A stretch of DNA of 61,399 nucleotides, filler included, from Sphacelaria rigidula (taxonomy: Eukaryota), in the NCBI GenBank assembly GCA_964200075.2. It is 9 parts of 9 records of this genome, joined end to end, with 100 filler letters (N's around TTAATTAATTAA, not from the genome) between each part and the next. Parts side by side here need not be neighbours in the genome. Positions count along the whole stretch, not along the records: positions 47,835 to 54,567 come from CAXNAA020018361.1; positions 54,668 to 61,399 come from CAXNAA020018362.1; 7 more parts are not named here. The stretch is one strand, 5' to 3'. The notes under the pieces were generated by a model. That model was not told where the DNA came from and did not search any database. It saw only the letters and a program-made list of their open reading frames with translations. The translations under genes and the position numbers were made by a program. Position 1 is the first letter of the stretch; every line of letters begins with the position of its first letter. Positions 1-61,399 of this stretch are shown here, piece by piece.

Positions 1-71
1 AACCAACTAGACTACTGACAAGTCAGCGCTGACTTGGTCATTAGTCTAGTTGGTTGTCTCTGAAACCGTCA
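1..71. mobile_element. Palindromic mini-element centred on AGCGCT, left end cut by the window start
   Basis: Imperfect palindrome 1-55 (aaccaactagacta...tagtctagttggtt) with centre gtcagcgctgac. The right end CGTCACA at 65-71 and the arm resemble the copy at 20119-20206. Confidence 0.65.
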
Positions 72-1089
72 CAGATCGCAGCCGGTTCGTTGGATGATGC
101 CGGTGTATTTTTTGTGATGGGGCTATCTCGGCATTAGTCACCTTCACATTTTATTGGGGCAGCACTGGAGTAGCGCTTCCGCCCAGCGTATCGACAGCCA
201 GCTATTGTATTTGCCAACCCAATCTACCGCTCTCCACGACGAATATCAGCAAAACTCTTTATCACCGTCGGGACTATTCTACCCAAGCTAGCGGTGCCCT
301 CCATTATCGTGCATGGTGAGCGTATGACTGTGGCACGTCCCACTGGCACCTACCTTGGTATCACCGATCCTCACCCTAACCCCAAACGCCAATCTTGTGC
401 GAAGCTGAGTAAAAACGCTGTCTTTGCTGCTTGACACCATTTTTTTCGACCCACGAGATGCCATGGCAAGTTCCAGTGAGACCTGCCAGATGCCACTGGC
501 ACCATGGCCTACAACTAATGGCCGTACAAACTGGCAGATGATACACCCGTTTGATTTCCAGGGCTCAGCATATTTTGCTCGTGAGTCTTATGAAGATAGC
601 GGAGGGGGTGTTGAATCCCACGAAAAAAAGGGCTCACACATAGGTGAGTCAAAATATATATATCACGCGCGCGGCGCGCTTGTGTTCGAGTAATAACGGT
701 GCCAAGCAGCACGAATGGGCGTATTTCCTGTAAGAAGCGCATTCGAACAACCGTTTCCGCTTTTCACGACGACTTGGGAATAGACTCCACAGGAAAATGG
801 CCAAAAATACCCCCCTCCCTATCGAAGCGAGGTCAATGGTCTCATGACTATGGTGTGCATGATCCTGAGTACACCCTCCCTATCGTAGCATGACTCCCAT
901 ACCGAGGGCCCCACGGAAAGTAGGCCGCACGCTTTGGAATTTTGTAACTCAACCGCGCGAGAGCCCAATATTATCGCATCACAGTTGACTGGTAGTATTA
1001 GAAGCCGATGGATTTAGGACACAGATATCTGATCGTGCGGTTTGCATCGTACCATCCACTACAAACTGGGGTATCGACGTCGATACCGT

Positions 1090-1327
1090 TGTAGTGAATG
1101 AGCGGACCGCGTGCTTTTTGGACCGCATCGGAGTTTAAATACCCCTTTAGTTAGAGTTAGGGTTGGATTGAGGTTGGGGTTGGGATTAGGATCGGATTAA
1201 GACTTGGTTTGAGGTCAGGGGCGTGGTCCCTGCATGGACGGGCCCGCGTTTTCTGAAAAAACGTCGATCCCGAGGTGTTTTGAACTCCAATGTGGTCAAA
1301 AATCATGCTGTCCGCTCATGCATTACA
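1090..1327 (+). mobile_element. MITE with TGT...ACA termini and internal degenerate TTAGGG repeats
   Basis: About 55-bp imperfect TIRs (tgtagtgaatgagcggacc... / ...gtccgctcatgcattaca). Flanks ccgt/tcgt give a 4-bp TSD with 1 mismatch. Colinear with the reverse complement of 55196-55400. Confidence 0.75.
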
Positions 1328-1454
1328 TCGTTGTCCCTGACCTTTACGCATACTGTTGTCCCTGACCTTTACGCATAAACTGAGCCGAGAAGATGATGAT
1401 CATTGCCTATCATCTCCGCTGCCACTTTTTTTATCTTACTCATGTGTATTTCAG

Positions 1455-1769
1455 GTCGATGCGGACGCTAATCTCGAGCTGCGCGCCACCCTCTGCTGGC
1501 TGGACCCACCCACCCCGGCGATGACTGCAAGAAAGATTCAACATGATCTCGACCTTACAATCACGTCCCCTTCGGGAGACTTGTACACCATGTGGGGTTC
1601 GGGTACCGTAGACTCAGTGAATGTCAACGAGCGGGTGATTGTAAGCCCTGATCAACTGGAAAGCGGAGCGTGGAACGTGAAGGTTTCATCGAAAGCTCTG
1701 TTGACCGACAGTCAAGACTACTCACTGGTGGTAACAGGCGCTATCAGTAATGTCGACAAGAAGCTTTAG
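1455..1769 (+). CDS. Terminal exon of a subtilisin-like (S8) serine protease, C-terminal beta-barrel domain
   Basis: Pyrimidine tract plus tttcag acceptor ending at 1454, then in-frame VDADANLELRATLCWLDPP...HDLDLTITSPSG...DSVNVNERV...GAWNVKV...QDYSLVVTG to TAG. These motifs (L.W.DP, DLDL.V..P.G, NVERV, Q.YSLVV) are typical of KP-43/TagC-like S8 C-terminal domains. Confidence 0.8.
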   Translation, partial: VDADANLELRATLCWLDPPTPAMTARKIQHDLDLTITSPSGDLYTMWGSGTVDSVNVNERVIVSPDQLESGAWNVKVSSKALLTDSQDYSLVVTGAISNVDKKL

Positions 1770-2132
1770 CTGATGTCAAGCCTCACGATAGGTCTGCGGC
1801 TTCGCGAATTGTAGCGCGGGAAGTCACTCCGTCGGTTGCGGTTCTGAAGATATGCCCTGTCCCTGTTGGTTGGAATCGCTCGCTATTAATTAGTGCAGAG
1901 TCGATGTGGCGGATGTGTTACTTATTTGAGGCACTTCTAGCAATAAGAAGTCACGTATGAGCGTCAATACAGGCAGCATATTTCATTTTCATGCCCTCGG
2001 TATCAACATAGCACTTGGGGGCGGGTTTAGCAGCCATTGTATCGTTTTAAATTATCAAGGTTTGTACGCCAATGCAAATGTGTGCAAGCCAAGGGATTGC
2101 AATTGCATCAACTTTCACCCCTCGTCTCCCCC

Positions 2133-2450
2133 ATGGCAGAATGTGAAATATACGAGGAGGAACGGGACGTGCTAGAGGGGAAAATGAGGGACGTGAAGGA
2201 AGGTGGCATGAATTTGCTTGATGCAGTAGACTGTGGCGAAAATGCGATGGCTATACTACGAGATAGGTGGTGGCCACAGACGGCGAAATAGGACGGAGAT
2301 AAGATATAAAAAAAGGTTTTGTGTAATGTACGAAACAAAATGTCATGAACACCGGAATGTTAGATGTGTCTTGTTGGGAGTAGGAACGGTGCTCCGTCTC
2401 AATGGTCAAACGACTAAGGCAAGCAACGAATGAGTGCGCTCCCCCCCCCC
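2133..2450 (+). mobile_element. 5'-truncated LINE 3' end (ORF2 C-terminus plus poly-C tail)
   Basis: AECEIYEEERDVLEG...RWWPQTAK matches 27002-27235 (AECELYKEERDVLEG...RWWPETVK). Ends ...gcaagcaacgaatgagtgcgct followed by C10. Confidence 0.8.
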
Positions 2451-3580
2451 TCTCGTCTCTTGTAGGGTGTCACCTTGTCGTAAGGTTGGAACTCTCCCAA
2501 GCTAGTACGAAGAGACAAGAGCAGCTTCTGCACTGTACCGGCCTTTCCACGCTGGCGGTTACGAGAGCACCGATAGTCCCCATGGTCGTTGTAGAGGCTC
2601 TGACTCACGTCGTACGAGGGGATCGTAGCTGTATGGCGACAGCATGTAGTGGTTCTTCACACACAAAGGTTTGGACGGGTATAACTGCAGCACCATCAAG
2701 CTATGGATAAGTGTGGGGGGCATGATGCTGCACATTTCGTTCGGAGACGCATGACGGCGGAATCAGGTGGTGAAATACAGAAGTTGTAGGGAAAACATCA
2801 GCGTATACAGTATATGACAGCATGGGCAGGGCAGTGCAGGGCAGAGTTGTAGACAATGCGGCACAGGTATAAGATCGATTGACATGAGTCTGCTTTGTGG
2901 CCGGGTTGTCTTCACTGGTAACGTCTGCTCTGTCGATCACGGGCAAAAGACTTAAAAATTTTCACTCCAAACCAGGGGGCCAAACTCGAGTGAAGACCCG
3001 TGGCCAGCAAAATGCAAAGAAACACCCCTACCATCAGATTCATCGGCATGCACTTACCTGCGTGTTCCATTCTTCCTGATCACCAGATTACGCACCTGCG
3101 TGCGTGTCCCATTCATTCATGCGCGCCATTTTCCATCTGAACAATACGCCACCCTCGGGATATTTTTGCCAGCATCCACATCATCAATGCTCGAATCCGT
3201 CCATTATCCCCCCCGGGCTTTTGCACGACATGCGTATCCATACCAATCAGTGCGGACAAATTCGATGAGCTCGCCTGCTCGCGGCTACGCCTTGATTTTC
3301 CTTCCCAATGATTGTTCACTTATCAATGATTTGTGTCGAGGACTTTTTCGCAATTCGGTACACCGATAGAAAACCTCAACCATGAATTCTAATATTTTCT
3401 CGATATTCACCAATGAATTCCCTTTAAATCCCATCGATGATGACAAACGAAAAACGCATAGCAGGAGTTACCTCGCCCTCCTCCATCACTATATTGGCAC
3501 TCCAGCTACACTCTGAATCTCCAACACTCTACCTATTCGTACCCACGAACGACACTTCCTACGATAGCCCTCCCCAAATT

Positions 3581-3633
3581 GGTCAATGGTCAAACGACTA
3601 AGGCAAGCAACAAATGAGTACGCCCCCCCCCCC
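3581..3633 (+). repeat. Short LINE 3'-terminus copy with poly-C
   Basis: ggtcaatggtcaaacgactaaggcaagcaacaaatgagtacg followed by a C run; same motif as 2401-2450. Confidence 0.8.
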
Positions 3634-4859
3634 AAAAAAGGGCAACTTTCACCGACTCAAAGTCTACGTATCACGAGTTCTTCAGAGAACTCAAATTTGT
3701 CGGTCTGCCAAGTTTAAAGAGTTCATTGTACCCTCAGCACGCCGCTGGTGAGCAAAACAGCGCCGGAGGTTGTTATTTGGCGCCGGTCTCGAGACACAGA
3801 ATCGTGCGAAGATCATTGGCCACCGCATCCATACTGAACAAACAGTTGTTGAGTCTCCGTTTTTCTCTCAGGGGCACCTGAGAGACATCAGTGTGGAAAT
3901 ACAAAAACGGCAGGGGTGGCGGTGGTGGTGATCCCTTGTCATTCGACGGGCCAAACCCTTGCACTTTTTCAAATCAAGTGTCCTTCACGCTAGGAACCAC
4001 CGCATTGCGCATCTATAGGTAGTATAAGGATCCGCACGAAGTTTCAGGTCACTTCATCGCCCCTGGGTTGAGTTTAACCCATGGCTGATATTGCGGCTGT
4101 ACCCGGCGCTGCACGGACGGTGGGTCGGAGAGATGAAAGACACCCGCACAAAAACTTTGGAACCGTACATCTCTGTCAATACGGGAGCAAAATAAACGTC
4201 TGGTATATCAAATTGAAGATCTCCTTAATCACAAATACATCCCCACGTGTGGTTTTTTCACCGTTTCCTGTGCGTTCAGAAGTTGTGGCCTATCGTCCCA
4301 GGGGTTACGCTACATGCATTTCGTATACTCCCTCGAACCTCTTTCTCAAAGTTTCAGGAAACTTCCGAATCTGTATTTATCCGACAAAACAAACGGTGTT
4401 TTGATACACATCGGTCTACCCCCTGCACTGGGCTCGACGCACACCCGCAGCCGTGCTGAGTATGCCACATATCGCATGAGTACTTCTCGTCCTTATTGCT
4501 GTCTTAACGATGGCGCAAAATTCTAATGGAAATAACCGCGAAATACCCCGATCACGCGGCCCCCCGTCTGACCGTGCTCGCCGGGGGCAGAGAACGTTCT
4601 TCGCCACCACTCCGGTTGCCTCCACTGGTGGACCAGAACTCATCGCCCTCGGGGTCCTCGTCGTCGTGACTTCCGGCACTCCGTGGGTGGTCGGTCATCT
4701 ACGTCTACACCTCTTACCCGAGAGAGTTTACGTGCGGAGCGTATGTGTCTCATGGGTCGGCAGCAAGATTATTTGCCCAGTACTGGTCAACGGCAGCAAC
4801 AGCGCCAACAAGCCGCCAGGGATCGCAGAAACGCTAACCTTCGCACGAGGCGACAAGCG

Positions 4860-5498
4860 ATGAGATGTGTTGTCGTATTTTAAACGTAGATTCGCGATAT
4901 AGTACACAGCCGTACTACAGTACAGTGCACTGAGCAGTACATGCGTATATAGATTTGCACACCACTCCGTACAAGATTTTGACGGATACTGCTGTATCAG
5001 AGAGCTTCAATGAGGTGTGTTTTCCAATTACCATGATGCGCTACACAGTCGTACTGCAGTACAGCATTACAGCAGTACATACCAATAGTCTACAACTTTA
5101 CATGCCGCAACGTTCATGCTCCGCTGTTCATCAGTTCCGCCCTGTCACAGCGATGCCGACCGCGACAGCAATAACAGTGCGCGTAGAGAGCAGAGAGCCT
5201 CGATGAGGTGTGTTGTTGCTTCAACTTTAAACGTAGACTCATGCTATGCGTACAGCAGTACCTACTCTGTTGTTTTGTACCCGAGCTACAGTGTACTTTC
5301 AAACATATGATGATGGCTAAACAGCGCTTGTTTCTTTTTCCCATAACAAGCTGCAACGTTGATGCTCATGGTCGGATACTGCTGTATCAGAGAGCTTCGA
5401 TGAGGTGTGTCCTCAAATTACCATGCTGTGCTACACAGTCGTACTGCAGTACAGCAGTACAGCAGTACATACCATAGATAGACAATAGTCTACAACTT
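4860..5498. repeat. Imperfect direct duplication
   Basis: The block cggatactgctgtatcagagagcttc...caatagtctacaactt occurs at about 4983-5099 and 5373-5498. The gatgag(a/g)tgtgttg...tttaaacgtaga motif occurs at 4860 and 5202. Confidence 0.7.
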
Positions 5499-6663
5499 TC
5501 GACTAACAACTCTCGCACCCTCTCCCATCCTCTCTTCCTCCTGCTTCGTGTCTTTGCCACCTTACATTGCTATGCAAGAACTACCTACTACTCACAAGCC
5601 CAACGTCGTCTCCTGCCTACGACATTCTTCAATTTCACTTCTCGTAAATTGCAGAGCACGATACCTGTACGGAGTTTTCTCATACAGCGCGTGTCTGATG
5701 GCTTTTGGGCCTTCTGTCCTTCGTTTGCAAGTTTATAAGTACGTACCCGGATATCTTGCACGGGGTTCGCGTCTCCTGCAGCAGGCACCTGCTGACTTTT
5801 GTGTCCTCTCTACGGGAGTTTTTTTTTTTCTTTGCCTTGTTTTCGTAATCAATGACGTATCACAACGAGTGTAGCTCGTACCTGTCTCCTCTCTTTCCAA
5901 TTGTAAGGGTTTACCACCCTCCTTTTCCTTTGGTTTACCGAGGTTTTCAGCGCTTTTCCTTCGAGTTGGTGGGGTGGACTTGTCGTCGGTGCGAAATGCA
6001 ATTTTCCTGGTTTGCTCTACAAACTTGATTGTTGTGCTTTCAGATGTCTTTGCGCGTATCATGCGCCTCCTACGGTGTCATCTATCTTGCGCATCCGCTT
6101 TGCCTGCGATAGAACCGTGCGTACAGACTTCTTACCTCTGCTGTTTTTGCCATGTTTACTTACTAGTACTTGACCTTTCAGTGTCTTACTTGTTTTCTCT
6201 TGGCTTTCTGCTCTTCACCTCTTGTCGTAGGACTCAAGTCGCACCTTTTCCTCTCTCGTTGTGTCGGATGTGGCGTGCACGCAGGAAGATCACTTGTAGT
6301 GAGAAACAACTTGTTCTTGTGCCGTAGCTTTTGGTGCTGTATGTAGATATACACTACTTCAGCCGTTGTTGGTCCTGTGTTTGACTACACGCAGCACGTT
6401 GCTGCTCGCATCATAGGGTCTGGTTAACACGCGACTTTAATCCATATGTATGCACCTCGTCTGTACTGCGGGGATCGCATCTGTCTGAGACTTTTTTTCT
6501 CAGTTCTTCCCTTGCATCGGGTGTCCTTTGCCCTACTGCTCTTTGCGCCAACACATTTCCAATAATGCTCACCACCTTCCTATCTACCTCTTCTTTTCGG
6601 ACACCATCGCCGCATACCTGCTACCACCATCTCTCCTCATAATATCCGACCGGATACATATAA

Positions 6664-6734
6664 CAGGGTTGCCAGAAAAATGAGAACGTATTTTGAAATG
6701 AGAATCAACCGCTCCCCGGAATTGTGTCCATTTT
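6664..6734 (+). mobile_element. Possible hAT-type terminus, cut by the spacer
   Basis: Starts CAGGGTTGCCAG, a common hAT TIR start. The partner end is not in the segment. Confidence 0.3.
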
Positions 6735-6834
6735 NNNNNNNNNNNNNNNNNNNNNNNNNNNNNNNNNNNNNNNNNNNNTTAATTAATTAANNNNNNNNNN
6801 NNNNNNNNNNNNNNNNNNNNNNNNNNNNNNNNNN
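6735..6834. other. Artificial 100-bp spacer (first of eight)
   Basis: N44-TTAATTAATTAA-N44, with stops in all six frames. Identical spacers at 13569-13668, 20403-20502, 27236-27335, 34069-34168, 40902-41001, 47735-47834 and 54568-54667. Confidence 0.98.
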
Positions 6835-7116
6835 AGTCGACTAATTTGTTTACTAACGTTCTCACGCTTTCCACGGTGGAAATCATACATTACGAAGAAA
6901 AAAGTAGTTAAGGTGATGTAATATCGCCTGTGGTGAAGTTTTTAGCCTTGGTGTTCCGTCAAACCCTGCGGCGGTCACGTCCTGGAGTGTCGTTCCGAGG
7001 GTTCTAGCAGCGTCCGCAGTAATATGCCCTTCTTGTCAGTCCATCATACTGAAATATGTTTCCACCGTTTCGTACAGTGACTCTCAATTATATCAAGCGC
7101 GCTTGGAGACATAATC

Positions 7117-7509
7117 GTGATGGGTACACGAGAATGTAATCAAACATCTCGAAGGATTGGACTCGAGGAGATACCGAGTTACGTCCACTCTCGACCGATT
7201 TCGAGTCGCGGGGGCAGCAACGGCATCACTACAGTACGCCGAAACCTCAAGTCTGATATCCCCCCACTTGTCATATTTGCCTTGCAGGAGTGCGTAGTGT
7301 TCGAGGACGGCGAAGCAAAGTGCGGAGATACATGCGCGATTTGCCTCCCCGATCAGCTCTGCGAACTGGTGCCCGTGACGTGCATAATCACGCCGTGTAA
7401 CTTCCCTCCAGGAGTCCTGTGCATCGATATCAGTGATGATGACCTCAATGACGATGACGGAAGTATGTCCTTCCACTTCGACTTCGACGACGACACTATA
7501 CTCTACTAA
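7117..7509 (+). pseudogene. Degenerate RING-finger-like ORF with an acidic tail
   Basis: DTCAICL...IITPCN..., where the second half of the RING ligands is missing or altered. Asp-rich C-terminus; no introns visible. Confidence 0.35.
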
Positions 7510-9479
7510 AAGGGGAATAGCTACGACGCGCGCCGTTTTACGCACGCCATGAACACGGATGTCGCTAGAGACGGCAAGATCACGATCGCCCTGCTGTTGA
7601 GTGATGCAGTGTAAAGTCATTCCAAGACGATATATATTTGTCCATATTCTCGAGATGATCACCATGTCTAATGATAATGATGATAATAATGATGATGATG
7701 ATGGTGGTGACAGTCACGATTATGGTCGTGATAGCGGTAGTGGAGCATGACCTTCTGGTCCGATCAGGAGGGCATCGACGACTGTGTGTGTTGTACGACC
7801 TACCAGTCATTGAGTGTGATCCATATCCATCATCTATGGTTGATCGTGCATTTTGATTGGGTTGACACAGTACGATAATTTCTTCAATGAAGATCCATCC
7901 CATTTGAGGGGCGCGTCAGGGGGAAAATAATAGCCTCGTGATCGTTTCTACGGAAGGCGCGATGTACGTCTTGTTAACCCTTCGAACGCGGAGTGGTCCA
8001 CTTGAATCCATTTGTGCAAATATACCGCTTTATAGATTGATTGGTGTATATGGTTTCTCATAAATTCATGCTCCAAGAATCTTCGTGGTCGAATGACTAA
8101 CGGTTTGGTGTCGACAGTCGTCGATATATATGCTGAATCGTCCCAATTTGCTTCTTCAGGGAATGAAGTATGGGGCATGTAGAGTGGTCGACTAGAACGG
8201 GATCGACGAGCTTCGTGCGTCTCTTCCGAGACCGTCTTTCCCACACACTGACGCTTGTACCCCGGGGAGGAGACGATTGTCTTTGACAGGGAGGTGCATT
8301 GTTCATTTGAGCTCGTCATGCTCTTGTTTGCGTCCGGCTGAGTGCGCGTGTCTTCCCGAGATCAGGTTAGATAAATTGATCGGATTAGTTGCTTGATTGT
8401 GCTTTGCTAAGTGAAATGTGGATCAAGAGCTCCAGAGCTAGGATATAGTATGTAGTACATTTTGATGAGTTTGGCTATCGTGAGATGTATTGTCCTGAAA
8501 GCAAGTGTATGTTGGGTTTAAAATCTTCCGCCAACGAACGATAGTTACGCCTTCCAGTACATATGTGCTTTCATCCTTGAGGTTTATGCTATATCAGTGT
8601 GGCCGCCTGCCAGTAGGTGGTGCGTCACCCCCTTGTACGTGGCTGTTCATTGAAAAATCTGCGCGTTTGTTTCTCTCGGGGAGGGAGAGCGCCCACGGCA
8701 ATGCGGAAGTAACATTTGAATCCAGAGCATATCACTTAATGGGAATCGAGGATGATGAAGGGTGTCTTGTGGACAACAATATACCGGCAGCGTCAGATTG
8801 TGACTTGACTGCGTTGCTTTTGTTTCCCTGGGAGGGCCTGAAAGGGTTTCCCATTCGAGCTGTCTTCCATCGATTGTGTGTGTTCAGTGATTTGTGCATC
8901 CTACCATCATCATGGGTCCTTCTGCGTGTGTTCGTTTTCGTGAAGTTTTGGGTCCACATAGGTGTGGAGGAAGCGCGCTCTATCATCGTAGAACGGCAGA
9001 GTGGCACCCGGCCGACTGATTGGCCAAATACCCAAAATCATGAAACCTGATTGGCGGGATATTCCTCTTGCGACGGCTGATGCCATTCACGTCTCTTTGG
9101 AGCGTCTTGCAGGCTTCTAGATATGGATGGTGTCACGCGGTGGGGTTGGATCCACCATTGAGTACAGTGCGTATTTTGCCCGTGGGTACTGTAAGCACGC
9201 ACCGGTAGTTCTGGGCGTACCATAGAGGAAGACGCGGCTGCTTCGACGGGTTCATATCTGCAAAGGTGTTTTCGCCTTGCCAACGACCAGGTAGAGCTGA
9301 GTTGGAAAAGTCATCTCGCACAACGGAAAGGGCGAGAAATATACAAGCGTATGAGACGGCCCATCATCACGGATTAAATAATGGTGTCATGACAGTGTTT
9401 TATCATCTCGGCAAATTTTGTTTTTCTCCGCGCTCGACTTCGTCCGTACCACAGAGAACGGACGTCGACTTACGACTGA

Positions 9480-9917
9480 CTGACTCTGTTACATCAGTTG
9501 CAGATGATACTCGAGTGAGCAAGAGGTGCGATTGGAGACCGACTGGAAAAGGTGGTCACTAACGGAGCTCAGGTTGAGCCCGCGGATATGATCATGAAGA
9601 TGATCATACTCCGACGACGTTCCATTTGGAGAAAGCATGTGTTAGCTACAGCATGGACAAACGTTTCAAATATGCCAAAGTGTTGCCCTTGCCAATCTCT
9701 CCAATCAGGCCCTCCTGTCAGAGTTCTATAAACTGTTGCAGATCAACGAATAACTGAATCTGAGAGGAGCGCGCCCGTCCGCCGTAGGACTACCACTAGT
9801 ACTACCGCTGCTGCTACAGCCACCACCACTACCACTGCGCCGGCTATTGTTGTGCATGAAATATGGAATGTCTTCTTCATCGTGATGGGCGATGAAGAAT
9901 GTCACGGGTTTCGTCAC
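9480..9917 (-). pseudogene. Decayed HNH-endonuclease-like ORF
   Basis: Reading through stops after ORF 9726-9917 gives VCPCCS*HMLSPNGTSSEYDHLHDHIRGLNLSSVSDHLFQ, then after one frameshift LAHSSIICN*CNRV. The layout is CxxC...ExDH...CxxCN. Confidence 0.4.
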
Positions 9918-10209
9918 TGGAGTCTTTACACGTTGACCACATTACGTCAGGGCGACCTACAACAACGCCCAACGAGCGTAACCGTTCGCGAGAACTAGAG
10001 AAATATATCTCATAATTGGCGGAGGACAAAGTCTAGCCAACGATTGGAGTACGGTGAAGGCGATGTGGGAAGAGAGAGAGAGCGGGGTTTGTCGCCGTGC
10101 AGGTACTTATCACCCCTCTTCCCGCCCCTCATCCCCCCGGTACCTATACCAACATGATGTCATTGCAAGAGGCTGATGATGGTCTCATATAGTACGAAGT
10201 AGTTTCCTT

Positions 10210-10992
10210 TGAAATAGGGATTTTTGTAACTCTTTCGTAGTCGACGATTTTCGATATTTTTTTGCGTGTCACCGCTCATGCCAGGGAACGTTTGATCCCG
10301 AAGTTTGGGGATCGGGGGATACTAGAAAGTCCGTTCCAGATTCCAAACAAAAAACATCTCTGCGCTCAATATTGACCGACTTAGGGGCTGAATTGACGGG
10401 GGGTGCCATTGACCGTTTTTGGTCTAAAACACGTTTCTTTTCGACTCTAGCGTCATGAATGGGTAAACATCAAGAGCAGGGTCTGTGAAACTAATCACAA
10501 GAGCGGTTAGAAAGTCCTAGCGCCGAGGGATATCAGGGGGAGAATCGGGTGGTACTCAGGACACAACCCTCATATGGTGTTGTTGGAGTCATGCGGAGAA
10601 GGTTCCTCGTTTAACAGGGAGTGTTATCGACCGTGACTGGTCCAATAAACACAGTTTTTCGGCTCTAGCGCAATAAGTAGGTAGATATTCCAGAAAATGT
10701 TCCTTTGATTTCTTCACAAGAACGACCGGGAATCCTACAATAATCGAGCAAAAACATCCAAGGGTCAGAACCTGGGGCTGGGTAGTGATAGGACCTCCGA
10801 AAAACAGTCAGCCCATAAGTCGTTCAATATTGAATGCAAACATGTTCTCTGTTTCGGAGTGTGGAGCGGATAAGCAGTATCTCCCGATTCCCAAACGTTG
10901 GGATCAAACCTTTACTGGGATGAGCGGTGGCACGCAAAAGGATGATTGAAAATCGCCGACTATAAAAAAAATGCGAAAAATTCCCTATTTCA
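10210..10992. mobile_element. Non-autonomous TIR element with about 115-bp imperfect TIRs
   Basis: tgaaataggga...gcgtgtcaccgctcatgccag...tttgatcccgaagtttgggga is inverted at 10876-10992. The internal motif (ttgaccgtttttggtc) is related to 44171-44622. Confidence 0.75.
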
Positions 10993-11037
10993 GCTGCAAA
11001 TTACTGTCGAAATCTTTGTCACGGAGAAGACACCTGG

Positions 11038-11109
11038 TATTAAGATGACACAATAACCACTGAGCCGCCCCGTCAGCGCCGACTGGTTCAGTGACTGTCG
11101 TGAAATCTT
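11038..11109. mobile_element. Diverged AGCGC(T/C)-centred palindromic mini-element with an interrupted right end
   Basis: aagatgacacaataaccactgagcc...ggttcagtgactgtcgtgaaatctt is homologous to 12124-12203. Its terminal caca is displaced to 11845-11848. Confidence 0.6.
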
Positions 11110-11557
11110 TGACACGTCGGACAACTCAACTCAGGTTAACACGAGTTAACTCTTTCCCGCATAAACCTGTGAGTTATACTGTAGCAACATAACTCAGTGG
11201 TGCACATCCTGGCCGGGTGAGTTATACTACACAACTCAGCGGTGCATATTCTGGCGGGGTGAGTTACACAGCATAACTCAGCGATGCAGATTACGGCCAG
11301 GTACTTATAGAAGACAACTCAGCAGTACACATTCTAGCCGGGTGAGTTATAGAAGATGACTCAGCGGTGCACATTCTAGCCGTGTGAGTTATAGAAGATA
11401 ACTCAGCGATGCACTTTCTGGCCATGTGAGTTGTAGAAGATAACCCAGTGGTGCATGTTCTGGCCGGGCGAGTTATAGAAGATAACTCAGGGGTGCATAT
11501 TTTCGGCAGCTGAATGATACAGAATAACTGAGTTGATTCATAGGTTGTCCGACGTGC
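11110..11557. mobile_element. TIR element A (CACGTCGGACAAC termini) containing a 42-bp tandem array
   Basis: cacgtcggacaac at 11113-11125 and gttgtccgacgtg at 11544-11556. Flanked by GAAATCTT at 11102-11109 and 11558-11565. Confidence 0.75.
11169..11535. repeat. Minisatellite, about 42-bp unit, about 8.5 copies
   Basis: Unit approximately gtgagttatagaagataactcagcggtgcacattctggccgg. Each unit carries the dyad gagttat-N5-ataactc. Confidence 0.9.
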
Positions 11558-11565
11558 GAAATCTT

Positions 11566-11836
11566 CACACGTCGGACAGATCATGATCTGTCTGAAACAG
11601 CTGATGAAAGAAGACTCTCGAGTCCGTTGGTCCAAAAACACAAAATATGTGACAGCGGAGTCAGTAAAGCCAAAGCGCAACCTTTGCACTACTCGGCATG
11701 CTCAGCGTCCGGCACCGTAAGGAGAAAACAGGGAAAAGTAGGGTCAGATGATCCGGATCATGATCCAGATCATGATCCGGATCAGTATACTGAGAAGAAG
11801 TAATTTTCAGACAGATCATGATCTGTCCGACGTGTG
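11566..11836. mobile_element. MITE B with perfect 32-bp TIRs and 8-bp TSD GAAATCTT
   Basis: cacacgtcggacagatcatgatctgtctgaaa (11566-11597) and its exact reverse complement (11805-11836). GAAATCTT at 11558-11565 and 11837-11844. Confidence 0.9.
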
Positions 11837-12123
11837 GAAATCTTCACAAAACACTGACTCAGTGCCTCAGTGGTTTTTGTGACGCCCTCATTAAAGCTTG
11901 TCCAGGGGGTCGATCCTCCCCATGACGGTTTTTGGTCGATTTCTCCACGATAGAGAAATACAGAAGGGCACACCGCGGGGACCCGGTGCAAGCGCGCTAG
12001 GCCGGAATAAGCACGACCAACACTGCATTGTCTCAGCACTGGTCATAGTGGCGAAAACTCTGGGACGAAATGAGAGTTCGATCTATAGACCTAGTGAGTT
12101 GGACAGACACCAGGATTGACTCA

Positions 12124-12203
12124 TGTGAAGATGTCACAGTAACCACTGGGCCACTCAGCCAGCGCTCACAGAGTAGTTCGGTGGTTAATGTGACATCTTG
12201 ACA
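12124..12203. mobile_element. 80-bp palindromic mini-element centred on AGCGCT
   Basis: TGTGAAGATGTCACagtaaccactg...cggtggttaatGTGACATCTTGACA, with its exact centre at AGC|GCT (12161-12166). Flanks ctca/ccca. Confidence 0.75.
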
Positions 12204-13689
12204 CCCAGAGACACCCGTGGTGTTGTCAACCTCGTTCTATTGCCAAAACTTTGATGTAAGTACGCCTTGGCCATGAATGCACCGCGTGATTGACGTTGCA
12301 TAGTATTTTGACTCGGCTGAAGTAATTAATGCAACACGCGGCATTTACCATCAGTACACGACTGTGCTGGCTGACGGTGAGGAATGAATGCAGAAACACC
12401 TTGCACCCCGTATCCTTTCGGCGCTGCTTGTTATGGGTGCGAAAAAAATCCCTGACACAACGCCTGGTTTCGCGATCCAGCTGATGTTCGCCGGAACACG
12501 CCGCTCGGCGGATAGTGCCACCTCGGAAAGACGGCTGTACTCCCCGAGAGGATTCTAGCGCACTTTGCCGTTGTTCCGTCCACCCAGTTCGACATTTAGC
12601 CTGACTAGCAATGACGCATACAACCTCGGTACAACCCACGAAACAAGTCCGAGTGATCCATGAAACACACCTACATCTTGGGAAACACGATATTTTCGGG
12701 GCTGTTCGAGAAATCGCTCGTCCGCTCAAAATCGTATGGAAGATATAGCGAAGATAGCAACGGTGCGCGAGAATCCGCTCTGAGAATACAGTAAAATCTC
12801 TCCGAGGTGGCACAACATGCTAATACGCGTGTTTCGGCGAAACTCGGTGCTGAATCGTCAAACCAGACATTTCGGGGGAGTACTCTGGTAGCCCAAGCGC
12901 CCTGAGACGCGAAGACATATGCGTGATCTCTTTTACTCGAGGAATGACGGGTGTTACCGCGATCGCTAGGCCCCTCCAAACCAGCCCCATAACATGCACG
13001 AAGAAAATGGTCATACAGCGCATGATAGCTAGTTTCAGACTGACTGCATGAAGTGCCTCTTATGGACGATAGTGGCAAAAACGATCCCAAGTGTGGGAGT
13101 TCCCGGCTGCTTTTGTCATTTTCTAATGCGCATGTAGATTTGCCTCCTCAGACCAGCCATTTTGCTAGGGGGGGCTATCGCAGCATTACTCCAACACTGC
13201 TATCTATATGTGCACTGATTACATGCAAATACATACATGTCGCCAGTGAATCATTGCTTTGCGTTCGTGCTACTAACAACAAGACCGTGGCAGAAGGACT
13301 AATGTCGCGATAGGCGCCACCAGGAAAGTGGCTGATTTGGGGGAGGCAAATCTACATTTGAAAAAAAAACGAGAAAAAGCCGAGTCCACCGAGCAGTTGG
13401 AAACGCCCACGCTTGGGATCGTTTTTGCAAATGCCATCCCCATGAGGCGCTTACTCATGAGGCAGTGTATATGACGTGGCTGTCTCAGCAAGTGGCGATA
13501 CCAGACAATAAAGCAACTCATCGTAGGCTGTCATCCAAATGTAAGATAATCGGTAGGCTTTGGGCCGANNNNNNNNNNNNNNNNNNNNNNNNNNNNNNNN
13601 NNNNNNNNNNNNTTAATTAATTAANNNNNNNNNNNNNNNNNNNNNNNNNNNNNNNNNNNNNNNNNNNNCCCCCCCCCCTATCGTAGGAT

Positions 13690-14276
13690 GACTCCCCCCT
13701 TACTGAGCTACTCAAGAAAGGAGCCGTGTTTTCTTTCACCACAGAAATGGAGACTATCACCCGCGAATTACTCAAGACGCTTACCGAAAAGCCCGTACTT
13801 TGCTTTTCTTATTGAGAGGCAGTACAAGATGGCTCCCGCCTTTTCCAACTCCATACTGACGCCAGCACAAATGCTTTTGGAGGAGTTTTGAATCAACGTC
13901 AGGTTGATGGCTCTGTCCGACCCATCCTTTATATCAGCCGCGCTACCCTGCCCAACGAGGCCAATTGGAGCCCGCTAGAACTGGAAGGCGAAGTAAACAC
14001 TTGGGCCATTAAGCGCCTTCGACAATATCTGTTTCACGTGCCCTTCGAGATCTATACGGATCACGGAGCACTTGAACAACTCGCCAAGGTTGGTGAACAC
14101 AACCCTCGTGTATAACGATGGTTGGAATTTCTAACAGCATACCAGTATACCAATAAGCACCGTGCAGACAAAACCAACGGGAACGCGGATCTTCTTTCCC
14201 GCCTGCCTCTGCCGCCTACGGCCGCAGATTCCAGCCCGGCTTGCCGTTTAACGGAACCCGATGAACCCGGAATTTA
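13690..14276 (+). pseudogene. pol: Ty3/Gypsy pol, RT connection and RNase H region (frameshifted, with stops)
   Basis: FQLHTDASTNAFGGVLNQ...RPILYISR...NWSPLELE...WAIKRLRQYL...FEIYTDHGAL...RWLEFL...NGNADLLSRLP. Confidence 0.92.
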
Positions 14277-14343
14277 GGCGATCAGACGTTTTTCAACGCC
14301 CGTTTACGCCCTCGACCTCCAGTGCCCGGGAACCGATAAGCAT

Positions 14344-17062
14344 ATGGGAGGACCTCGCCCTCTACCATATGACGCCGTCTTGGGTGGGTTAAAGCCCACT
14401 ACCTCCGATTTTGTCGACTTTCGCACTTTCGGTGCTCGCGCGAAACTCTTCGCGGCGACACCTCCAGTCACTCACCTTATCTCCGACAACACGCGCTCCC
14501 GGTCTGCCGCCCGCACCACACCGAGTGCCCCGCCGCCACCAACAACACCTTTAACCTCTATCAGCCACCCAGCACAAGTTCCACGGACCAACACGCAAAG
14601 CTCCGCAAATCCTTCGGCACCGTGCGCCACGCGCCGCGAAACATCCTCGCCGCGCACTGATACAACCCCGCCGCCTATAATGGCGCCGCAAACATCTCCT
14701 GCCCCCGAGCACGGATCTGACGACTCGTCTCCAGCTCCCGGAACAGAAATTGATGTCGGCATTTCTGCCCCGTCGCCTAGTCCCCCGCCACCTGCCCTAC
14801 CATGTTTGGTCGGCTCGCCAGCAGAAGGTCAGCTAAGCGAGTTTCTCGCCAGCTACTCTCACCGCGATTGGGCTCGTGAACAACACGTAGAACAGCTATT
14901 TCGCGCAGCCATCCGGTACTTACAACTTGACTGTGCAGTCCCTTTTCCGTCCACACTTCTGGCCCCGGTTGGAACACTGCCACCACCAGTTATTTCTGAC
15001 GTATACGAGCTCGTGCGTAAAGGCACCCTTTATACTACGGATGAAGGCGTGCAACTACTCATCCGTCGGCCCACGCCCTTGACAGGCGCAATTGCCGCCC
15101 CAACTACGGGACGCACCGCACGACCACTCAATGACGAACCAGCGCGCATATATGTGCCATTATTAATGCGCCCCTGGGTCATGAAAGGCTGCCACACAGA
15201 CTTGTCATGCCACCTTGACGTCACCAGCATCCTCGCGCTCTTGGAACGCTTCTACTGGTGGGTTGGCATGGAAATCTCAACCCGCTTCTGGATTCGGCGA
15301 TGCTTCAAAATGCCAAGCCCGAAAAACCTCACGACAGACAGTAGTACGCTGGCCCGTGATCTCTATAGGACTCCTCGACGAGCCCGGTCACCTTGTATCC
15401 TTTGATCACTTCTGCCCTCTCCCGACCACAGGTCGCGGCAACACCTGTCGCTTACTCTTCACTGACCGCTTTAGCCGCCACGCGTCCATGTACGCGGTAA
15501 CCGCCGCAGATTTCACTGCCGCCGGAACGGCCGACATACTGGTCCATGATTACATTAAGCACTACGGCTGCCCGAAGCGACTACTTTCAGGCAATGGTCA
15601 GCAATTTTGTTCAGACCTCTCGGATGACCTTTACAAGCTCCTAGGCATCCGAAAAATTGCCACGAGCGCCCACCACCCGCACGGCAACGGCGGGACCGAA
15701 AGAGTTAATCACACCATGGCCCAGATGTTCTCTATGGTTGTCAATGACCGCCAAAATGACTGGGACCTACATCTCTCGCACATCATGTTGTCCTACAACA
15801 ACTCGGTTAATGCCGCCACAGGCCTTTCTCCGAACGAACTTCATCTTAGACGCTACCCTCGGTTGCCTATCACCGTGTTCGAGCGATACACGTTCGACGG
15901 TCACCAAGGATTGGATCAGGATCAGATATCCTACAACGAACTCGCACATGCACAACATCGCAAAGCGTTCACCTTCGTGCGCGAACAACACGCTATCAAT
16001 GCCTCGCTCCTGGAGAGATCTGACACTGCTCTCTACACCTTCATGCACAAACGCCCTACCTGGAAAGTTGGTGGTTGGGTTTGGATCTACAACAGCTTGT
16101 CGACCATCCGCCAAGGCACCAGCAAGGCAGCCAACGAAACAATGTTGAAAACAAAATTGTCCCTCAATTGGACAGGACCATTCAAGATCCTGACAGTCGG
16201 ACCTTCGTCATCATCACCGGATGAAAACCCCGTTGATGACAAACTGCTCTATCTCGACTTACCTCACGACTTCCAGGACAAAGACACCAAGCCCCACGTC
16301 TCCGTGAACAGATGCAAACCCTGCACGAACCCGCATGATACAAGCGACATGCCCAAGTACCTGCCGGCCGGACTCACACAGTATGTTCTCAACAGCTACT
16401 CGACCAAGTCCCCGCCCTACCACGTTACAACCGACGACGTGACGGAACAGCCCCTTCGGTTGGCTGTGTCCTCCATTTCCGGCCACCAGATAGCCCGTGG
16501 CCGAGCAGGCAAGATCGCTGTCATGTATAAGACACACTGGCATGGTCTTCGGAGAGCGTCTTGGGGACGCGAATCCGACCTTCAATTGCACCGTCGTGCA
16601 ATCCTCCTTCACTGGACGCAATTCAAACATCAGCATCTTACTCACAACAACAAGTATCGCAACATGCGCCGTGGCACAGCAGCCCGCGAACTTCCCCGCA
16701 ACCAGGGACTACGCTTTGTCGCCGATGATTACGAACTTGTATCCTCCAAGACTTGTAAGACGAAGTTCTTTGCGAACCAGCGACTCCTGCCCAAGGGCAG
16801 CTACCTTTGGTTCAAAGGCAGCGACAACCTCTGGTGGTTGGGTCAGACCCACTCCGCTAACTTGGTTTCGGCCGACACTTACATCGTGCGCTTCATCGAT
16901 GACCCTGGACCCGTACAGCTCAAGCTTCGGCCAACGCTATACAGCATCAGCTCATCTGCACCACGCGGATCCTGGTGTCTCCAGCGCCTCAAGTCCAAAG
17001 GACTTCGCCGCGGTCTCCAGCGCAACATCGATCACACCCACGACGCCCATGCCCCGCTTTGA
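14344..17062 (+). pseudogene. pol: Ty3/Gypsy integrase with a chromodomain-like C-terminus (frameshift near 15310)
   Basis: A Pro-rich linker, then the HHCC zinc finger (GCHTDLSCHL...RFYWWVGM...CFK/CQARK). The core is SFDH...LLSGNG...GTERVN, with the second catalytic D replaced by G. Then WTGPF and a chromo-like ISGHQ...YKTHWHG...SW..ESDL. Confidence 0.93.
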
Positions 17063-17318
17063 ACCACCCTCCTTTGTCGCGACTGTTGCCCCACCCCCCT
17101 TTTTTTCCCCTAAGCATTGTGTGCCCCCCCTTCCCCACCAGGATTCTCTTCTACTACACCACAACAGCGAGACCTACATCGGACGACGATCAAGAACTAC
17201 TGACACGACCGCTACCTACGACTTCTGGAGCCATAGTATCCCCTTCATCTGGCGCTCGATCTCGTTGGATCACATATTTTCAGATTTTCGATCTTGCAGT
17301 TCTTAGCGCCATTGGAAT

Positions 17319-17475
17319 CCCCCAGGTTGAAGCTCTGCTCCCTGTTGTACCTTTGGGTTTCCCCCAGGTTGAAGCTCTGCTCCCTGTTGTACCTTTGGGT
17401 TTCCCCCAGGTTGAAGCTCTGCTCTCTGTTGTTCCTTTGGATTTCCCCACGTTGAAGCTCTGCTCCCTCTTGTAC
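17319..17475. repeat. 42-bp tandem repeat (about 3.7 copies) in the retrotransposon 3' region
   Basis: cccccaggttgaagctctgctccctgttgtacctttgggttt starts at about 17319, 17361, 17403 and 17445. Confidence 0.9.
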
Positions 17476-18522
17476 CTCCCTGTTTTCCCCCTCAACTTTT
17501 GCTAGGACGCCGAAGCAATTTGTGCTTCTTCGTTGATCGCTAGCACGCCGAAGCAGTTTGTGCTTCCGCGTTTCGGAGCAGGTTTTTCTGCTCCTCGAAG
17601 CAGTCTATGCTTTCCTTCTTTTGAGGTATGGGAGTGGGTACAGGATTGTTGGTACGGGAGTGTTTCTTTAGGTATGCTTTATTAGCCGCTCATGACTTGA
17701 CGAGTAAAGCAAAACCTTAGTTTTCGCTGTTTTGAGGATGAATCCTCGCAGCTGTAATAGAGGTTCGTCTGGGTGGGGTAGTGTCATGAAGATGCATACT
17801 AGCCTGTGGTCATGCCGCTTCAGACCCGTTGTCGAAGTCTGGCTTTCGGTAATATTGGGAATCCCGGTAGACAAGACTACAGGTCTGTTCAGAGTTGGTC
17901 GGATACGAATGTGAACCTGTATAATTACAGGGATGGCTTTGTCTTTGATCGTGCTACACGATCAAAGCCGCCCCCATCAACCACTATCAACTGCTCCTCT
18001 ATTGCCCTCCAGCAAAAAAAGCCTAACTATCGGTGAGACGCACTGGGTTGAATTGGACTGATCGAGTGGGTACTGGAGTTAGAATCAAGATAATCAAGAG
18101 GAGTAAAGAACCTATTCGCGTGAACCTCGTCTGATATTGGGATGCTGAGCAGATCACACGGTATCTACAAGTTGTAGCAGCCTGACGGTTGTACACTTGT
18201 CTGCCAAGCTTGTGCCTTGGGTTGCAAGCTGTGTCCTTGCATTATACTGCCGCTTACTCTTTATTACAAGATCCTATCAGATCGACGAAATCCCCCCAAA
18301 TTGTTCCTTCACTTAGAACCCCAACACTTCGGTTATCGAGATCCAAATTTGTATGGCGTGTTGTACTTATTGTCAAAAGCTACCAGCAAGGGAAAAAATG
18401 GAACATAGTTCGAAGATCTAGTGTTAATACGAAGATTTCAATTCTCCGGAATCTTCATCCTCAATAAAAAATCCATCCCCAATTTGTTAAATCCCGTGTT
18501 ATTTCAGCTGAGCATACGCATT

Positions 18523-19500
18523 TCATACTCGACAAAAAAAACACGTTTGTGGGGTAATAACTCGTAAATACCGATGTCGCAATCTACGTTCGGTCTCCAT
18601 GCACAAGCGTAAGACGCTCGAGTTCGCGGCGAGATAGCTCTTCCCAGTCTGCAGAACCGCATCGTACTCGCCAGAAGCGACCACCGTAATCATGTTCCTG
18701 GCCATTTTGCTTCACACCACCAAAGTCTTGCCAGAAGGTAACACCTCTATGGGGATAAGCTTCACGGTATCGCTACGTGACAGGGGGGTAGGGGACCTTT
18801 CGAGTATAATTGAGAGTCAGAGTTCAATGTAGGGTGACACAAATGCCAGCGTGCGTAGAATGCATCGAGTTCCGAACGGAGAAAACTGTCTCGGAGTGTA
18901 CCCGCGGGCAACCGACCTTAGACTTTCCCCTTTGGAGTCCTCCCTCTATATATTCTTATTCCGTAGGGCCTGACGCCGAGTAGATTTCTCGGCGATCCAC
19001 CAATGTAACGAATTTAGGGGTCAGAAGAGGTGTGGACGTCCCTTTGTAGTTTGCCCCCCACATGCGGTGAGCGAGCTCGTCGACGATGGGGGGTCTTAAA
19101 TGGGGTGGGTGGATATGGGAAGGCTTCACTTCTGACATGCTACCCTGAGGGTGCGAAGTTTACGGGCACGCGCGAGTACGTTTAGTCTGAGACCCGTAAT
19201 CAATGATTCCTTCACTTTCCACGGGCCCGTGTATACCTTTCGTTCTGCAGTTTCCCCCCCTTACCGTCGCGGGGCAGCGTACTATCTGCCTCGCGTAGCA
19301 TCACTAGATTTCCCTTTGTAACCGACACCCCGCCGTGGAAGGCGTCGCGATGGAGGCGTTCACTGTCGCTCGAGCTGACTCTTTCGCGGCCTGTCGCCTT
19401 GCCAGCGCTAGATGTACCTCCCGGAGAATCTCTTCGCGTTTTTCGACGAAAGCATCGAGTCCTCTGCTCGATTTTGTCTCACGTAAATACCACTCGTGTG
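18523..19500 (-). pseudogene. Second Gypsy-type integrase C-terminal fragment, opposite strand, decayed
   Basis: Frameshifted minus-strand translation: EKREEILREVHLALARRQ...KGNLVMLREADSTL...KLQNER/YTGPWKV...SEVKPSHIHPPHLR...TLVDRR...DSFLRSELDAFYARW (GPY/F-type module). Confidence 0.7.
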
Positions 19501-19504
19501 ATCA

Positions 19505-20118
19505 TGTCAGGGAGTGTCAACGAAAAGCTGGACACTATAGCCAAATGACATCAAGCCGTAAGTTTCAGTATAATCGCAGGCATGATTGGAGCAGTGGCAG
19601 GGGACACGGGATCCTGGATTGATGACTCTCGTCTGTGTCGCCCCTTCCTGTCTGGCTCGTGATGTGGTCTGTTGATGATCACTCCGTAGTAATAGCAAGT
19701 GAGAAAAAAGGACTTGTCGAGCACGAGGCCAGTTCTACTGGAGGAGTCCTGCGTTAATAGTCCTCTTGTCTAGATCATCTGGCAGAGGCTAAAATATCTA
19801 GATATCCTTTTCGGCACTCTGTTGGAGGAGTTTGGCTGGGGACAGGGGCCGCAGCTGGAAGCCAGCTTGGCCTGCAGTCGGGAAGATCAACTTGAAGCCA
19901 ACTTGAAGCGCACAGCAGTGAAGGACGCTCCGTGGGCTGGAGGACGCACAGGTCAGGCAAGAGTCTCTCCGTTAAGTGGTGAATCCTAGACATGACTCAA
20001 GCCCCGCAGCGCCGCTGGTGTTAGGTGAGCCTCTAGAACCGCCAAAGTGTGGCGACGTGTGGACTGAGGAGGCCTCAAGCACATTTTGGGCCAAATATCT
20101 CGACTATTTAGAGAGGTT
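19505..20118 (+). mobile_element. Possible 5' LTR (TG 19505...CA 19777), PBS-like TGG and gag start
   Basis: Begins where the minus-strand integrase breaks off. TG...CA is followed 2 nt later by TGGCAGAGG, then a short gag-like peptide (LEPPKC...FWAKYLDYLER). There is no second LTR to confirm it. Confidence 0.3.
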
Positions 20119-20206
20119 TGTGACGATGTATAGGCAACCGATTAGACTACCGTACAGTCAGCGCTGACTCTACGGTAGTTTAATCAGTTGCCTATACATC
20201 GTCACG
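20119..20206. mobile_element. 88-bp palindromic mini-element centred on AGCGCT
   Basis: tgtgacgatgtataggcaac...gtcagc|gctgac...gttgcctatacatcgtcacg, with few mismatches between the arms. Confidence 0.85.
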
Positions 20207-20656
20207 AAAGTTAGCCGTGGGGGTTCGATCCCCGTCACTTTCACTCCGAGGAATGCGACTCCCCTTGCCAGCGCTGTAAGTGTTTGCGCTCACGGTAGCG
20301 GTCTAATGTTGCCACACGTATCCATTCGGAGTTACTCGTCTCCCCCACTCATTTCCAGAGTGTGTGCACTGGGGTCCCTAGCAGTCGACTCGGGGATTGG
20401 ACNNNNNNNNNNNNNNNNNNNNNNNNNNNNNNNNNNNNNNNNNNNNTTAATTAATTAANNNNNNNNNNNNNNNNNNNNNNNNNNNNNNNNNNNNNNNNNN
20501 NNTTCAGCTCAAGTCTCTTCGAATTGGGCTGTGCGTTTAACATTTTCCGTGACGGTGCTGCACCCCTATAAATCAGGTGATGGGAGACTCCAATTATGAA
20601 GGTCATGAGTTCGAATCCCGACAGACTCTCTTTTTTTTTTCGTCCTTAGAAACCTA

Positions 20657-20746
20657 ACTGACGATTTTTGTTCTTATGAATCGGCATCATTTTGACTTGA
20701 AAATGACTGAAGATGATGCCGATTCACAAAAACAAAAATCGTCAGT
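20657..20746. repeat. Small foldback
   Basis: actgacgatttttgtt / aacaaaaatcgtcagt, enclosing gaatcggcatcat / atgatgccgattc. Confidence 0.7.
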
Positions 20747-21190
20747 GGGGTCCCTGAGGGTTAAGATTATACATTATGCAGTATATTTTTTTTCATTTTT
20801 TTTTTCATTCAGCGGCGGTGCTGTGTGTCACCAGGTTGGTCTACACTCCACAGTGATATGCTTACATCGGGTTTATTCGAGAAACTGGGGAAGCTGTGGT
20901 GTGAACAAGTTTTAGCAGCTTCTAAGCTGGCCCAGCTCGTACACATCACAGGTTTTGTTCGCTTGACGAGAAATCCGTCGAGCATAGGGCAAGAACGACC
21001 GCGTTCGTGTCATCCTACAGTCGAAAACATGCCGTTTGGACCGGCTGTGTGGGGGTGTCATCGGCACGTGTTTGTCATGAATTTGTCGTTTCTTATTCAA
21101 CTTTGATTAGGCTTGGCCGGAAGCAGTAAAGTTCACCCCAATCCGTGCAATAATAAAATTCCATGAATATACTGAGGCCTTGTCTTAGGG

Positions 21191-21375
21191 CGTGTCTTCG
21201 CACATTAGGCTTCGATCGAAAAAGTGCGGAGGAAAACAAAAAAATCCAGATCTGATCGGTCGTAATTTCAACCATCGTCGTTAGTTTTGAAGATGGTTGA
21301 AATCATGACCTATCATATCGGGATTTTTGTATTCCACCGCACTTTTTCGATCGAAAAATGATGTGCTAAGACACG
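21191..21375. mobile_element. Foldback MITE with about 85-bp arms
   Basis: cgtgtcttcgcacat...ttcgatcgaaaaagtgcgg...atttcaaccatc is inverted as gatggttgaaat...ccgcactttttcgatcgaa...atgtgctaagacacg. Confidence 0.75.
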
Positions 21376-22388
21376 ATCTTGGGTCATAGAATTGGCACGA
21401 GCGAAAGTCGCCCATTTTTGTCGAGTTGGGTCCAAGCGAAGCTTTCGATCGAAAAAAGACCGTGAAATTCGTGAAACGGAAGTTGTCCTTGTGTACAGTA
21501 CAGGCAGTTTGTACTGTACTGTCTACACTACTGTTTGCATGCAGTGTGTGTGTGTGTGCGTGTGCGTGTTTCGTACAGTAGGATGCGAAAGAAAAGGAGG
21601 CAACGTGCGGTACAGACAGCGCGGGACTATCTGTTCTACCTGCTTATAATGCGACGTGAAAAGGACTTGTACAGCGTCCAGCTTTGTACTGCCTGCACTG
21701 TCCATGAGCGTGTACGCAACTCGGTTGCCCACTACCCTGCAATTCCGTCGCTGATCCCTACCGTGAAAGAAGATACCCAAGGTTTCGCCAACAGGAAATA
21801 AACAAAGCATACCCAACGACTGCAGAACGTCCATGCATGCCAACACCGGCGCCAACGCTTGAGACTTACTTGGTTTCAGTATACCAACGCTCCCGCAGCA
21901 ATATTAAAAAATGTTGGCCGTTGAGGGATTACCGAGTTACACAATACTCACTCAGTACCCATTGGTATGTATGCGATAGACCCGTTTGGGGTTGAAAACC
22001 GAGTCCCACGAGTAGTTTTTAGTTTTTCCGCGCCACCCGCTTGCTTTTCATCGCGCACCAGCGGAACAACGTGTGAGCGGTGAAAAAAAACTGATTGGTC
22101 CTACCTCTGCTGCGGGAACACTTTGTTGGTATCACCCGGGATTTCACCCACGGCGCCGCTCCACCGCCCGTTATCCCCGCTGCCGGCAGTAACACTTTGC
22201 TCGGTACTGTTGTGACTGGTTACTGTAGATTGGATCTCACTTGGCCAGGGAGTTCACGGTCTGCCTTCCATCGGGGTTGGCACTAGAGTTTGGGCTAGGG
22301 TTAGGGTTAGGTAGTTCGACAAAATCAACCATATAGATTTTCGACCAAATCTAAAGGTCGCCTCCTGAAACAACCATTCAACGGATTA

Positions 22389-22580
22389 AAAAACACAAAA
22401 ATATGTGACCGCGGAGTCGGAAAAGCCAAGACTCAACCTTTGCGCTACTCGGCGTGCTCGGCGTCCGGCGCTATTGGGAGCAAACATGGAGAAGGGGGGT
22501 CAAATAATCCGGATCATGATCTGGATCAGTATACTGACGGGAAGTATTTTTCAGATGGATCATGACCTGTCCGACGTGTG
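22389..22580 (+). mobile_element. Second, left-truncated copy of MITE B
   Basis: aaaacacaaaaatatgtgaccgcggagtcgg...gatcagtatactga...tgtccgacgtgtg aligns with 11636-11836. Confidence 0.85.
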
Positions 22581-25500
22581 TTGTTGTTGTCTTCACATTA
22601 AAAACTATTCCGATATCTGCGCGGTACATTCGTACTGGGCATCTGATGCGGACGCCGTCCGTGGTCACAGGCTAGCAAAAAAAACGAAAAACAAAGTAGA
22701 CCAAGATTAGAGACTCACAAAACGCGATACAAGCAAAACAGGAATAAGTAATAAAGAAGAAAGGGAGTACATATGGCTAACCTCAGAAGATCCGGTACCG
22801 TAGGTGGCCGTTCGGACTTCAGGGGGTGGCACTCGGTTTTTCAACTCGACGCGCGACAAATAGAAATGAACACAGGGTCCGACTACGGGCGAGACTCAAG
22901 GCCCCAAATACCGCCAACCAAAGAACTAAAGAACTAAAGAACTAATAATCGCAACGTTCCATCTTTCCGCCTCTCGAGGGACAGCCATACGCACGAGCAT
23001 ACCAGGTGTATCTGGGTGGCAGAAATAAGTGACATGCGCATCGATTGTGCTCTGCGAATACTGTATATCTGTAATAAGTCATTGGCAATGACCCGCTCAT
23101 GTGGCACAGCCAGCTACCTGACGTTTTACAGTGTCTCTCATCACATGGACGGAGCCGCAGTGGCGAAGGCAGGGAGCCCGCGGTGGTGCGGAGTACTACT
23201 GTACAATCAGAAAAGCAGCAGCCGCCAACGGTACAGCAAGAATGACCGATGGAGTTCAACTTTGTTTTCGTTCAGAACCAATCGAGTGCTCTCGTAGTGC
23301 GGACATTTATTTCATCGCAGCTATCTGACTCTTCCCAGATTTTCGCGCCGGTCCCAGCTTGCCATCCAAAAGTTCGGTTGTTATGCAATTTTTCTTCTGT
23401 CGGGGATACCTGTCGGCAGTTTCATCTTCACTGCTGCGCCTGAAACTTGGTGAGATCCAGCGCACTGGTGAAGACTAAAACGAGTACAAAATGTTTTCAA
23501 CCATTTTTTCCGACCATCTGGTGAACTCTGTTGGTTCTAGATGTAGTCTAGAACGTTTCAACCGACAGCGGTTGCTCCGCTAAAACACCAAACGACACAA
23601 CATGTTGCCTGCGCTACGTTACTGAGCATTGCCTGGGTAGTCTATGCCAAAGTCAGTCCCTAACAAAGATGTTTCGGCCAATCTTATGCGAGAAAATATC
23701 TCCCCAAATCACTCAACATATCCGCAGATTCTCGCATAGGTATTCCAGACATATATTGCCCAAATATATCCGATATACCCCTATATATGTGGGATTTACA
23801 CGCGGATATCACGCGATCTGTATATCTATATCCTATTGGGGCCACTTTCAGACCCAATACCGCACTCTAGTATGCAGCATTTCGATTTGAAGTTGGGTTT
23901 ATCGTGGGTTGGTTCCGGAGGCGTCGGCGATCTGTACCGTCTTATTTGCATACCCCACCTGCAAAGAGGTCGCGCCCTCGTCCCCAACTGTGACCTCCTC
24001 TTGGTCCGCAGGGACCGATATTGAGTGGGATATATGGGATGTATGTGAACACCCTCTTGTGTCTTCAAGTGATGTTAAATCTACATAAGCAGGGAGCGGA
24101 TGGATCGAGAGGCAAGCGACCGACAAAAAATGGCGCTTAATATATATATATATATATATATGGTGCCCACTGTATGGTGGTGGTGCGTTAAATTTCATCC
24201 CCTGACTTCAGACTACGGGAAACCTGCGGGAAGTGCGTGGTTCGTATACGACCACCAAGGAGCACACCAATAACAGCCGTGCTATACTGCACTACACGCT
24301 CGTTATTGGCTTGACACACCGCCACTTCCCACGGCACGACGGATATCTGTATGTTTCGACGACATATGCGGTGAACAACTTTGTGCTGTCTATCAAACGA
24401 ATATCAAGAAATAAATATGTCGTGGTCAACACAACTAGCCTGATGAAAACAACCAGCTGGCTTGTTACGCCCCTCTTGCGACACAACTGACTACGACTAC
24501 AGCCCTCAGTCAACAAACCACTCCCTTCCGTGCACGACTTTGAAAGGTGCGATCATGGCTGAGCGAATGCGCATGGTGAGGTACTTGAGTTTGTCGACAC
24601 CACACTGCTTCACATTGTGGTCTTCTCATCAAAGGTGAACCGCACGGCATGACCTGATCGCGAGCGATGGCGCACGACCTGCTCAGATTACCCCAACACA
24701 CTGAGTAGGAGTAATGTATACCGCGAGCTCGACATCAAGTACCGCGATTCACCTGTGCAAACAAGAAGTATTGTCGCTCCCTCGGCCATGTCGCGTTTCT
24801 GTGCGCTGAATACAGCTCGCCCGCCGGGTGTTGTTGTTGTCGACGGCCCCGCATCATCTTGAGATGAGGCATGTGATACCTCACACCCGATTCGCCAGTA
24901 GAAAATCCCTTGATTTAAGGTGACGGTCATTCACGCTGGTACGCACAGACGTACTCTGACCATTCGTGCTCCATCGTGTCCAATCGCTGGCCGAACATTT
25001 TTGCTGCCGTCAGGACTGCAAACTACACAAAGTGCCCAGAAGAGCGATGTGGGTTCCACGATTGATATACGCATGGCTCGTCGGTGTTGGTCTTTTATGG
25101 GTCAGAGATGAGGACATAGGTGAGTCGGCTAAGAGGGGGACATCACCAGCTGTATGATGTGCTGAGGTATCTGTTTTCCAGCATTCACCCACTCACGAGT
25201 TTCCACCATCACATCCATATAAATACATCCACTCTGTCAATTTGGGCTTGACAAGCATTGAATTCGTGATCAAGCGAGTGCCTGCAGCAGCCGAAATCGC
25301 TCGGTAGGGGCATGTAGCGAGCGACACAATGCCCTCGTTCAAGGGAAACGTTCGCCACGACTTCGTTGAGCGGTACGTCGCCTGCTTACCATTGTTCGGC
25401 ACGTTGCGAGCATCCTAGAGGGGATTCTGAAAATGAGGACGAAAATATTGCTTGTACGAGTATGGGAACCGCAAAAAGCCTGGCGCTCGGAATTGTGCGA

Positions 25501-25774
25501 TATACTACCCCCCTCCTCTTCCACCGCCGCCCTCAGTCGACTGCCCTCCCCGAGGATTGCCGGGATAGCCCCCCCCCCCCGCCCGCCCCCCCCCCCCCGC
25601 AAACCAACCCCGAAATGGCACGAAGAAGATGGCCACAAAGATGGCCCATGATAGCCGGGTTTCTGGACAGCATGAATCGCCTCACATGAGCGACATTGGC
25701 CCAAACGTTCGCAAGCGTGGAAGTTCTCCGCTGCTCGGTGTGCTCCGCCTTTGTCATTCTGATTATTGAATATA

Positions 25775-27235
25775 GAAGACGACAGAATGTGCCAAAAGTG
25801 CCATGATGCTAGACGGGTAAATATCGAAATACTTCGATATCTTGCAAGGAGTTGCACAAGGATGTACGTTATCACCCACTTTGTTCAAGGCATTTATCCA
25901 TGACTTGATTATAGAGATGGAAGCAGCAAAGCAAGGGGTCAAGGTGGGTGAAGATATGACATCAGGGTTGATGTCCGCGGATGAGTTTGTGGGGATTTCA
26001 GCAACACCATAAAAAGGATTACAGACACAGGCAGACAAGGCGCTAGAATACACTAGGAAATGGAGAGTGACAGCGAACGTCAACAAATGCGCGGTACTCG
26101 TCTGTAACGAAGACGAGAAAAATCCGGCAGAGTTCAAGTGGAAATGGGGAGAGGAGGAACTACCGATCGTAGACCAGTATACACATACCTTGGCGTGGAG
26201 ATATCAACACACTGTTTTTGGGATGCAGGCATAAACGAAGTAAAAGAAAAGGGTAAGGCGCAGATAGGCAGGTTGGACGTGGTCCTCAGAGACCCGCACC
26301 CAGACACTAGGATTGAGAGATGTATCCTGATGAACGTGATCGTACCAAAGCTAGAATATACAGGAGACGTATGAGAGGGGAACGTGAAGTTGGTGGAGAG
26401 GTTGGAGACAGTACAGATGGCAGCAGCTAAGAAGATACTTGGATGCTCGAAAACGACGAGCAATACAACACTGAGAACAGAGTTGGGAATGTACTCACTT
26501 AAACCAAACAGAGACATGAGGAAATTGCGATGGCAATATAGCGTAAATAATATTCAGAGGAAGGGATTGCCAGCTACAGTTGATAGGGCCGTATAGAAGA
26601 AAAGTACGAAAGGGCGTGCTAAAAGGTGGGATAGAGAAGTCGAGAAAGTGTGGAAGCAGATAGGATCAAACCAAGACGAATATACGACTGTCCATAGGTG
26701 AAGAATGGGGGTACAAGGCAAAAGTAAGAGACATGATAGAAATAAGGGAAAGAGGAGCGCTCAGACGCAAGGTAGGCGAGGAAGTAAACCTGGAGATATG
26801 CGGGTGGGTGAGAGAGGGGATCGGGATGAAAGCATATCTGCATGGCCCAATGGACGCTGGGAAAACTATGAAATTGCGATTTCGGGTGGGGGAACTTGAC
26901 CTGCCAGAAAGAAGAGATATACCAGTAGTAGTCGAAAGGAGGAGGAAGTAGGTGGACAGAACTGCCTCCGTGGCAAGGGGATAGAGAGCAGAAGTCATAT
27001 AGTGGCAGAATGTGAACTATACAAGGAGGAACGGGACGTGCTAGAGGGGGAAAGGCGGGACGTGAACGTAGAAGGTCGCATGAAATCGTTTGATACGTCA
27101 GACAGAAGGGAGAAAACGATAGCTATACTAGGAGGTAGATGGTGGCCAGAGACGGTGAAACAGGACGGGGATAAGATATGTAGAAGGTTTTTGTGTACTG
27201 TATGGAAGAAACGTGGTGAGCACCGGAATGTTGAA
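25775..27235 (+). pseudogene. Non-LTR retrotransposon (LINE) ORF2: RT and C-terminal zinc-knuckle region, decayed
   Basis: YFDILQGVAQGCTLSPTLF...GLMSADEFV (degenerate Y/FADD)...NVNKC...YTYLGVEI...PKLEY...ELG, then NCLRGKGIESRSHIVAEC. Several stops and frameshifts; cut by the spacer. Confidence 0.92.
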
Positions 27236-29264
27236 NNNNNNNNNNNNNNNNNNNNNNNNNNNNNNNNNNNNNNNNNNNNTTAATTAATTAANNNNNNNNN
27301 NNNNNNNNNNNNNNNNNNNNNNNNNNNNNNNNNNNAGCGAATCTGAAAAGCAGACTAGGCTCTCTCTGTGGGGTGATGCAAAGGAGGGCTTCAAAAAGTC
27401 GTCAGGCTCGGACTGCGCTCGCGCAGAGCAGAGCCGAAGGCGAAATGCGACCCCCCGCATGGGCCCCCCAGGAGGATCGCCGGAGGCCTCCCGGAGGACG
27501 CCGGCCGCAGAAATTTGGCCTTTTCCCTTTCAAAAGACCAAAAAATTGGCCTTTTCCCTTTGAAAGAGGTCGAAAACATAAAGTTCGCCTACGGCGAAAA
27601 AAGACCTCCATTTTTTTCTTCGCCGTAGGCGAAAGGTGCCGCATAGATTTTTTTCGCTTTCGGCGAAATGGCTGCGGCCCAAACTTTTGGGCTGCGGCAA
27701 GCCGCAGGTGAGCCCTCTGGGAGTCTGCGCGCAGCGCAGATTTTCCGAAATATCTACGCTGCTGCCGCAGCGCCGCAGGCACTTTTTGAAGCCCTGATGC
27801 AAGGTGTCCGAGACGTGTGTTGGCGATTTTCCCAGTTTGGGGGTCAAAGGGTGGGTCAAACGTCCCAAAAGTGCACAATCCGTCGGCCAGAAATATGTTT
27901 GCTGTAACATCCGGCCTAGAAGAATGACTGTGATTTCTTTCTTCTGATACATATTCGAAACCTCATTTCGACGGGCGGATTGGAAATTAAAAAATAACTG
28001 TTCCGAATACATACACAACTTTTTGGCGGAAGAATTAGTTACGGTTCAGCATTAGCAACAAAGATCGCAGTAACAACCGAAGAGATGGGATATTCGCCGT
28101 AAAATAATGAGTACTAAAGTCCATGCACTGTGCAGTAGCTCGTATACATAAATTTAGCACATTGTCAGAATAGTGGAGAACGTTTGGTACGTGGAGTCTA
28201 ACGTGCTGTCAACAGTTGTTTACATAAACGGTTTTATTGGCGTATCCGAGAGTTTTGTCGAGAGATTGACGTAGCCCCTCGCTGTTACTCTCCACAGCCA
28301 CCCACCTCCAGCAGGCTCACCAGCTTGTCATCAGTTTCCCGTATATAGAGTGGAGACTGATCGTCTTTGGTTCTGGATACGGCCGAGTAAAGCACCAAGG
28401 GAGGACCGTCTTATTTTCTCTACTGCACTAAGCAAGTGTTGAGTGTTTCACCAACACTGCATCCTCTGCGAGCTTTCTTGTTAGAGCTGTGTTCACGGGT
28501 TGAACTGCTGTTCTTGTCAAGTAAGGAGTTGAACACTGCTGTACTACGTTATTCACTACGTTTGAATGCAGACAAGCCATAGCTATGTTTCCAATAGACT
28601 CGCGAATACAGTCCGCAAGGAACCATGACAACGATTGAAATAAAATATCGTAGCAGGTGACGGTGGATACCACCCAGGGCGATAGATTTTTCAACCTAGA
28701 ATTTCTTATATTCTTATACATTACGGTGGCTACGCCCCCCGAGTACCGGGCCATTAGAAAGATCTTACGGCGCCGAAAGTATTCGGCAAATGGGGATATT
28801 TGACAGTAGGAGAAACACTTTAATAGAGGAAATTAATCTTCAAAAAAGCGTCGTCCGGGGGGGTTTCACGGTAGGAAGCCGAGATCGAAGACTTGATCGT
28901 TCGGCGGTGATACAAACTAGGTCACTCACCTTCGGTACATATTAAGAATTAAAAATCAACCCGACATGCGACAGTAGACGCATGGGCGTTTTTTTACTCG
29001 TAAGTTCATTGCTACAATATTAGAGCTCTACAAGTTTACAACGCAACGTGGCAACACAAGATGTCGAGTACTGACCACTCGTGAGCAACAAGACAGTAGC
29101 CACACAACAAGCAGGCTTTTGCGATCGTCCTATGGGTTGATCGCGATACATACAGATGGATAGATGAGTACTCGTAGAACTTCGGTTCTTCTTGCGCTTG
29201 CTACATAGATGCCGTGGGGGATGATATATAAGCCTGCCGCTTCGATACCCTAAGCCCTACCGAC

Positions 29265-29593
29265 CTTGTCGATGTCCGCCTCGAGCACCAGAGCAGTCGC
29301 CGCGAGTGATCCCGCTGAGCTCCCAATAACACTCTGGTCAGGGTGGACGTCATGCAGACGATGATCAAGAAGGCACTTCGCAACCCCGAAGTTATAGATC
29401 ATCAGCCATCCCCCCATAGCGAAGGAGAAATTGTACGCTGGCAACTCCTGTGGCGTGCTGGTGGTAAGGAAGGGCATTCTACGTCCGCTGCACGAGAATT
29501 CGAGCGGCACTGGTGCGGACCAGTCTAGTCGACGATCGAGAAGAGAGCTATCTTCTACGGTACTAATCGCACGCGGCTCAAACGCCAGCAGGG
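29265..29593 (-). CDS. Internal exon of a patatin-like phospholipase (PNPLA family)
   Basis: Branch-like ctgac, pyrimidine tract and cag acceptor; donor AAG|gtcggt. Encodes the oxyanion region FSFAMGGWLMIYNFGVAKCL and the nucleophile motif GSSAG. Confidence 0.88.
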
Positions 29594-29659
29594 CTGAGAA
29601 GATGCGAAAAAATTGAAAAAGTGGTACAAGGGTCAGACCTGAGCAGTGGTGGTGGACGA

Positions 29660-29850
29660 GTCGGACAAACAGACAGACGGACAGATGGGTGGATGGATAG
29701 ACAGAAGATAGAAGATAGATAAGACAGGCAAACAGACAGAAAGAGAGGCAGACAAACGGAAAGATAGACAGACGATAAAGACAGGCAGACGGACAGATAT
29801 ACAGACGGACGGACGGACAGATAGACAGACGGACAGACAGATAGACAGAT
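29660..29850. repeat. Compound tetranucleotide microsatellite (GACA/GATA/GACG)
   Basis: Directly visible repeats in the intron upstream of the patatin exon. Confidence 0.9.
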
Positions 29851-30385
29851 CGGCAGTGTACCACATAATAAGAGTAACACAGACCGGTTAAAGCTCATCA
29901 CCCTAAAACACTCATCGGCAAACCTCACGCCGTTTTGGGGAGTTTATACCCTGGAACTTTGCACAGATAACAAGGTTTTCGTAAGATAGAGAGTTGGGTG
30001 CGGATTGAGAGTGGCTTTGATCATTCGCATTAACTCGGCCAATTTTATATTCCGTGTGTGTTATTCTTCGTCTTATCACTGGCATGTGCTTATTACAGCT
30101 ACACGTTAATATCCTACTCAGGGATATCGAGGGCCTCAGTGGGAAGCTACTACAGAGAGAATATTGGGCCTGGTGGAGGTGCATTTCGGAACTGAGAGGG
30201 CTCATTCACTAATTGACCGCTTTTCACTCTCAATCACACCTGCAACTCTCAATTTCACGAAAACTTTTATGTTCTATGGGGCATTACGCAACAACTTTCG
30301 AAGGTGAGTATATGTTTTTATTATTCAGTTCTTCACCTTTTATCGGGGATCTCAGTTTTTCCGGGGAAACATCGATCCAACCGGA

Positions 30386-30465
30386 TGTTCAAGAAGCGAA
30401 CAGTTTACCCATTGAACCAGTGAGCGCTCACTGGTTCAATGGGTAAACTGTTCGCTTCTTGAACA
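30386..30465. mobile_element. Perfect 80-bp palindrome with TGT...ACA termini and 5-bp flanking direct repeat CCGGA
   Basis: Two exact 40-bp arms with no spacer, centre AGC|GCT. ccgga at 30381-30385 and 30466-30470. Confidence 0.9.
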
Positions 30466-31782
30466 CCGGACCCCCGTCAAACGGTAAAAAATAAAATGGA
30501 AAACCTCGTTCATTCAAAGCTTCGTAATGATTCCTTGGTTTTAGTACAAAAACGGCGTTTTGGGGTCTTCTTTAACGTGAACATGAAAGTTCAAGCATCA
30601 GCTGATCGAGTTTTGCGACGAAATTTTGTGGGGCCCTTCCTTGGCTTATGCGGCGACGAATAGTTCGCGGAAAAATGAAAAGTAACACGAATATCGTAGT
30701 GCCGGCTTTCTGGGGTCCAAAATTGGACTACTTCGAAAAACGACTTGAATCCCGTCGGACCCCCAAAAAACGGTTAAAAAAACAAAAGTAGGAACACCTC
30801 GTCCATAAGAAGTTGCGTAGTGATACATAGCACATTTGTGCAAAGGTTCAGGGTCTAACTCGTAATAAAGGCGTGAAGTTTTGCGCGTTTGTGGAGAATG
30901 TGGGCTTCAAACGTGCAACTCCCGAGTACTTGGTTTTAGTGTAGAAGCGTCTTTTGGGGAGAATTTCACTTCAAGGCAAGAAAAACTGCATGAGATTTTC
31001 GAGTGGTTCCGCCAAGCTTTGTACATGTGTTTCTTGCACTATCCCAGGACGCATCATTTGGTTTTTAATTTTGGGTGATTCTGTACTGCCTTCCGGGGGT
31101 CTTTATACTGTGACCCCCGGAAGCCGGTAGAGAACGGAGAAACTTTGAAATCTTGTCAAGAAATACATTTTTTTTTTGCCATTTGGAGCATCAAAAGCTA
31201 CGGAACTGCCAAGTTTGAGGGCGATCTGAGATGTTGTACAACATATATAGGGAACACCGCCACGAGGCTCCCTGGTTCTTTCGTGCGTGTCATCAGTGGA
31301 AAGATTAGACGACGCCAACACCCGACATCACCGAAACGTTACGGTTTCGGGTACGATTGGACCCCTGTAGTAACCGTTTTCAAATATATATATATTTTCG
31401 TTAGATTCCCGAGCCGATCACGGTTACTACGATTTGAAGCATGTTGAGATTGGGTGAAAACTGGGCTTGGAATTTGTAATTCGATCTCGGAACAGTTTGA
31501 CGGGCGCTGATCGGTCGATAGACCTTTTCGCCCTTAACAACATCACTGACCCTAAACACAAATCCGGCTATGTCACGCTCTTCAGCTGTCCATGGCGGTC
31601 ATTATGATATCATGTATGTGACTATTGGGTAGGTATTGCGAAGGGCATTTGCAGATTACACAATTTCGGGTAATAAGAGTTAACCAGCCTACAATATCAT
31701 GACTCGCGGTGAAAACACGGTAAAAAAGTACGGTGTATATATAGCGGAAGCAGATGGCGAAGCAGGAAGGGGGTGAGTTGTT

Positions 31783-32048
31783 CAAAAACGGATTTTGTGT
31801 GATATATGGAAGAAACGAAGTGAGGGCCCAAATATTGAAGGTGTCTCCACTAGGAGTAGGAGCGGTGCTCCGTCTCGAAAAGGGTGCGTGCTCAACGGTC
31901 GAATGACGTGACCGTTAGACAGCGAGGGTGGGTCACCTGCTGAATCGGCATCAATTTTCACTTGAAAAGAGTGTACAGGGTCCAGATGGACTACCAGCAT
32001 CGCGTTTCAAGGGTTGAGGCTAACAAAGAATGGATACGCCCCCCCCTC
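31783..32048 (+). mobile_element. LINE 3' fragment followed by a second C-tailed repeat
   Basis: 31783-31908 matches the LINE end (ttttgtgt...ggagtaggagcggtgctccgtctc). 31925-32048 matches the reverse complement of 40225-40350 and ends in a C run. Confidence 0.65.
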
Positions 32049-35000
32049 ATCCCTCCCCCCTCTCCTGGAGGACCAAAAATCGTAAGATGGGGCTATGAAC
32101 CTGGCATTTTTTCAACTACCCCTTAGTGCACACTGCACGCCCCATTCTCGAAGTACAAACCCCCCCCAATCACGCTACTCTGCTACCCTCGATCGATTCT
32201 TCACATGAAATATCTACCGACGTCCACTGTCCCGAAATTTGAATTATCTCTCGGGGTGTGGCACAAGTATCTCGATCTCAAGTTTCATTTCAGGGGCATC
32301 ATCGACAGCAAGGCGGCTAATGTCACGCAAGAGAAGCAAGAGGCATGCGACAAGAATAGAATCAAGGGCAAGAGACACATTCATCACTCCTGGACCGACT
32401 GGTGTAGCTCTTGGATATTTCAAGTTTCGAGTGCCCAAGAGCTGAAAATCCACCATGGATGGGCGGGGGGTTGGGTAGGGATGGCTGGGTATACAAAACT
32501 TCAGTGCTCGGGTACCCCTGGTAGTAGTCATACGTACCATTTAGATTAATGGCCAAATAATGGGTGATGCATGGGTACCATCTTCTTACGGCGAGTGATG
32601 TGCAGTCTGTACGGTGTGCATGCCTTCCAGCATTCGTTTACTCATTTCACTTGTGCGAAACTTGCAGTCGCGTTACGGAGACGAAATGGTTACTCGTACC
32701 AATTCATCTAGCGGTCACTGCCGTCACCCAGCCCTCACTGCGTTCAGTGCAAGGCCGTGGAGGCGTCCAGTTTTCGAGAAAATAAATTCGAGCGTCATCA
32801 TCAGCAGCTAACGAAGCTTGAGCAAAAACCGCGCCGTGTCATCATCCATCGAGTGAGTCAAATATCTACTCCAAACACACCGTATAAGGTTCTTCAAAAA
32901 CCATGTCGGTCAACGGCAATTGCCCTCTTCATGCCCCCGAGACAACGCAACGTCTGTCCTCTTTTACGTGGCACACCAGAGGCGCACAGGAATGGCACGC
33001 ACGTGCATGACGAAAAACATGGGGGACACGTTCGCCCGAAGGGAAAAATCAAGTGCACGGAAACCGAAGTTGCGAGAATCCCGGTCTTTGCCTTACACAA
33101 TCGCTGCACTTGTCTTCAGAACTTGCCTTGTCTTCAGAACATTCGCTTCATTTTCACGCCTCTTGAAAATGCGCGTTCAACAGAGGCATAAGCCCTGCAC
33201 TTCCGTCATGATCACTGCGCGTGCTCCATACACCAACCCAGCGTGATCCAAAATACGGTACGAAACTCCATGGCAAAAAAATAACAAGCAATGTATATAT
33301 GGAATGTGCAAAATGTATCAGGTGAGAAGACACGACTCAAAACTGAAGCCCTCCCCACATTCATCAGAGCAATCGTACTTTGCACCCCGCTGCGTTCGAC
33401 TGACTGACTCTCAAAATGCCCTTGACGTGTCCCCTCCCCCTCCCCCCCGCGCGCCCTTGAATTGAACACGTTTTCTTTCCCTTTTCCCGAGAGCAAAGAA
33501 ATCGACAAAACACATGAAAACGAGAAATATATTCGACAACATTGATCCGATATCTCAGTCGGCAAACTCTACCCTCAACGTGGACATCATAAAATTTCGC
33601 TGTACGCGCTGCATGATCTCCATCCGCACCGACTGCAGGCTAGCGCTGTCACCCGTCATCTTCAACGTTAAGCAAGGCTTCGGAACAGGACCACGCAGGA
33701 AGTATAAGGAAGATTCGTGAAAAGGGCGACAGGGACGTGAAAGGGGAGGGGGGGCAACGGGACAAACCGGAAGGAAATTTGAAACAGCAGGGTACGACGA
33801 CTCACATTTGTTGCGAAAAGATAATTTGCACGAAATTCCACCTCAGATCGTCGCTGAAAGCAGCGACGCCTGCTCCAACGCGATAACTACCAATTATACA
33901 CACATTCACAACACTTGGCACCGTTTTCACCGAAATACAAACGCACCGCGAGTAGCTGGGTCGTCCGTGTGAGCCCCTGCTTCTCGTGAAATCAAACTTG
34001 CCCCTATCCTGTTGCTGGAAATGTTCTTCTGTTTTTACCCTATCGCGCGCGACATCTTTCATACGACANNNNNNNNNNNNNNNNNNNNNNNNNNNNNNNN
34101 NNNNNNNNNNNNTTAATTAATTAANNNNNNNNNNNNNNNNNNNNNNNNNNNNNNNNNNNNNNNNNNNNAATCCTCCGGGTTCTCATCCTCAATGAAAAGC
34201 ACCATCCTCAACATAGATGATCGGCTGTTCCTGGAAAAGAGGGTGAGGGAAGGGTCATAAAGCAGCGGGGTATATAGGGAAGATGAACGTTTTAGTCCTT
34301 GGGTGGGGAGGAAGAGGGGGTCTTGGACAAGTGTTTGTTTTTTTACACCATTTGTCGATGGTTTTGTGTGTTTAGGTGCATTGCTATTCGTGCGTAACAG
34401 GCCGAAACGGTAATGATCACTCGTGTGATGATTTTTTGGGGGAGGGAAGCGTTCATTAAAACCCCGGGTGATGGACTATTTTTCATTTCTTCATTTTTTA
34501 CACATTCCAAATATTAAAAAAACACGTGAATAATTAGTCCAACTAGCGATCCATTCCGTTTCTCAAGGCAACTACAGACAATAACGCGAGGAAGATGTTG
34601 GTCCACCTCCTCTCCGTTACGCCCAAGGGTTATACTACCGTCAGGACCTGTTACGTACGGATAGCGGGGGGCCTGGAAACGCGGGCGACACCGTTAAAGA
34701 AACAATTTCAGGCTACCCTGCTGCTTTATGACCACTCCCTCCCCCGCCCCTTCTCCCCGGTGATGAAAATATTACATCCCCTCCCCGAACATTCCCAGGG
34801 GAGAGGGGGTGTTATCCGATCTGGTATCCATTTGCAACCGTGCACAATGCACTTGAAATGTACAATTGTGATTTTTATCACCTAGAAGCGCACGACATAA
34901 CCAACTGATGTCCCTCGCTTGCCTTAGCTGGACTAAGGACACCCCGGGGACGATTTCATTCCATCCCCTTCTCAAGTACGCTGAGGGGTAGTCATTTACC

Positions 35001-38000
35001 ATCAGGGGCTGCATCTTACGATCGACGATACGGTACCTGTGAAAACGCAGGTGGTATCATAACTACTTAGAAGGTACAAATCCGACAAGCCGGACAACCT
35101 GAATAGAGGATGAAAACGTTTACCATGACCTTCCCTCCAGATGTACAAGTTGCACGCATACACGTAAACACATATACTTGATGCTGGCAGTAAGAAAATC
35201 ACACCTACTACGTGGTCGTATTAGCGCTGCAAGCTGACATGGACACGGTAGTAGTGGTTCATCAATGCGAAATACTGTACTTTCGTTTTGACTTGTAAAA
35301 TAATGTATCGGTCCCCACGCATCCACAACCATACGCTCTCGTCACAGAACACGCACGACGAGTGAGCTCTTGTGTGCCAGTCTTTGAAGACGCCCTAGTG
35401 TCTCGTAGCAGTGTGCATTGTTGCCGCGCTGAGGGATATTGCGGAATTTGTTCGACTGGACAGCATCTTTTGGTACGCACGCAGCTCTCGAGACACGGTC
35501 CCGAAAACAACGGTTTCCCGCAAACGTCGATTTTAAATACGAAAGGCGAGCAAATGCCATATGGTTGAGATTATAAATGCACAGATGACTGCAAATTTCA
35601 CCCGTGTTCACTAGCCCTCATGGACCGAAAAGAGACAACTCCAAAGACAGTCAATCGAGTAAGCCACGTACGTTCCTGCGAATTTCGAGTTCAGCACGTT
35701 GGAAAACTCATTGCTTGCAAGAGCCGAAAAGGTGACTTCCATTACTCGGAGGCGTCCAAAGATCGACAGGTGACCCAAACAGGTCTATATTAAACATTTC
35801 GTTCAAGTTGGAATATGGGCGGGGGGTGCATATAGAGGCGCAGGGTGCGAGAAAAATTAGCATCCATGGGGGTGGTTTTTATCGTACAATTGACGGGTGT
35901 TCCTGTCTTTTCGGCTTACTTGAAGAGCGTACGAATAAGTAGCGATGGTCTTCCTTGGACTTTTTGTATTTGATTTCGAGATATTTGCATTGCAAACATC
36001 TGAAGTATGAGCTCGAGGTAGTATAGAGATATTTACGTCCCACCCAGGGAATTAATCAACGCATTTTCCCCTCCCCGACATCATCACACAACAACGAGGT
36101 GTTATCTGCCGTTTCGGCCCGTTACACACGAATGGCGCCGCATCTTGACACACGAGGGTATACCGGCACCTACAGGGGGAAGTGTCCCGGGCCATGATGG
36201 GTACAATCACATCTTTTCTGCATGGGGATAAGCCACGGGAGGGCGGAACCGCAGGTGGTAGCATTACGTGCTACAAGTACACTTGTACACTACCTTAAAT
36301 ACCCAACGGCAGGAAAATCACGGCGAGCTGCATGTCTTTCAGGTACTTGTATCTTTCCTCCACCGGTAAATACAGGTACTTTTGAATGTAGTTGAAAAAC
36401 TCGCCGAACCAAACCCTTCGGCAGGTCAACTCTGGAGATACCGTTAACTATCGTAGATAGACCCTGGAGCATGCTCCCGAAATAAGATGAGGAAGAGGGG
36501 AATATTGTAGACCGAAGTCATCATTGTAACGACAAATCTTCAGCCGCGGGTGTCTACCACAAGGCATGGGTCGTTCAACTGACTGCTTGGGCGATGATTG
36601 CACACTGTGTTCTGCGATTATGTTCGCGTAGAGCAGGCGACGGCGCACGTCAAACGACGTTGCTTCACGATCTGATAACCCCCTCTTGCTTCTGCTTCTC
36701 TATTGCCAGCACCACGTTCCCTGTGCGGGGGAGATTCTGTCGTTGGAGTCTACAAGTAACACCATCTTCGCCTCAACCAAATGATCACCCGAACTGCAGA
36801 CTGTGTAAGATCCACGATTAGGTGTCTCCACCTGTGACAATGATCATGAATTATGACCACAGTTTTTTTGTGCCCATTGGGTCATACGGAATTTACCCCT
36901 ACGTACAAGTGTTGCCCCCAGCATCTGCTTAGATGCTCGCCATTATGCTAAGATCCGCAGCCCTGGTCACGAGGAGAAACTCGAGGTGCGGATCCACCCT
37001 TACCTCAAAAGTAAGAACAAACAAGTGAGTACTCGTACGACTCACAACAGTAGGATATTGGATGATGACGGTGGAGAGCGCCCATCGAAATCAATTCCAA
37101 ATATTTGTTATGTTTGAACATTAGGTTGAAAGGTCGGACGATTCCCGTTCGTTGCTCTGTGAAGAAGTCACTCTGTCCCCGCTCTGTTTGCCCAAATCAA
37201 CTCCCGGTGTGAGCGTTCCAAACATCTGTCTTGTTGTTTCTGTAGCCAGTACTGACCTACTGCGTCCCACGTCAATACATAATGTCTCGCCTCCAGAGAA
37301 TTTGGGTGTTCTCGCTTGCCACAGTCGCCGTGCTGTGGTTAATGCAGAGCCAGGAAACCGCGGCGTTTGCCGCAAGGGTGTTGGTCACCGGCGGGGCTGG
37401 CTACATCGGCTCCCACACGTGCGTCGAACTCATCAAGGCAGGCGAGAAGGTGCGGTGAGATGTCTGTCCGACTCTACCTGACGAGCTGGTTCTTGTGCGA
37501 TCTAAAGTTTAGGTTCAGTCGACACGCTTCATACTTTCCCTGTCTCTCGGAATCCATCCACACTAACTGCGCCGTCGTAGCATATACGTGCGTGCGTGCT
37601 CCTGGTGCTCCTGTAGATACAATTCCGAAACCTCCACCTCATTGATACAACACAGGCAAATGGATTCGGTGCTAACTGTACGACAGTAGCAGTACTGTTG
37701 TTGTTGGATTCGAGGCAGCTCAACTGTTGTTGTTGTAGACAGACAGAAAAGTCAGTTCAGTACAGTATGTTTTTTTTTTTTGACAAGCGTGTCGACTACA
37801 ACTGTATGTGGGATGCCGCTGCGTCCAAACCTGACTGCAAGTTTGAACCAGCGGCCGTAAGCCCGCCGACAACCTCCACGTACACTGACTCTACGGAGTA
37901 AAGCCCACCAGTAGTCCAATCATCCTTACAAAGATGGCTCCAAACGGAGGATAACGCATGTGTACCCAACCGACGACGACCCCAATATATGCAGTGTACC

Positions 38001-40224
38001 GCTAGTACAGAACAGAAACTAGGCTCGAAGGATCTCTACCCCCCTCCCCCCCCCGCTGCTGTTCGCGTCGACAACGTCAATTTGCTGTCGCCAGGTATGC
38101 GCGCAACACTCAACCACCGTATTCCTCTATGCCGTACCGTCGTTAGGCCATATCTATGTCAGTGTTCGAAGTCATGTAGGATAGGAGTGTGCCTGAACAA
38201 ACTCACAACGGTCCGTCGAGTGTTGGATCGTGGCACAGCACTTGTCTGTCGCTCACCGACTGATCGGTCGCCCTCACAAAAAGGGTTCGACCTTGACCCA
38301 TCGGCGAGAAAACAAATGGATATGTACAGTGCAGCGATATTCCTATGCCAACTACTGTGCCGTATTGTACAGATACTCGTAGAGCACCGACGGATTGAAA
38401 ATAGAAATCTCGTGCATCCTGTGAAGCCCCGGCACCTGAAAAAAACACGGCTATACCCCTGCAACCACGACCGTTATTATCTGCCCGCAACGGTTATTGA
38501 CAGACACCGCAGTAAGTATTGTACGATGCCGTAGCGAGTATTTTGTATCAGCATCGGACAGATAGCTCGTTTGAAAAAGTATACCGCTGTTATAGATACC
38601 ATCGGTGACGTACTCCACAGTGCGAAGGTCACACTGACGTCCAGCTTTCTCGGCGGCTGGAAGCGCCGTCGCGGACACTCAACTCAGTACGGGTATGTAT
38701 ATATTGTCGTAGATGCAGTCACGGCTCACGATCAGAAAAAAACAAGAACACGGGTCCGCACGCAGCCCCCCCTCAACGGTCGAACAGTAGAACACAGTAT
38801 ATACATATGGAGTATAATATAGTACACTAGACTACGGTACTACTGTGTGCATGGTTAAATGGGTCACAACTTTCTCCTTGATTTTGCTTTTCACCCGCAA
38901 CGGGTAGTCATTCATAGTTAGCAGCACTCATGCTTATTTTGCGGAGCAAATCCAATGTCTGTCTTCGTGGACTTACACAGTCACCCTCTTTGTTGTGGAC
39001 CGTGCGGTGCACGTTGGTCCACGGTCTTTTCTCCTCAACACGATGTGTCGAAGAGGGGCGTGCGTACGTATGGTGGCGTATTTTGCCTTCGAACCAACTG
39101 CGGAACATGGGCAGCCTCCACATTCGAGCATATACGAATATCACGGTCAAATCGGACCGTTGACCTTCTAGATGTCCCGCATTTCCCCCTGAGAAGCGGG
39201 TCACGAAAATCACATTCAGCAGGGTTCGGGCTTGTGTTCACGTAGCAAGGCAGAATCCTCCCCTTCCGTCCCCGAACCAGACTAGACGCCCCATAATTTC
39301 AAGCCCTGATAAAGAAGGAAATATGGGAACAGAATACACCGACGACAACCATTTTGACGGCGGAATGCCACGAAGAATCCACCAGCATACGTCATTCGCA
39401 CACCAAAAATGTCACACCGGTGCAGTGGGATTAGTTTTGTCCAGTAAGGGACGCAACGGGTCAAGTTTGTTGAAGTTTGTGCACACAGCCAAAATCTGCA
39501 CTTGCGTCCCTGAAAGTCTATACAAACAAAAATCGGCACCAACTGTCTATTTTCTTTTATACGGAGTCCCGTACGGCACTGGGAGGCATTTTTTTACGGA
39601 TCTGGAAGACACGCGTCGGGCTAATAGGGAACCGGGCCCACAGATAGGGGGTAAGAGTTATGGGTGTTATTATGACCTCTATATGACCCGACCCGCTTAC
39701 TAATAATAACCCCGGGCTAGTCAACCCGGACCGTCTTCCCGGCCCTGTCACCCTGGGACTGTCATCCTCCAATCCCCAGTCTGGGACCGTCGTTCTCACG
39801 TCTTGGAGGCTCCCCGTCGGAGTCCCCTACCCAGGCACTTTGTATTCCAACCCACGCCCTGCCTTGCAAAGTCCGTCCCGTTCAAGTCCACGTCTCGGCT
39901 CCGCACACTCCGTACCCTGCCACCGAGTAAGACGCTACATCCTACATACACCCACTGTCCGGGAAAGATAAGTCACACCCGCTGTCCGCGTCTGTGTTTT
40001 ATATGAGAGGTAGTAGTTTTTGCGTGAAAGCTTTGAATACTCAACCGTATGCCGTTCAAAAAAAGAGAACCTCGAAATCCACACTTTTTTTCCACTGCCG
40101 GTACCAAAAATTTCAAGTACCGCAAGGTTGACATTTGAAACAAAAGAAATAGCGGAGAAGAGGAAACTTGAACTTTCGTGTTTGGTCCGCGTGTATTGTC
40201 GACTCAGTGATGAAAGTCCCGAAG

Positions 40225-40350
40225 AGGGGGGGTGCGGGTTTATTATGATGAGACTTGACCCTCAGACCGCAGTGCGGGTAGTCCATCTGGGTCATGGATA
40301 CTTTTGTCAAGTGAAAATTGATGCCGATCCAGGAGGTGACCTCCCCTCCC
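40225..40350 (-). repeat. Dispersed repeat, copy of 31925-32048
   Basis: ggtagtccatctgg...caagtgaaaattgatgccgat...aggtgacc is shared in inverted orientation, with a G run at the left end. Confidence 0.7.
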
Positions 40351-40807
40351 CATCTAAAGGGTTAAAGTTACTCTCGGTGCTGTCAAGCCCGCAGCGGCAA
40401 TTGGGGCGAGGTTTCCCCTCACGTCTGCACTGATTTTGCCATTCTCGGGGGGCAGATCTTGATGTGGCTCTCCACTTCTTTTTTTTCCACCGGAGCGGCG
40501 ACACCAGTGGCACTGCTCTGGCTTTCAGACATCCATCCAGGGCGATTCCTACTTTTCTAAGCGGGACGTTGATCCATCGATAGATCAATTGGTCGCGTGT
40601 TATTTACCTCACCCACCGCGAATACCGCCCGTTGCACCAGGTAGTATTGATGTGCAGTATCCCACCATGAGTAAACAGTACGCTCGCTGAGAGGTCTCGG
40701 GAAAAAGCTGAAATATGGAAGGACGAGATAAGAGAACAAAGTACTTCGTATATAACATCATCTTATTATAGTAGAGAGCATGGATTATTATTCATGGGAA
40801 AAAAAGA

Positions 40808-40858
40808 GGGGGGGGGGCGTACTCATTTGTTGTTCGCCTTAGTCGTTCGACCATTGAC
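40808..40858 (-). repeat. LINE 3'-terminus copy with poly-C
   Basis: G10 followed by cgtactcatttgttgttcgccttagtcgttcgaccattgac. Confidence 0.8.
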
Positions 40859-43800
40859 TGAGGAAAAGAGGGGGGGGGGCTGCCAGAATCCTGTGGCATG
40901 ANNNNNNNNNNNNNNNNNNNNNNNNNNNNNNNNNNNNNNNNNNNNTTAATTAATTAANNNNNNNNNNNNNNNNNNNNNNNNNNNNNNNNNNNNNNNNNNN
41001 NCACCCCTCCGGCGGTCGTGGGATTTTTTTTTTCACATCAAGAAACACTCAATAAATAGCTATTCTGAGGCGACTTGGGTGAGGTAGTGCTCATGATTGT
41101 TGGCCCTATCTGCCGCCACAAGATGCGACGCATTTTGGACGCAAATTGACGGTGCAGATAGATACGTTCAGCTTGATTGAGCAAGTATTGCAGAGCATTG
41201 TGGTATTTGTCTGGTCTTGTTCTTGTCGTGGGAGTTTGATGTGCAATGTATTGCCGAAACCCATAAATATAACTTGGCCTTACATGGCTCCCAAGGTATG
41301 CGAAGAATGAAAGCTTTACTAACACGAATTTTAATTTTTTATACGAAGTATTTTTTTAGTTTATTTTATTGTTTAAATCTCATTTCTCATTTTTTTTTGA
41401 CGTGTGGGATTTAGTAACCCCACCCCCTCAAAGAACTCCAGGACTCGAAAAAGGGGCATAGGGTCTTGGATTGTTTTTTGGAGCACTCTCGGATGGCATT
41501 CAAATCCCTTTCAAAGCGGTGAGCGATTCGAAAATCATTTATCTGTAATACGCAGCAGCAGACTCTCCGTGAGGAGAGGGAGATGCAAACAAGCCAAGGC
41601 TGGCAGCACGCGGGGATAAGAGCGCAAAATGATTCACTTCTTGAACCACAACCACGCATGCTGTGTTGAATTGCAAGCCATGGTGTACTTTGTGTTTCGT
41701 GGTCGCGGATCACCGTTGGTTTGCTATTTTTGATTCCAGATGTATGTCGTGCTATGAAACGACAAGCCTGGCATATATCCGCAATAATATCACTTCGAGG
41801 TGCAGTGACCACGAGTACCGTACTGTACTGTCCCTACCTGCAGGCCCCAATCCTGTCATTTTGTTCGTAATCATGTAAGCATCTTCGTTGTAATATAACT
41901 ATACTAAAAATGGTATAAACATAGCTGGTAACGGCAAACTTCAAATAAACTGGATAAACTGGAGTCCTCATCACCAGTTCCAGTTTAACTGCCAGTACAA
42001 ACTGGTCCAGTTCACAGCCCTACCAGCTGCGTTTTACCAGAGTTCATGCGGTGGCCCCGTTGTTTCGGGCTCTTGTATCGGAGATTCTGTTTGCCTAGGT
42101 TGCCCAAGATCCAGTTTCACAGGTTTGAACGTTTCGGGTCCGCTCATGTGTGTCACTGGCGGACCCCGTTCCTGAGACTGTTTCTCCGGCTTACATGTGT
42201 ATTTGGATGTTCATTACGCCCATACATACGTGGTCTCCACATATACATGACTGCCGCCTGCTGACGGGATTGGAAAAAAAGTACTGTTTGTAGAGGAAAC
42301 ACCCGCGAAGGCTCCCGAGGCCTCACAGATACTGTACAACTTATCTCCCTATCACCTTGTTGAGAGCGAGGACCAGCGGTAGACGGGATTTGTACAGCAC
42401 GCTGCACGCATACAGCATGTTGGACATGAAGGTGGTGGGATTCGCCGTTCGTGGAGTGTCCACCACGTACACTAGCGCCTGGAAGGTAGAGCCAGAATCG
42501 AAAAAAAAAAAGAGACAGAGATAAATAAGTAATTAGACTTCGTTTCATGTGTTTTCCACAATGAAAATGAGAAACGACGAAAAAAAAAAACAGCAGCAGC
42601 AGCAGCAGCAGCAGGAGTGACGGTGTACATGATTTCCCTCTAGGACAACTTCGATTTCCTCAGGTATTCCGATAAATACAACAACTCAACATCGTGGGTT
42701 ATTTTTCATGGACAAATCTATCCCAAACTCGCTTGGGCGGCATGTTTTCCCACCCCGACATCTACAACAGTAGCACTTCTACTGTGGCATTGGTTTGTAT
42801 GGACCCATGGTCAGAGCTGACCACTTACTGTCCGTGCTATGTACATATCTACATATCTATATATATATATAGGTATGGTATGTGATCGTGTTCGGCTACA
42901 GCCGCACATGTGATCATCAATCAGCTATCGAAGGTCACACGAGCCGATGAGTCGATGACACACCGTGGAGCCCAAGGCTTTGCCACGAGCAGCACGCTTT
43001 ACACCACAAAAACACGTGCGCTATCCCTCGCGAGCTGGCCGAGAGGTGCAAGGCGATGTTATGATGTGCTCGATACGAGAGAAATGAATATGTTCCCCTC
43101 CCATCCGTCCATCGGGGGAAGAGCCGGCGAACGAAAAACACAACCGACAATATTTTGGTGATATTGAGAGTAGAGGATACGATTGAGAGAGTGAGAAGCG
43201 GTCAATTGCTGAATGAATAGCTTCAGTTCCGAAATGCCCCTCTTCGAGGCCCGATACGCCTTCTGTAGTAACTGGCCACTGAAGCTCGAGATATCCCCGA
43301 GTAGGATATCGACGTGTAGCTGTAAGCACATGCCAGTTCAACAGGCAAAGGAAAGCACACACAGGATGAAAAATCTGCCAAGTTAAAGCAAGTGATAAAT
43401 CCCACTCTCAATCGACGCTCCACTCTCCATCTCACTAAAACATTGTTAACCGCCCGATCTTTCCCCTAAACACGTCGGCTAGCTGGACGGCGCCCTGAGT
43501 GGATAGACTCAGAATTACATTTCAGAATAGGATACGCCGACTTTGGTCGTTGTGTATTGGTAAACGGCAAAGAAGTCGCTAGAGGATGGATTCTCCGGGT
43601 TCCATGGCTGCTATTGCTGGAGGTTTAGGTAACGCACGCGCCGACTACATCGGATACTGCAGGCTGTCCGCACTTGCCTAGAAAAGGTGGGCGGCGCAGG
43701 CTAGAAAAGATATCTAGGTAAAAAGAAGGACTAGATGAGATGTACCTGTCGACATCTGACCTAACCCGGGTGAGACGGGTTTCGGTCGACGGACGCTCTA

Positions 43801-44170
43801 CAGTAGTGAGCGTCAGAAGTATGCAGAATCCGTAGTTTCTTAGTTTCTCAAAGAGTGTCCAAATTTGTTTTGCTTGCCATCACTCATCACAGTGACTGCT
43901 GGATGCCACAAAATGGGCATCCGGAGATATTTTATACCTCTTGACAAATATAGAAAGAAAAATGATCTGCGATCAATAATGAGTGACTTACGGGCTTGAC
44001 CGATCTTCGGGGGTCCTGCGAAAATAAGACCCCAGGCTCTAGCTTTTCGGTATTTTCGGTGGACCGACTCAATCCGGGTCATACAAATGAAGACCCCAAA
44101 AAAGATTTTTTTCTTTAAATTCCACCTAGTCACTGCGCTAAAGCAGGAAAACTATGATTCTTGCACCATT

Positions 44171-44622
44171 TACGGTCAATAACACCCTCCTGATAAATGG
44201 GGTCTTTACCCGGTATCGTCCCCACGACACCAACTTGGGCGATTGTGATTTGAGCACGGTTTGCTTATTGTGCCAAAACTGTCGACGCTAGCACTTTCGA
44301 GTGTTCATGGAAAATGTTATGCGGGAAAAAATCCGAAAATAGGCCATCGGCAGAAAATGCTAGACTGAGGTCTGTGCAGCATAGGAGGGAAACACGATCT
44401 CCATCGTTATCGTGAAGAATTTCAGACGTGTTAACTCATCTGAATACTTACCGTTTCGTCGCTGAAGAGCGGGGAAACTGCTTATATTGGACCGAAAACG
44501 GTCAATGACACCCTCCTGATAAACGGGGTATCAAGTCCATATCGCCCCGAAAACACCAACTTGAGCACTGTAGTTTGAGCGCAGCCTACGCTTTCTCCCT
44601 AAATCTACCGGCGCTAGCATTT
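44171..44622. repeat. Two direct copies (about 120 bp, about 327 bp apart) of a repeat related to the 10210-10992 element
   Basis: acggtcaat(a/g)acaccctcctgataaa...caccaacttg...cgctagca at about 44172 and 44499. Confidence 0.7.
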
Positions 44623-45644
44623 TCAAGTAGTAGTGAAGAATAGTACTCCAGAAAAACTAAAAAAAAGAACAACGACGAATTCTGAAAACTTCTGATGCTG
44701 ACTACTATATTGCGCATGGCCGTATGAGGCGAGAATACGTGTTATATTTTTCCGTGCATTGTTTTCGAGGCGTGGGTGCAGCACATAACTGAAATTGATG
44801 TGAGTGAAGACTTCCGACCGAATTATTGGCTCCAAAATTGTACGTGTTCAGGGCAAACAAACGAAGGTATACCTTTTCTTGATTAGCACCCATGATAGAA
44901 ATACTAATCCATCATTCACACCAAAGATATCGGCTTGTACCTGTACATATATCCGATAGTTCTTATAGATCCGAAGTGAACCACGTAACTCTTCTCACCG
45001 TAGGAAACGAAGAAGCTAATGTCTCCGTGATAATCTGCCCAGATGCACTCCACGTGAACACCTCAATCTGCCCCGGCGTGTCGATGAATACGTAACTGAG
45101 GGGGGTGGGGGTCGGTGGGCGGGACAAGGAAGAACAAAAGCAGGTAGCAACTTGGGTTGCGTCTTGGTGAAAACTGACGGTATATCAGCAATTATACCGG
45201 TTATCATTTGCCTCTAATTTCACTAGCGATTCTTCATACCAAATATGAAAGTGCAACTCTCGAACTTGAGGTGAAAATCTGCCTGCAACCTACAGATCCG
45301 GTTCTAGCATCGCCCAGCTGGTTTTTGTTTCAAGTGGGTACATTCCCAATCCTGGTGGCCGGGCGGAGGGGGAGTACTCATTTGTTGCTTGCGTCATTGA
45401 CCCTTTTGGACCTATTGATGGAAAAATGACGATTCACAAATGACAATTGACATTTCCACGGGCAAAATATGGTTGTCTTGCTGCGACTGTTTGTGATGCA
45501 GCCCACCAGTACGGTGCACCGCTCTGAGTCCAGGTGTACTAATGTGACAGATTCGTGCACCGAACTCGAAGTGCCGTTTTCGTGGCGACGAAAGCTCGCA
45601 TATGGGAGTTCGTACTGTACTTCGCGAATTTCAAAAGGTTTGAT

Positions 45645-45754
45645 GGTCGTTTGACCAATGGCCACGCATCCCTCTCGAGGTGGAGTACCGTCGACCGGGG
45701 GGGAAGGGGGGCGTACTCATTTGTTGCTTGCCTTAGTCGTTCGACCATTGACCA
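45645..45754 (-). repeat. Rearranged pair of LINE 3'-terminus fragments
   Basis: gcgtactcatttgttgcttgccttagtcgttcgaccattgacc lies next to ggtcgtttgaccaatggccacgcatccctctcgaggtggagtaccg. A further partial copy is at 45368-45402. Confidence 0.75.
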
Positions 45755-46911
45755 TCGGCGGGGAAGGGGGGGGAGTAAAATGGACAAGAGAAAAACGGCT
45801 TGCAAAAGGTGAGGATTTCTACAAGAGCATGGGGAGGAAGGACTCAAAGCACGTTTTGCAACACGTCAAAAGTCAACACAAATGTTTGCACCCGCATGTA
45901 TGGGTGGTCGCACTTGTTTCGCATGGTCGAAGGTAACTAACTCGAGTAACTGGTTCGAGACGGGATAGATACATGAAACCGTTTTTTTTCCTTCCAATTT
46001 TTCTTGTCTTGGTATTCGCGCGCTCTCACTCTAGATCGTCGGATCGCTTCTCCAGGAGACCCAGCACTTGGTCAAACCTCGTGGCGAACAGGTTGAGCGA
46101 TGTCGTGATCGCTCCGTTTGGTCCCAATCCGTACTGACTCATCACCTGTTGATCATGATATATACCATTATTCAGTTTTGGCTATTCATTATGATAATCC
46201 ACTCGATCGATGTGTGTGTGTGTGCGCGCGCGCGTGCGTGGCAACACACAAAACAAAATGTCAGCAAGATACACAAGCGACACAAAACCTCCGGTCAGGG
46301 AACCCGGGGGAGACTCAGTCTTTGAGTCGACTGTACCCTACACACGGGATCAGGGGTGGGGAGGGGTAGGTAGTGGCTCCCACAGAGACCGATCTCCCCG
46401 TGTACAAGCAAACATTCACGTTGTGTTATACCCCCATTTGCGATGAAATTTGCCGAAAAAAAGCGAACACTGTCCTACCCGTTTATACCCAGGACTCACG
46501 CACGTCTTTGGTTTGGTATAAGTCATTTATAAATGAACCAAGGAATGTCGACTGTTGAGCGTCAAGACCTCAATAGATAGGTGAACGATGATGTTTGAGT
46601 CGAGCTTCATTTCGTGATTGGGCTACCTATTTCCACACTTGAAACATCTTGTCTACTAACTAGACTTGGCGTACCAACAAAGTGCACTGCCCCGCGGGTC
46701 ACGCCTCCTCCTAATCCTGGGGTACGCACGGCCTATAGCTGTGGCTGGCAACCCAGGACGCGACGAAAGCCGTGCCTTCGGTCTTATGCAGCATGATTTA
46801 CATATTACCTATAGGCAGGGCACATGAACAAAAAATGTCAAAAACTAACAGCGAAATCATGGATTCAAGCTGAAAGGCAGCGCGACGACCACGATGATGG
46901 TAGCCAAGACA

Positions 46912-46993
46912 GTGCTTCGTCTCCAAAGGGGGTACGTGGTCAATGGTCAAACGACTAAGGCAAGCAACAAATGAGAACGCCCCCCTCCCCCCC
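46912..46993 (+). repeat. LINE 3'-terminus copy with C-rich tail
   Basis: gtgcttcgtctc...gtggtcaatggtcaaacgactaaggcaagcaacaaatgagaacg followed by C runs. Confidence 0.8.
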
Positions 46994-47689
46994 GTGCCTC
47001 TTACCCCCAACCTGCATATCAATGTGTAACAACGCGCCTCTTTGTAGTTGACGGTATCTCGGATGTCGATGCTCGCCCCGAACGGAACCTGTAAGTGGCC
47101 GGGCGGTGTGATACGGTGGTCCGTCCATTGACAAGAAAAAGAAAAAGTGTCAGAGTAAGTGGGCGGTAAGTAGGGGACCGGGGGGATACTCATGGTCGTG
47201 CACGCCGTAGTCATAGAACCATTGACCTCGCGTCTCTACGAAGCCGAGACGAACCACGTCAGGTTTTCGCCGGACCAGGGTTGCAATTTCCAAGCGCGAA
47301 GCGCCGAGGTGTCGCCGAAGGGGTGAGCTTCACCCTACCAAGACTGTACGCCCCGAAGCGTACCAATGATCTTGCATGTGACTGATAGTCTCGGATGAGT
47401 TGCTTCATTTCCTGGTATTGCCAGTTTTAGAGACAACCACGGGTTACACGCTCCCTCATGGGTGTCTCATCATTTAACCACTGCGTAGTATGATCATTCC
47501 CTTCGGGCGGAGTTCGGGTGCTCCACCTCGCACAATATGATATATTTCGACCACCATCATGATCACCGCAAAAAAAGGCAGTAACCTGATTGCCTAGCTT
47601 AGGCAATGAGTGGCGTATTTTACAGCGTCGTTGCCAACCGACGCCAACCCTTGCAAGGGGAGAAAGGGGAGAGGAGGGGGGAGGGGGGA

Positions 47690-47734
47690 GGGGGGGGGGC
47701 GTTCTCATGTGTTGCTTGCCTTAGTCGCTTGACC
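47690..47734 (-). repeat. LINE 3'-terminus copy with C-rich tail, cut by the spacer
   Basis: G run followed by cgttctcatgtgttgcttgccttagtcgcttgacc. Confidence 0.75.
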
Positions 47735-47913
47735 NNNNNNNNNNNNNNNNNNNNNNNNNNNNNNNNNNNNNNNNNNNNTTAATTAATTAANNNNNNNNNN
47801 NNNNNNNNNNNNNNNNNNNNNNNNNNNNNNNNNNGGAGAGACGGGTTGATCCCTTGAGACCACGGACTCATCCCGAGGAAGGGGAGGGGTTGAACGTGTG
47901 AGGAAAAAAAAAT

Positions 47914-48359
47914 GGGAGCCGTTCAAAATTTATGTTTAAAACTGCCTTTTTGGCCCCTCTCCGTCGTTTTTCGCTTGAAAAGAGGGCTAGGCGGATATTG
48001 GCGCCTTGGAATAACTTGCTCTACTCATCGAGGCTGTCCCAGGGCAACTTTGTATTTCCCGCTGGGCGCGCTTTCATTTTTGGCCAAACACGGATTTTCA
48101 ACACAAGACGGTCGAGCGATAAAAAAACAGGGGGAAAAGTTGATCACCTGACCGTTTTGTACTGAACATCCGTGTTTGGCCTCACTTGGCCAAAAACGAA
48201 AGTGCGGCCAGCGGGAAATGCAAAGTTGCCCTGGGACAGCCTCGATGAGTAGAGCAAGTCATTCCAAGGCGCCAATATCCGTCAAGCCCTCTTTTCAAGC
48301 GAAAAACGACGGAGAAGGGCCCAAAAGGCAGTTTTAAACATAAATTTTGAACGGCTCCC
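47914..48359. mobile_element. Foldback MITE, 446 bp, about 174-bp TIRs, GGG...CCC ends (possibly PIF/Harbinger-like)
   Basis: gggagccgttcaaaatttatgtttaaaactgcc... (47914-48087) is inverted at 48186-48359 with few mismatches. No clean TSD. Confidence 0.85.
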
Positions 48360-49814
48360 TTTAGAGTTGGCCTAAGACACGCCCTGAAAGGGTAAAAACA
48401 TTGCGCGAACGAACGGATCAAACATTACGCCCGTGCCGGATCTTCCATCTTGTACTCATCACATACAACATAGTTTCATAACCGATACAGATATCCAATC
48501 TTTGGCTCAACCTCTTGGTAGGAGTCATTGCCTTTACCATCTCCCAAATTAAATTAATCCCTTTCCACGCCTATCGTGGAGGACGGGGCCGCCGATAGGC
48601 GGCCCCGTCCGATCCTTCTACATACATACATACGCACGCACTTACGCACTCACGTACATACGTACATACGTACATATATACATGTGATGCATTTGTTTTG
48701 TATTTGTAGCTTTTTTTTTTCCAGTTTTTTACCGCACTTGCTTTTGGTTTGAAGTTTAAAAAAAAGTGGGGGGGGGGGGACATTTTCCCCTTCCTCACCA
48801 TCGCTGTTTTTTTTTTCCTTGAATATTTTGTTTTTCGTACATGTACACTTTATGTGAAGTCACGGTCTTCATATATAGATATATAGATATATATGTCGCA
48901 GATATTTTTTCATTTTTAGACATGCGGTTCGTGTTTTTCGTCGATTTGTCGTCCTGCGAGGAAGGAGATAACAGGGGGTGGTAAACATCGTTAGCTTTCT
49001 GATACCGGAGCTGTGTACCATTCTGGGGGCTGACTAGTCGTTGTAGCAGTTTTGTGCCACTCGTGGCCCACATGGCCCCGTATCGCCGATGCCGCTTATT
49101 TCTGGAGTACTGCGCTAGCGGTATTGCGATCTAGCCCGTTTTGGTTCAGGGTTTAGGAGCCATCGATACTTGCTATGTTTATTATCTGTTCCCCGCGCCG
49201 TACCTTGTCTAACTCTAGGGCGCGTGATGGGGTATCTCTGGCATTTCTGAGGGAAAAACAAACAAATTACATTTCGTGTGTGCGCCATCTTGTCTGTTAT
49301 TGGTACAGGAGCTGTTGAGAGCGGAGGTCGCTGCCCAAGGGCTGGGCGACGTTCCGCTGAGGTGACAAAAAGTCGGCGGATGATTTCGTGTGACTCTCAT
49401 GATTTGGAGCTCCGAGAGGCATGTGATACGACAACCATCTCGGATTTTTCCCTTGTCAATTCTCGATCGAAATATCTTTCAATAATTCTTCATGAATGTT
49501 TTGTCAAGGACACCCTGTCGTTCGATCGTTTTTAGAATAACATGTCTTGTTACCTAATATGCTCTCCCTGATAGAGTGGAGAGGTCACGTTTTCGTCGCG
49601 TTCGTTTGATCATTTGTTGAAATACCATATCCTGTGCACTTAATTGTTGTTTTTGTGGTTGTTATTGCGAGGATTAGCGGCGAAGCTAAAGAGCGCGAAC
49701 GCATGGTACTGGCGTGGGCCGCGGACTGGAACAAGCACACTGTCCGACTCGCTTCCCAGGCACACCTGTGCCAAGCTTGGCGGCAGGTATACGCGCGAAT
49801 AGTAATGACCGATC

Positions 49815-49985
49815 TTTAAGCTCTCAAAGCAATGTCTCATCGACACAGACGAGTTAGGCCATGATATGCATAATGTATTTATAGTCTAATCGAGGGGAAG
49901 GTTCCCATCTGCTCAAAAGTCTGGGCTAATATTTTCTCGTAGATTAGACCCCATGTCTAGTAATTCCTATACTTAATGGAGATAC
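49815..49985 (+). repeat. Dispersed repeat, second copy at about 53578-53748
   Basis: tttaagctctc.aagcaat.tctcatcgacacagacgag...cccatgtct.gtaattcctata is present at both loci. Confidence 0.75.
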
Positions 49986-50050
49986 TCATGGTGCTTGAAA
50001 GGAGTGGAACAAGACCATAATGAGAAGGGGGGGGCGTACTCAGGCCGGGA

Positions 50051-50097
50051 GGGGGGGGGGGGGGGGGTACTCATTTGTTGCTTGCCTTAGTCGTCTG
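50051..50097 (-). repeat. LINE 3'-terminus copy with a long poly-C
   Basis: G17 followed by tactcatttgttgcttgccttagtcgt. Confidence 0.8.
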
Positions 50098-50943
50098 AAA
50101 TACAACAGTAAGAAAAGACGAGAAAACCAGGGGGAACACGGGAGCACACGTAAAAAATACCTCACTTCATTGCTAATGAAAAGAGAAGGGGATGGCAGAT
50201 GAAAGTCATGACGAATGTGAGGATAGTAAGAGTCATATCTATCTATCTGTATATATCTGCTATACTCGACCGACACATGTTACTCTTCACCACTGAAAAT
50301 ATAGGATCGGAGGTGGCAGCAGCTCCCATCCTTCCTGTAGGCAAACAATCGGGTAAATTATCATTTGCCATCGCGTCCCGGTGATCGAATTGCTGCAACC
50401 GACATCATTCAAATCGTGTATTAAAAATCGTGTAAAAAACGCGTTTTTCTATTTAAATGATGTTGTCGCAATTCGATCAACGGGACGCGACGGTATAACG
50501 CGGGTTCGACTTCCGACATATATATATATAAAATGTTTAATATTTTCTGAGAAGTGTCTATTATAATTTCCATCGCTGTAAACGTGTGGGGCGTGAGCGG
50601 CAGCAAATACCTCGTTTTTTTTCCTTGTTCATGGGAGTCGATGCGGTGTGGGCTAGGGTAGAGTGGGTGCTGATAGTCATGATCTAACCCTTGATACCAA
50701 AATGCACGACGTGGCCTGTACCAGCGGAGAGACGGCTTTCGATATCTTGAGACCACGCACTCGTTGTCCAAAGGAAGGGGAGGCAGGTCCAAAGTGTGAA
50801 GGACAAAAAAGAAGAAAAATGTACGTAGTTGCCTTCCTCATGAAACAGAATATATCTTCTACCCCCCCCACCCCCACCCCCACGCCACCCCGCCTCACCC
50901 TACCTTCTTCCACGTGCACCGCGCGATTTTAATGACGATTCAG

Positions 50944-51221
50944 GTTTTGGAACTGTCGTTTGTAAGCGCCGGGGCTCTCCTATTCGGGCCTCCGCGAGAT
51001 CCTACCAAGGGCGTGGCTCCGCGGAGGCTGCTGTCCGCGTTGCTTCTGGGCGTGTTGCGCAAGCTCATGGGCAGGGGAGGGGCGGAGGAGAGGTTGCTGC
51101 AGCCCCTGGGACGCGCGTGTCTGTCGGTGGCGGGCGTCCTGCGGGAGCTGGGATCGTGCGCGCCGCTTCAGCTGGCGGAGTCGAAGCAGCTGATTTTCAG
51201 TCTTTTGGGATGCCTCGCCGG
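50944..51221 (+). CDS. Internal exon of an unknown, Leu-rich helical (possibly HEAT/ARM-like) protein
   Basis: Acceptor attcag| at 50943, donor |gtgagc at 51222. GC-rich open frame VLELSFVSAG...LIFSLLGCLA with GC-ending codon bias. Confidence 0.7.
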
Positions 51222-51549
51222 GTGAGCGACAGCAAAAGAGAAGGAGGGGAGGGGATGCAGGGAGAGAAAAAAAATGAATTGGAGAAGTGGAGTAGTAATG
51301 AGTGCGTCCGCGATATTTCTGTATGTTTGTTTGAGCGCCGCTTTTTTTTGTTATTGTGTGTATATGTGGGTTTGAACACGGGGGAAACGCGTGACAGGAG
51401 AGAGGGAAGAGAGGGAATAATTTCTTTTACAGGTTGTCGGGAGGAGCAAATCAAATCGCTTAGGTGGAAGAAAATTAACTGGCAGCGTGGTCGTTGATGT
51501 TGTTGTACGGTGCGGTCCGCAAATCATGATATCATGGCGCAGCATGCAT

Positions 51550-51591
51550 GCTGGTGCTGCTGCTGCTGCTGTTGTAATAGTGGTATAACAA

Positions 51592-51649
<58 letters not shown>

Positions 51650-51664
51650 TGTTGTTGTTGTTGT
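51550..51664. repeat. Compound trinucleotide microsatellite (GCT)n/(TAG)n/(TTG)n
   Basis: Directly visible. Confidence 0.95.
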
Positions 51665-52729
51665 TTCTCACATTAGCCCTTTTCTAGAAGTTTAGAGCCC
51701 GCGGTCGCACAAAAAGCCGTCGTACAAGAAGACAAAGTACAAGGGGTGAAAAAATGAAGAACAATGCGCCCGCGAACATCGTGTACGGAGACCATGTATG
51801 AATGCATGTACAGCAGACAACAGGCATGGGATACAGGCTAGTTCTCACGCTTATCACCCAAAATTGTGTCATCATCGGTGAATGCCTTCCGCAACACCGG
51901 CCCAATATGCGCGTACATGGTATCATGCTTGCCGGCATGAACAACCGAAGAGGGTGACATAGCCAGATTATTGTTAAGGGCTACAAGGGTGGCTGGCGCT
52001 GAGGGAGAAAATGTACGTCGACCAATCAGCGCCCTTTAAATTACTCTGAAATTCGAAACAGGAATTCCCAACGCAGTTTTTAATCAATCTCCATATGCTT
52101 CGAATCGTACGAGCGGGCATCAGCTCGGGAATCTCACGGGAAAACATATTTGAAAGTGGTCACCATAAGATCGGATTAAAACCCAAAACTGCGGTATGTC
52201 AGTGACGAGGGGTTTTGGCGTCCCCGCATTCCCTCCGGTCATGGGCAGTAAAGATCCGGAAAGCCTGCCAATCGTGTTCCTTATATCTGTCCCAGAAAAC
52301 TCCGACCGCCCCCAAATTCGGCACTTGGAAAGATACTGATGATCCAGATGAAAAAATGCATTGTCGAGAAATATTGCGAAGTTTCTCCGCTCTTTGCCAG
52401 CTTCCGGAGGTCCCAGCGTACAGACCCCCCGGAAGCCGGTTTAGCATGTCTCGAAACGAACGATGAAGAAGAATTTGTGCCCCCGGGGTGGTCCCACGAA
52501 CACGTGCACAAAGTTCCGTGGCCAAACTCGATCATGTGATAACTTGGTTTTTTGTTTTCAAGTCAAGCGTGCCCCGAAAACGTCATTTTTATCCTGAAAT
52601 CAAGTAGTTAACAGTTGTCACCGGGTACGGAAAATTTCATCGCAAAGAGGCGCCAACCTCTTCGTGATTTTTGGGAGTTTGACCCTGAAGTGTTTGCACA
52701 CATGTACCATGGGTCATTGCAAAAAATCC

Positions 52730-52860
52730 GATGGACGAAATTTTTTTCTTCACTTGAAATTTTCACCGGTTTTCGGGGGGCGCAGGTCCTCCAAGGGTGC
52801 GGGGACCCCCGAAAACCGGTGAAAAAATCCAAGAAGTGAAGAAGTGAAAATCGTCCCATC
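52730..52860. repeat. Foldback
   Basis: ttttcaccggttttcggggg / cccccgaaaaccggtgaaaa, with outer arms gatggacga...ttcttcactt / aagtgaagaa...tcgtcccatc. Confidence 0.7.
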
Positions 52861-54303
52861 GAAATTTATATCAGGGTGGTGAGCGTAACTAGCCTGTATT
52901 GAAGATTTCACCCCCGTGGTGGTGATGCTGGCGGTAGCACTGACGGAGGTGATTTAGTTGCACAGCCTCATTTCATGGAATGCTGGTCATGCTTGCTCAA
53001 CACACATCTTTCTTGCCGCTGAAGGTGGCCGCACAAGATCCTGGATTCGCTTTGAGGCCACCGCCGCGTTTTCATGGTCAATTGCCACAGTAAAAGGATG
53101 GATATCCACGGCAAGAAAACGTCCCTTGGGAGTCGAAAGTGGGGAATAGACTGGGCTACTACTAGAGTATTACCACACGATCCCACGAAGATAATAAAGC
53201 GACTTCCACACCAAAGTCGCGGTTGTTTTGTTGAAGAAAAGAAAAATCGAAACATCAGTCCAAATGTTATTTCACTTCGCGTTTTGGGCACCGGTCAACT
53301 TTTGTTTCTGCTCCTTTATTTCAATTCCCCCTCCCCCAAGCTTCCGGACACTATCCACATTTGCTGCCAATGTCATAAATCATAATTAACCGCACGTTGG
53401 CATCTCTCATGTTTCCTCTCGGTAGGAACCAAGATCAAGAGGCAGTCAGTCCAAAATATTCAGGGGAGAATGCCCCCATCTGCTTGGTCCAACCAGCCCT
53501 GAAGCGAGTTACAAACCCTGAAGAAATACTCGTTTTTTTCAAGGAATGCGTACGTGTTGGGTCGACCTAGACGCGGATTTAAGCTCTCGAAGCAATATCT
53601 CATCGACACAGACGAGATGGGCCGTGACCCGCATATCGTATTAATCGTCTGATCGTGGGGAAGATGCCCGTGTGCTCAGAAGTCTCGGCCGTTTTTTTCT
53701 CGTTGATTAAATCCCATGTCTGGTAATTCCTATATCGTACGGAGATAGCGTCTATACTAACGTCTATATGAAACCCCGAACAATATATACAGCGGGTGAT
53801 ATCGATTTTTGGTGTGGACATTTCCTGGAGAACGGGGAAACGATCAATACCCCCACTTTTACCTGATTCGTTATCTGTCTCGAGATATGGCGCACATGAG
53901 TTTCCATACTAAAATCAATATATTTCGAGCAGAGGCACTTGATGCACTAAATCTGGATATTGCGTCTCAGCTTTTGAGAGTTGTGCTTTGAAATTTCGTT
54001 TGGAGAATCATCACTGCATAATGAGTAAGAAGATAATCGTTTTTGGTCTTCGTGTTTTTTGGGGGGGGGATTGTTTTTTCAGGGGATTTTGAAGGAAAAA
54101 TGGCCATTGCTCTCGGACCTGATCTCAGTTTTTCAGCTCAATTTCAACTATTGAGACTTGAAACTTATCATCGAGGATTGCAAAGGCATGCGGAAAAAAA
54201 AATGAGTCCTTATTATTTATTTTTTTGGAGAGGTATGGGCCTTTTCGTGAAAAATGGTGGTCACTATACGAAAGCATCCTAAGCGAGTGAATATACCCGT
54301 AAT

Positions 54304-54508
54304 TGTGCGAGTCATCGCACACCCCTTGGACCGAAATTCAAAGCCCGATTACTCCATGACGAAGAGGGTGCCAACACCAAACGACGCGCTTTCGGACAGC
54401 TATCGACGAGATCTTTCCAGCGTCGCCCTTTTCAGAACTGATGCTATTCTTGTTGTGGAGTGATCGAGCTTTGAAATTCGGTCCAGGGGGTGTGCGATGA
54501 CTCGCACA
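54304..54508. mobile_element. 205-bp MITE with TGT...ACA termini and about 53-bp TIRs
   Basis: tgtgcgagtcatcgcacacccc.tggaccgaa.ttcaaagc.cgat.actcca is inverted at 54456-54508. No matching TSD. Confidence 0.75.
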
Positions 54509-54977
54509 CTTAACCTCTCAAGGGTCGGACAAATAATGATTCATCTGGAAATTACTTGGTTTTAGTANNNNNNNNNNNNNNNNNNNNNNNNNNNNNNNNN
54601 NNNNNNNNNNNTTAATTAATTAANNNNNNNNNNNNNNNNNNNNNNNNNNNNNNNNNNNNNNNNNNNNCTGCTCTTCGGCTTCATGCACGAGAACGCAGCA
54701 CCACACTCATGCAAAAAACGACCGTCTGTGTACAGAACCGTTTCACAAATCTGTGATACTGTACCGTCTGTGCCATAAAATGGTCACCCCTAGGGTTGCT
54801 CATCAACTAAATAATCACGGGTGACTATGATTAAAAAGTTGATTTGTCTGTGTATCAACATCATGATTCATTGTTGATTCGTTGAATTTTTGGGGGAAAA
54901 GAGGAGGCGTTTGCGTTGTGTAACGCCGTGTAACGCCAATTTTTGCCTGCGGCGCAACTGTACCTATAGGCGTTGCA

Positions 54978-56227
54978 ATGGTAAATGTGGATTATATATC
55001 GGGTGGGAAGATGTTTCACGAGGTTGAACGTGGTGTCAGCTACATAGGTCGTATCGATCAGATGTCCTACTACATATCAGGTGTGCTGTTGGGGGACGTT
55101 CCTGTTGGTGACACTGTGTCCATAGTAGGTATAGGCAACACCGGCTGCATGGTTGCCAATGAAGTAAAGGAGAAGTTGAGCAACAGCGGTTGTGTTGTAA
55201 TGCGTGAGAGGACCGCGCGCTGAGAGGATCGCGCCGTAGTTCAAAACACCTCAGGATTGATGTTTTTCAAAACCAGTCGGGCCAGTCCCTGCAGGTACCA
55301 CGCCCCTGACCATAGCCCCAATACTAACCCTAACCCTAACCATGGGGATGTTCAAATTCCGATGCGGTCCCCTGAGCATGCGGTCCTCTCACGCATGACA
55401 GTGTCGTCAGGGTGTACGAGATGACACAGCCAACTGTTGGTGCTAGAAAGGGTGTCACGGATGAGGACATCACCTCTGGTCGTTTCACCATATTTGCCAA
55501 AGATGCTGTTAGGGTGAAGGTCAGGGATGACGCTATGAGGTCCCACATGCCGACCAAGGGTATCGGGGATCTATTAGAGCGGTACAACAACGTCCTCGCA
55601 TCCAGTAGTGTGATTATGACGTTGACCAGGGCTGCAGGTGATGATGTTGTAAAGGCAGCTAAGTCTCTGTCGTCTGCAAATGATGGGACCAGCGCACAAC
55701 CGGCAACAATGGAGAACCTACAGCGTGACATTGCAAAGCTGGCCAAGTGCATCTCCACGTTAGCCAAGAGTAGCATGGATGCAGGTGTTGGTGTACCGTT
55801 GGCATCTGGTACCGCAGCATACGCCGGTGCTTTCACCAGTGCTGTAGGATCAGGCAACCAGGTACCACAGTACTTTGTTTTTCCGGGCATGGGTGGTAAG
55901 GTTGGAAGTGGCAAGATTGGAGGTGTATCATCGGACAGTGGTTCGGTTGTCAGCAAGGAGGAGAGAGCCCTGGTTGAAAGTTTGACATCTGGAGCATCAC
56001 TACCATCTAAACCGAGTGCGCCAACTCCTATCAACACTAGTACCCCTGGTCCTGTAATGAAGCGTGGAGTCAAGGTGTACCTCGCGGTTCAAACTTCATC
56101 TGCTGCATCCGAGCGTGTGTTCTCCGTAGGCGGACTCATGGTCACGAAGACCCGAAACCGCCTTAGTGGGGACCGGGTGGAAGACATAGTCTTCCTCCAC
56201 GAAAGCATGAAACATGATCTCTGGTAG
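54978..56227 (+). pseudogene. MITE-interrupted 346-aa ORF ending in the hAT C-terminal dimerisation domain
   Basis: Joining 55195 to 55405 fuses ORFs 54978 and 55412 in frame. The C-terminus YLAVQTSSAASERVFSVGG...TRNRLSGDRVEDIVFL is the hATC motif; no DDE core is visible. Confidence 0.8.
55196..55400 (-). mobile_element. Nested MITE with TGT...ACA termini, 4-bp TSD GTGT and internal (CCCTAA)n
   Basis: tgtaatgcgtgagaggaccgc / gcggtcctctcacgcatgaca; gtgt at 55192-55195 and 55401-55404; ctaaccctaaccctaacc at 55324-55341. Homologous to 1090-1327. Confidence 0.88.
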
Positions 56228-59225
56228 AAATCAAACCGCTACGCTGGTGGAGATTGCTGCTGGGCTCTGGAACATGGACTTTTCTGTTCACGACGCACTG
56301 ATTACAGGGGATCGGACTTGAAAGAAATATTACACTCATTGCATATTATTAGCACATCATCACTTGCAGCAGCACACTGGATTTGCATGTTGGAATACGA
56401 GTGGTTTTCATAAATGCATAGATGTCTAATGGGCATGTGCGTATGTGGTGGGAGTGTGGTAGTAGGTGTACTCCTGCGCACTGCGCACGTACGGACCCAC
56501 GATTTGACACTTCGGCATTTACTTTGAGGTAGAAAAGTGGTACACCACACAGGCACGAGAACCCGATACATGCAGCCTTCTTGATGTTGCAAACATGTTG
56601 CTTCAGGCAAACAGCACACGAAGTACAACACAACGACCGGAGACAGACAAATCGCGTGATGCCCATGCAGCTGGGATATTGAACCGAACACTGCTGCTCT
56701 GAGCGTGCGCACGCGTGGGTGTGCGCGGTGAATGCTATCTACCGAAGGATCAGCTCCTGTGGCTTGTCCGCTGTTCAAAAGCTTGAAAAATACTCAACAA
56801 TCAATGATAAGTTGATTCAATTCCCGTGGAGTTGGTTGTTTGATTATAATCAAACAATCATGATTATATCCACACGATTTGGACGAAACAATCAAGAGTC
56901 AAATCAACCCGCCCAAAAGTTGATGAGCAACCCTAGTCACCCCGATTTTGAGTACACGAATTTGAGTCCCCCCGATTTTCCCCCCGATTTTGAAAAAATC
57001 GGGGTGCAAAAAAATCGGGATTCGTTCGCCATAAAAGTGGGTCTTAATGCAGTGTTACGCCGGGGGACTTGTTATTTTATTTTATAGTCTTTTAAACACC
57101 TCCGCGAAAAACAGTGAAAAACGGTGGATGATGGCCAATGTCTTGATTTGATGAGGGTGGTCCGCACCAGCTGTGCATGCAGCAACGGCCCAGACAGCAT
57201 CGCCCGGGCGGAGGGAGTATGCGCGTGGAGGACTAAGGTATGCTGATATATACATAGGCAAGACCTTTGGCAGATTGCAATGACAACAATGCTCTTTGCC
57301 GAGAGTTATAGCAGAATCCGTCCTGCCCCGCGTGAACACCCCCCCCCCCCCTGCGAAACCTGACCTCCGGTGTCATGGGAGAGCACTGCGCTCGCGTAAC
57401 ACCACCGGCAGAGACACAGAAAACTGTTTGAGCATCTGCACAAAGCAGAAATTCCATTGCAAAAGGATTTACTGATATCCATTCATGTAGCAGGTGAAAC
57501 GAGTTGACTAAAGTTTGAAAAGTTTGAATTTTTATCCGCACCAGCACACGGGTCCTGCAGAGAGCCGCCTTTCCGTCGTACAAGCTGTTATACCCAGTAC
57601 AGCATAGCCCCGGGCAGTACAATACCATGCACCCCAGCGCAGCACAGAACAACACAACTGCATGCAACAAAGTGCAGTGCAGCACAGAGTATTGTACTAT
57701 CTGCGTTGTGTTCTGCGCGGCGGGTATAAACTGAGCCGGCTGGCAGAAGAAACACCGTGTACAGTACCACTTTAGTACGTAGATGGCGGTCGTGACCTTG
57801 CCGTCAAGATTCACGACGTTGCCAGATGCGGCCCTGGGGAACGTGTACTTCGGGGGGTCGTGTGCTCGATGGAGAAAGGTACCACACGCGCTTGGTGCCA
57901 TTTGAGGCGCAATGATCGCATGTTGGGAACGTGCGCCCGGGCTCCAACGACCACCAATGTGGAGGAAGATCATCGGAGTGTACACAGCGCGGGAGGTGTC
58001 AAGAAACTCGTATTTAGAGCAAGGCTCGGCGTCTTCTTTTCTCTCCGAATCCAGCAGAAATGCTGAAATCCATTTTTTTGTTCGACGCGGTGGAAAACGC
58101 CGAATGCCTCAGTTTCACATTATTATTCTGCACAGGCATAGGAATAGCAGGCATCCAAGGTACCTCCCTACTCTTATCCTCTGCCGAACGGGATTGCAGG
58201 ATCAGTACTATACCGTGCGCTAGCGGGTAAGCAAGCAGTACGTAAATCACTCTTATTCCTTGAAAATCGGAGCATAATACAGTACAGTGTTATAGGAGTG
58301 TGGTACATATCGCCATTATCCGTGGGGTATCCCAGTAGAGATCAGTGTTGTCTGCCAGTTCAAGAGAGGAGGCAGCTTCGCCGGGGGGGTTATGCAGCCA
58401 TGGCGGTTGTAAAGGCAGGCTCTTATTATCCTGAGGCGCAGTTCATTGTTGCAGATTTTTACCTGCCGACCCCCTTGCACTTTCCAACTTTTAACTCTTA
58501 TGCTCCCCTTGAGATCACCACGAATGCTTCCCAGTAAGTTCTTGAATTCACCAAAAAAATCGAGCCTGCGATTATTAGCTACGAAATATCTAAGATCGGT
58601 CGCTCCTGTAATCGTACATATATTTCGAGTTGGGAATTTGGACGTTACAACAATACGATACGATGATCGGATGCGGTGACCATGACAGATGATGATGCAG
58701 CAAGGAAAACTCCATTGTCGTTGGACCTCGCAGCACGAGAACCGCAATGTTGGAGGCACCTGGAATCAAAAGCATTGATGTGCAATCCTACCCCACCCAC
58801 CCACCGGTTCATTCGCTGACCGTAGATGCGGAAGATCCCCAAGACTCACACTTTGAATGCTACGTCTGGAGCACTTCTCAGACGCCAGTGGCGGCAGTCC
58901 GAACGTGAGATACGGCATCGCAATCGATCTCAAGGTAAGGGCACCACAACGCACTTGATGCAGCAATACTGCGGGAAGAGTAAGCGCTGAAGATCGCGGG
59001 CACCTTACTATATTACACTCGTTCCCGCTGATGATTGTGTGTCTTGAACGGAATTGAGTATGCATACATTTCGGAATGACATCCTGTCCCATGAACCCGC
59101 GACTCCTACGCTCGAAAAAAAAAGACCACACGGCTATCACGTTGTGCTGATTTATCGTTATTCCGTATCCTCCGGAGAGGTTGTGAAGTGCCTGCGCCAT
59201 TCCCAGCGCCATCCCCTCCAACATA

Positions 59226-59885
59226 GTGGTGTGCTTGTCAAGCCACGCGTACGTGGATACATCCGGGAATGTGCAAACCGTTCGATGTGCTTGCAAGCCA
59301 GAAAGGGCGGCGCAGAGACGTCATCGGTGCCAGGGATGCAGGTGTTTGGGGAACTGCACTCTGAGCTGCGGTTGCCAGGGCCGATGCATGTTGCCCCCTC
59401 CCACTTCCCCGGCGACAGACGCGACGTCCACTGATAATACCGCCGCAGTAAACATCGGTGCACGGGGCCGACGTCATAACGGGAGGGGTGGATCGACGGC
59501 GAACCGTGGAAGAGGCGGGTCAGCGGGGAAGCATGGCAGGGGCGGGTCCGCCGCGAGCGATGGAAGGGACGGGTCAGCGGCATTGCGTCCTACGGGCGAG
59601 GTGAATGGAGCGAGAAAAGCGCCAGGGGAAGGTGTAAATAATGGTCATGGTGTGGCGTCGTTCTGGCGCGACAGCGGGAGGGTGATGGGACAGGGATTGG
59701 ATCCGGAAATAGATCATACCCGTCGTAATTGCAGCGAAGATGAAGGAGATGGACCCTCACAGGGCGAGTCGAAGTATTCAGCGGGGATTTGGATTGGAGA
59801 TTCTGATTCCGAGTGCAGCGGGTCGGAAGGAAATGATTCTGTATCGGAAGCGGGCAAACACCACGACGAGGATGTCACGTTTTGA
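59226..59885 (+). CDS. Possible terminal coding segment with a CXC-like 9-Cys cluster, RGG repeats and an acidic tail (possibly transposon-derived or decayed)
   Basis: CACKPERAAQRRHRCQGCRCLGNCTLSCGCQGRC, then GRGGS repeats and a D/E/S-rich tail. The 5' boundary is unclear. Confidence 0.45.
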   Translation: MVCLSSHAYVDTSGNVQTVRCACKPERAAQRRHRCQGCRCLGNCTLSCGCQGRCMLPPPTSPATDATSTDNTAAVNIGARGRRHNGRGGSTANRGRGGSAGKHGRGGSAASDGRDGSAALRPTGEVNGARKAPGEGVNNGHGVASFWRDSGRVMGQGLDPEIDHTRRNCSEDEGDGPSQGESKYSAGIWIGDSDSECSGSEGNDSVSEAGKHHDEDVTF

Positions 59886-60652
59886 TCTAACCTGCAGAGA
59901 AAGTTAAAGACATGTATCGTATAGATGGATTGCGCAGGTATATATGTAACCGCGGCTGTTGTTGTCTCCTCTGGATATTGAGAGGCCGTTCCTTGCGTTG
60001 ATGGGAAATGTGTGCTGTGGTTAATGTGGTGCGCCCTTGCGTGCACATCAATACGGCGAGTAGTCCGGCGATGCCCTTGGGCGAATCGCCGGTTGAAAGT
60101 GAAGACAAGCATTGATAGTAATGAAACGACTCAGAAAACATAATCAGGGTGGAAGAAATGGCCTTGAATCTAACGTCTTGGATTACTGTGCGACCCGGCA
60201 CCGCACGTGCATCGCCTCGAGGAGTTGGGCTGTGTCCAATTTCGTTCTGCACAGCGGGCGAACCGCCAGGCATCGTTGGTACCACCGATCGCAGTCGATA
60301 ATCAAATTGGGGAAGGAGTTTTTCAATGAGGATGACTACCGGGAAAGAGCAAATGGTGTTATCTATACCACTTCTTCGAGCCCGTATTGCATTTGTTTAT
60401 GTACTGGCAGCCATTGGCCACAACTGCATGTCAAACGATTGTGGATGCGGAGCACCGAAACTTTGAGGTCCAAGGTGCAACGGCGATGTTGGGGAATGAA
60501 GGCGATCTTTTTGTATCACGTAGGTTACCCACATATATTCCAATTTTCAATTTTTCAATTTTTCAAATTGGTTGTTGTCTCAGGCTATTCCAGATTCGGC
60601 TTTGAATTTCTGTGATAAAAAACACTCTCGTTTTTTTTCGGAGTACTTTTCA

Positions 60653-60721
60653 AAAAACGAGCAGAACTTCTTGAAAAACGAGCAGAACTTCTTGAAAAAC
60701 GAGCAGAACTTATTGAAAAAC
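60653..60721. repeat. 21-bp tandem repeat, about 3.3 copies
   Basis: aaaaacgagcagaacttcttg repeated. Confidence 0.9.
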
Positions 60722-61399
60722 TACTCGAACCATGACGCCGTTATATGGAATACAGGGCAGTATATTCAAAACAAACTACTTTTGCAGTGGTGTATGGAGA
60801 ACAGACTACTACACTCAACACCAGACAACACGGCAGTACGCAGTGTTTTTTAGTTTCAGGATCTGAACACGGACCCTCTGTGTGTGCGACCCCGGCTGTT
60901 GCGCCCACATATACCAAAATGTCTAGACCGGCGTCCAGAAAAGATGAGACGACAACACACACACGCACAGTGTACATATAAATGCCGCACAGTAGACAGC
61001 AGACAACTTGTAGTCTGCCGATGTGTGTGGGGGGTGCTGCTCTATTGCAGCGGAAGCTTCGAGGCGAGAATACCACCATCAAAACCAAGAACAAAGGAAA
61101 GAGGCAGATGCCCGCAACAGCAGCGGCCCAAAGTGGAGATGATTGACGAATACCGGAAACGGAGCGCACACTACTAACGGCCCGAAGCGGAAGGAGATCG
61201 TTGATCGGGGATGGGGATGGGGTTATGGGCAGAGGCGATCGGCTGCGTACATTTAGTCGGAGTGAGCCGCACCCCGCATGGTCTTACTCTGTAACGTTCA
61301 TGGTCTATCGTGCTTTCGTCGTTCGGATGAGATATCAGCCCGTACATGTTGATATATCATGCTTTTCTTCGTTACATTGCAGTTTTGAGCACGTGTTCT

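Follow-up and report, generated by a model that had tools for sequence, protein, structure and literature searches.

Two nonautonomous elements side by side at one octamer in a brown alga: a probable double insertion into a regenerated target

Introduction

MITEs of the hAT and P kinds are short and noncoding, end in TIRs, are flanked by an 8-bp duplication, carry subterminal short repeats, and reach very high copy numbers. MITEs can also lie within one another; Jiang and Wessler reportedly used nested MITE insertions in rice and maize in 2001 to infer insertion preference, the targets there being the 2- to 3-bp TA and TAA. Target-specific DNA transposons form another group, and Dada (in small-RNA genes) and Pokey (in rDNA) are found almost wholly in one host sequence.

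Tandem P elements with an 8-nt duplication between them have been described and were formed by double insertion (McGurk and Barbash 2018, PMC5932611). Dimers of the Drosophila P element are favored at the sites that best match the target motif, and an insertion both keeps the target and makes a new one (PMC5932611).

Here, we describe a site in the brown alga Sphacelaria rigidula where two short elements, A and B, stand head to tail at one octamer inside a small palindrome. The original prediction, made from the sequence alone, was that both belong to a target-specific family that finds a safe harbor at the ends of another mini-element and builds tandem arrays there. We compared the locus with related sequences nearby and with public sequencing runs, and we conclude that an ordinary stepwise double insertion at a favored target motif is the probable explanation of the pair.

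Materials and Methods

The window is the whole stretch of DNA analyzed here, 61,399 nucleotides from assembly GCA_964200075.2, and all positions count along it. It consists of nine segments of about 6.7 kb each, joined by spacers of the form N44-TTAATTAATTAA-N44, and the A and B locus lies within segment 2 (positions 6835 to 13568).

Five public sequencing runs contain the segment, and we compared four of them (X1, X2, X4, and X5; four samples from two studies) over positions 10100 to 12300 at 80% likeness. X1 is an algae-metagenome run, and X2, X4, and X5 share one species label. Because of that shared label, and because the segment as found in X1 shows only a few differences, the four runs are not independent genomes. 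Since all run data were contigs, depth serves as a rough guide only and is not a copy number. The numbers of contigs matched to the 2.2-kb stretch were 5,310 to 5,710 in X1, X2, and X4, and depth in the unique bins (11876 to 12097) was 22.9 to 62 in X1, 69.7 to 163 in X2, and 15 to 32.7 in X4. The run results are the best-supported rows, beyond which there were another 3,381 loose-end rows, 625 joints, and 19,175 pieces. The flank motif was read from plurality consensus strings only, taken from the listed loose-end rows, and any copy whose flank matches the local one is necessarily absent from the groups clipped at 11566 and 11836.

Results

Noncoding repeat makes up most of the window. A Pfam scan of its 168 ORFs returned families only for pieces of LTR retrotransposons, a hAT C-terminal fragment, and a weak patatin-like match. 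The LTR-retrotransposon pol pieces lie at 13816 to 17062 in several frames (RNase H, an integrase zinc-binding domain, and an integrase core), and the integrase ORF there has its best named homologues in Ectocarpus.

The octamer GAAATCTT matches the window seven times versus 2.28 expected (7 was reached in 2 of 100 shuffles), and four of the seven matches in 61 kb fall within 840 bp, on the plus strand at 11009, 11102, 11558, and 11837. The last three form a direct repeat that brackets A and then B, in agreement with the prediction that both elements occupy one octamer site, and the spacer between A and B equals the flanking duplication in both length and sequence. The parts of the locus are as follows.

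11102 to 11109, plus strand: octamer copy 1, GAAATCTT, left of A
11110 to 11557, plus strand: element A, a 448-bp noncoding TIR element
11113 to 11123, and inverted at 11546 to 11556: core CACGTCGGACA of A
11558 to 11565, plus strand: octamer copy 2, GAAATCTT, between A and B
11566 to 11836, plus strand: element B, a 271-bp MITE
11837 to 11844, plus strand: octamer copy 3, GAAATCTT, right of B, covered by contigs of X1, X2, and X4 that run from 11810 or 11814 to 12300
11111 (plus), 11546 (minus), 11566 (plus), 11824 (minus), and 22568 (minus): matches to CACACGTCGGACA with at most one mismatch

The two elements have their ends in common and nothing else. The 11-nt core CACGTCGGACA is present at all four termini of A and B, and the two ends of B are more alike to each other than this common core. 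With at most one mismatch, the 13-mer CACACGTCGGACA has five matches in the window versus 0.08 expected (0 of 100 shuffles). The interiors are unrelated, with a best local score of 19 against a shuffle mean of 18.2 and a maximum of 25, so the predicted combination of a common terminus with unlike interiors was borne out.

Element B has TIRs (11566 to 11597 and 11836 to 11805) that are identical at 32 of 32 nucleotides, each containing the 18-nt palindrome GACAGATCATGATCTGTC. A 12-bp subterminal repeat is present in 3.1 copies at 11748 to 11784, and GATCATGATC occurs four times in B, once in a related copy in segment 4, and nowhere else in the window. The octamer abuts both B ends, and the next four bases, CACA, are also repeated, which gives a 12-nt direct repeat. 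The largest loose-end groups among the rows listed from the four runs have their boundaries at 11566 and 11836; the contigs that break before 11566 number 87 in X1, 94 in X2, and 66 in X4, and those that break behind 11836 number 129 in X1, 143 in X2, 123 in X4, and 27 in X5. This pileup at exactly two positions fixes the ends of B: CACAC/GTGTG lies inside the element and the octamer outside it, in the flank. The same family-wide ends rule out a longer duplication of 12 or 17 nt that would include GTG...CAC. Depth in the B bins was 27,564 to 47,066 in X1, 65,503 to 96,528 in X2, and 10,710 to 16,563 in X4, hundreds- to thousands-fold above the unique bins in contig depth, which is not a copy number. 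B is a real and very abundant MITE. When 11537 to 11800 (the A-B junction and B) was translated and compared with a protein database, none of the eight candidates scored.

Element A is less regular. Its arms are 18 nt long and 89% complementary, and the octamer is not flush with its core, since TGA intervenes on the left (3 nt) and C on the right (1 nt). A had been predicted to be bounded by octamers; the same 8-mer does stand on both sides, but the offsets make the arrangement less clean than was implied, and the target duplication of A is only approximate. No family-wide end for A appeared among the loose-end rows listed from the runs. The only long ORF across A and B (11294 to 11701) matched no Pfam family. 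Depth in the A bins of X1 was 1,710 to 7,340 versus 22.9 to 62 in the unique flanks, and one X1 contig bridges 10878 to 11141 with 1 difference.

Inside A, a 42-bp tandem repeat is present in 7.5 copies at 11189 to 11501. This repeat is abundant in the runs, many contigs differ in repeat number, and the joints within it jump forward or backward by multiples of about 42. Given this abundance and the differing repeat numbers, the 42-bp repeat behaves like satellite DNA within a mobile element.

Both A and B have TIRs, small size, and no coding capacity; high copy number with dispersed, differing flanks is seen for B; a flanking duplication of fixed length is present for B and only approximately so for A. 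These features support the view that A and B behave as nonautonomous TIR elements with a common 11- to 13-nt terminus and an 8-bp duplication.

The pair interrupts a mini-palindrome, of which a second copy lies intact some distance downstream. The relevant features are the following.

11003 to 11026, plus strand: upstream duplicate of the junction context, with an unoccupied GAAATCTT at 11009 to 11016
11027 to 11101, no strand assigned: left and central part of the mini-palindrome, with the insertion site in its right arm
11845 to 11890, no strand assigned: rest of the interrupted mini-palindrome arm, with a small hairpin of its own, aligning to the post-octamer sequence of the sister arm
12096 to 12233, no strand assigned: intact sister palindrome, self-inverted with 71.8% identity over 142 nt
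12192 to 12199, and in reverse complement at 12128 to 12135: unoccupied counterpart octamers of the sister, GACATCTT

The left part of the interrupted palindrome resembles the sister (11042 to 11079 versus 12128 to 12165, 81.6% over 38 nt), and 11049 to 11076 pairs with 11854 to 11881 across A and B. The pair is therefore inside one palindrome arm and not at the end of the mini-element, where it had been placed. When we removed A, B, and two octamers in silico, the remaining sequence aligned along its length to the sister palindrome at 12096 to 12233. Its junction, GTGAAATCTTCACA, agrees with the sister at 13 of 14 positions (reverse complement of 12124 to 12137) and at 12 of 14 (12190 to 12203), so deletion of both elements does restore a sister-like sequence, as was foreseen. 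Taken separately, the left and right flanks of the pair align to either side of the sister GACATCTT, with scores reached by 4 and 15 of 500 shuffles, respectively. These alignments give moderate support to the sister arm as a putative paralogous empty site for the A and B pair. Three palindrome-arm octamers in the window are unoccupied (11009, 12128 to 12135, and 12192 to 12199). Depth in the sister-palindrome bins was 119.8 to 178.8 in X1, 236.6 to 407.4 in X2, and 40.2 to 90.5 in X4, which in rough contig-depth terms places the mini-palindrome about 3 to 8 times above unique sequence and about 100-fold or more below B.

The junction context at the left of A has a duplicate upstream. Positions 11093 to 11127 and 11002 to 11035 are identical in 27 of 35 columns (a score reached in 0 of 500 shuffles), and within them is a 24-nt direct duplicate, 11003 to 11026 versus 11093 to 11118, 93 bp apart. 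This duplicate covers the octamer plus 7 nt, and in the downstream copy these 7 nt form the start of A. The upstream copy is homologous to the right arm of the sister (0 of 500 shuffles), and its part beyond the octamer, taken alone, is not significantly TIR-like. The 24-nt duplicate points to a local duplication in the history of the palindrome that may bear on the ragged left junction of A; simple insertion does not explain it.

Two other readings of the mini-palindrome were set aside. Its appearance resembles a D arm; tRNA and Rfam scans of the whole window gave 0 hits, and this idea was dropped. We also rejected its outer arms as a decayed TIR of the family, since the scores against the upstream paralogue were reached by 155 of 1,000 shuffles for A and by 783 of 1,000 for B; B has a marginal TIR likeness to the outer left arm of the sister (12 of 1,000 shuffles). 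Farther upstream, a 783-bp foldback-like repeat at 10210 to 10992 has imperfect inverted arms (64 nt at 86% and 47 nt at 83%) and 16-nt tips. Its depth reaches 47,707 in X1 versus about 23 to 62 in unique sequence, no flanking duplication was seen around it, and 10 nt separate its end from the duplicated junction context upstream of A.

The window holds two further B-like sequences.

22389 to 22580, plus strand: partial B-like copy in segment 4, 79.4% over 204 nt, right end intact, left TIR not recognizable
54519 to 54567, plus strand: diverged B-like end in segment 8, 82% over 34 nt, cut by the segment end, with the 13-mer at 3 mismatches

Beyond the end of the segment 4 copy at 22580 come 9 nt (TTGTTGTTG) and then TCTTCACA at 22590 to 22597, just as had been noted of a copy ending there with the same motif close by. 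Both intact B right ends in the window thus have TCTTCACA within 12 nt, a recurrence that the motif alone does not explain. Compared with the two palindromes, the segment 4 flank scored 32 and 21, whereas shuffles averaged about 24.5 and reached at most 40 and 39, respectively. The segment 8 end has a different flank, so one of the three B-like ends within the window lies in a recognizable mini-palindrome. Interstitial telomere-like runs of the TTAGGG type are present at 22292 to 22311, which is where the segment 4 copy stops resembling the left part of B, and at 55324 to 55341, just upstream of a decayed hAT C-terminal ORF (55376 to 56227). These two runs may be scars of break repair.

Flanks of B copies in the runs gave a broader view of where the element inserts. 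The 30-nt flank consensus has an agreement of 0.36 to 0.41 (0.35 to 0.41 beyond roughly 9 nt) and differs between runs past about 9 to 10 nt, over its distal two-thirds, where it is unlike the local A-B flank. The last 9 to 10 letters before 11566 read (C/G)AAACCTTG and are alike in the three runs that list the group (X1, X2, and X4). A separate, nonoverlapping X4 group (63 contigs, clipped at 11564) reads GAAACTT and then TT, and the first letters behind 11836 read AAA-(C/G/T)-N-TT in four runs. Read in direct orientation, the left and right flanks of B match over about 8 nt, the pattern expected of a target duplication. This direct orientation on both sides rules out the octamer as part of a longer TIR; an inverted arrangement of that kind would have counted against the original prediction. 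Random flanks in most copies would also have counted against it, and apart from a short shared motif of about 8 to 9 nt this is what the runs gave, distal flanks agreeing weakly (0.36 to 0.41). It is plausible that the family has a degenerate target preference of approximately G-AAACNTT(G/T), an A-rich half followed by a T-rich half. The local octamer fits this motif loosely (5 of 8 positions in register, 7 of 9 slid by one base). Some distal consensus letters recur between runs, and a subset of B copies sharing flank may contribute to the motif; we infer that the motif reflects target choice and not such a subset. Most copies of a site-specific transposon lie in one host sequence, and an agreement of 0.36 to 0.41 over 30 nt is not what such an element would leave.

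An 8-bp duplication fits the hAT and P superfamilies and a few others. Elements of the hAT superfamily have a terminal YARNG motif and a target pattern of nTnnnnAn, and P elements combine an 8-bp duplication and TIRs of about 31 bp with a THAP-type transposase. B has the 8-bp duplication of hAT elements; its termini read CACAC and do not match YARNG, and in the flank motif position 2 is A and position 7 is T, whereas hAT targets carry T and A there. As for P, B has an 8-bp duplication and a 32-nt TIR; this TIR with the subterminal repeats resembles P elements in style only.

Pattern scans of metagenome, genome, and viral collections found no transposase-bearing copy with the same termini. A 20-mer scan of metagenome contigs gave 6 loci, each matching the 20- to 21-mer only with no element around it, whereas 22-mer and 21-mer patterns gave 0 loci in genome contigs and the 22-mer gave 0 loci in viral contigs. 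The 21-mer pattern found two identical loci in viral contigs (L007 and L008, position 599 to 622), each a 23- to 24-nt exact match to the segment 4 variant of the B terminus inside coding-like sequence of a large viral contig, with no second end and no GATCATGATC. These and the other 20- to 24-mer matches in the collections are probably due to chance. Within the window, we rejected the hAT C-terminal fragment (55376 to 56227) as the autonomous partner since no such termini lie nearby; an Atlas look-up for this fragment gave only generic hAT leads below 0.9.

Discussion

We propose that A and B represent two nonautonomous, MITE-type TIR families that share an 11- to 13-nt terminus. Since they share this terminus, one transposase, or closely related ones, would presumably move both, and the enzyme would make an 8-bp duplication. 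A first element would have entered the octamer GAAATCTT in the palindrome arm, leaving an octamer copy on each side, and a second element with the same termini would later have entered one of these copies, giving three octamers with two elements between them. Each insertion would regenerate and multiply the target, and stacking would then be possible. A degenerate target preference and a very high copy number would make such reuse likely, without homing to the mini-palindrome; a family that has hundreds to thousands of copies and prefers certain sequences is expected to reuse an octamer exactly at some sites. The order of the insertion events and the common transposase are what we infer from the arrangement. 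Overall, we consider an ordinary stepwise double insertion at a favored target motif to be the likely explanation of the pair.

The runs contain a second arrangement of this kind. X1, X2, and X4 each have a single contig with a joint from 11839 back to 11562 (a step back of 278); the shorter side measures 35 to 38 nt, and the depths are 114.6, 380.3, and 67.2, respectively, about 5 times unique depth. The joint represents, elsewhere in the genome, a B right end, a near-identical spacer GAA..TCTT, and then a B left end. Of the tandem stacking by the family that had been predicted, this recurrence in three of the four runs stands, and array building at mini-palindrome ends is not supported.

Specificity for the mini-palindrome ends, with the palindrome as a safe harbor for arrays, would account for the stacked pair inside a mini-palindrome arm and for the TCTTCACA found 9 nt beyond the segment 4 copy, which locally is the 8 bases spanning the octamer end and flank. 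The right-flank contigs, which start at 11810 to 11814, also hint that 31-mers extending only a little way into the local flank occur more than once. The largest B groups, however, have a weak flank consensus beyond about 9 nt (0.36 to 0.41) that is unlike the local flank, and the sister-palindrome bins (40.2 to 407.4 across X1, X2, and X4) compare with tens of thousands for B. Nor does the segment 4 flank match the palindromes better than shuffles do (32 and 21; means of about 24.5), the segment 8 B-like end has a different flank, and three palindrome-arm octamers (11009, 12128 to 12135, and 12192 to 12199) are empty. Because the flanks share only a short motif and are diverse beyond about 9 nt, and because palindrome depth is some 100-fold below that of B, the safe-harbor claim is not supported, and we regard it as very unlikely. 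A rearrangement could also have placed the two elements side by side. If paralogous or allelic mini-palindromes each had one element in the same octamer, unequal exchange or gene conversion between them would join the two; duplication of a preexisting composite unit is another route. A duplicate of the junction context lies 93 bp upstream and takes in 7 nt past the octamer, so local duplication has occurred; a B-B junction elsewhere at about 5 times unique depth fits a dimer amplified as a unit; and the ragged junctions of A fit a more complex history. Such an origin would still require that homologous sequences were hit twice at the same octamer, and hence a target preference, and no second copy of the A-B junction was found among the run rows listed. 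Stepwise insertion yields three identical octamers without extra events, and we think rearrangement rather improbable.

It is harder still to credit an assembly chimera between repeats or a coincidence of octamers. B is very high in copy number, and short-read contigs break there; among the contigs listed, none spans 11540 to 11580, and the A-B junction has no bridging contig. Against an artifact, the outer junctions are seen in two studies (contigs covering 10878 to 11141 in X1, and from 11810 to 11814 to 12300 in X1, X2, and X4): contigs of the run from the other study bridge 10878 to 11141 and 11814 to 12300, and the X2 and X4 contigs agree with 0 differences. As for chance, an exact 8-of-8 match at fixed positions has a probability of about 1.5e-5 and occurs twice here, and four of the seven octamers of the window lie within 840 bp. 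An explanation of this kind is extremely improbable.

The enzyme for CACGTCGGACA-ended elements could recognize a semipalindromic target of about 9 to 10 bp (G-AAACNTTK, or GTG-AAATCTT-CAC at this site) so strongly that occupied sites would go on attracting other, differing members of the group, producing heterotypic head-to-tail arrays that seed satellite DNA in this alga; small palindromes in which the motif has a hairpin-prone setting might be local hot spots. We arrive at this reading from the 42-bp satellite that A already carries and from the recurrence of B-B dimers, and we offer it tentatively, as something possible but doubtful.

If our preferred reading of stepwise double insertion is right, the site would be a clean sequence-level case, from neither Drosophila nor bacteria, of two different MITE families inserting at one regenerated target. 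The analysis also defines a very abundant brown-algal TIR family by its exact ends, its 8-bp duplication, and a candidate target motif, and this definition would help brown-algal repeat annotation and the search for the transposase of the family. A literature search for MITEs of brown algae or Ectocarpus gave nothing on such elements among the matches listed, and the 11-mer core occurs in 8 papers, of which the 5 listed deal, judging from title and abstract, with unrelated matters. In this searched literature, we found no description of the A/B family.

Compared with Dada and Pokey, the family shares the idea of a cut-and-paste element that recognizes a defined host sequence, but B copies lie in diverse flanks with only about 8 to 9 nt in common. 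The nested MITEs of rice and maize are a parallel in that MITEs have inserted into other MITEs or small repeats; here, by contrast, an 8-bp target was reused exactly and the elements lie side by side. A and B are like hAT and P MITEs in size, lack of coding sequence, TIRs, and 8-bp duplication, and B has GATCATGATC four times, but their termini start with CACAC and not with the YARNG of hAT MITEs. Like the P and hobo dimers, the pair consists of head-to-tail DNA transposons with a spacer of one duplication length, 8 nt (PMC5932611). The double-insertion mechanism is already in print there for P and hobo dimers, and this locus reveals no new mechanism (PMC5932611). What differs from those dimers is that the pair is a heterodimer of two nonautonomous families sharing only their termini, that the host is a brown alga, and that A has an internal 42-bp satellite.

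Follow-up and report, generated by a model that had tools for sequence, protein, structure and literature searches.

A non-autonomous hAT element of Sphacelaria rigidula with a probable passenger reading frame joined to the last codons of a transposase

The stretch of Sphacelaria rigidula DNA analysed here (the window, 61,399 nucleotides) is made up of nine segments, each some 6.73 kb long, with N44-TTAATTAATTAA-N44 spacers between them, so that the true context of the element described below is 54668-61399 only. This hAT-type element measures 2145 bp (54791-56935) and is bounded by perfect terminal inverted repeats (TIRs) and by a target-site duplication (Table 1). The motif TAGGGTTGCTCATCAAC is present at 54791-54807 and its exact reverse complement at 56919-56935; searching the window with this motif gave 3 matches against 0.13 expected, a number that 0 of 100 shuffles reached. 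The sole third match, at 58774-58790, carries three mismatches, has no partner and was taken as a chance occurrence. An inverted-repeat search returned arms at 54790-54808 and 56918-56936 with 100% complementarity; since the outermost pair of these arms is part of the target-site duplication, the TIR proper is 18 nt long. The element begins with TAGGG, a terminus that we take to resemble the end of Ac. This terminus also fits the frequent occurrence of G at positions 3 and 5 of hAT TIRs, as described in PMC6027215. The TTGAT/ATCAA sites of the element number 15, with 4 in the first 150 nt and 7 in the last 150 nt, and ATCAAC with its complement occurs seven times in the two 200-nt ends versus once in the 1745-nt interior.

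Contigs from public sequencing runs contain the target site without the element (11 from X1, 11 from X2, 2 from X6 and 1 from X8; contig depth is not taken as copy number here). They join 54782 to 56936, skipping 2153 letters with 8 letters shared, and display GTCACCCC once. The perfect TIRs, the 8-bp GTCACCCC duplication and these empty-site contigs bear out the sequence-only reading of the locus in so far as it proposed a recent insertion of a non-autonomous hAT element. The 8-bp duplication, short TIRs and hATC-derived sequence expected of a hAT element are all present. As that reading also suggested, Pfam detected no BED finger or DDE core in any ORF of the element; the other features of an autonomous hAT, namely the RNase-H-like core with its insertion domain and a complete hATC domain, were likewise not found by Pfam in its ORFs, and the ORFs of the 3′ region are without any Pfam family.

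Table 1. Features of the hAT element and its flanks, in positions of the window.
Feature	Position	Strand	Basis
High-copy host repeat, left part	54668..54782		Thousands of matching contigs; empty-site joints
Left 8-bp target-site duplication, GTCACCCC	54783..54790		Direct reading; once in empty-site contigs
Left TIR, TAGGGTTGCTCATCAACT	54791..54808	+	100% complementary to 56918-56935
5′ subterminal region and short leader before ATG	54809..54977	+	TTGAT/ATCAA(C) repeats
ORF part 1, 72 codons and 2 bases, holds GIGNTG	54978..55195	+	Translation (P0001)
Nested MITE, 205 bp, very high-copy family	55196..55400		Inverted arms, fold, contig borders
ORF part 2, cargo portion	55405..56077	+	Translation (P0002); HMMER and BLASTP matches
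Last 49 hAT transposase codons and stop	56078..56227	+	PF05699; identity to P0003
3′ untranslated and subterminal region	56228..56917	+	TTGAT/ATCAA repeats
Right TIR	56918..56935	-	Inverted-repeat and motif searches
Right 8-bp target-site duplication, GTCACCCC	56936..56943		Direct reading and contigs
High-copy host repeat, right part	56944..57243		Contig matches and joints

The coding part of the element is interrupted by a nested MITE whose 63-nt arms show 71% complementarity (one mismatch in the outer 21 nt) and which has a short internal CCCTAA run and a hairpin fold with z = -4.85. The tetranucleotide GTGT borders it on both sides (55192-55195 and 55401-55404). Contigs from other copies stop fitting the window exactly at 55196 on the left (102 in X1, 91 in X2) and at 55400 on the right (83 in X1, 78 in X2), and a further MITE copy, diverged from this one, is located at roughly 1099-1327 of the window, on the minus strand. 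The insertion splits the ORF after codon 72, so that the copy present here can encode only an 81-residue stub; the copy at 54791-56935 is dead. Removal of the MITE as an intron was considered and rejected on inspection by hand, as none of the GT...AG pairs inspected around it removes a length of 2 mod 3. A MITE-free joint from 55195 to 55405 was not found among the 15 joints listed (113 further joints exist). One contig, X6 record 17, fits the window up to 55191 and continues with 35 letters unlike it.

When the MITE and one GTGT are taken out, the two pieces (54978-55195 and 55405-56227) form an intronless ORF of 1041 nt, or 346 codons and a stop, whose own ATG lies 187 nt in from the left end. 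At this base composition, a run of 346 codons free of stops would arise with a probability of about 2e-8. The repair, as put forward in the sequence-only reading, was confirmed by an independent protein: the translations of the first (P0001) and second (P0002) ORF pieces are colinear with P0010, an unnamed protein of 452 amino acids. P0001 aligns to residues 1-67 of P0010 with 51% identity (E 7e-20) and a common start, MVN.DY, and P0002 aligns in BLASTP to residues 73-285, with no gap or overlap at the join. HMMER searches with P0002 gave P0009 (E 2.8e-13) and P0010 (E 1.6e-11, query 1-215 versus protein 73-298). The portion 55405-56077 encodes a conserved region, besides a helix containing a conserved Cys (MENLQRDIAKLAKCISTL) and a linker of low complexity.

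P0009 and P0010 are the only relatives of the cargo found among 1,835,955,588 representative proteins. P0010 possesses no Pfam family and no hATC domain, and it went unreported against a profile of the hATC relatives of the element even at E ≤ 100 with filters off. Used as a query, P0010 retrieved itself alone among 8000 candidates, and a word-based search aimed at longer proteins retained none of 7999 candidates; the four protein clusters examined have one unnamed member each. Searches with the cargo gave nothing better than E 0.88 among PDB sequences and nothing below E 0.05 in PHROGs. A metagenome scan with P0002 returned 158 pattern matches, none of them confirmed by tblastn, and a degenerate DNA pattern for YIGR[IV]DQMSY was found in 0 metagenome and 0 viral contigs. 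The 61-kb window holds no second cargo copy, and X1 and X2 each have just one contig over the interval 55956-56047. Sequence comparison thus supports the view that the first ~290 residues of the ORF belong to a separate protein family that is not recognisable as transposase.

The C-terminal end of the ORF is of different origin. The only Pfam match is hATC (PF05699, E 1.2e-8, 35 bits at a cutoff of 21.4), to residues 217-268 of P0002 and profile positions 32-83 of 84. The tail is 94% identical to residues 111-159 of P0003 over 49 residues, starting with YLAVQ; similarity to transposases is confined to residues 226-274 of P0002 and begins exactly at 56078, and a profile of the tail relatives matches only at its positions 184-235 of 236. 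The transposase matches to P0002 cover 11-21% of the query in all six cases, and all six carry PF05699. The transposase similarity comprises the last 49 residues only. These correspond to some 49 of about 84 domain positions; the first half of the domain, including the W-W...Y-P helix of the relatives, is missing. The contig X8 record 31 has 118 initial letters unlike the window and matches it no earlier than 56077. In another copy, cargo and tail are spanned by one contig, X2 record 12 (55700-56106), but it extends only 29 letters past the junction and so falls short of the 31 letters required for bridging.

Differences listed between copies of the element were examined for constraint on the ORF. 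The substitution test used the 18 best-supported rows listed inside the ORF, with 258 further rows in existence; among these 18 differences 10 are synonymous, where mutations of the same types would be expected to give 4.97 (P 0.009). Within the conserved part, as far as 55870, the listed differences include 7 synonymous ones out of 8, versus 1.84 expected (P 9e-5, for a split chosen post hoc), while the tail has two, one synonymous and one nonsynonymous, which is too few to judge. The sole listed indel inside the ORF is of 6 nt and in frame, and the four listed in the 3′ region (1, 5, 1 and 5 nt) all have out-of-frame lengths. Whether other copies keep the frame open had been set beforehand as a refuting test, and they do so in the listed differences, where the ORF indel is in frame and the substitutions lean synonymous. 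This bias suggests that the ORF was recently a working gene. Since the wobble positions are the same in an antisense frame (55339-56088), the test alone cannot name the coding strand, but the homologues do. None of the runs that contain the sequence is catalogued as RNA. For X6 and X8 an RNA type is a guess only; their contigs cover portions of the ORF and of the 3′ region, at a depth of 3-4, which cannot show transcription.

Taken together, we regard the element as probably a non-autonomous hAT of the maize Ds2 or Pack-hAT kind that carries a passenger ORF. An autonomous hAT parent would have lost nearly its whole transposase gene and retained its TIRs, the subterminal TTGAT/ATCAA(C) repeats, the last 49 codons with the stop, and the 3′ region. 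In place of the lost part would have come an ORF without introns, from a rare orphan family, with its own ATG and reading in frame into the transposase tail, presumably when filler DNA took the place of the interior during repair of an excision break. Transposase from autonomous relatives in the same genome may then have mobilised the element in trans, giving rise to the 8-bp duplications. The copy described here inserted into a high-copy repeat. The transposase tail is best seen as a leftover that gives a stop codon and a 3′ end, rather than as a working dimerisation module. The proposal that captured or foreign coding sequence was fused to a transposase end is sustained in that the cargo family is separate, occurring in the hATC-free P0010, and is joined in frame to a C-terminal transposase remnant; capture by the element remains the part that we infer. 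The cargo protein most likely stems from a passenger gene that, until recently, was both expressed and under constraint.

Several other explanations have to be compared with this one. The least credible by far holds that the cargo is a captured fragment of a dinucleotide-binding enzyme with a Rossmann fold, a motif-based reading that was attractive but mistaken. It drew on the pattern V-S-I-V-G-I-G-N-T-G ... V-V-R-V-Y-E across the MITE join, and a strand-helix-strand unit is indeed predicted at the matching place in P0010, with the final acidic residue conserved (VRVYE/VRVHE). However, the glycines are not conserved, as the GIGNTG of the element corresponds to PVGVPA in P0010, the sole relative that covers the motif. 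P0001, a 99-residue ORF and P0002 have no Pfam match at E ≤ 1 except hATC, Rossmann families being covered by this search, and the search of PDB sequences mentioned above argues against it as well. The AlphaFold2 model of P0010 (4-row alignment; pLDDT 42.3, pTM 0.25), although of low confidence, has three strands before the β-α-β unit and long helices after it, without an alternating β/α sheet. The cargo protein is not a dinucleotide-binding enzyme. A deletion derivative of the Ds-del type is less easily dismissed, although we consider it improbable. The first ~290 residues would in that case be the N-terminal exon of the lineage's own transposase, joined to the last 49 codons by one deletion, with nothing captured. 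The ORF starts where a transposase gene would start; an ATG so close to the element end is expected of the element's own gene and would be a coincidence for random capture, which counts against the passenger reading. Furthermore, P0003-P0005 look like last exons only, so that the parents probably contain introns and their first exons would be predicted as separate proteins, and P0010 could be a first exon read on into the intron. Clusters of hAT-like RNase-H proteins were indicated by a weak lead from a protein atlas (P0002 1-215; 96 shared features, score 0.86), but this score is within the range of a third of shuffled proteins, and residues 1-215 of P0010 gave no usable match. A BED finger or zinc-finger pattern is absent from the 346 residues here and from the 452 of P0010, which has just two Cys. 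Moreover, hATC tails with 66-94% identity occur in four protein clusters, whereas no cargo relative above 39% was found in the same databases, which is unexpected if both parts belonged to one gene.

The fused protein might also act on transposition. A cargo-hATC protein would bind autonomous transposase through the hATC remnant and thereby poison or tune transposition as a dominant negative, the fusion being kept by selection. The in-frame join, the constraint among the listed differences and the 94% identity of the tail to that of the likely parent are compatible with this, and the tail region corresponds to Ac 669-751, which PMC6027215, citing Essers et al. 2000, describes as involved in dimerisation. 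On the other hand, the first half of the domain is gone, an in-frame join arises by chance in one of three cases, the constraint sits in the cargo domain (the 7 of 8 synonymous differences), and the ORF of the copy here is broken by the MITE. Inhibition by a truncated transposase would call for an intact DNA-binding or dimerisation domain, and the element has no BED finger and the C-terminal half of hATC alone. To judge from these domain comparisons, the idea of an oligomerisation module with a dominant-negative effect appears weakened, and we rate a regulatory fusion as rather less probable than a deletion derivative. Somewhat better than either, though still unlikely, is the notion that the orphan ORF, rather than being a dead captured fragment, is a gene living only on its hAT vehicle under purifying selection and encoding a passenger or accessory protein, which perhaps helps or regulates the element via its transposase-derived tail.

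The preferred reading of a passenger ORF places the element in a known kind and not in a new type. The KP element of P is a truncated-transposase repressor. Similar to such repressors and to Ds-del derivatives, a piece of the transposase frame with its stop is kept in a shortened element, but unlike them only the last 49 residues remain, with no DNA-binding or complete dimerisation domain, and the rest is not recognisable transposase. Maize Ds2 elements keep the ends of Ac and carry filler DNA, and Ds2-18 contains a complete hypothetical ORF of which all copies are transposon-borne, according to Du et al. 2011 (PMC3260210). The element described here has the same organisation, with subterminal repeats, parental similarity only from 56078 and an interior from another protein family. 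By the description of Ds2 in the same source, both share perfect short TIRs, an 8-bp duplication, and retained ends, subterminal repeats and some parental internal sequence around an unrelated interior; similar to many Ds2 elements, this one also lies in repetitive DNA and has a nested insertion (PMC3260210). Unlike in Ds2, the host, judging by the labels of the runs that contain the sequence, is an alga-like eukaryote instead of maize, the reading frame of the passenger continues into the last 49 transposase codons, and copies of the element show a synonymous bias among the listed differences.

The element also resembles Pack-TYPE and Pack-TIR elements, in that it is a non-autonomous TIR element whose hAT ends enclose coding DNA and which has no working transposase. 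Pack-hATs are on record for maize, and 100 animal genomes yielded 208 Pack-TIRs associated with hAT, as reported by Gisby and Catoni 2022 (PMC8903248) and Tan et al. 2021 (PMC8277862). By the definition found there, Pack elements have a traceable host parent gene, and they carry mostly fragments with introns (PMC8903248, PMC8277862); in contrast, the ORF of the present element is intronless, has its own ATG and comprises nearly the whole conserved part of its family, and any host parent gene is putative. Gene-carrying hAT elements are said to be rare in maize (PMC3260210), and most of those catalogued come from plants and from animals (PMC8903248, PMC8277862).

A single hAT element thus carries nearly everything that is conserved in a very rare protein family, from the family's own start codon, and one may ask whether a small transposon of the cut-and-paste type is able to maintain a passenger gene in working order. 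A passenger gene kept by purifying selection would, if true, be an equivalent in algae of the still unsettled Ds2-18 case in maize. If all copies of the gene in the complete genome turn out to sit on transposons, with the intact ones expressed, the element would offer a clean system for testing the roles of passenger genes; otherwise it would be an ordinary Ds2-like relic.

The inverted repeat TAGGGTTGCTCATCAAC is exact at the two ends of the 2145-bp element, making a terminal inverted repeat of 18 nt once one extra matching base is counted, and GTCACCCC is duplicated around it. A search of the window with TAGGGTTGCTCATCAAC gave 3 matches against 0.13 expected, a number reached in 0 of 100 shuffles; the sole further site has 3 mismatches. 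In contigs of four public sequencing runs (11 in X1, 11 in X2, 2 in X6 and 1 in X8) base 54782 is joined straight to 56936, with 2153 bases skipped and 8 letters common to both sides. These empty sites indicate that the element went into a single copy of a highly abundant repeat, with a duplication of 8 bp such as hAT elements produce on insertion. A sequence-only reading had suggested a recent insertion from perfect ends and target-site duplication, and this is supported. The host repeat itself is aligned by thousands of X1 and X2 contigs and holds the inverted motifs CCCCGATTTT / AAAATCGGGG. Within the element, TTGAT/ATCAA(C) sites are crowded at the ends, 11 of 15 lying within the outer 150 nt of both. 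In position and style they resemble subterminal transposase-binding repeats, such as the subterminal AAACGG repeats of Ac described in PMC3260210.

The window consists of nine equal pieces of ~6.73 kb with eight N44-TTAATTAATTAA-N44 spacers ~6834 bases apart. As it is joined and not contiguous DNA, neighbourhood arguments across spacers are invalid, and the true context of the element is the last piece alone (54668-61399). The sequence has a eukaryotic character, and the public runs containing this stretch bear the labels 'algae metagenome' or a coded 'organism A'. Another piece encodes a predicted retrotransposon-type integrase: its zinc-binding domain matches PF17921 at E 7.8e-7, and the match to the integrase core PF00665 is sub-threshold (E 2e-4, 22 bits vs a cutoff of 32.6).

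Coordinates of the element, its parts and other features of the window
Feature	Position	Strand	Description
Inverted repeat	54791-54807; 56919-56935		second site is the reverse complement
Flanking duplication	54783-54790; 56936-56943
MITE	55196-55400		205 nt, hairpin-like; flanked on both sides by GTGT
Diverged second MITE copy	~1099-1327	minus
Antisense open frame	55339-56088	minus	250 codons; no Pfam family
Inverted match, cargo ORF / element 3' untranslated region	55631-55652 / 56349-56370		22 nt, 86% complementary; may be chance
Host repeat around element	54668-54782 and 56944-57243		very abundant
Integrase-like ORFs	14278-17059	plus	375 and 625 aa
Patatin-like ORF	29253-29894	minus	214 aa; weak match to PF01734, sub-threshold (E 1.4e-4, 22.6 bits vs cutoff 27.7)
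Spacers	6735-6834, 13569-13668, and so on, to 54568-54667

The reading frame of this copy stops at a TGA within the MITE, 81 residues in. Removal of the MITE and one GTGT leaves an ORF of 1041 nt (346 codons plus stop), and the chance of an open frame that long at this base composition is ~2e-8. An exhaustive HMMER search of 1.84 billion representative proteins with the residues encoded by 55403-56062 returned two relatives of the cargo, the part of the ORF without transposase likeness: P0009 (159 aa, E 2.8e-13) and P0010 (452 aa, E 1.6e-11). The N-terminus of P0010, MVNIDYLSGGK, is like the start of the window ORF. The ORF piece before the MITE aligns to residues 1-67 of P0010 (51% identity, E 7e-20), and the piece after it, from its first residue, to residues 73-285 (E 3e-19). 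Since both align in order, the join is colinear with a real protein and no residue is lost; the earlier joining of the pieces was correct.

The borders of the MITE are sharp, with contigs of other copies diverging exactly at its left end (102 in X1, 91 in X2) and at its right end (83 in X1, 78 in X2). The 205-bp family is very high-copy, with 21-nt ends (TGTAATGCGTGAGAGGACCGC) and an interior run of CCCTAA type in which copies differ by indels of a 6-nt unit. Insertion apparently duplicated 4 bp, seen as GTGT here and as ACGA/ACGG at the diverged copy. In X6, which is guessed to be an RNA run, one contig (record 17) follows the window over 55028-55191 and then continues for 35 letters unlike it; the contig may stem from a copy lacking the MITE or having a different junction.

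Pfam found Dimer_Tnp_hAT alone on the ORF, in agreement with the hATC proposed near the ORF end; the hit runs from residue 217 to 268 of the second piece and takes in profile positions 32-83 of 84. As also noted earlier, neither a BED finger nor a DDE core was found by Pfam in the element ORFs. Six database proteins resembling the ORF match only its tail (11-21% of the query covered), and all six carry PF05699. P0003 comes closest, with 94% identity over a 49-residue stretch from YLAVQ (base 56078). Upstream of this base the relatives carry the first half of the domain in its usual form (G-G-x-L-x-W-W-A-K-A ... Y-P-H-I-A ... L-A-R-K). In the window this place is taken by low-complexity sequence unrelated to it. 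A profile built from the tail relatives matches the window protein at positions 184-235 of 236 and nowhere else, and a contig of X8 (record 31) agrees with the window from 56077 onward only, being dissimilar before. Because the likeness starts at 56078, the parental gene appears to be kept only as its last 49 codons, stop codon and 3' region. The retained S-E-R-x-F-S block we take to contain the third catalytic residue (Hermes E572) and not the whole dimer interface.

The cargo has no relative in Pfam, PDB sequences or PHROG, and the protein atlas gave sub-threshold leads only. P0010 contains no hATC according to Pfam or to a family-specific profile at E <= 100 with filters off, so the cargo family exists apart from the transposase tail. 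Its conserved part is the first ~215-290 residues, followed by low-complexity sequence in the window protein and P0010 alike; P0010 extends ~150 residues beyond where the window protein changes to the tail. An AlphaFold2 prediction for P0010, made with the window pieces aligned to it, was of poor quality (pLDDT 42.3, pTM 0.25); it has four strands at the N-terminus, then a helix and a further strand, and long helices at 106-204. A stretch earlier called heptad-like falls on the last of these helices, whose Cys is kept in 3/3 proteins. The proposed Rossmann fold is not supported: the glycines are unconserved (GIGNTG in the window, PVGVPA at the aligned P0010 residues), neither a Rossmann nor any other Pfam model matched the cargo ORFs at E <= 1, and the low-confidence model predicts no alternating beta/alpha sheet. 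Of the motif, the two proteins have in common only a helix between two strands and an acidic residue at the end (VRVYE / VRVHE), and GIGNTG is regarded as a chance resemblance.

Contigs of X1 and X2 that are ~97% identical to the window span most of the ORF and the 3' region. One of X2 (record 12) covers 55700-56106 and differs from the window at 14 of 407 letters. It reaches 29 letters beyond the cargo/tail junction, which is a strong hint that other copies have the same fusion but falls under the 31-letter rule for bridging. Substitutions were counted among the best-supported differences listed, with 258 further entries outside the count. Between 54972 and 56188 these number 19, and omission of one before the ATG leaves 18 inside the ORF, 10 synonymous and 8 not, against 4.97 synonymous expected when the same mutation types are placed randomly (P 0.009). 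With a split chosen post hoc, 7 of 8 listed differences are synonymous in the conserved part to 55870 (1.84 expected, P 9e-5) and 2 of 8 in the low-complexity linker. A single ORF indel is listed, an in-frame insertion of 6 nt behind 55560 that every contig covering the site shares; four are listed in the 3' region (1, 5, 1 and 5 nt). The synonymous excess and the in-frame indel indicate that the ORF evolved as protein-coding sequence while the copies diverged. As the antisense frame has the same wobble positions, it is the homologues alone that identify the coding strand; that frame probably just follows from the coding sequence on the sense strand.

The main rival holds that the cargo is an N-terminal exon of the hAT lineage's own transposase, a view that fits where the ATG lies and the evidence for introns in the parents. 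It is disfavoured by the lack of a DNA-binding finger in the 346 residues of the window ORF or the 452 of P0010, and by relatedness: the close tail relatives found fall in 4 clusters at 66-94% identity, and no cargo relative above 39% was found. It had also been suggested that the fusion could act as a dominant-negative regulator of transposase. That possibility loses weight, as just half of the dimerisation region (Ac 669-751, PMC6027215) is left in the protein.

A passenger origin of the cargo has precedents. According to PMC3260210, maize Ds2 elements retain the parental ends and little of the parental interior, the middle being swapped for unrelated 'filler' DNA, suggested to stem from errors in repair of the excision break; the anatomy here is the same. 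The closest precedent is Ds2-18, which has a complete hypothetical ORF of which every copy is transposon-borne (PMC3260210). Pack-hAT elements are reported in maize (PMC8903248), and 208 hAT-associated Pack-TIRs are given for animals in PMC8277862; strict Pack membership requires a host parent gene, and we use the term Pack-like. The element is a non-autonomous hAT of Ds2-like or Pack-like type, inserted recently but dead in this copy, and it appears to carry an orphan passenger ORF with signs of recent constraint. This kind of element is already known, and the present copy is a further example; it raises the question whether an orphan gene may be confined to a transposon and maintained there.
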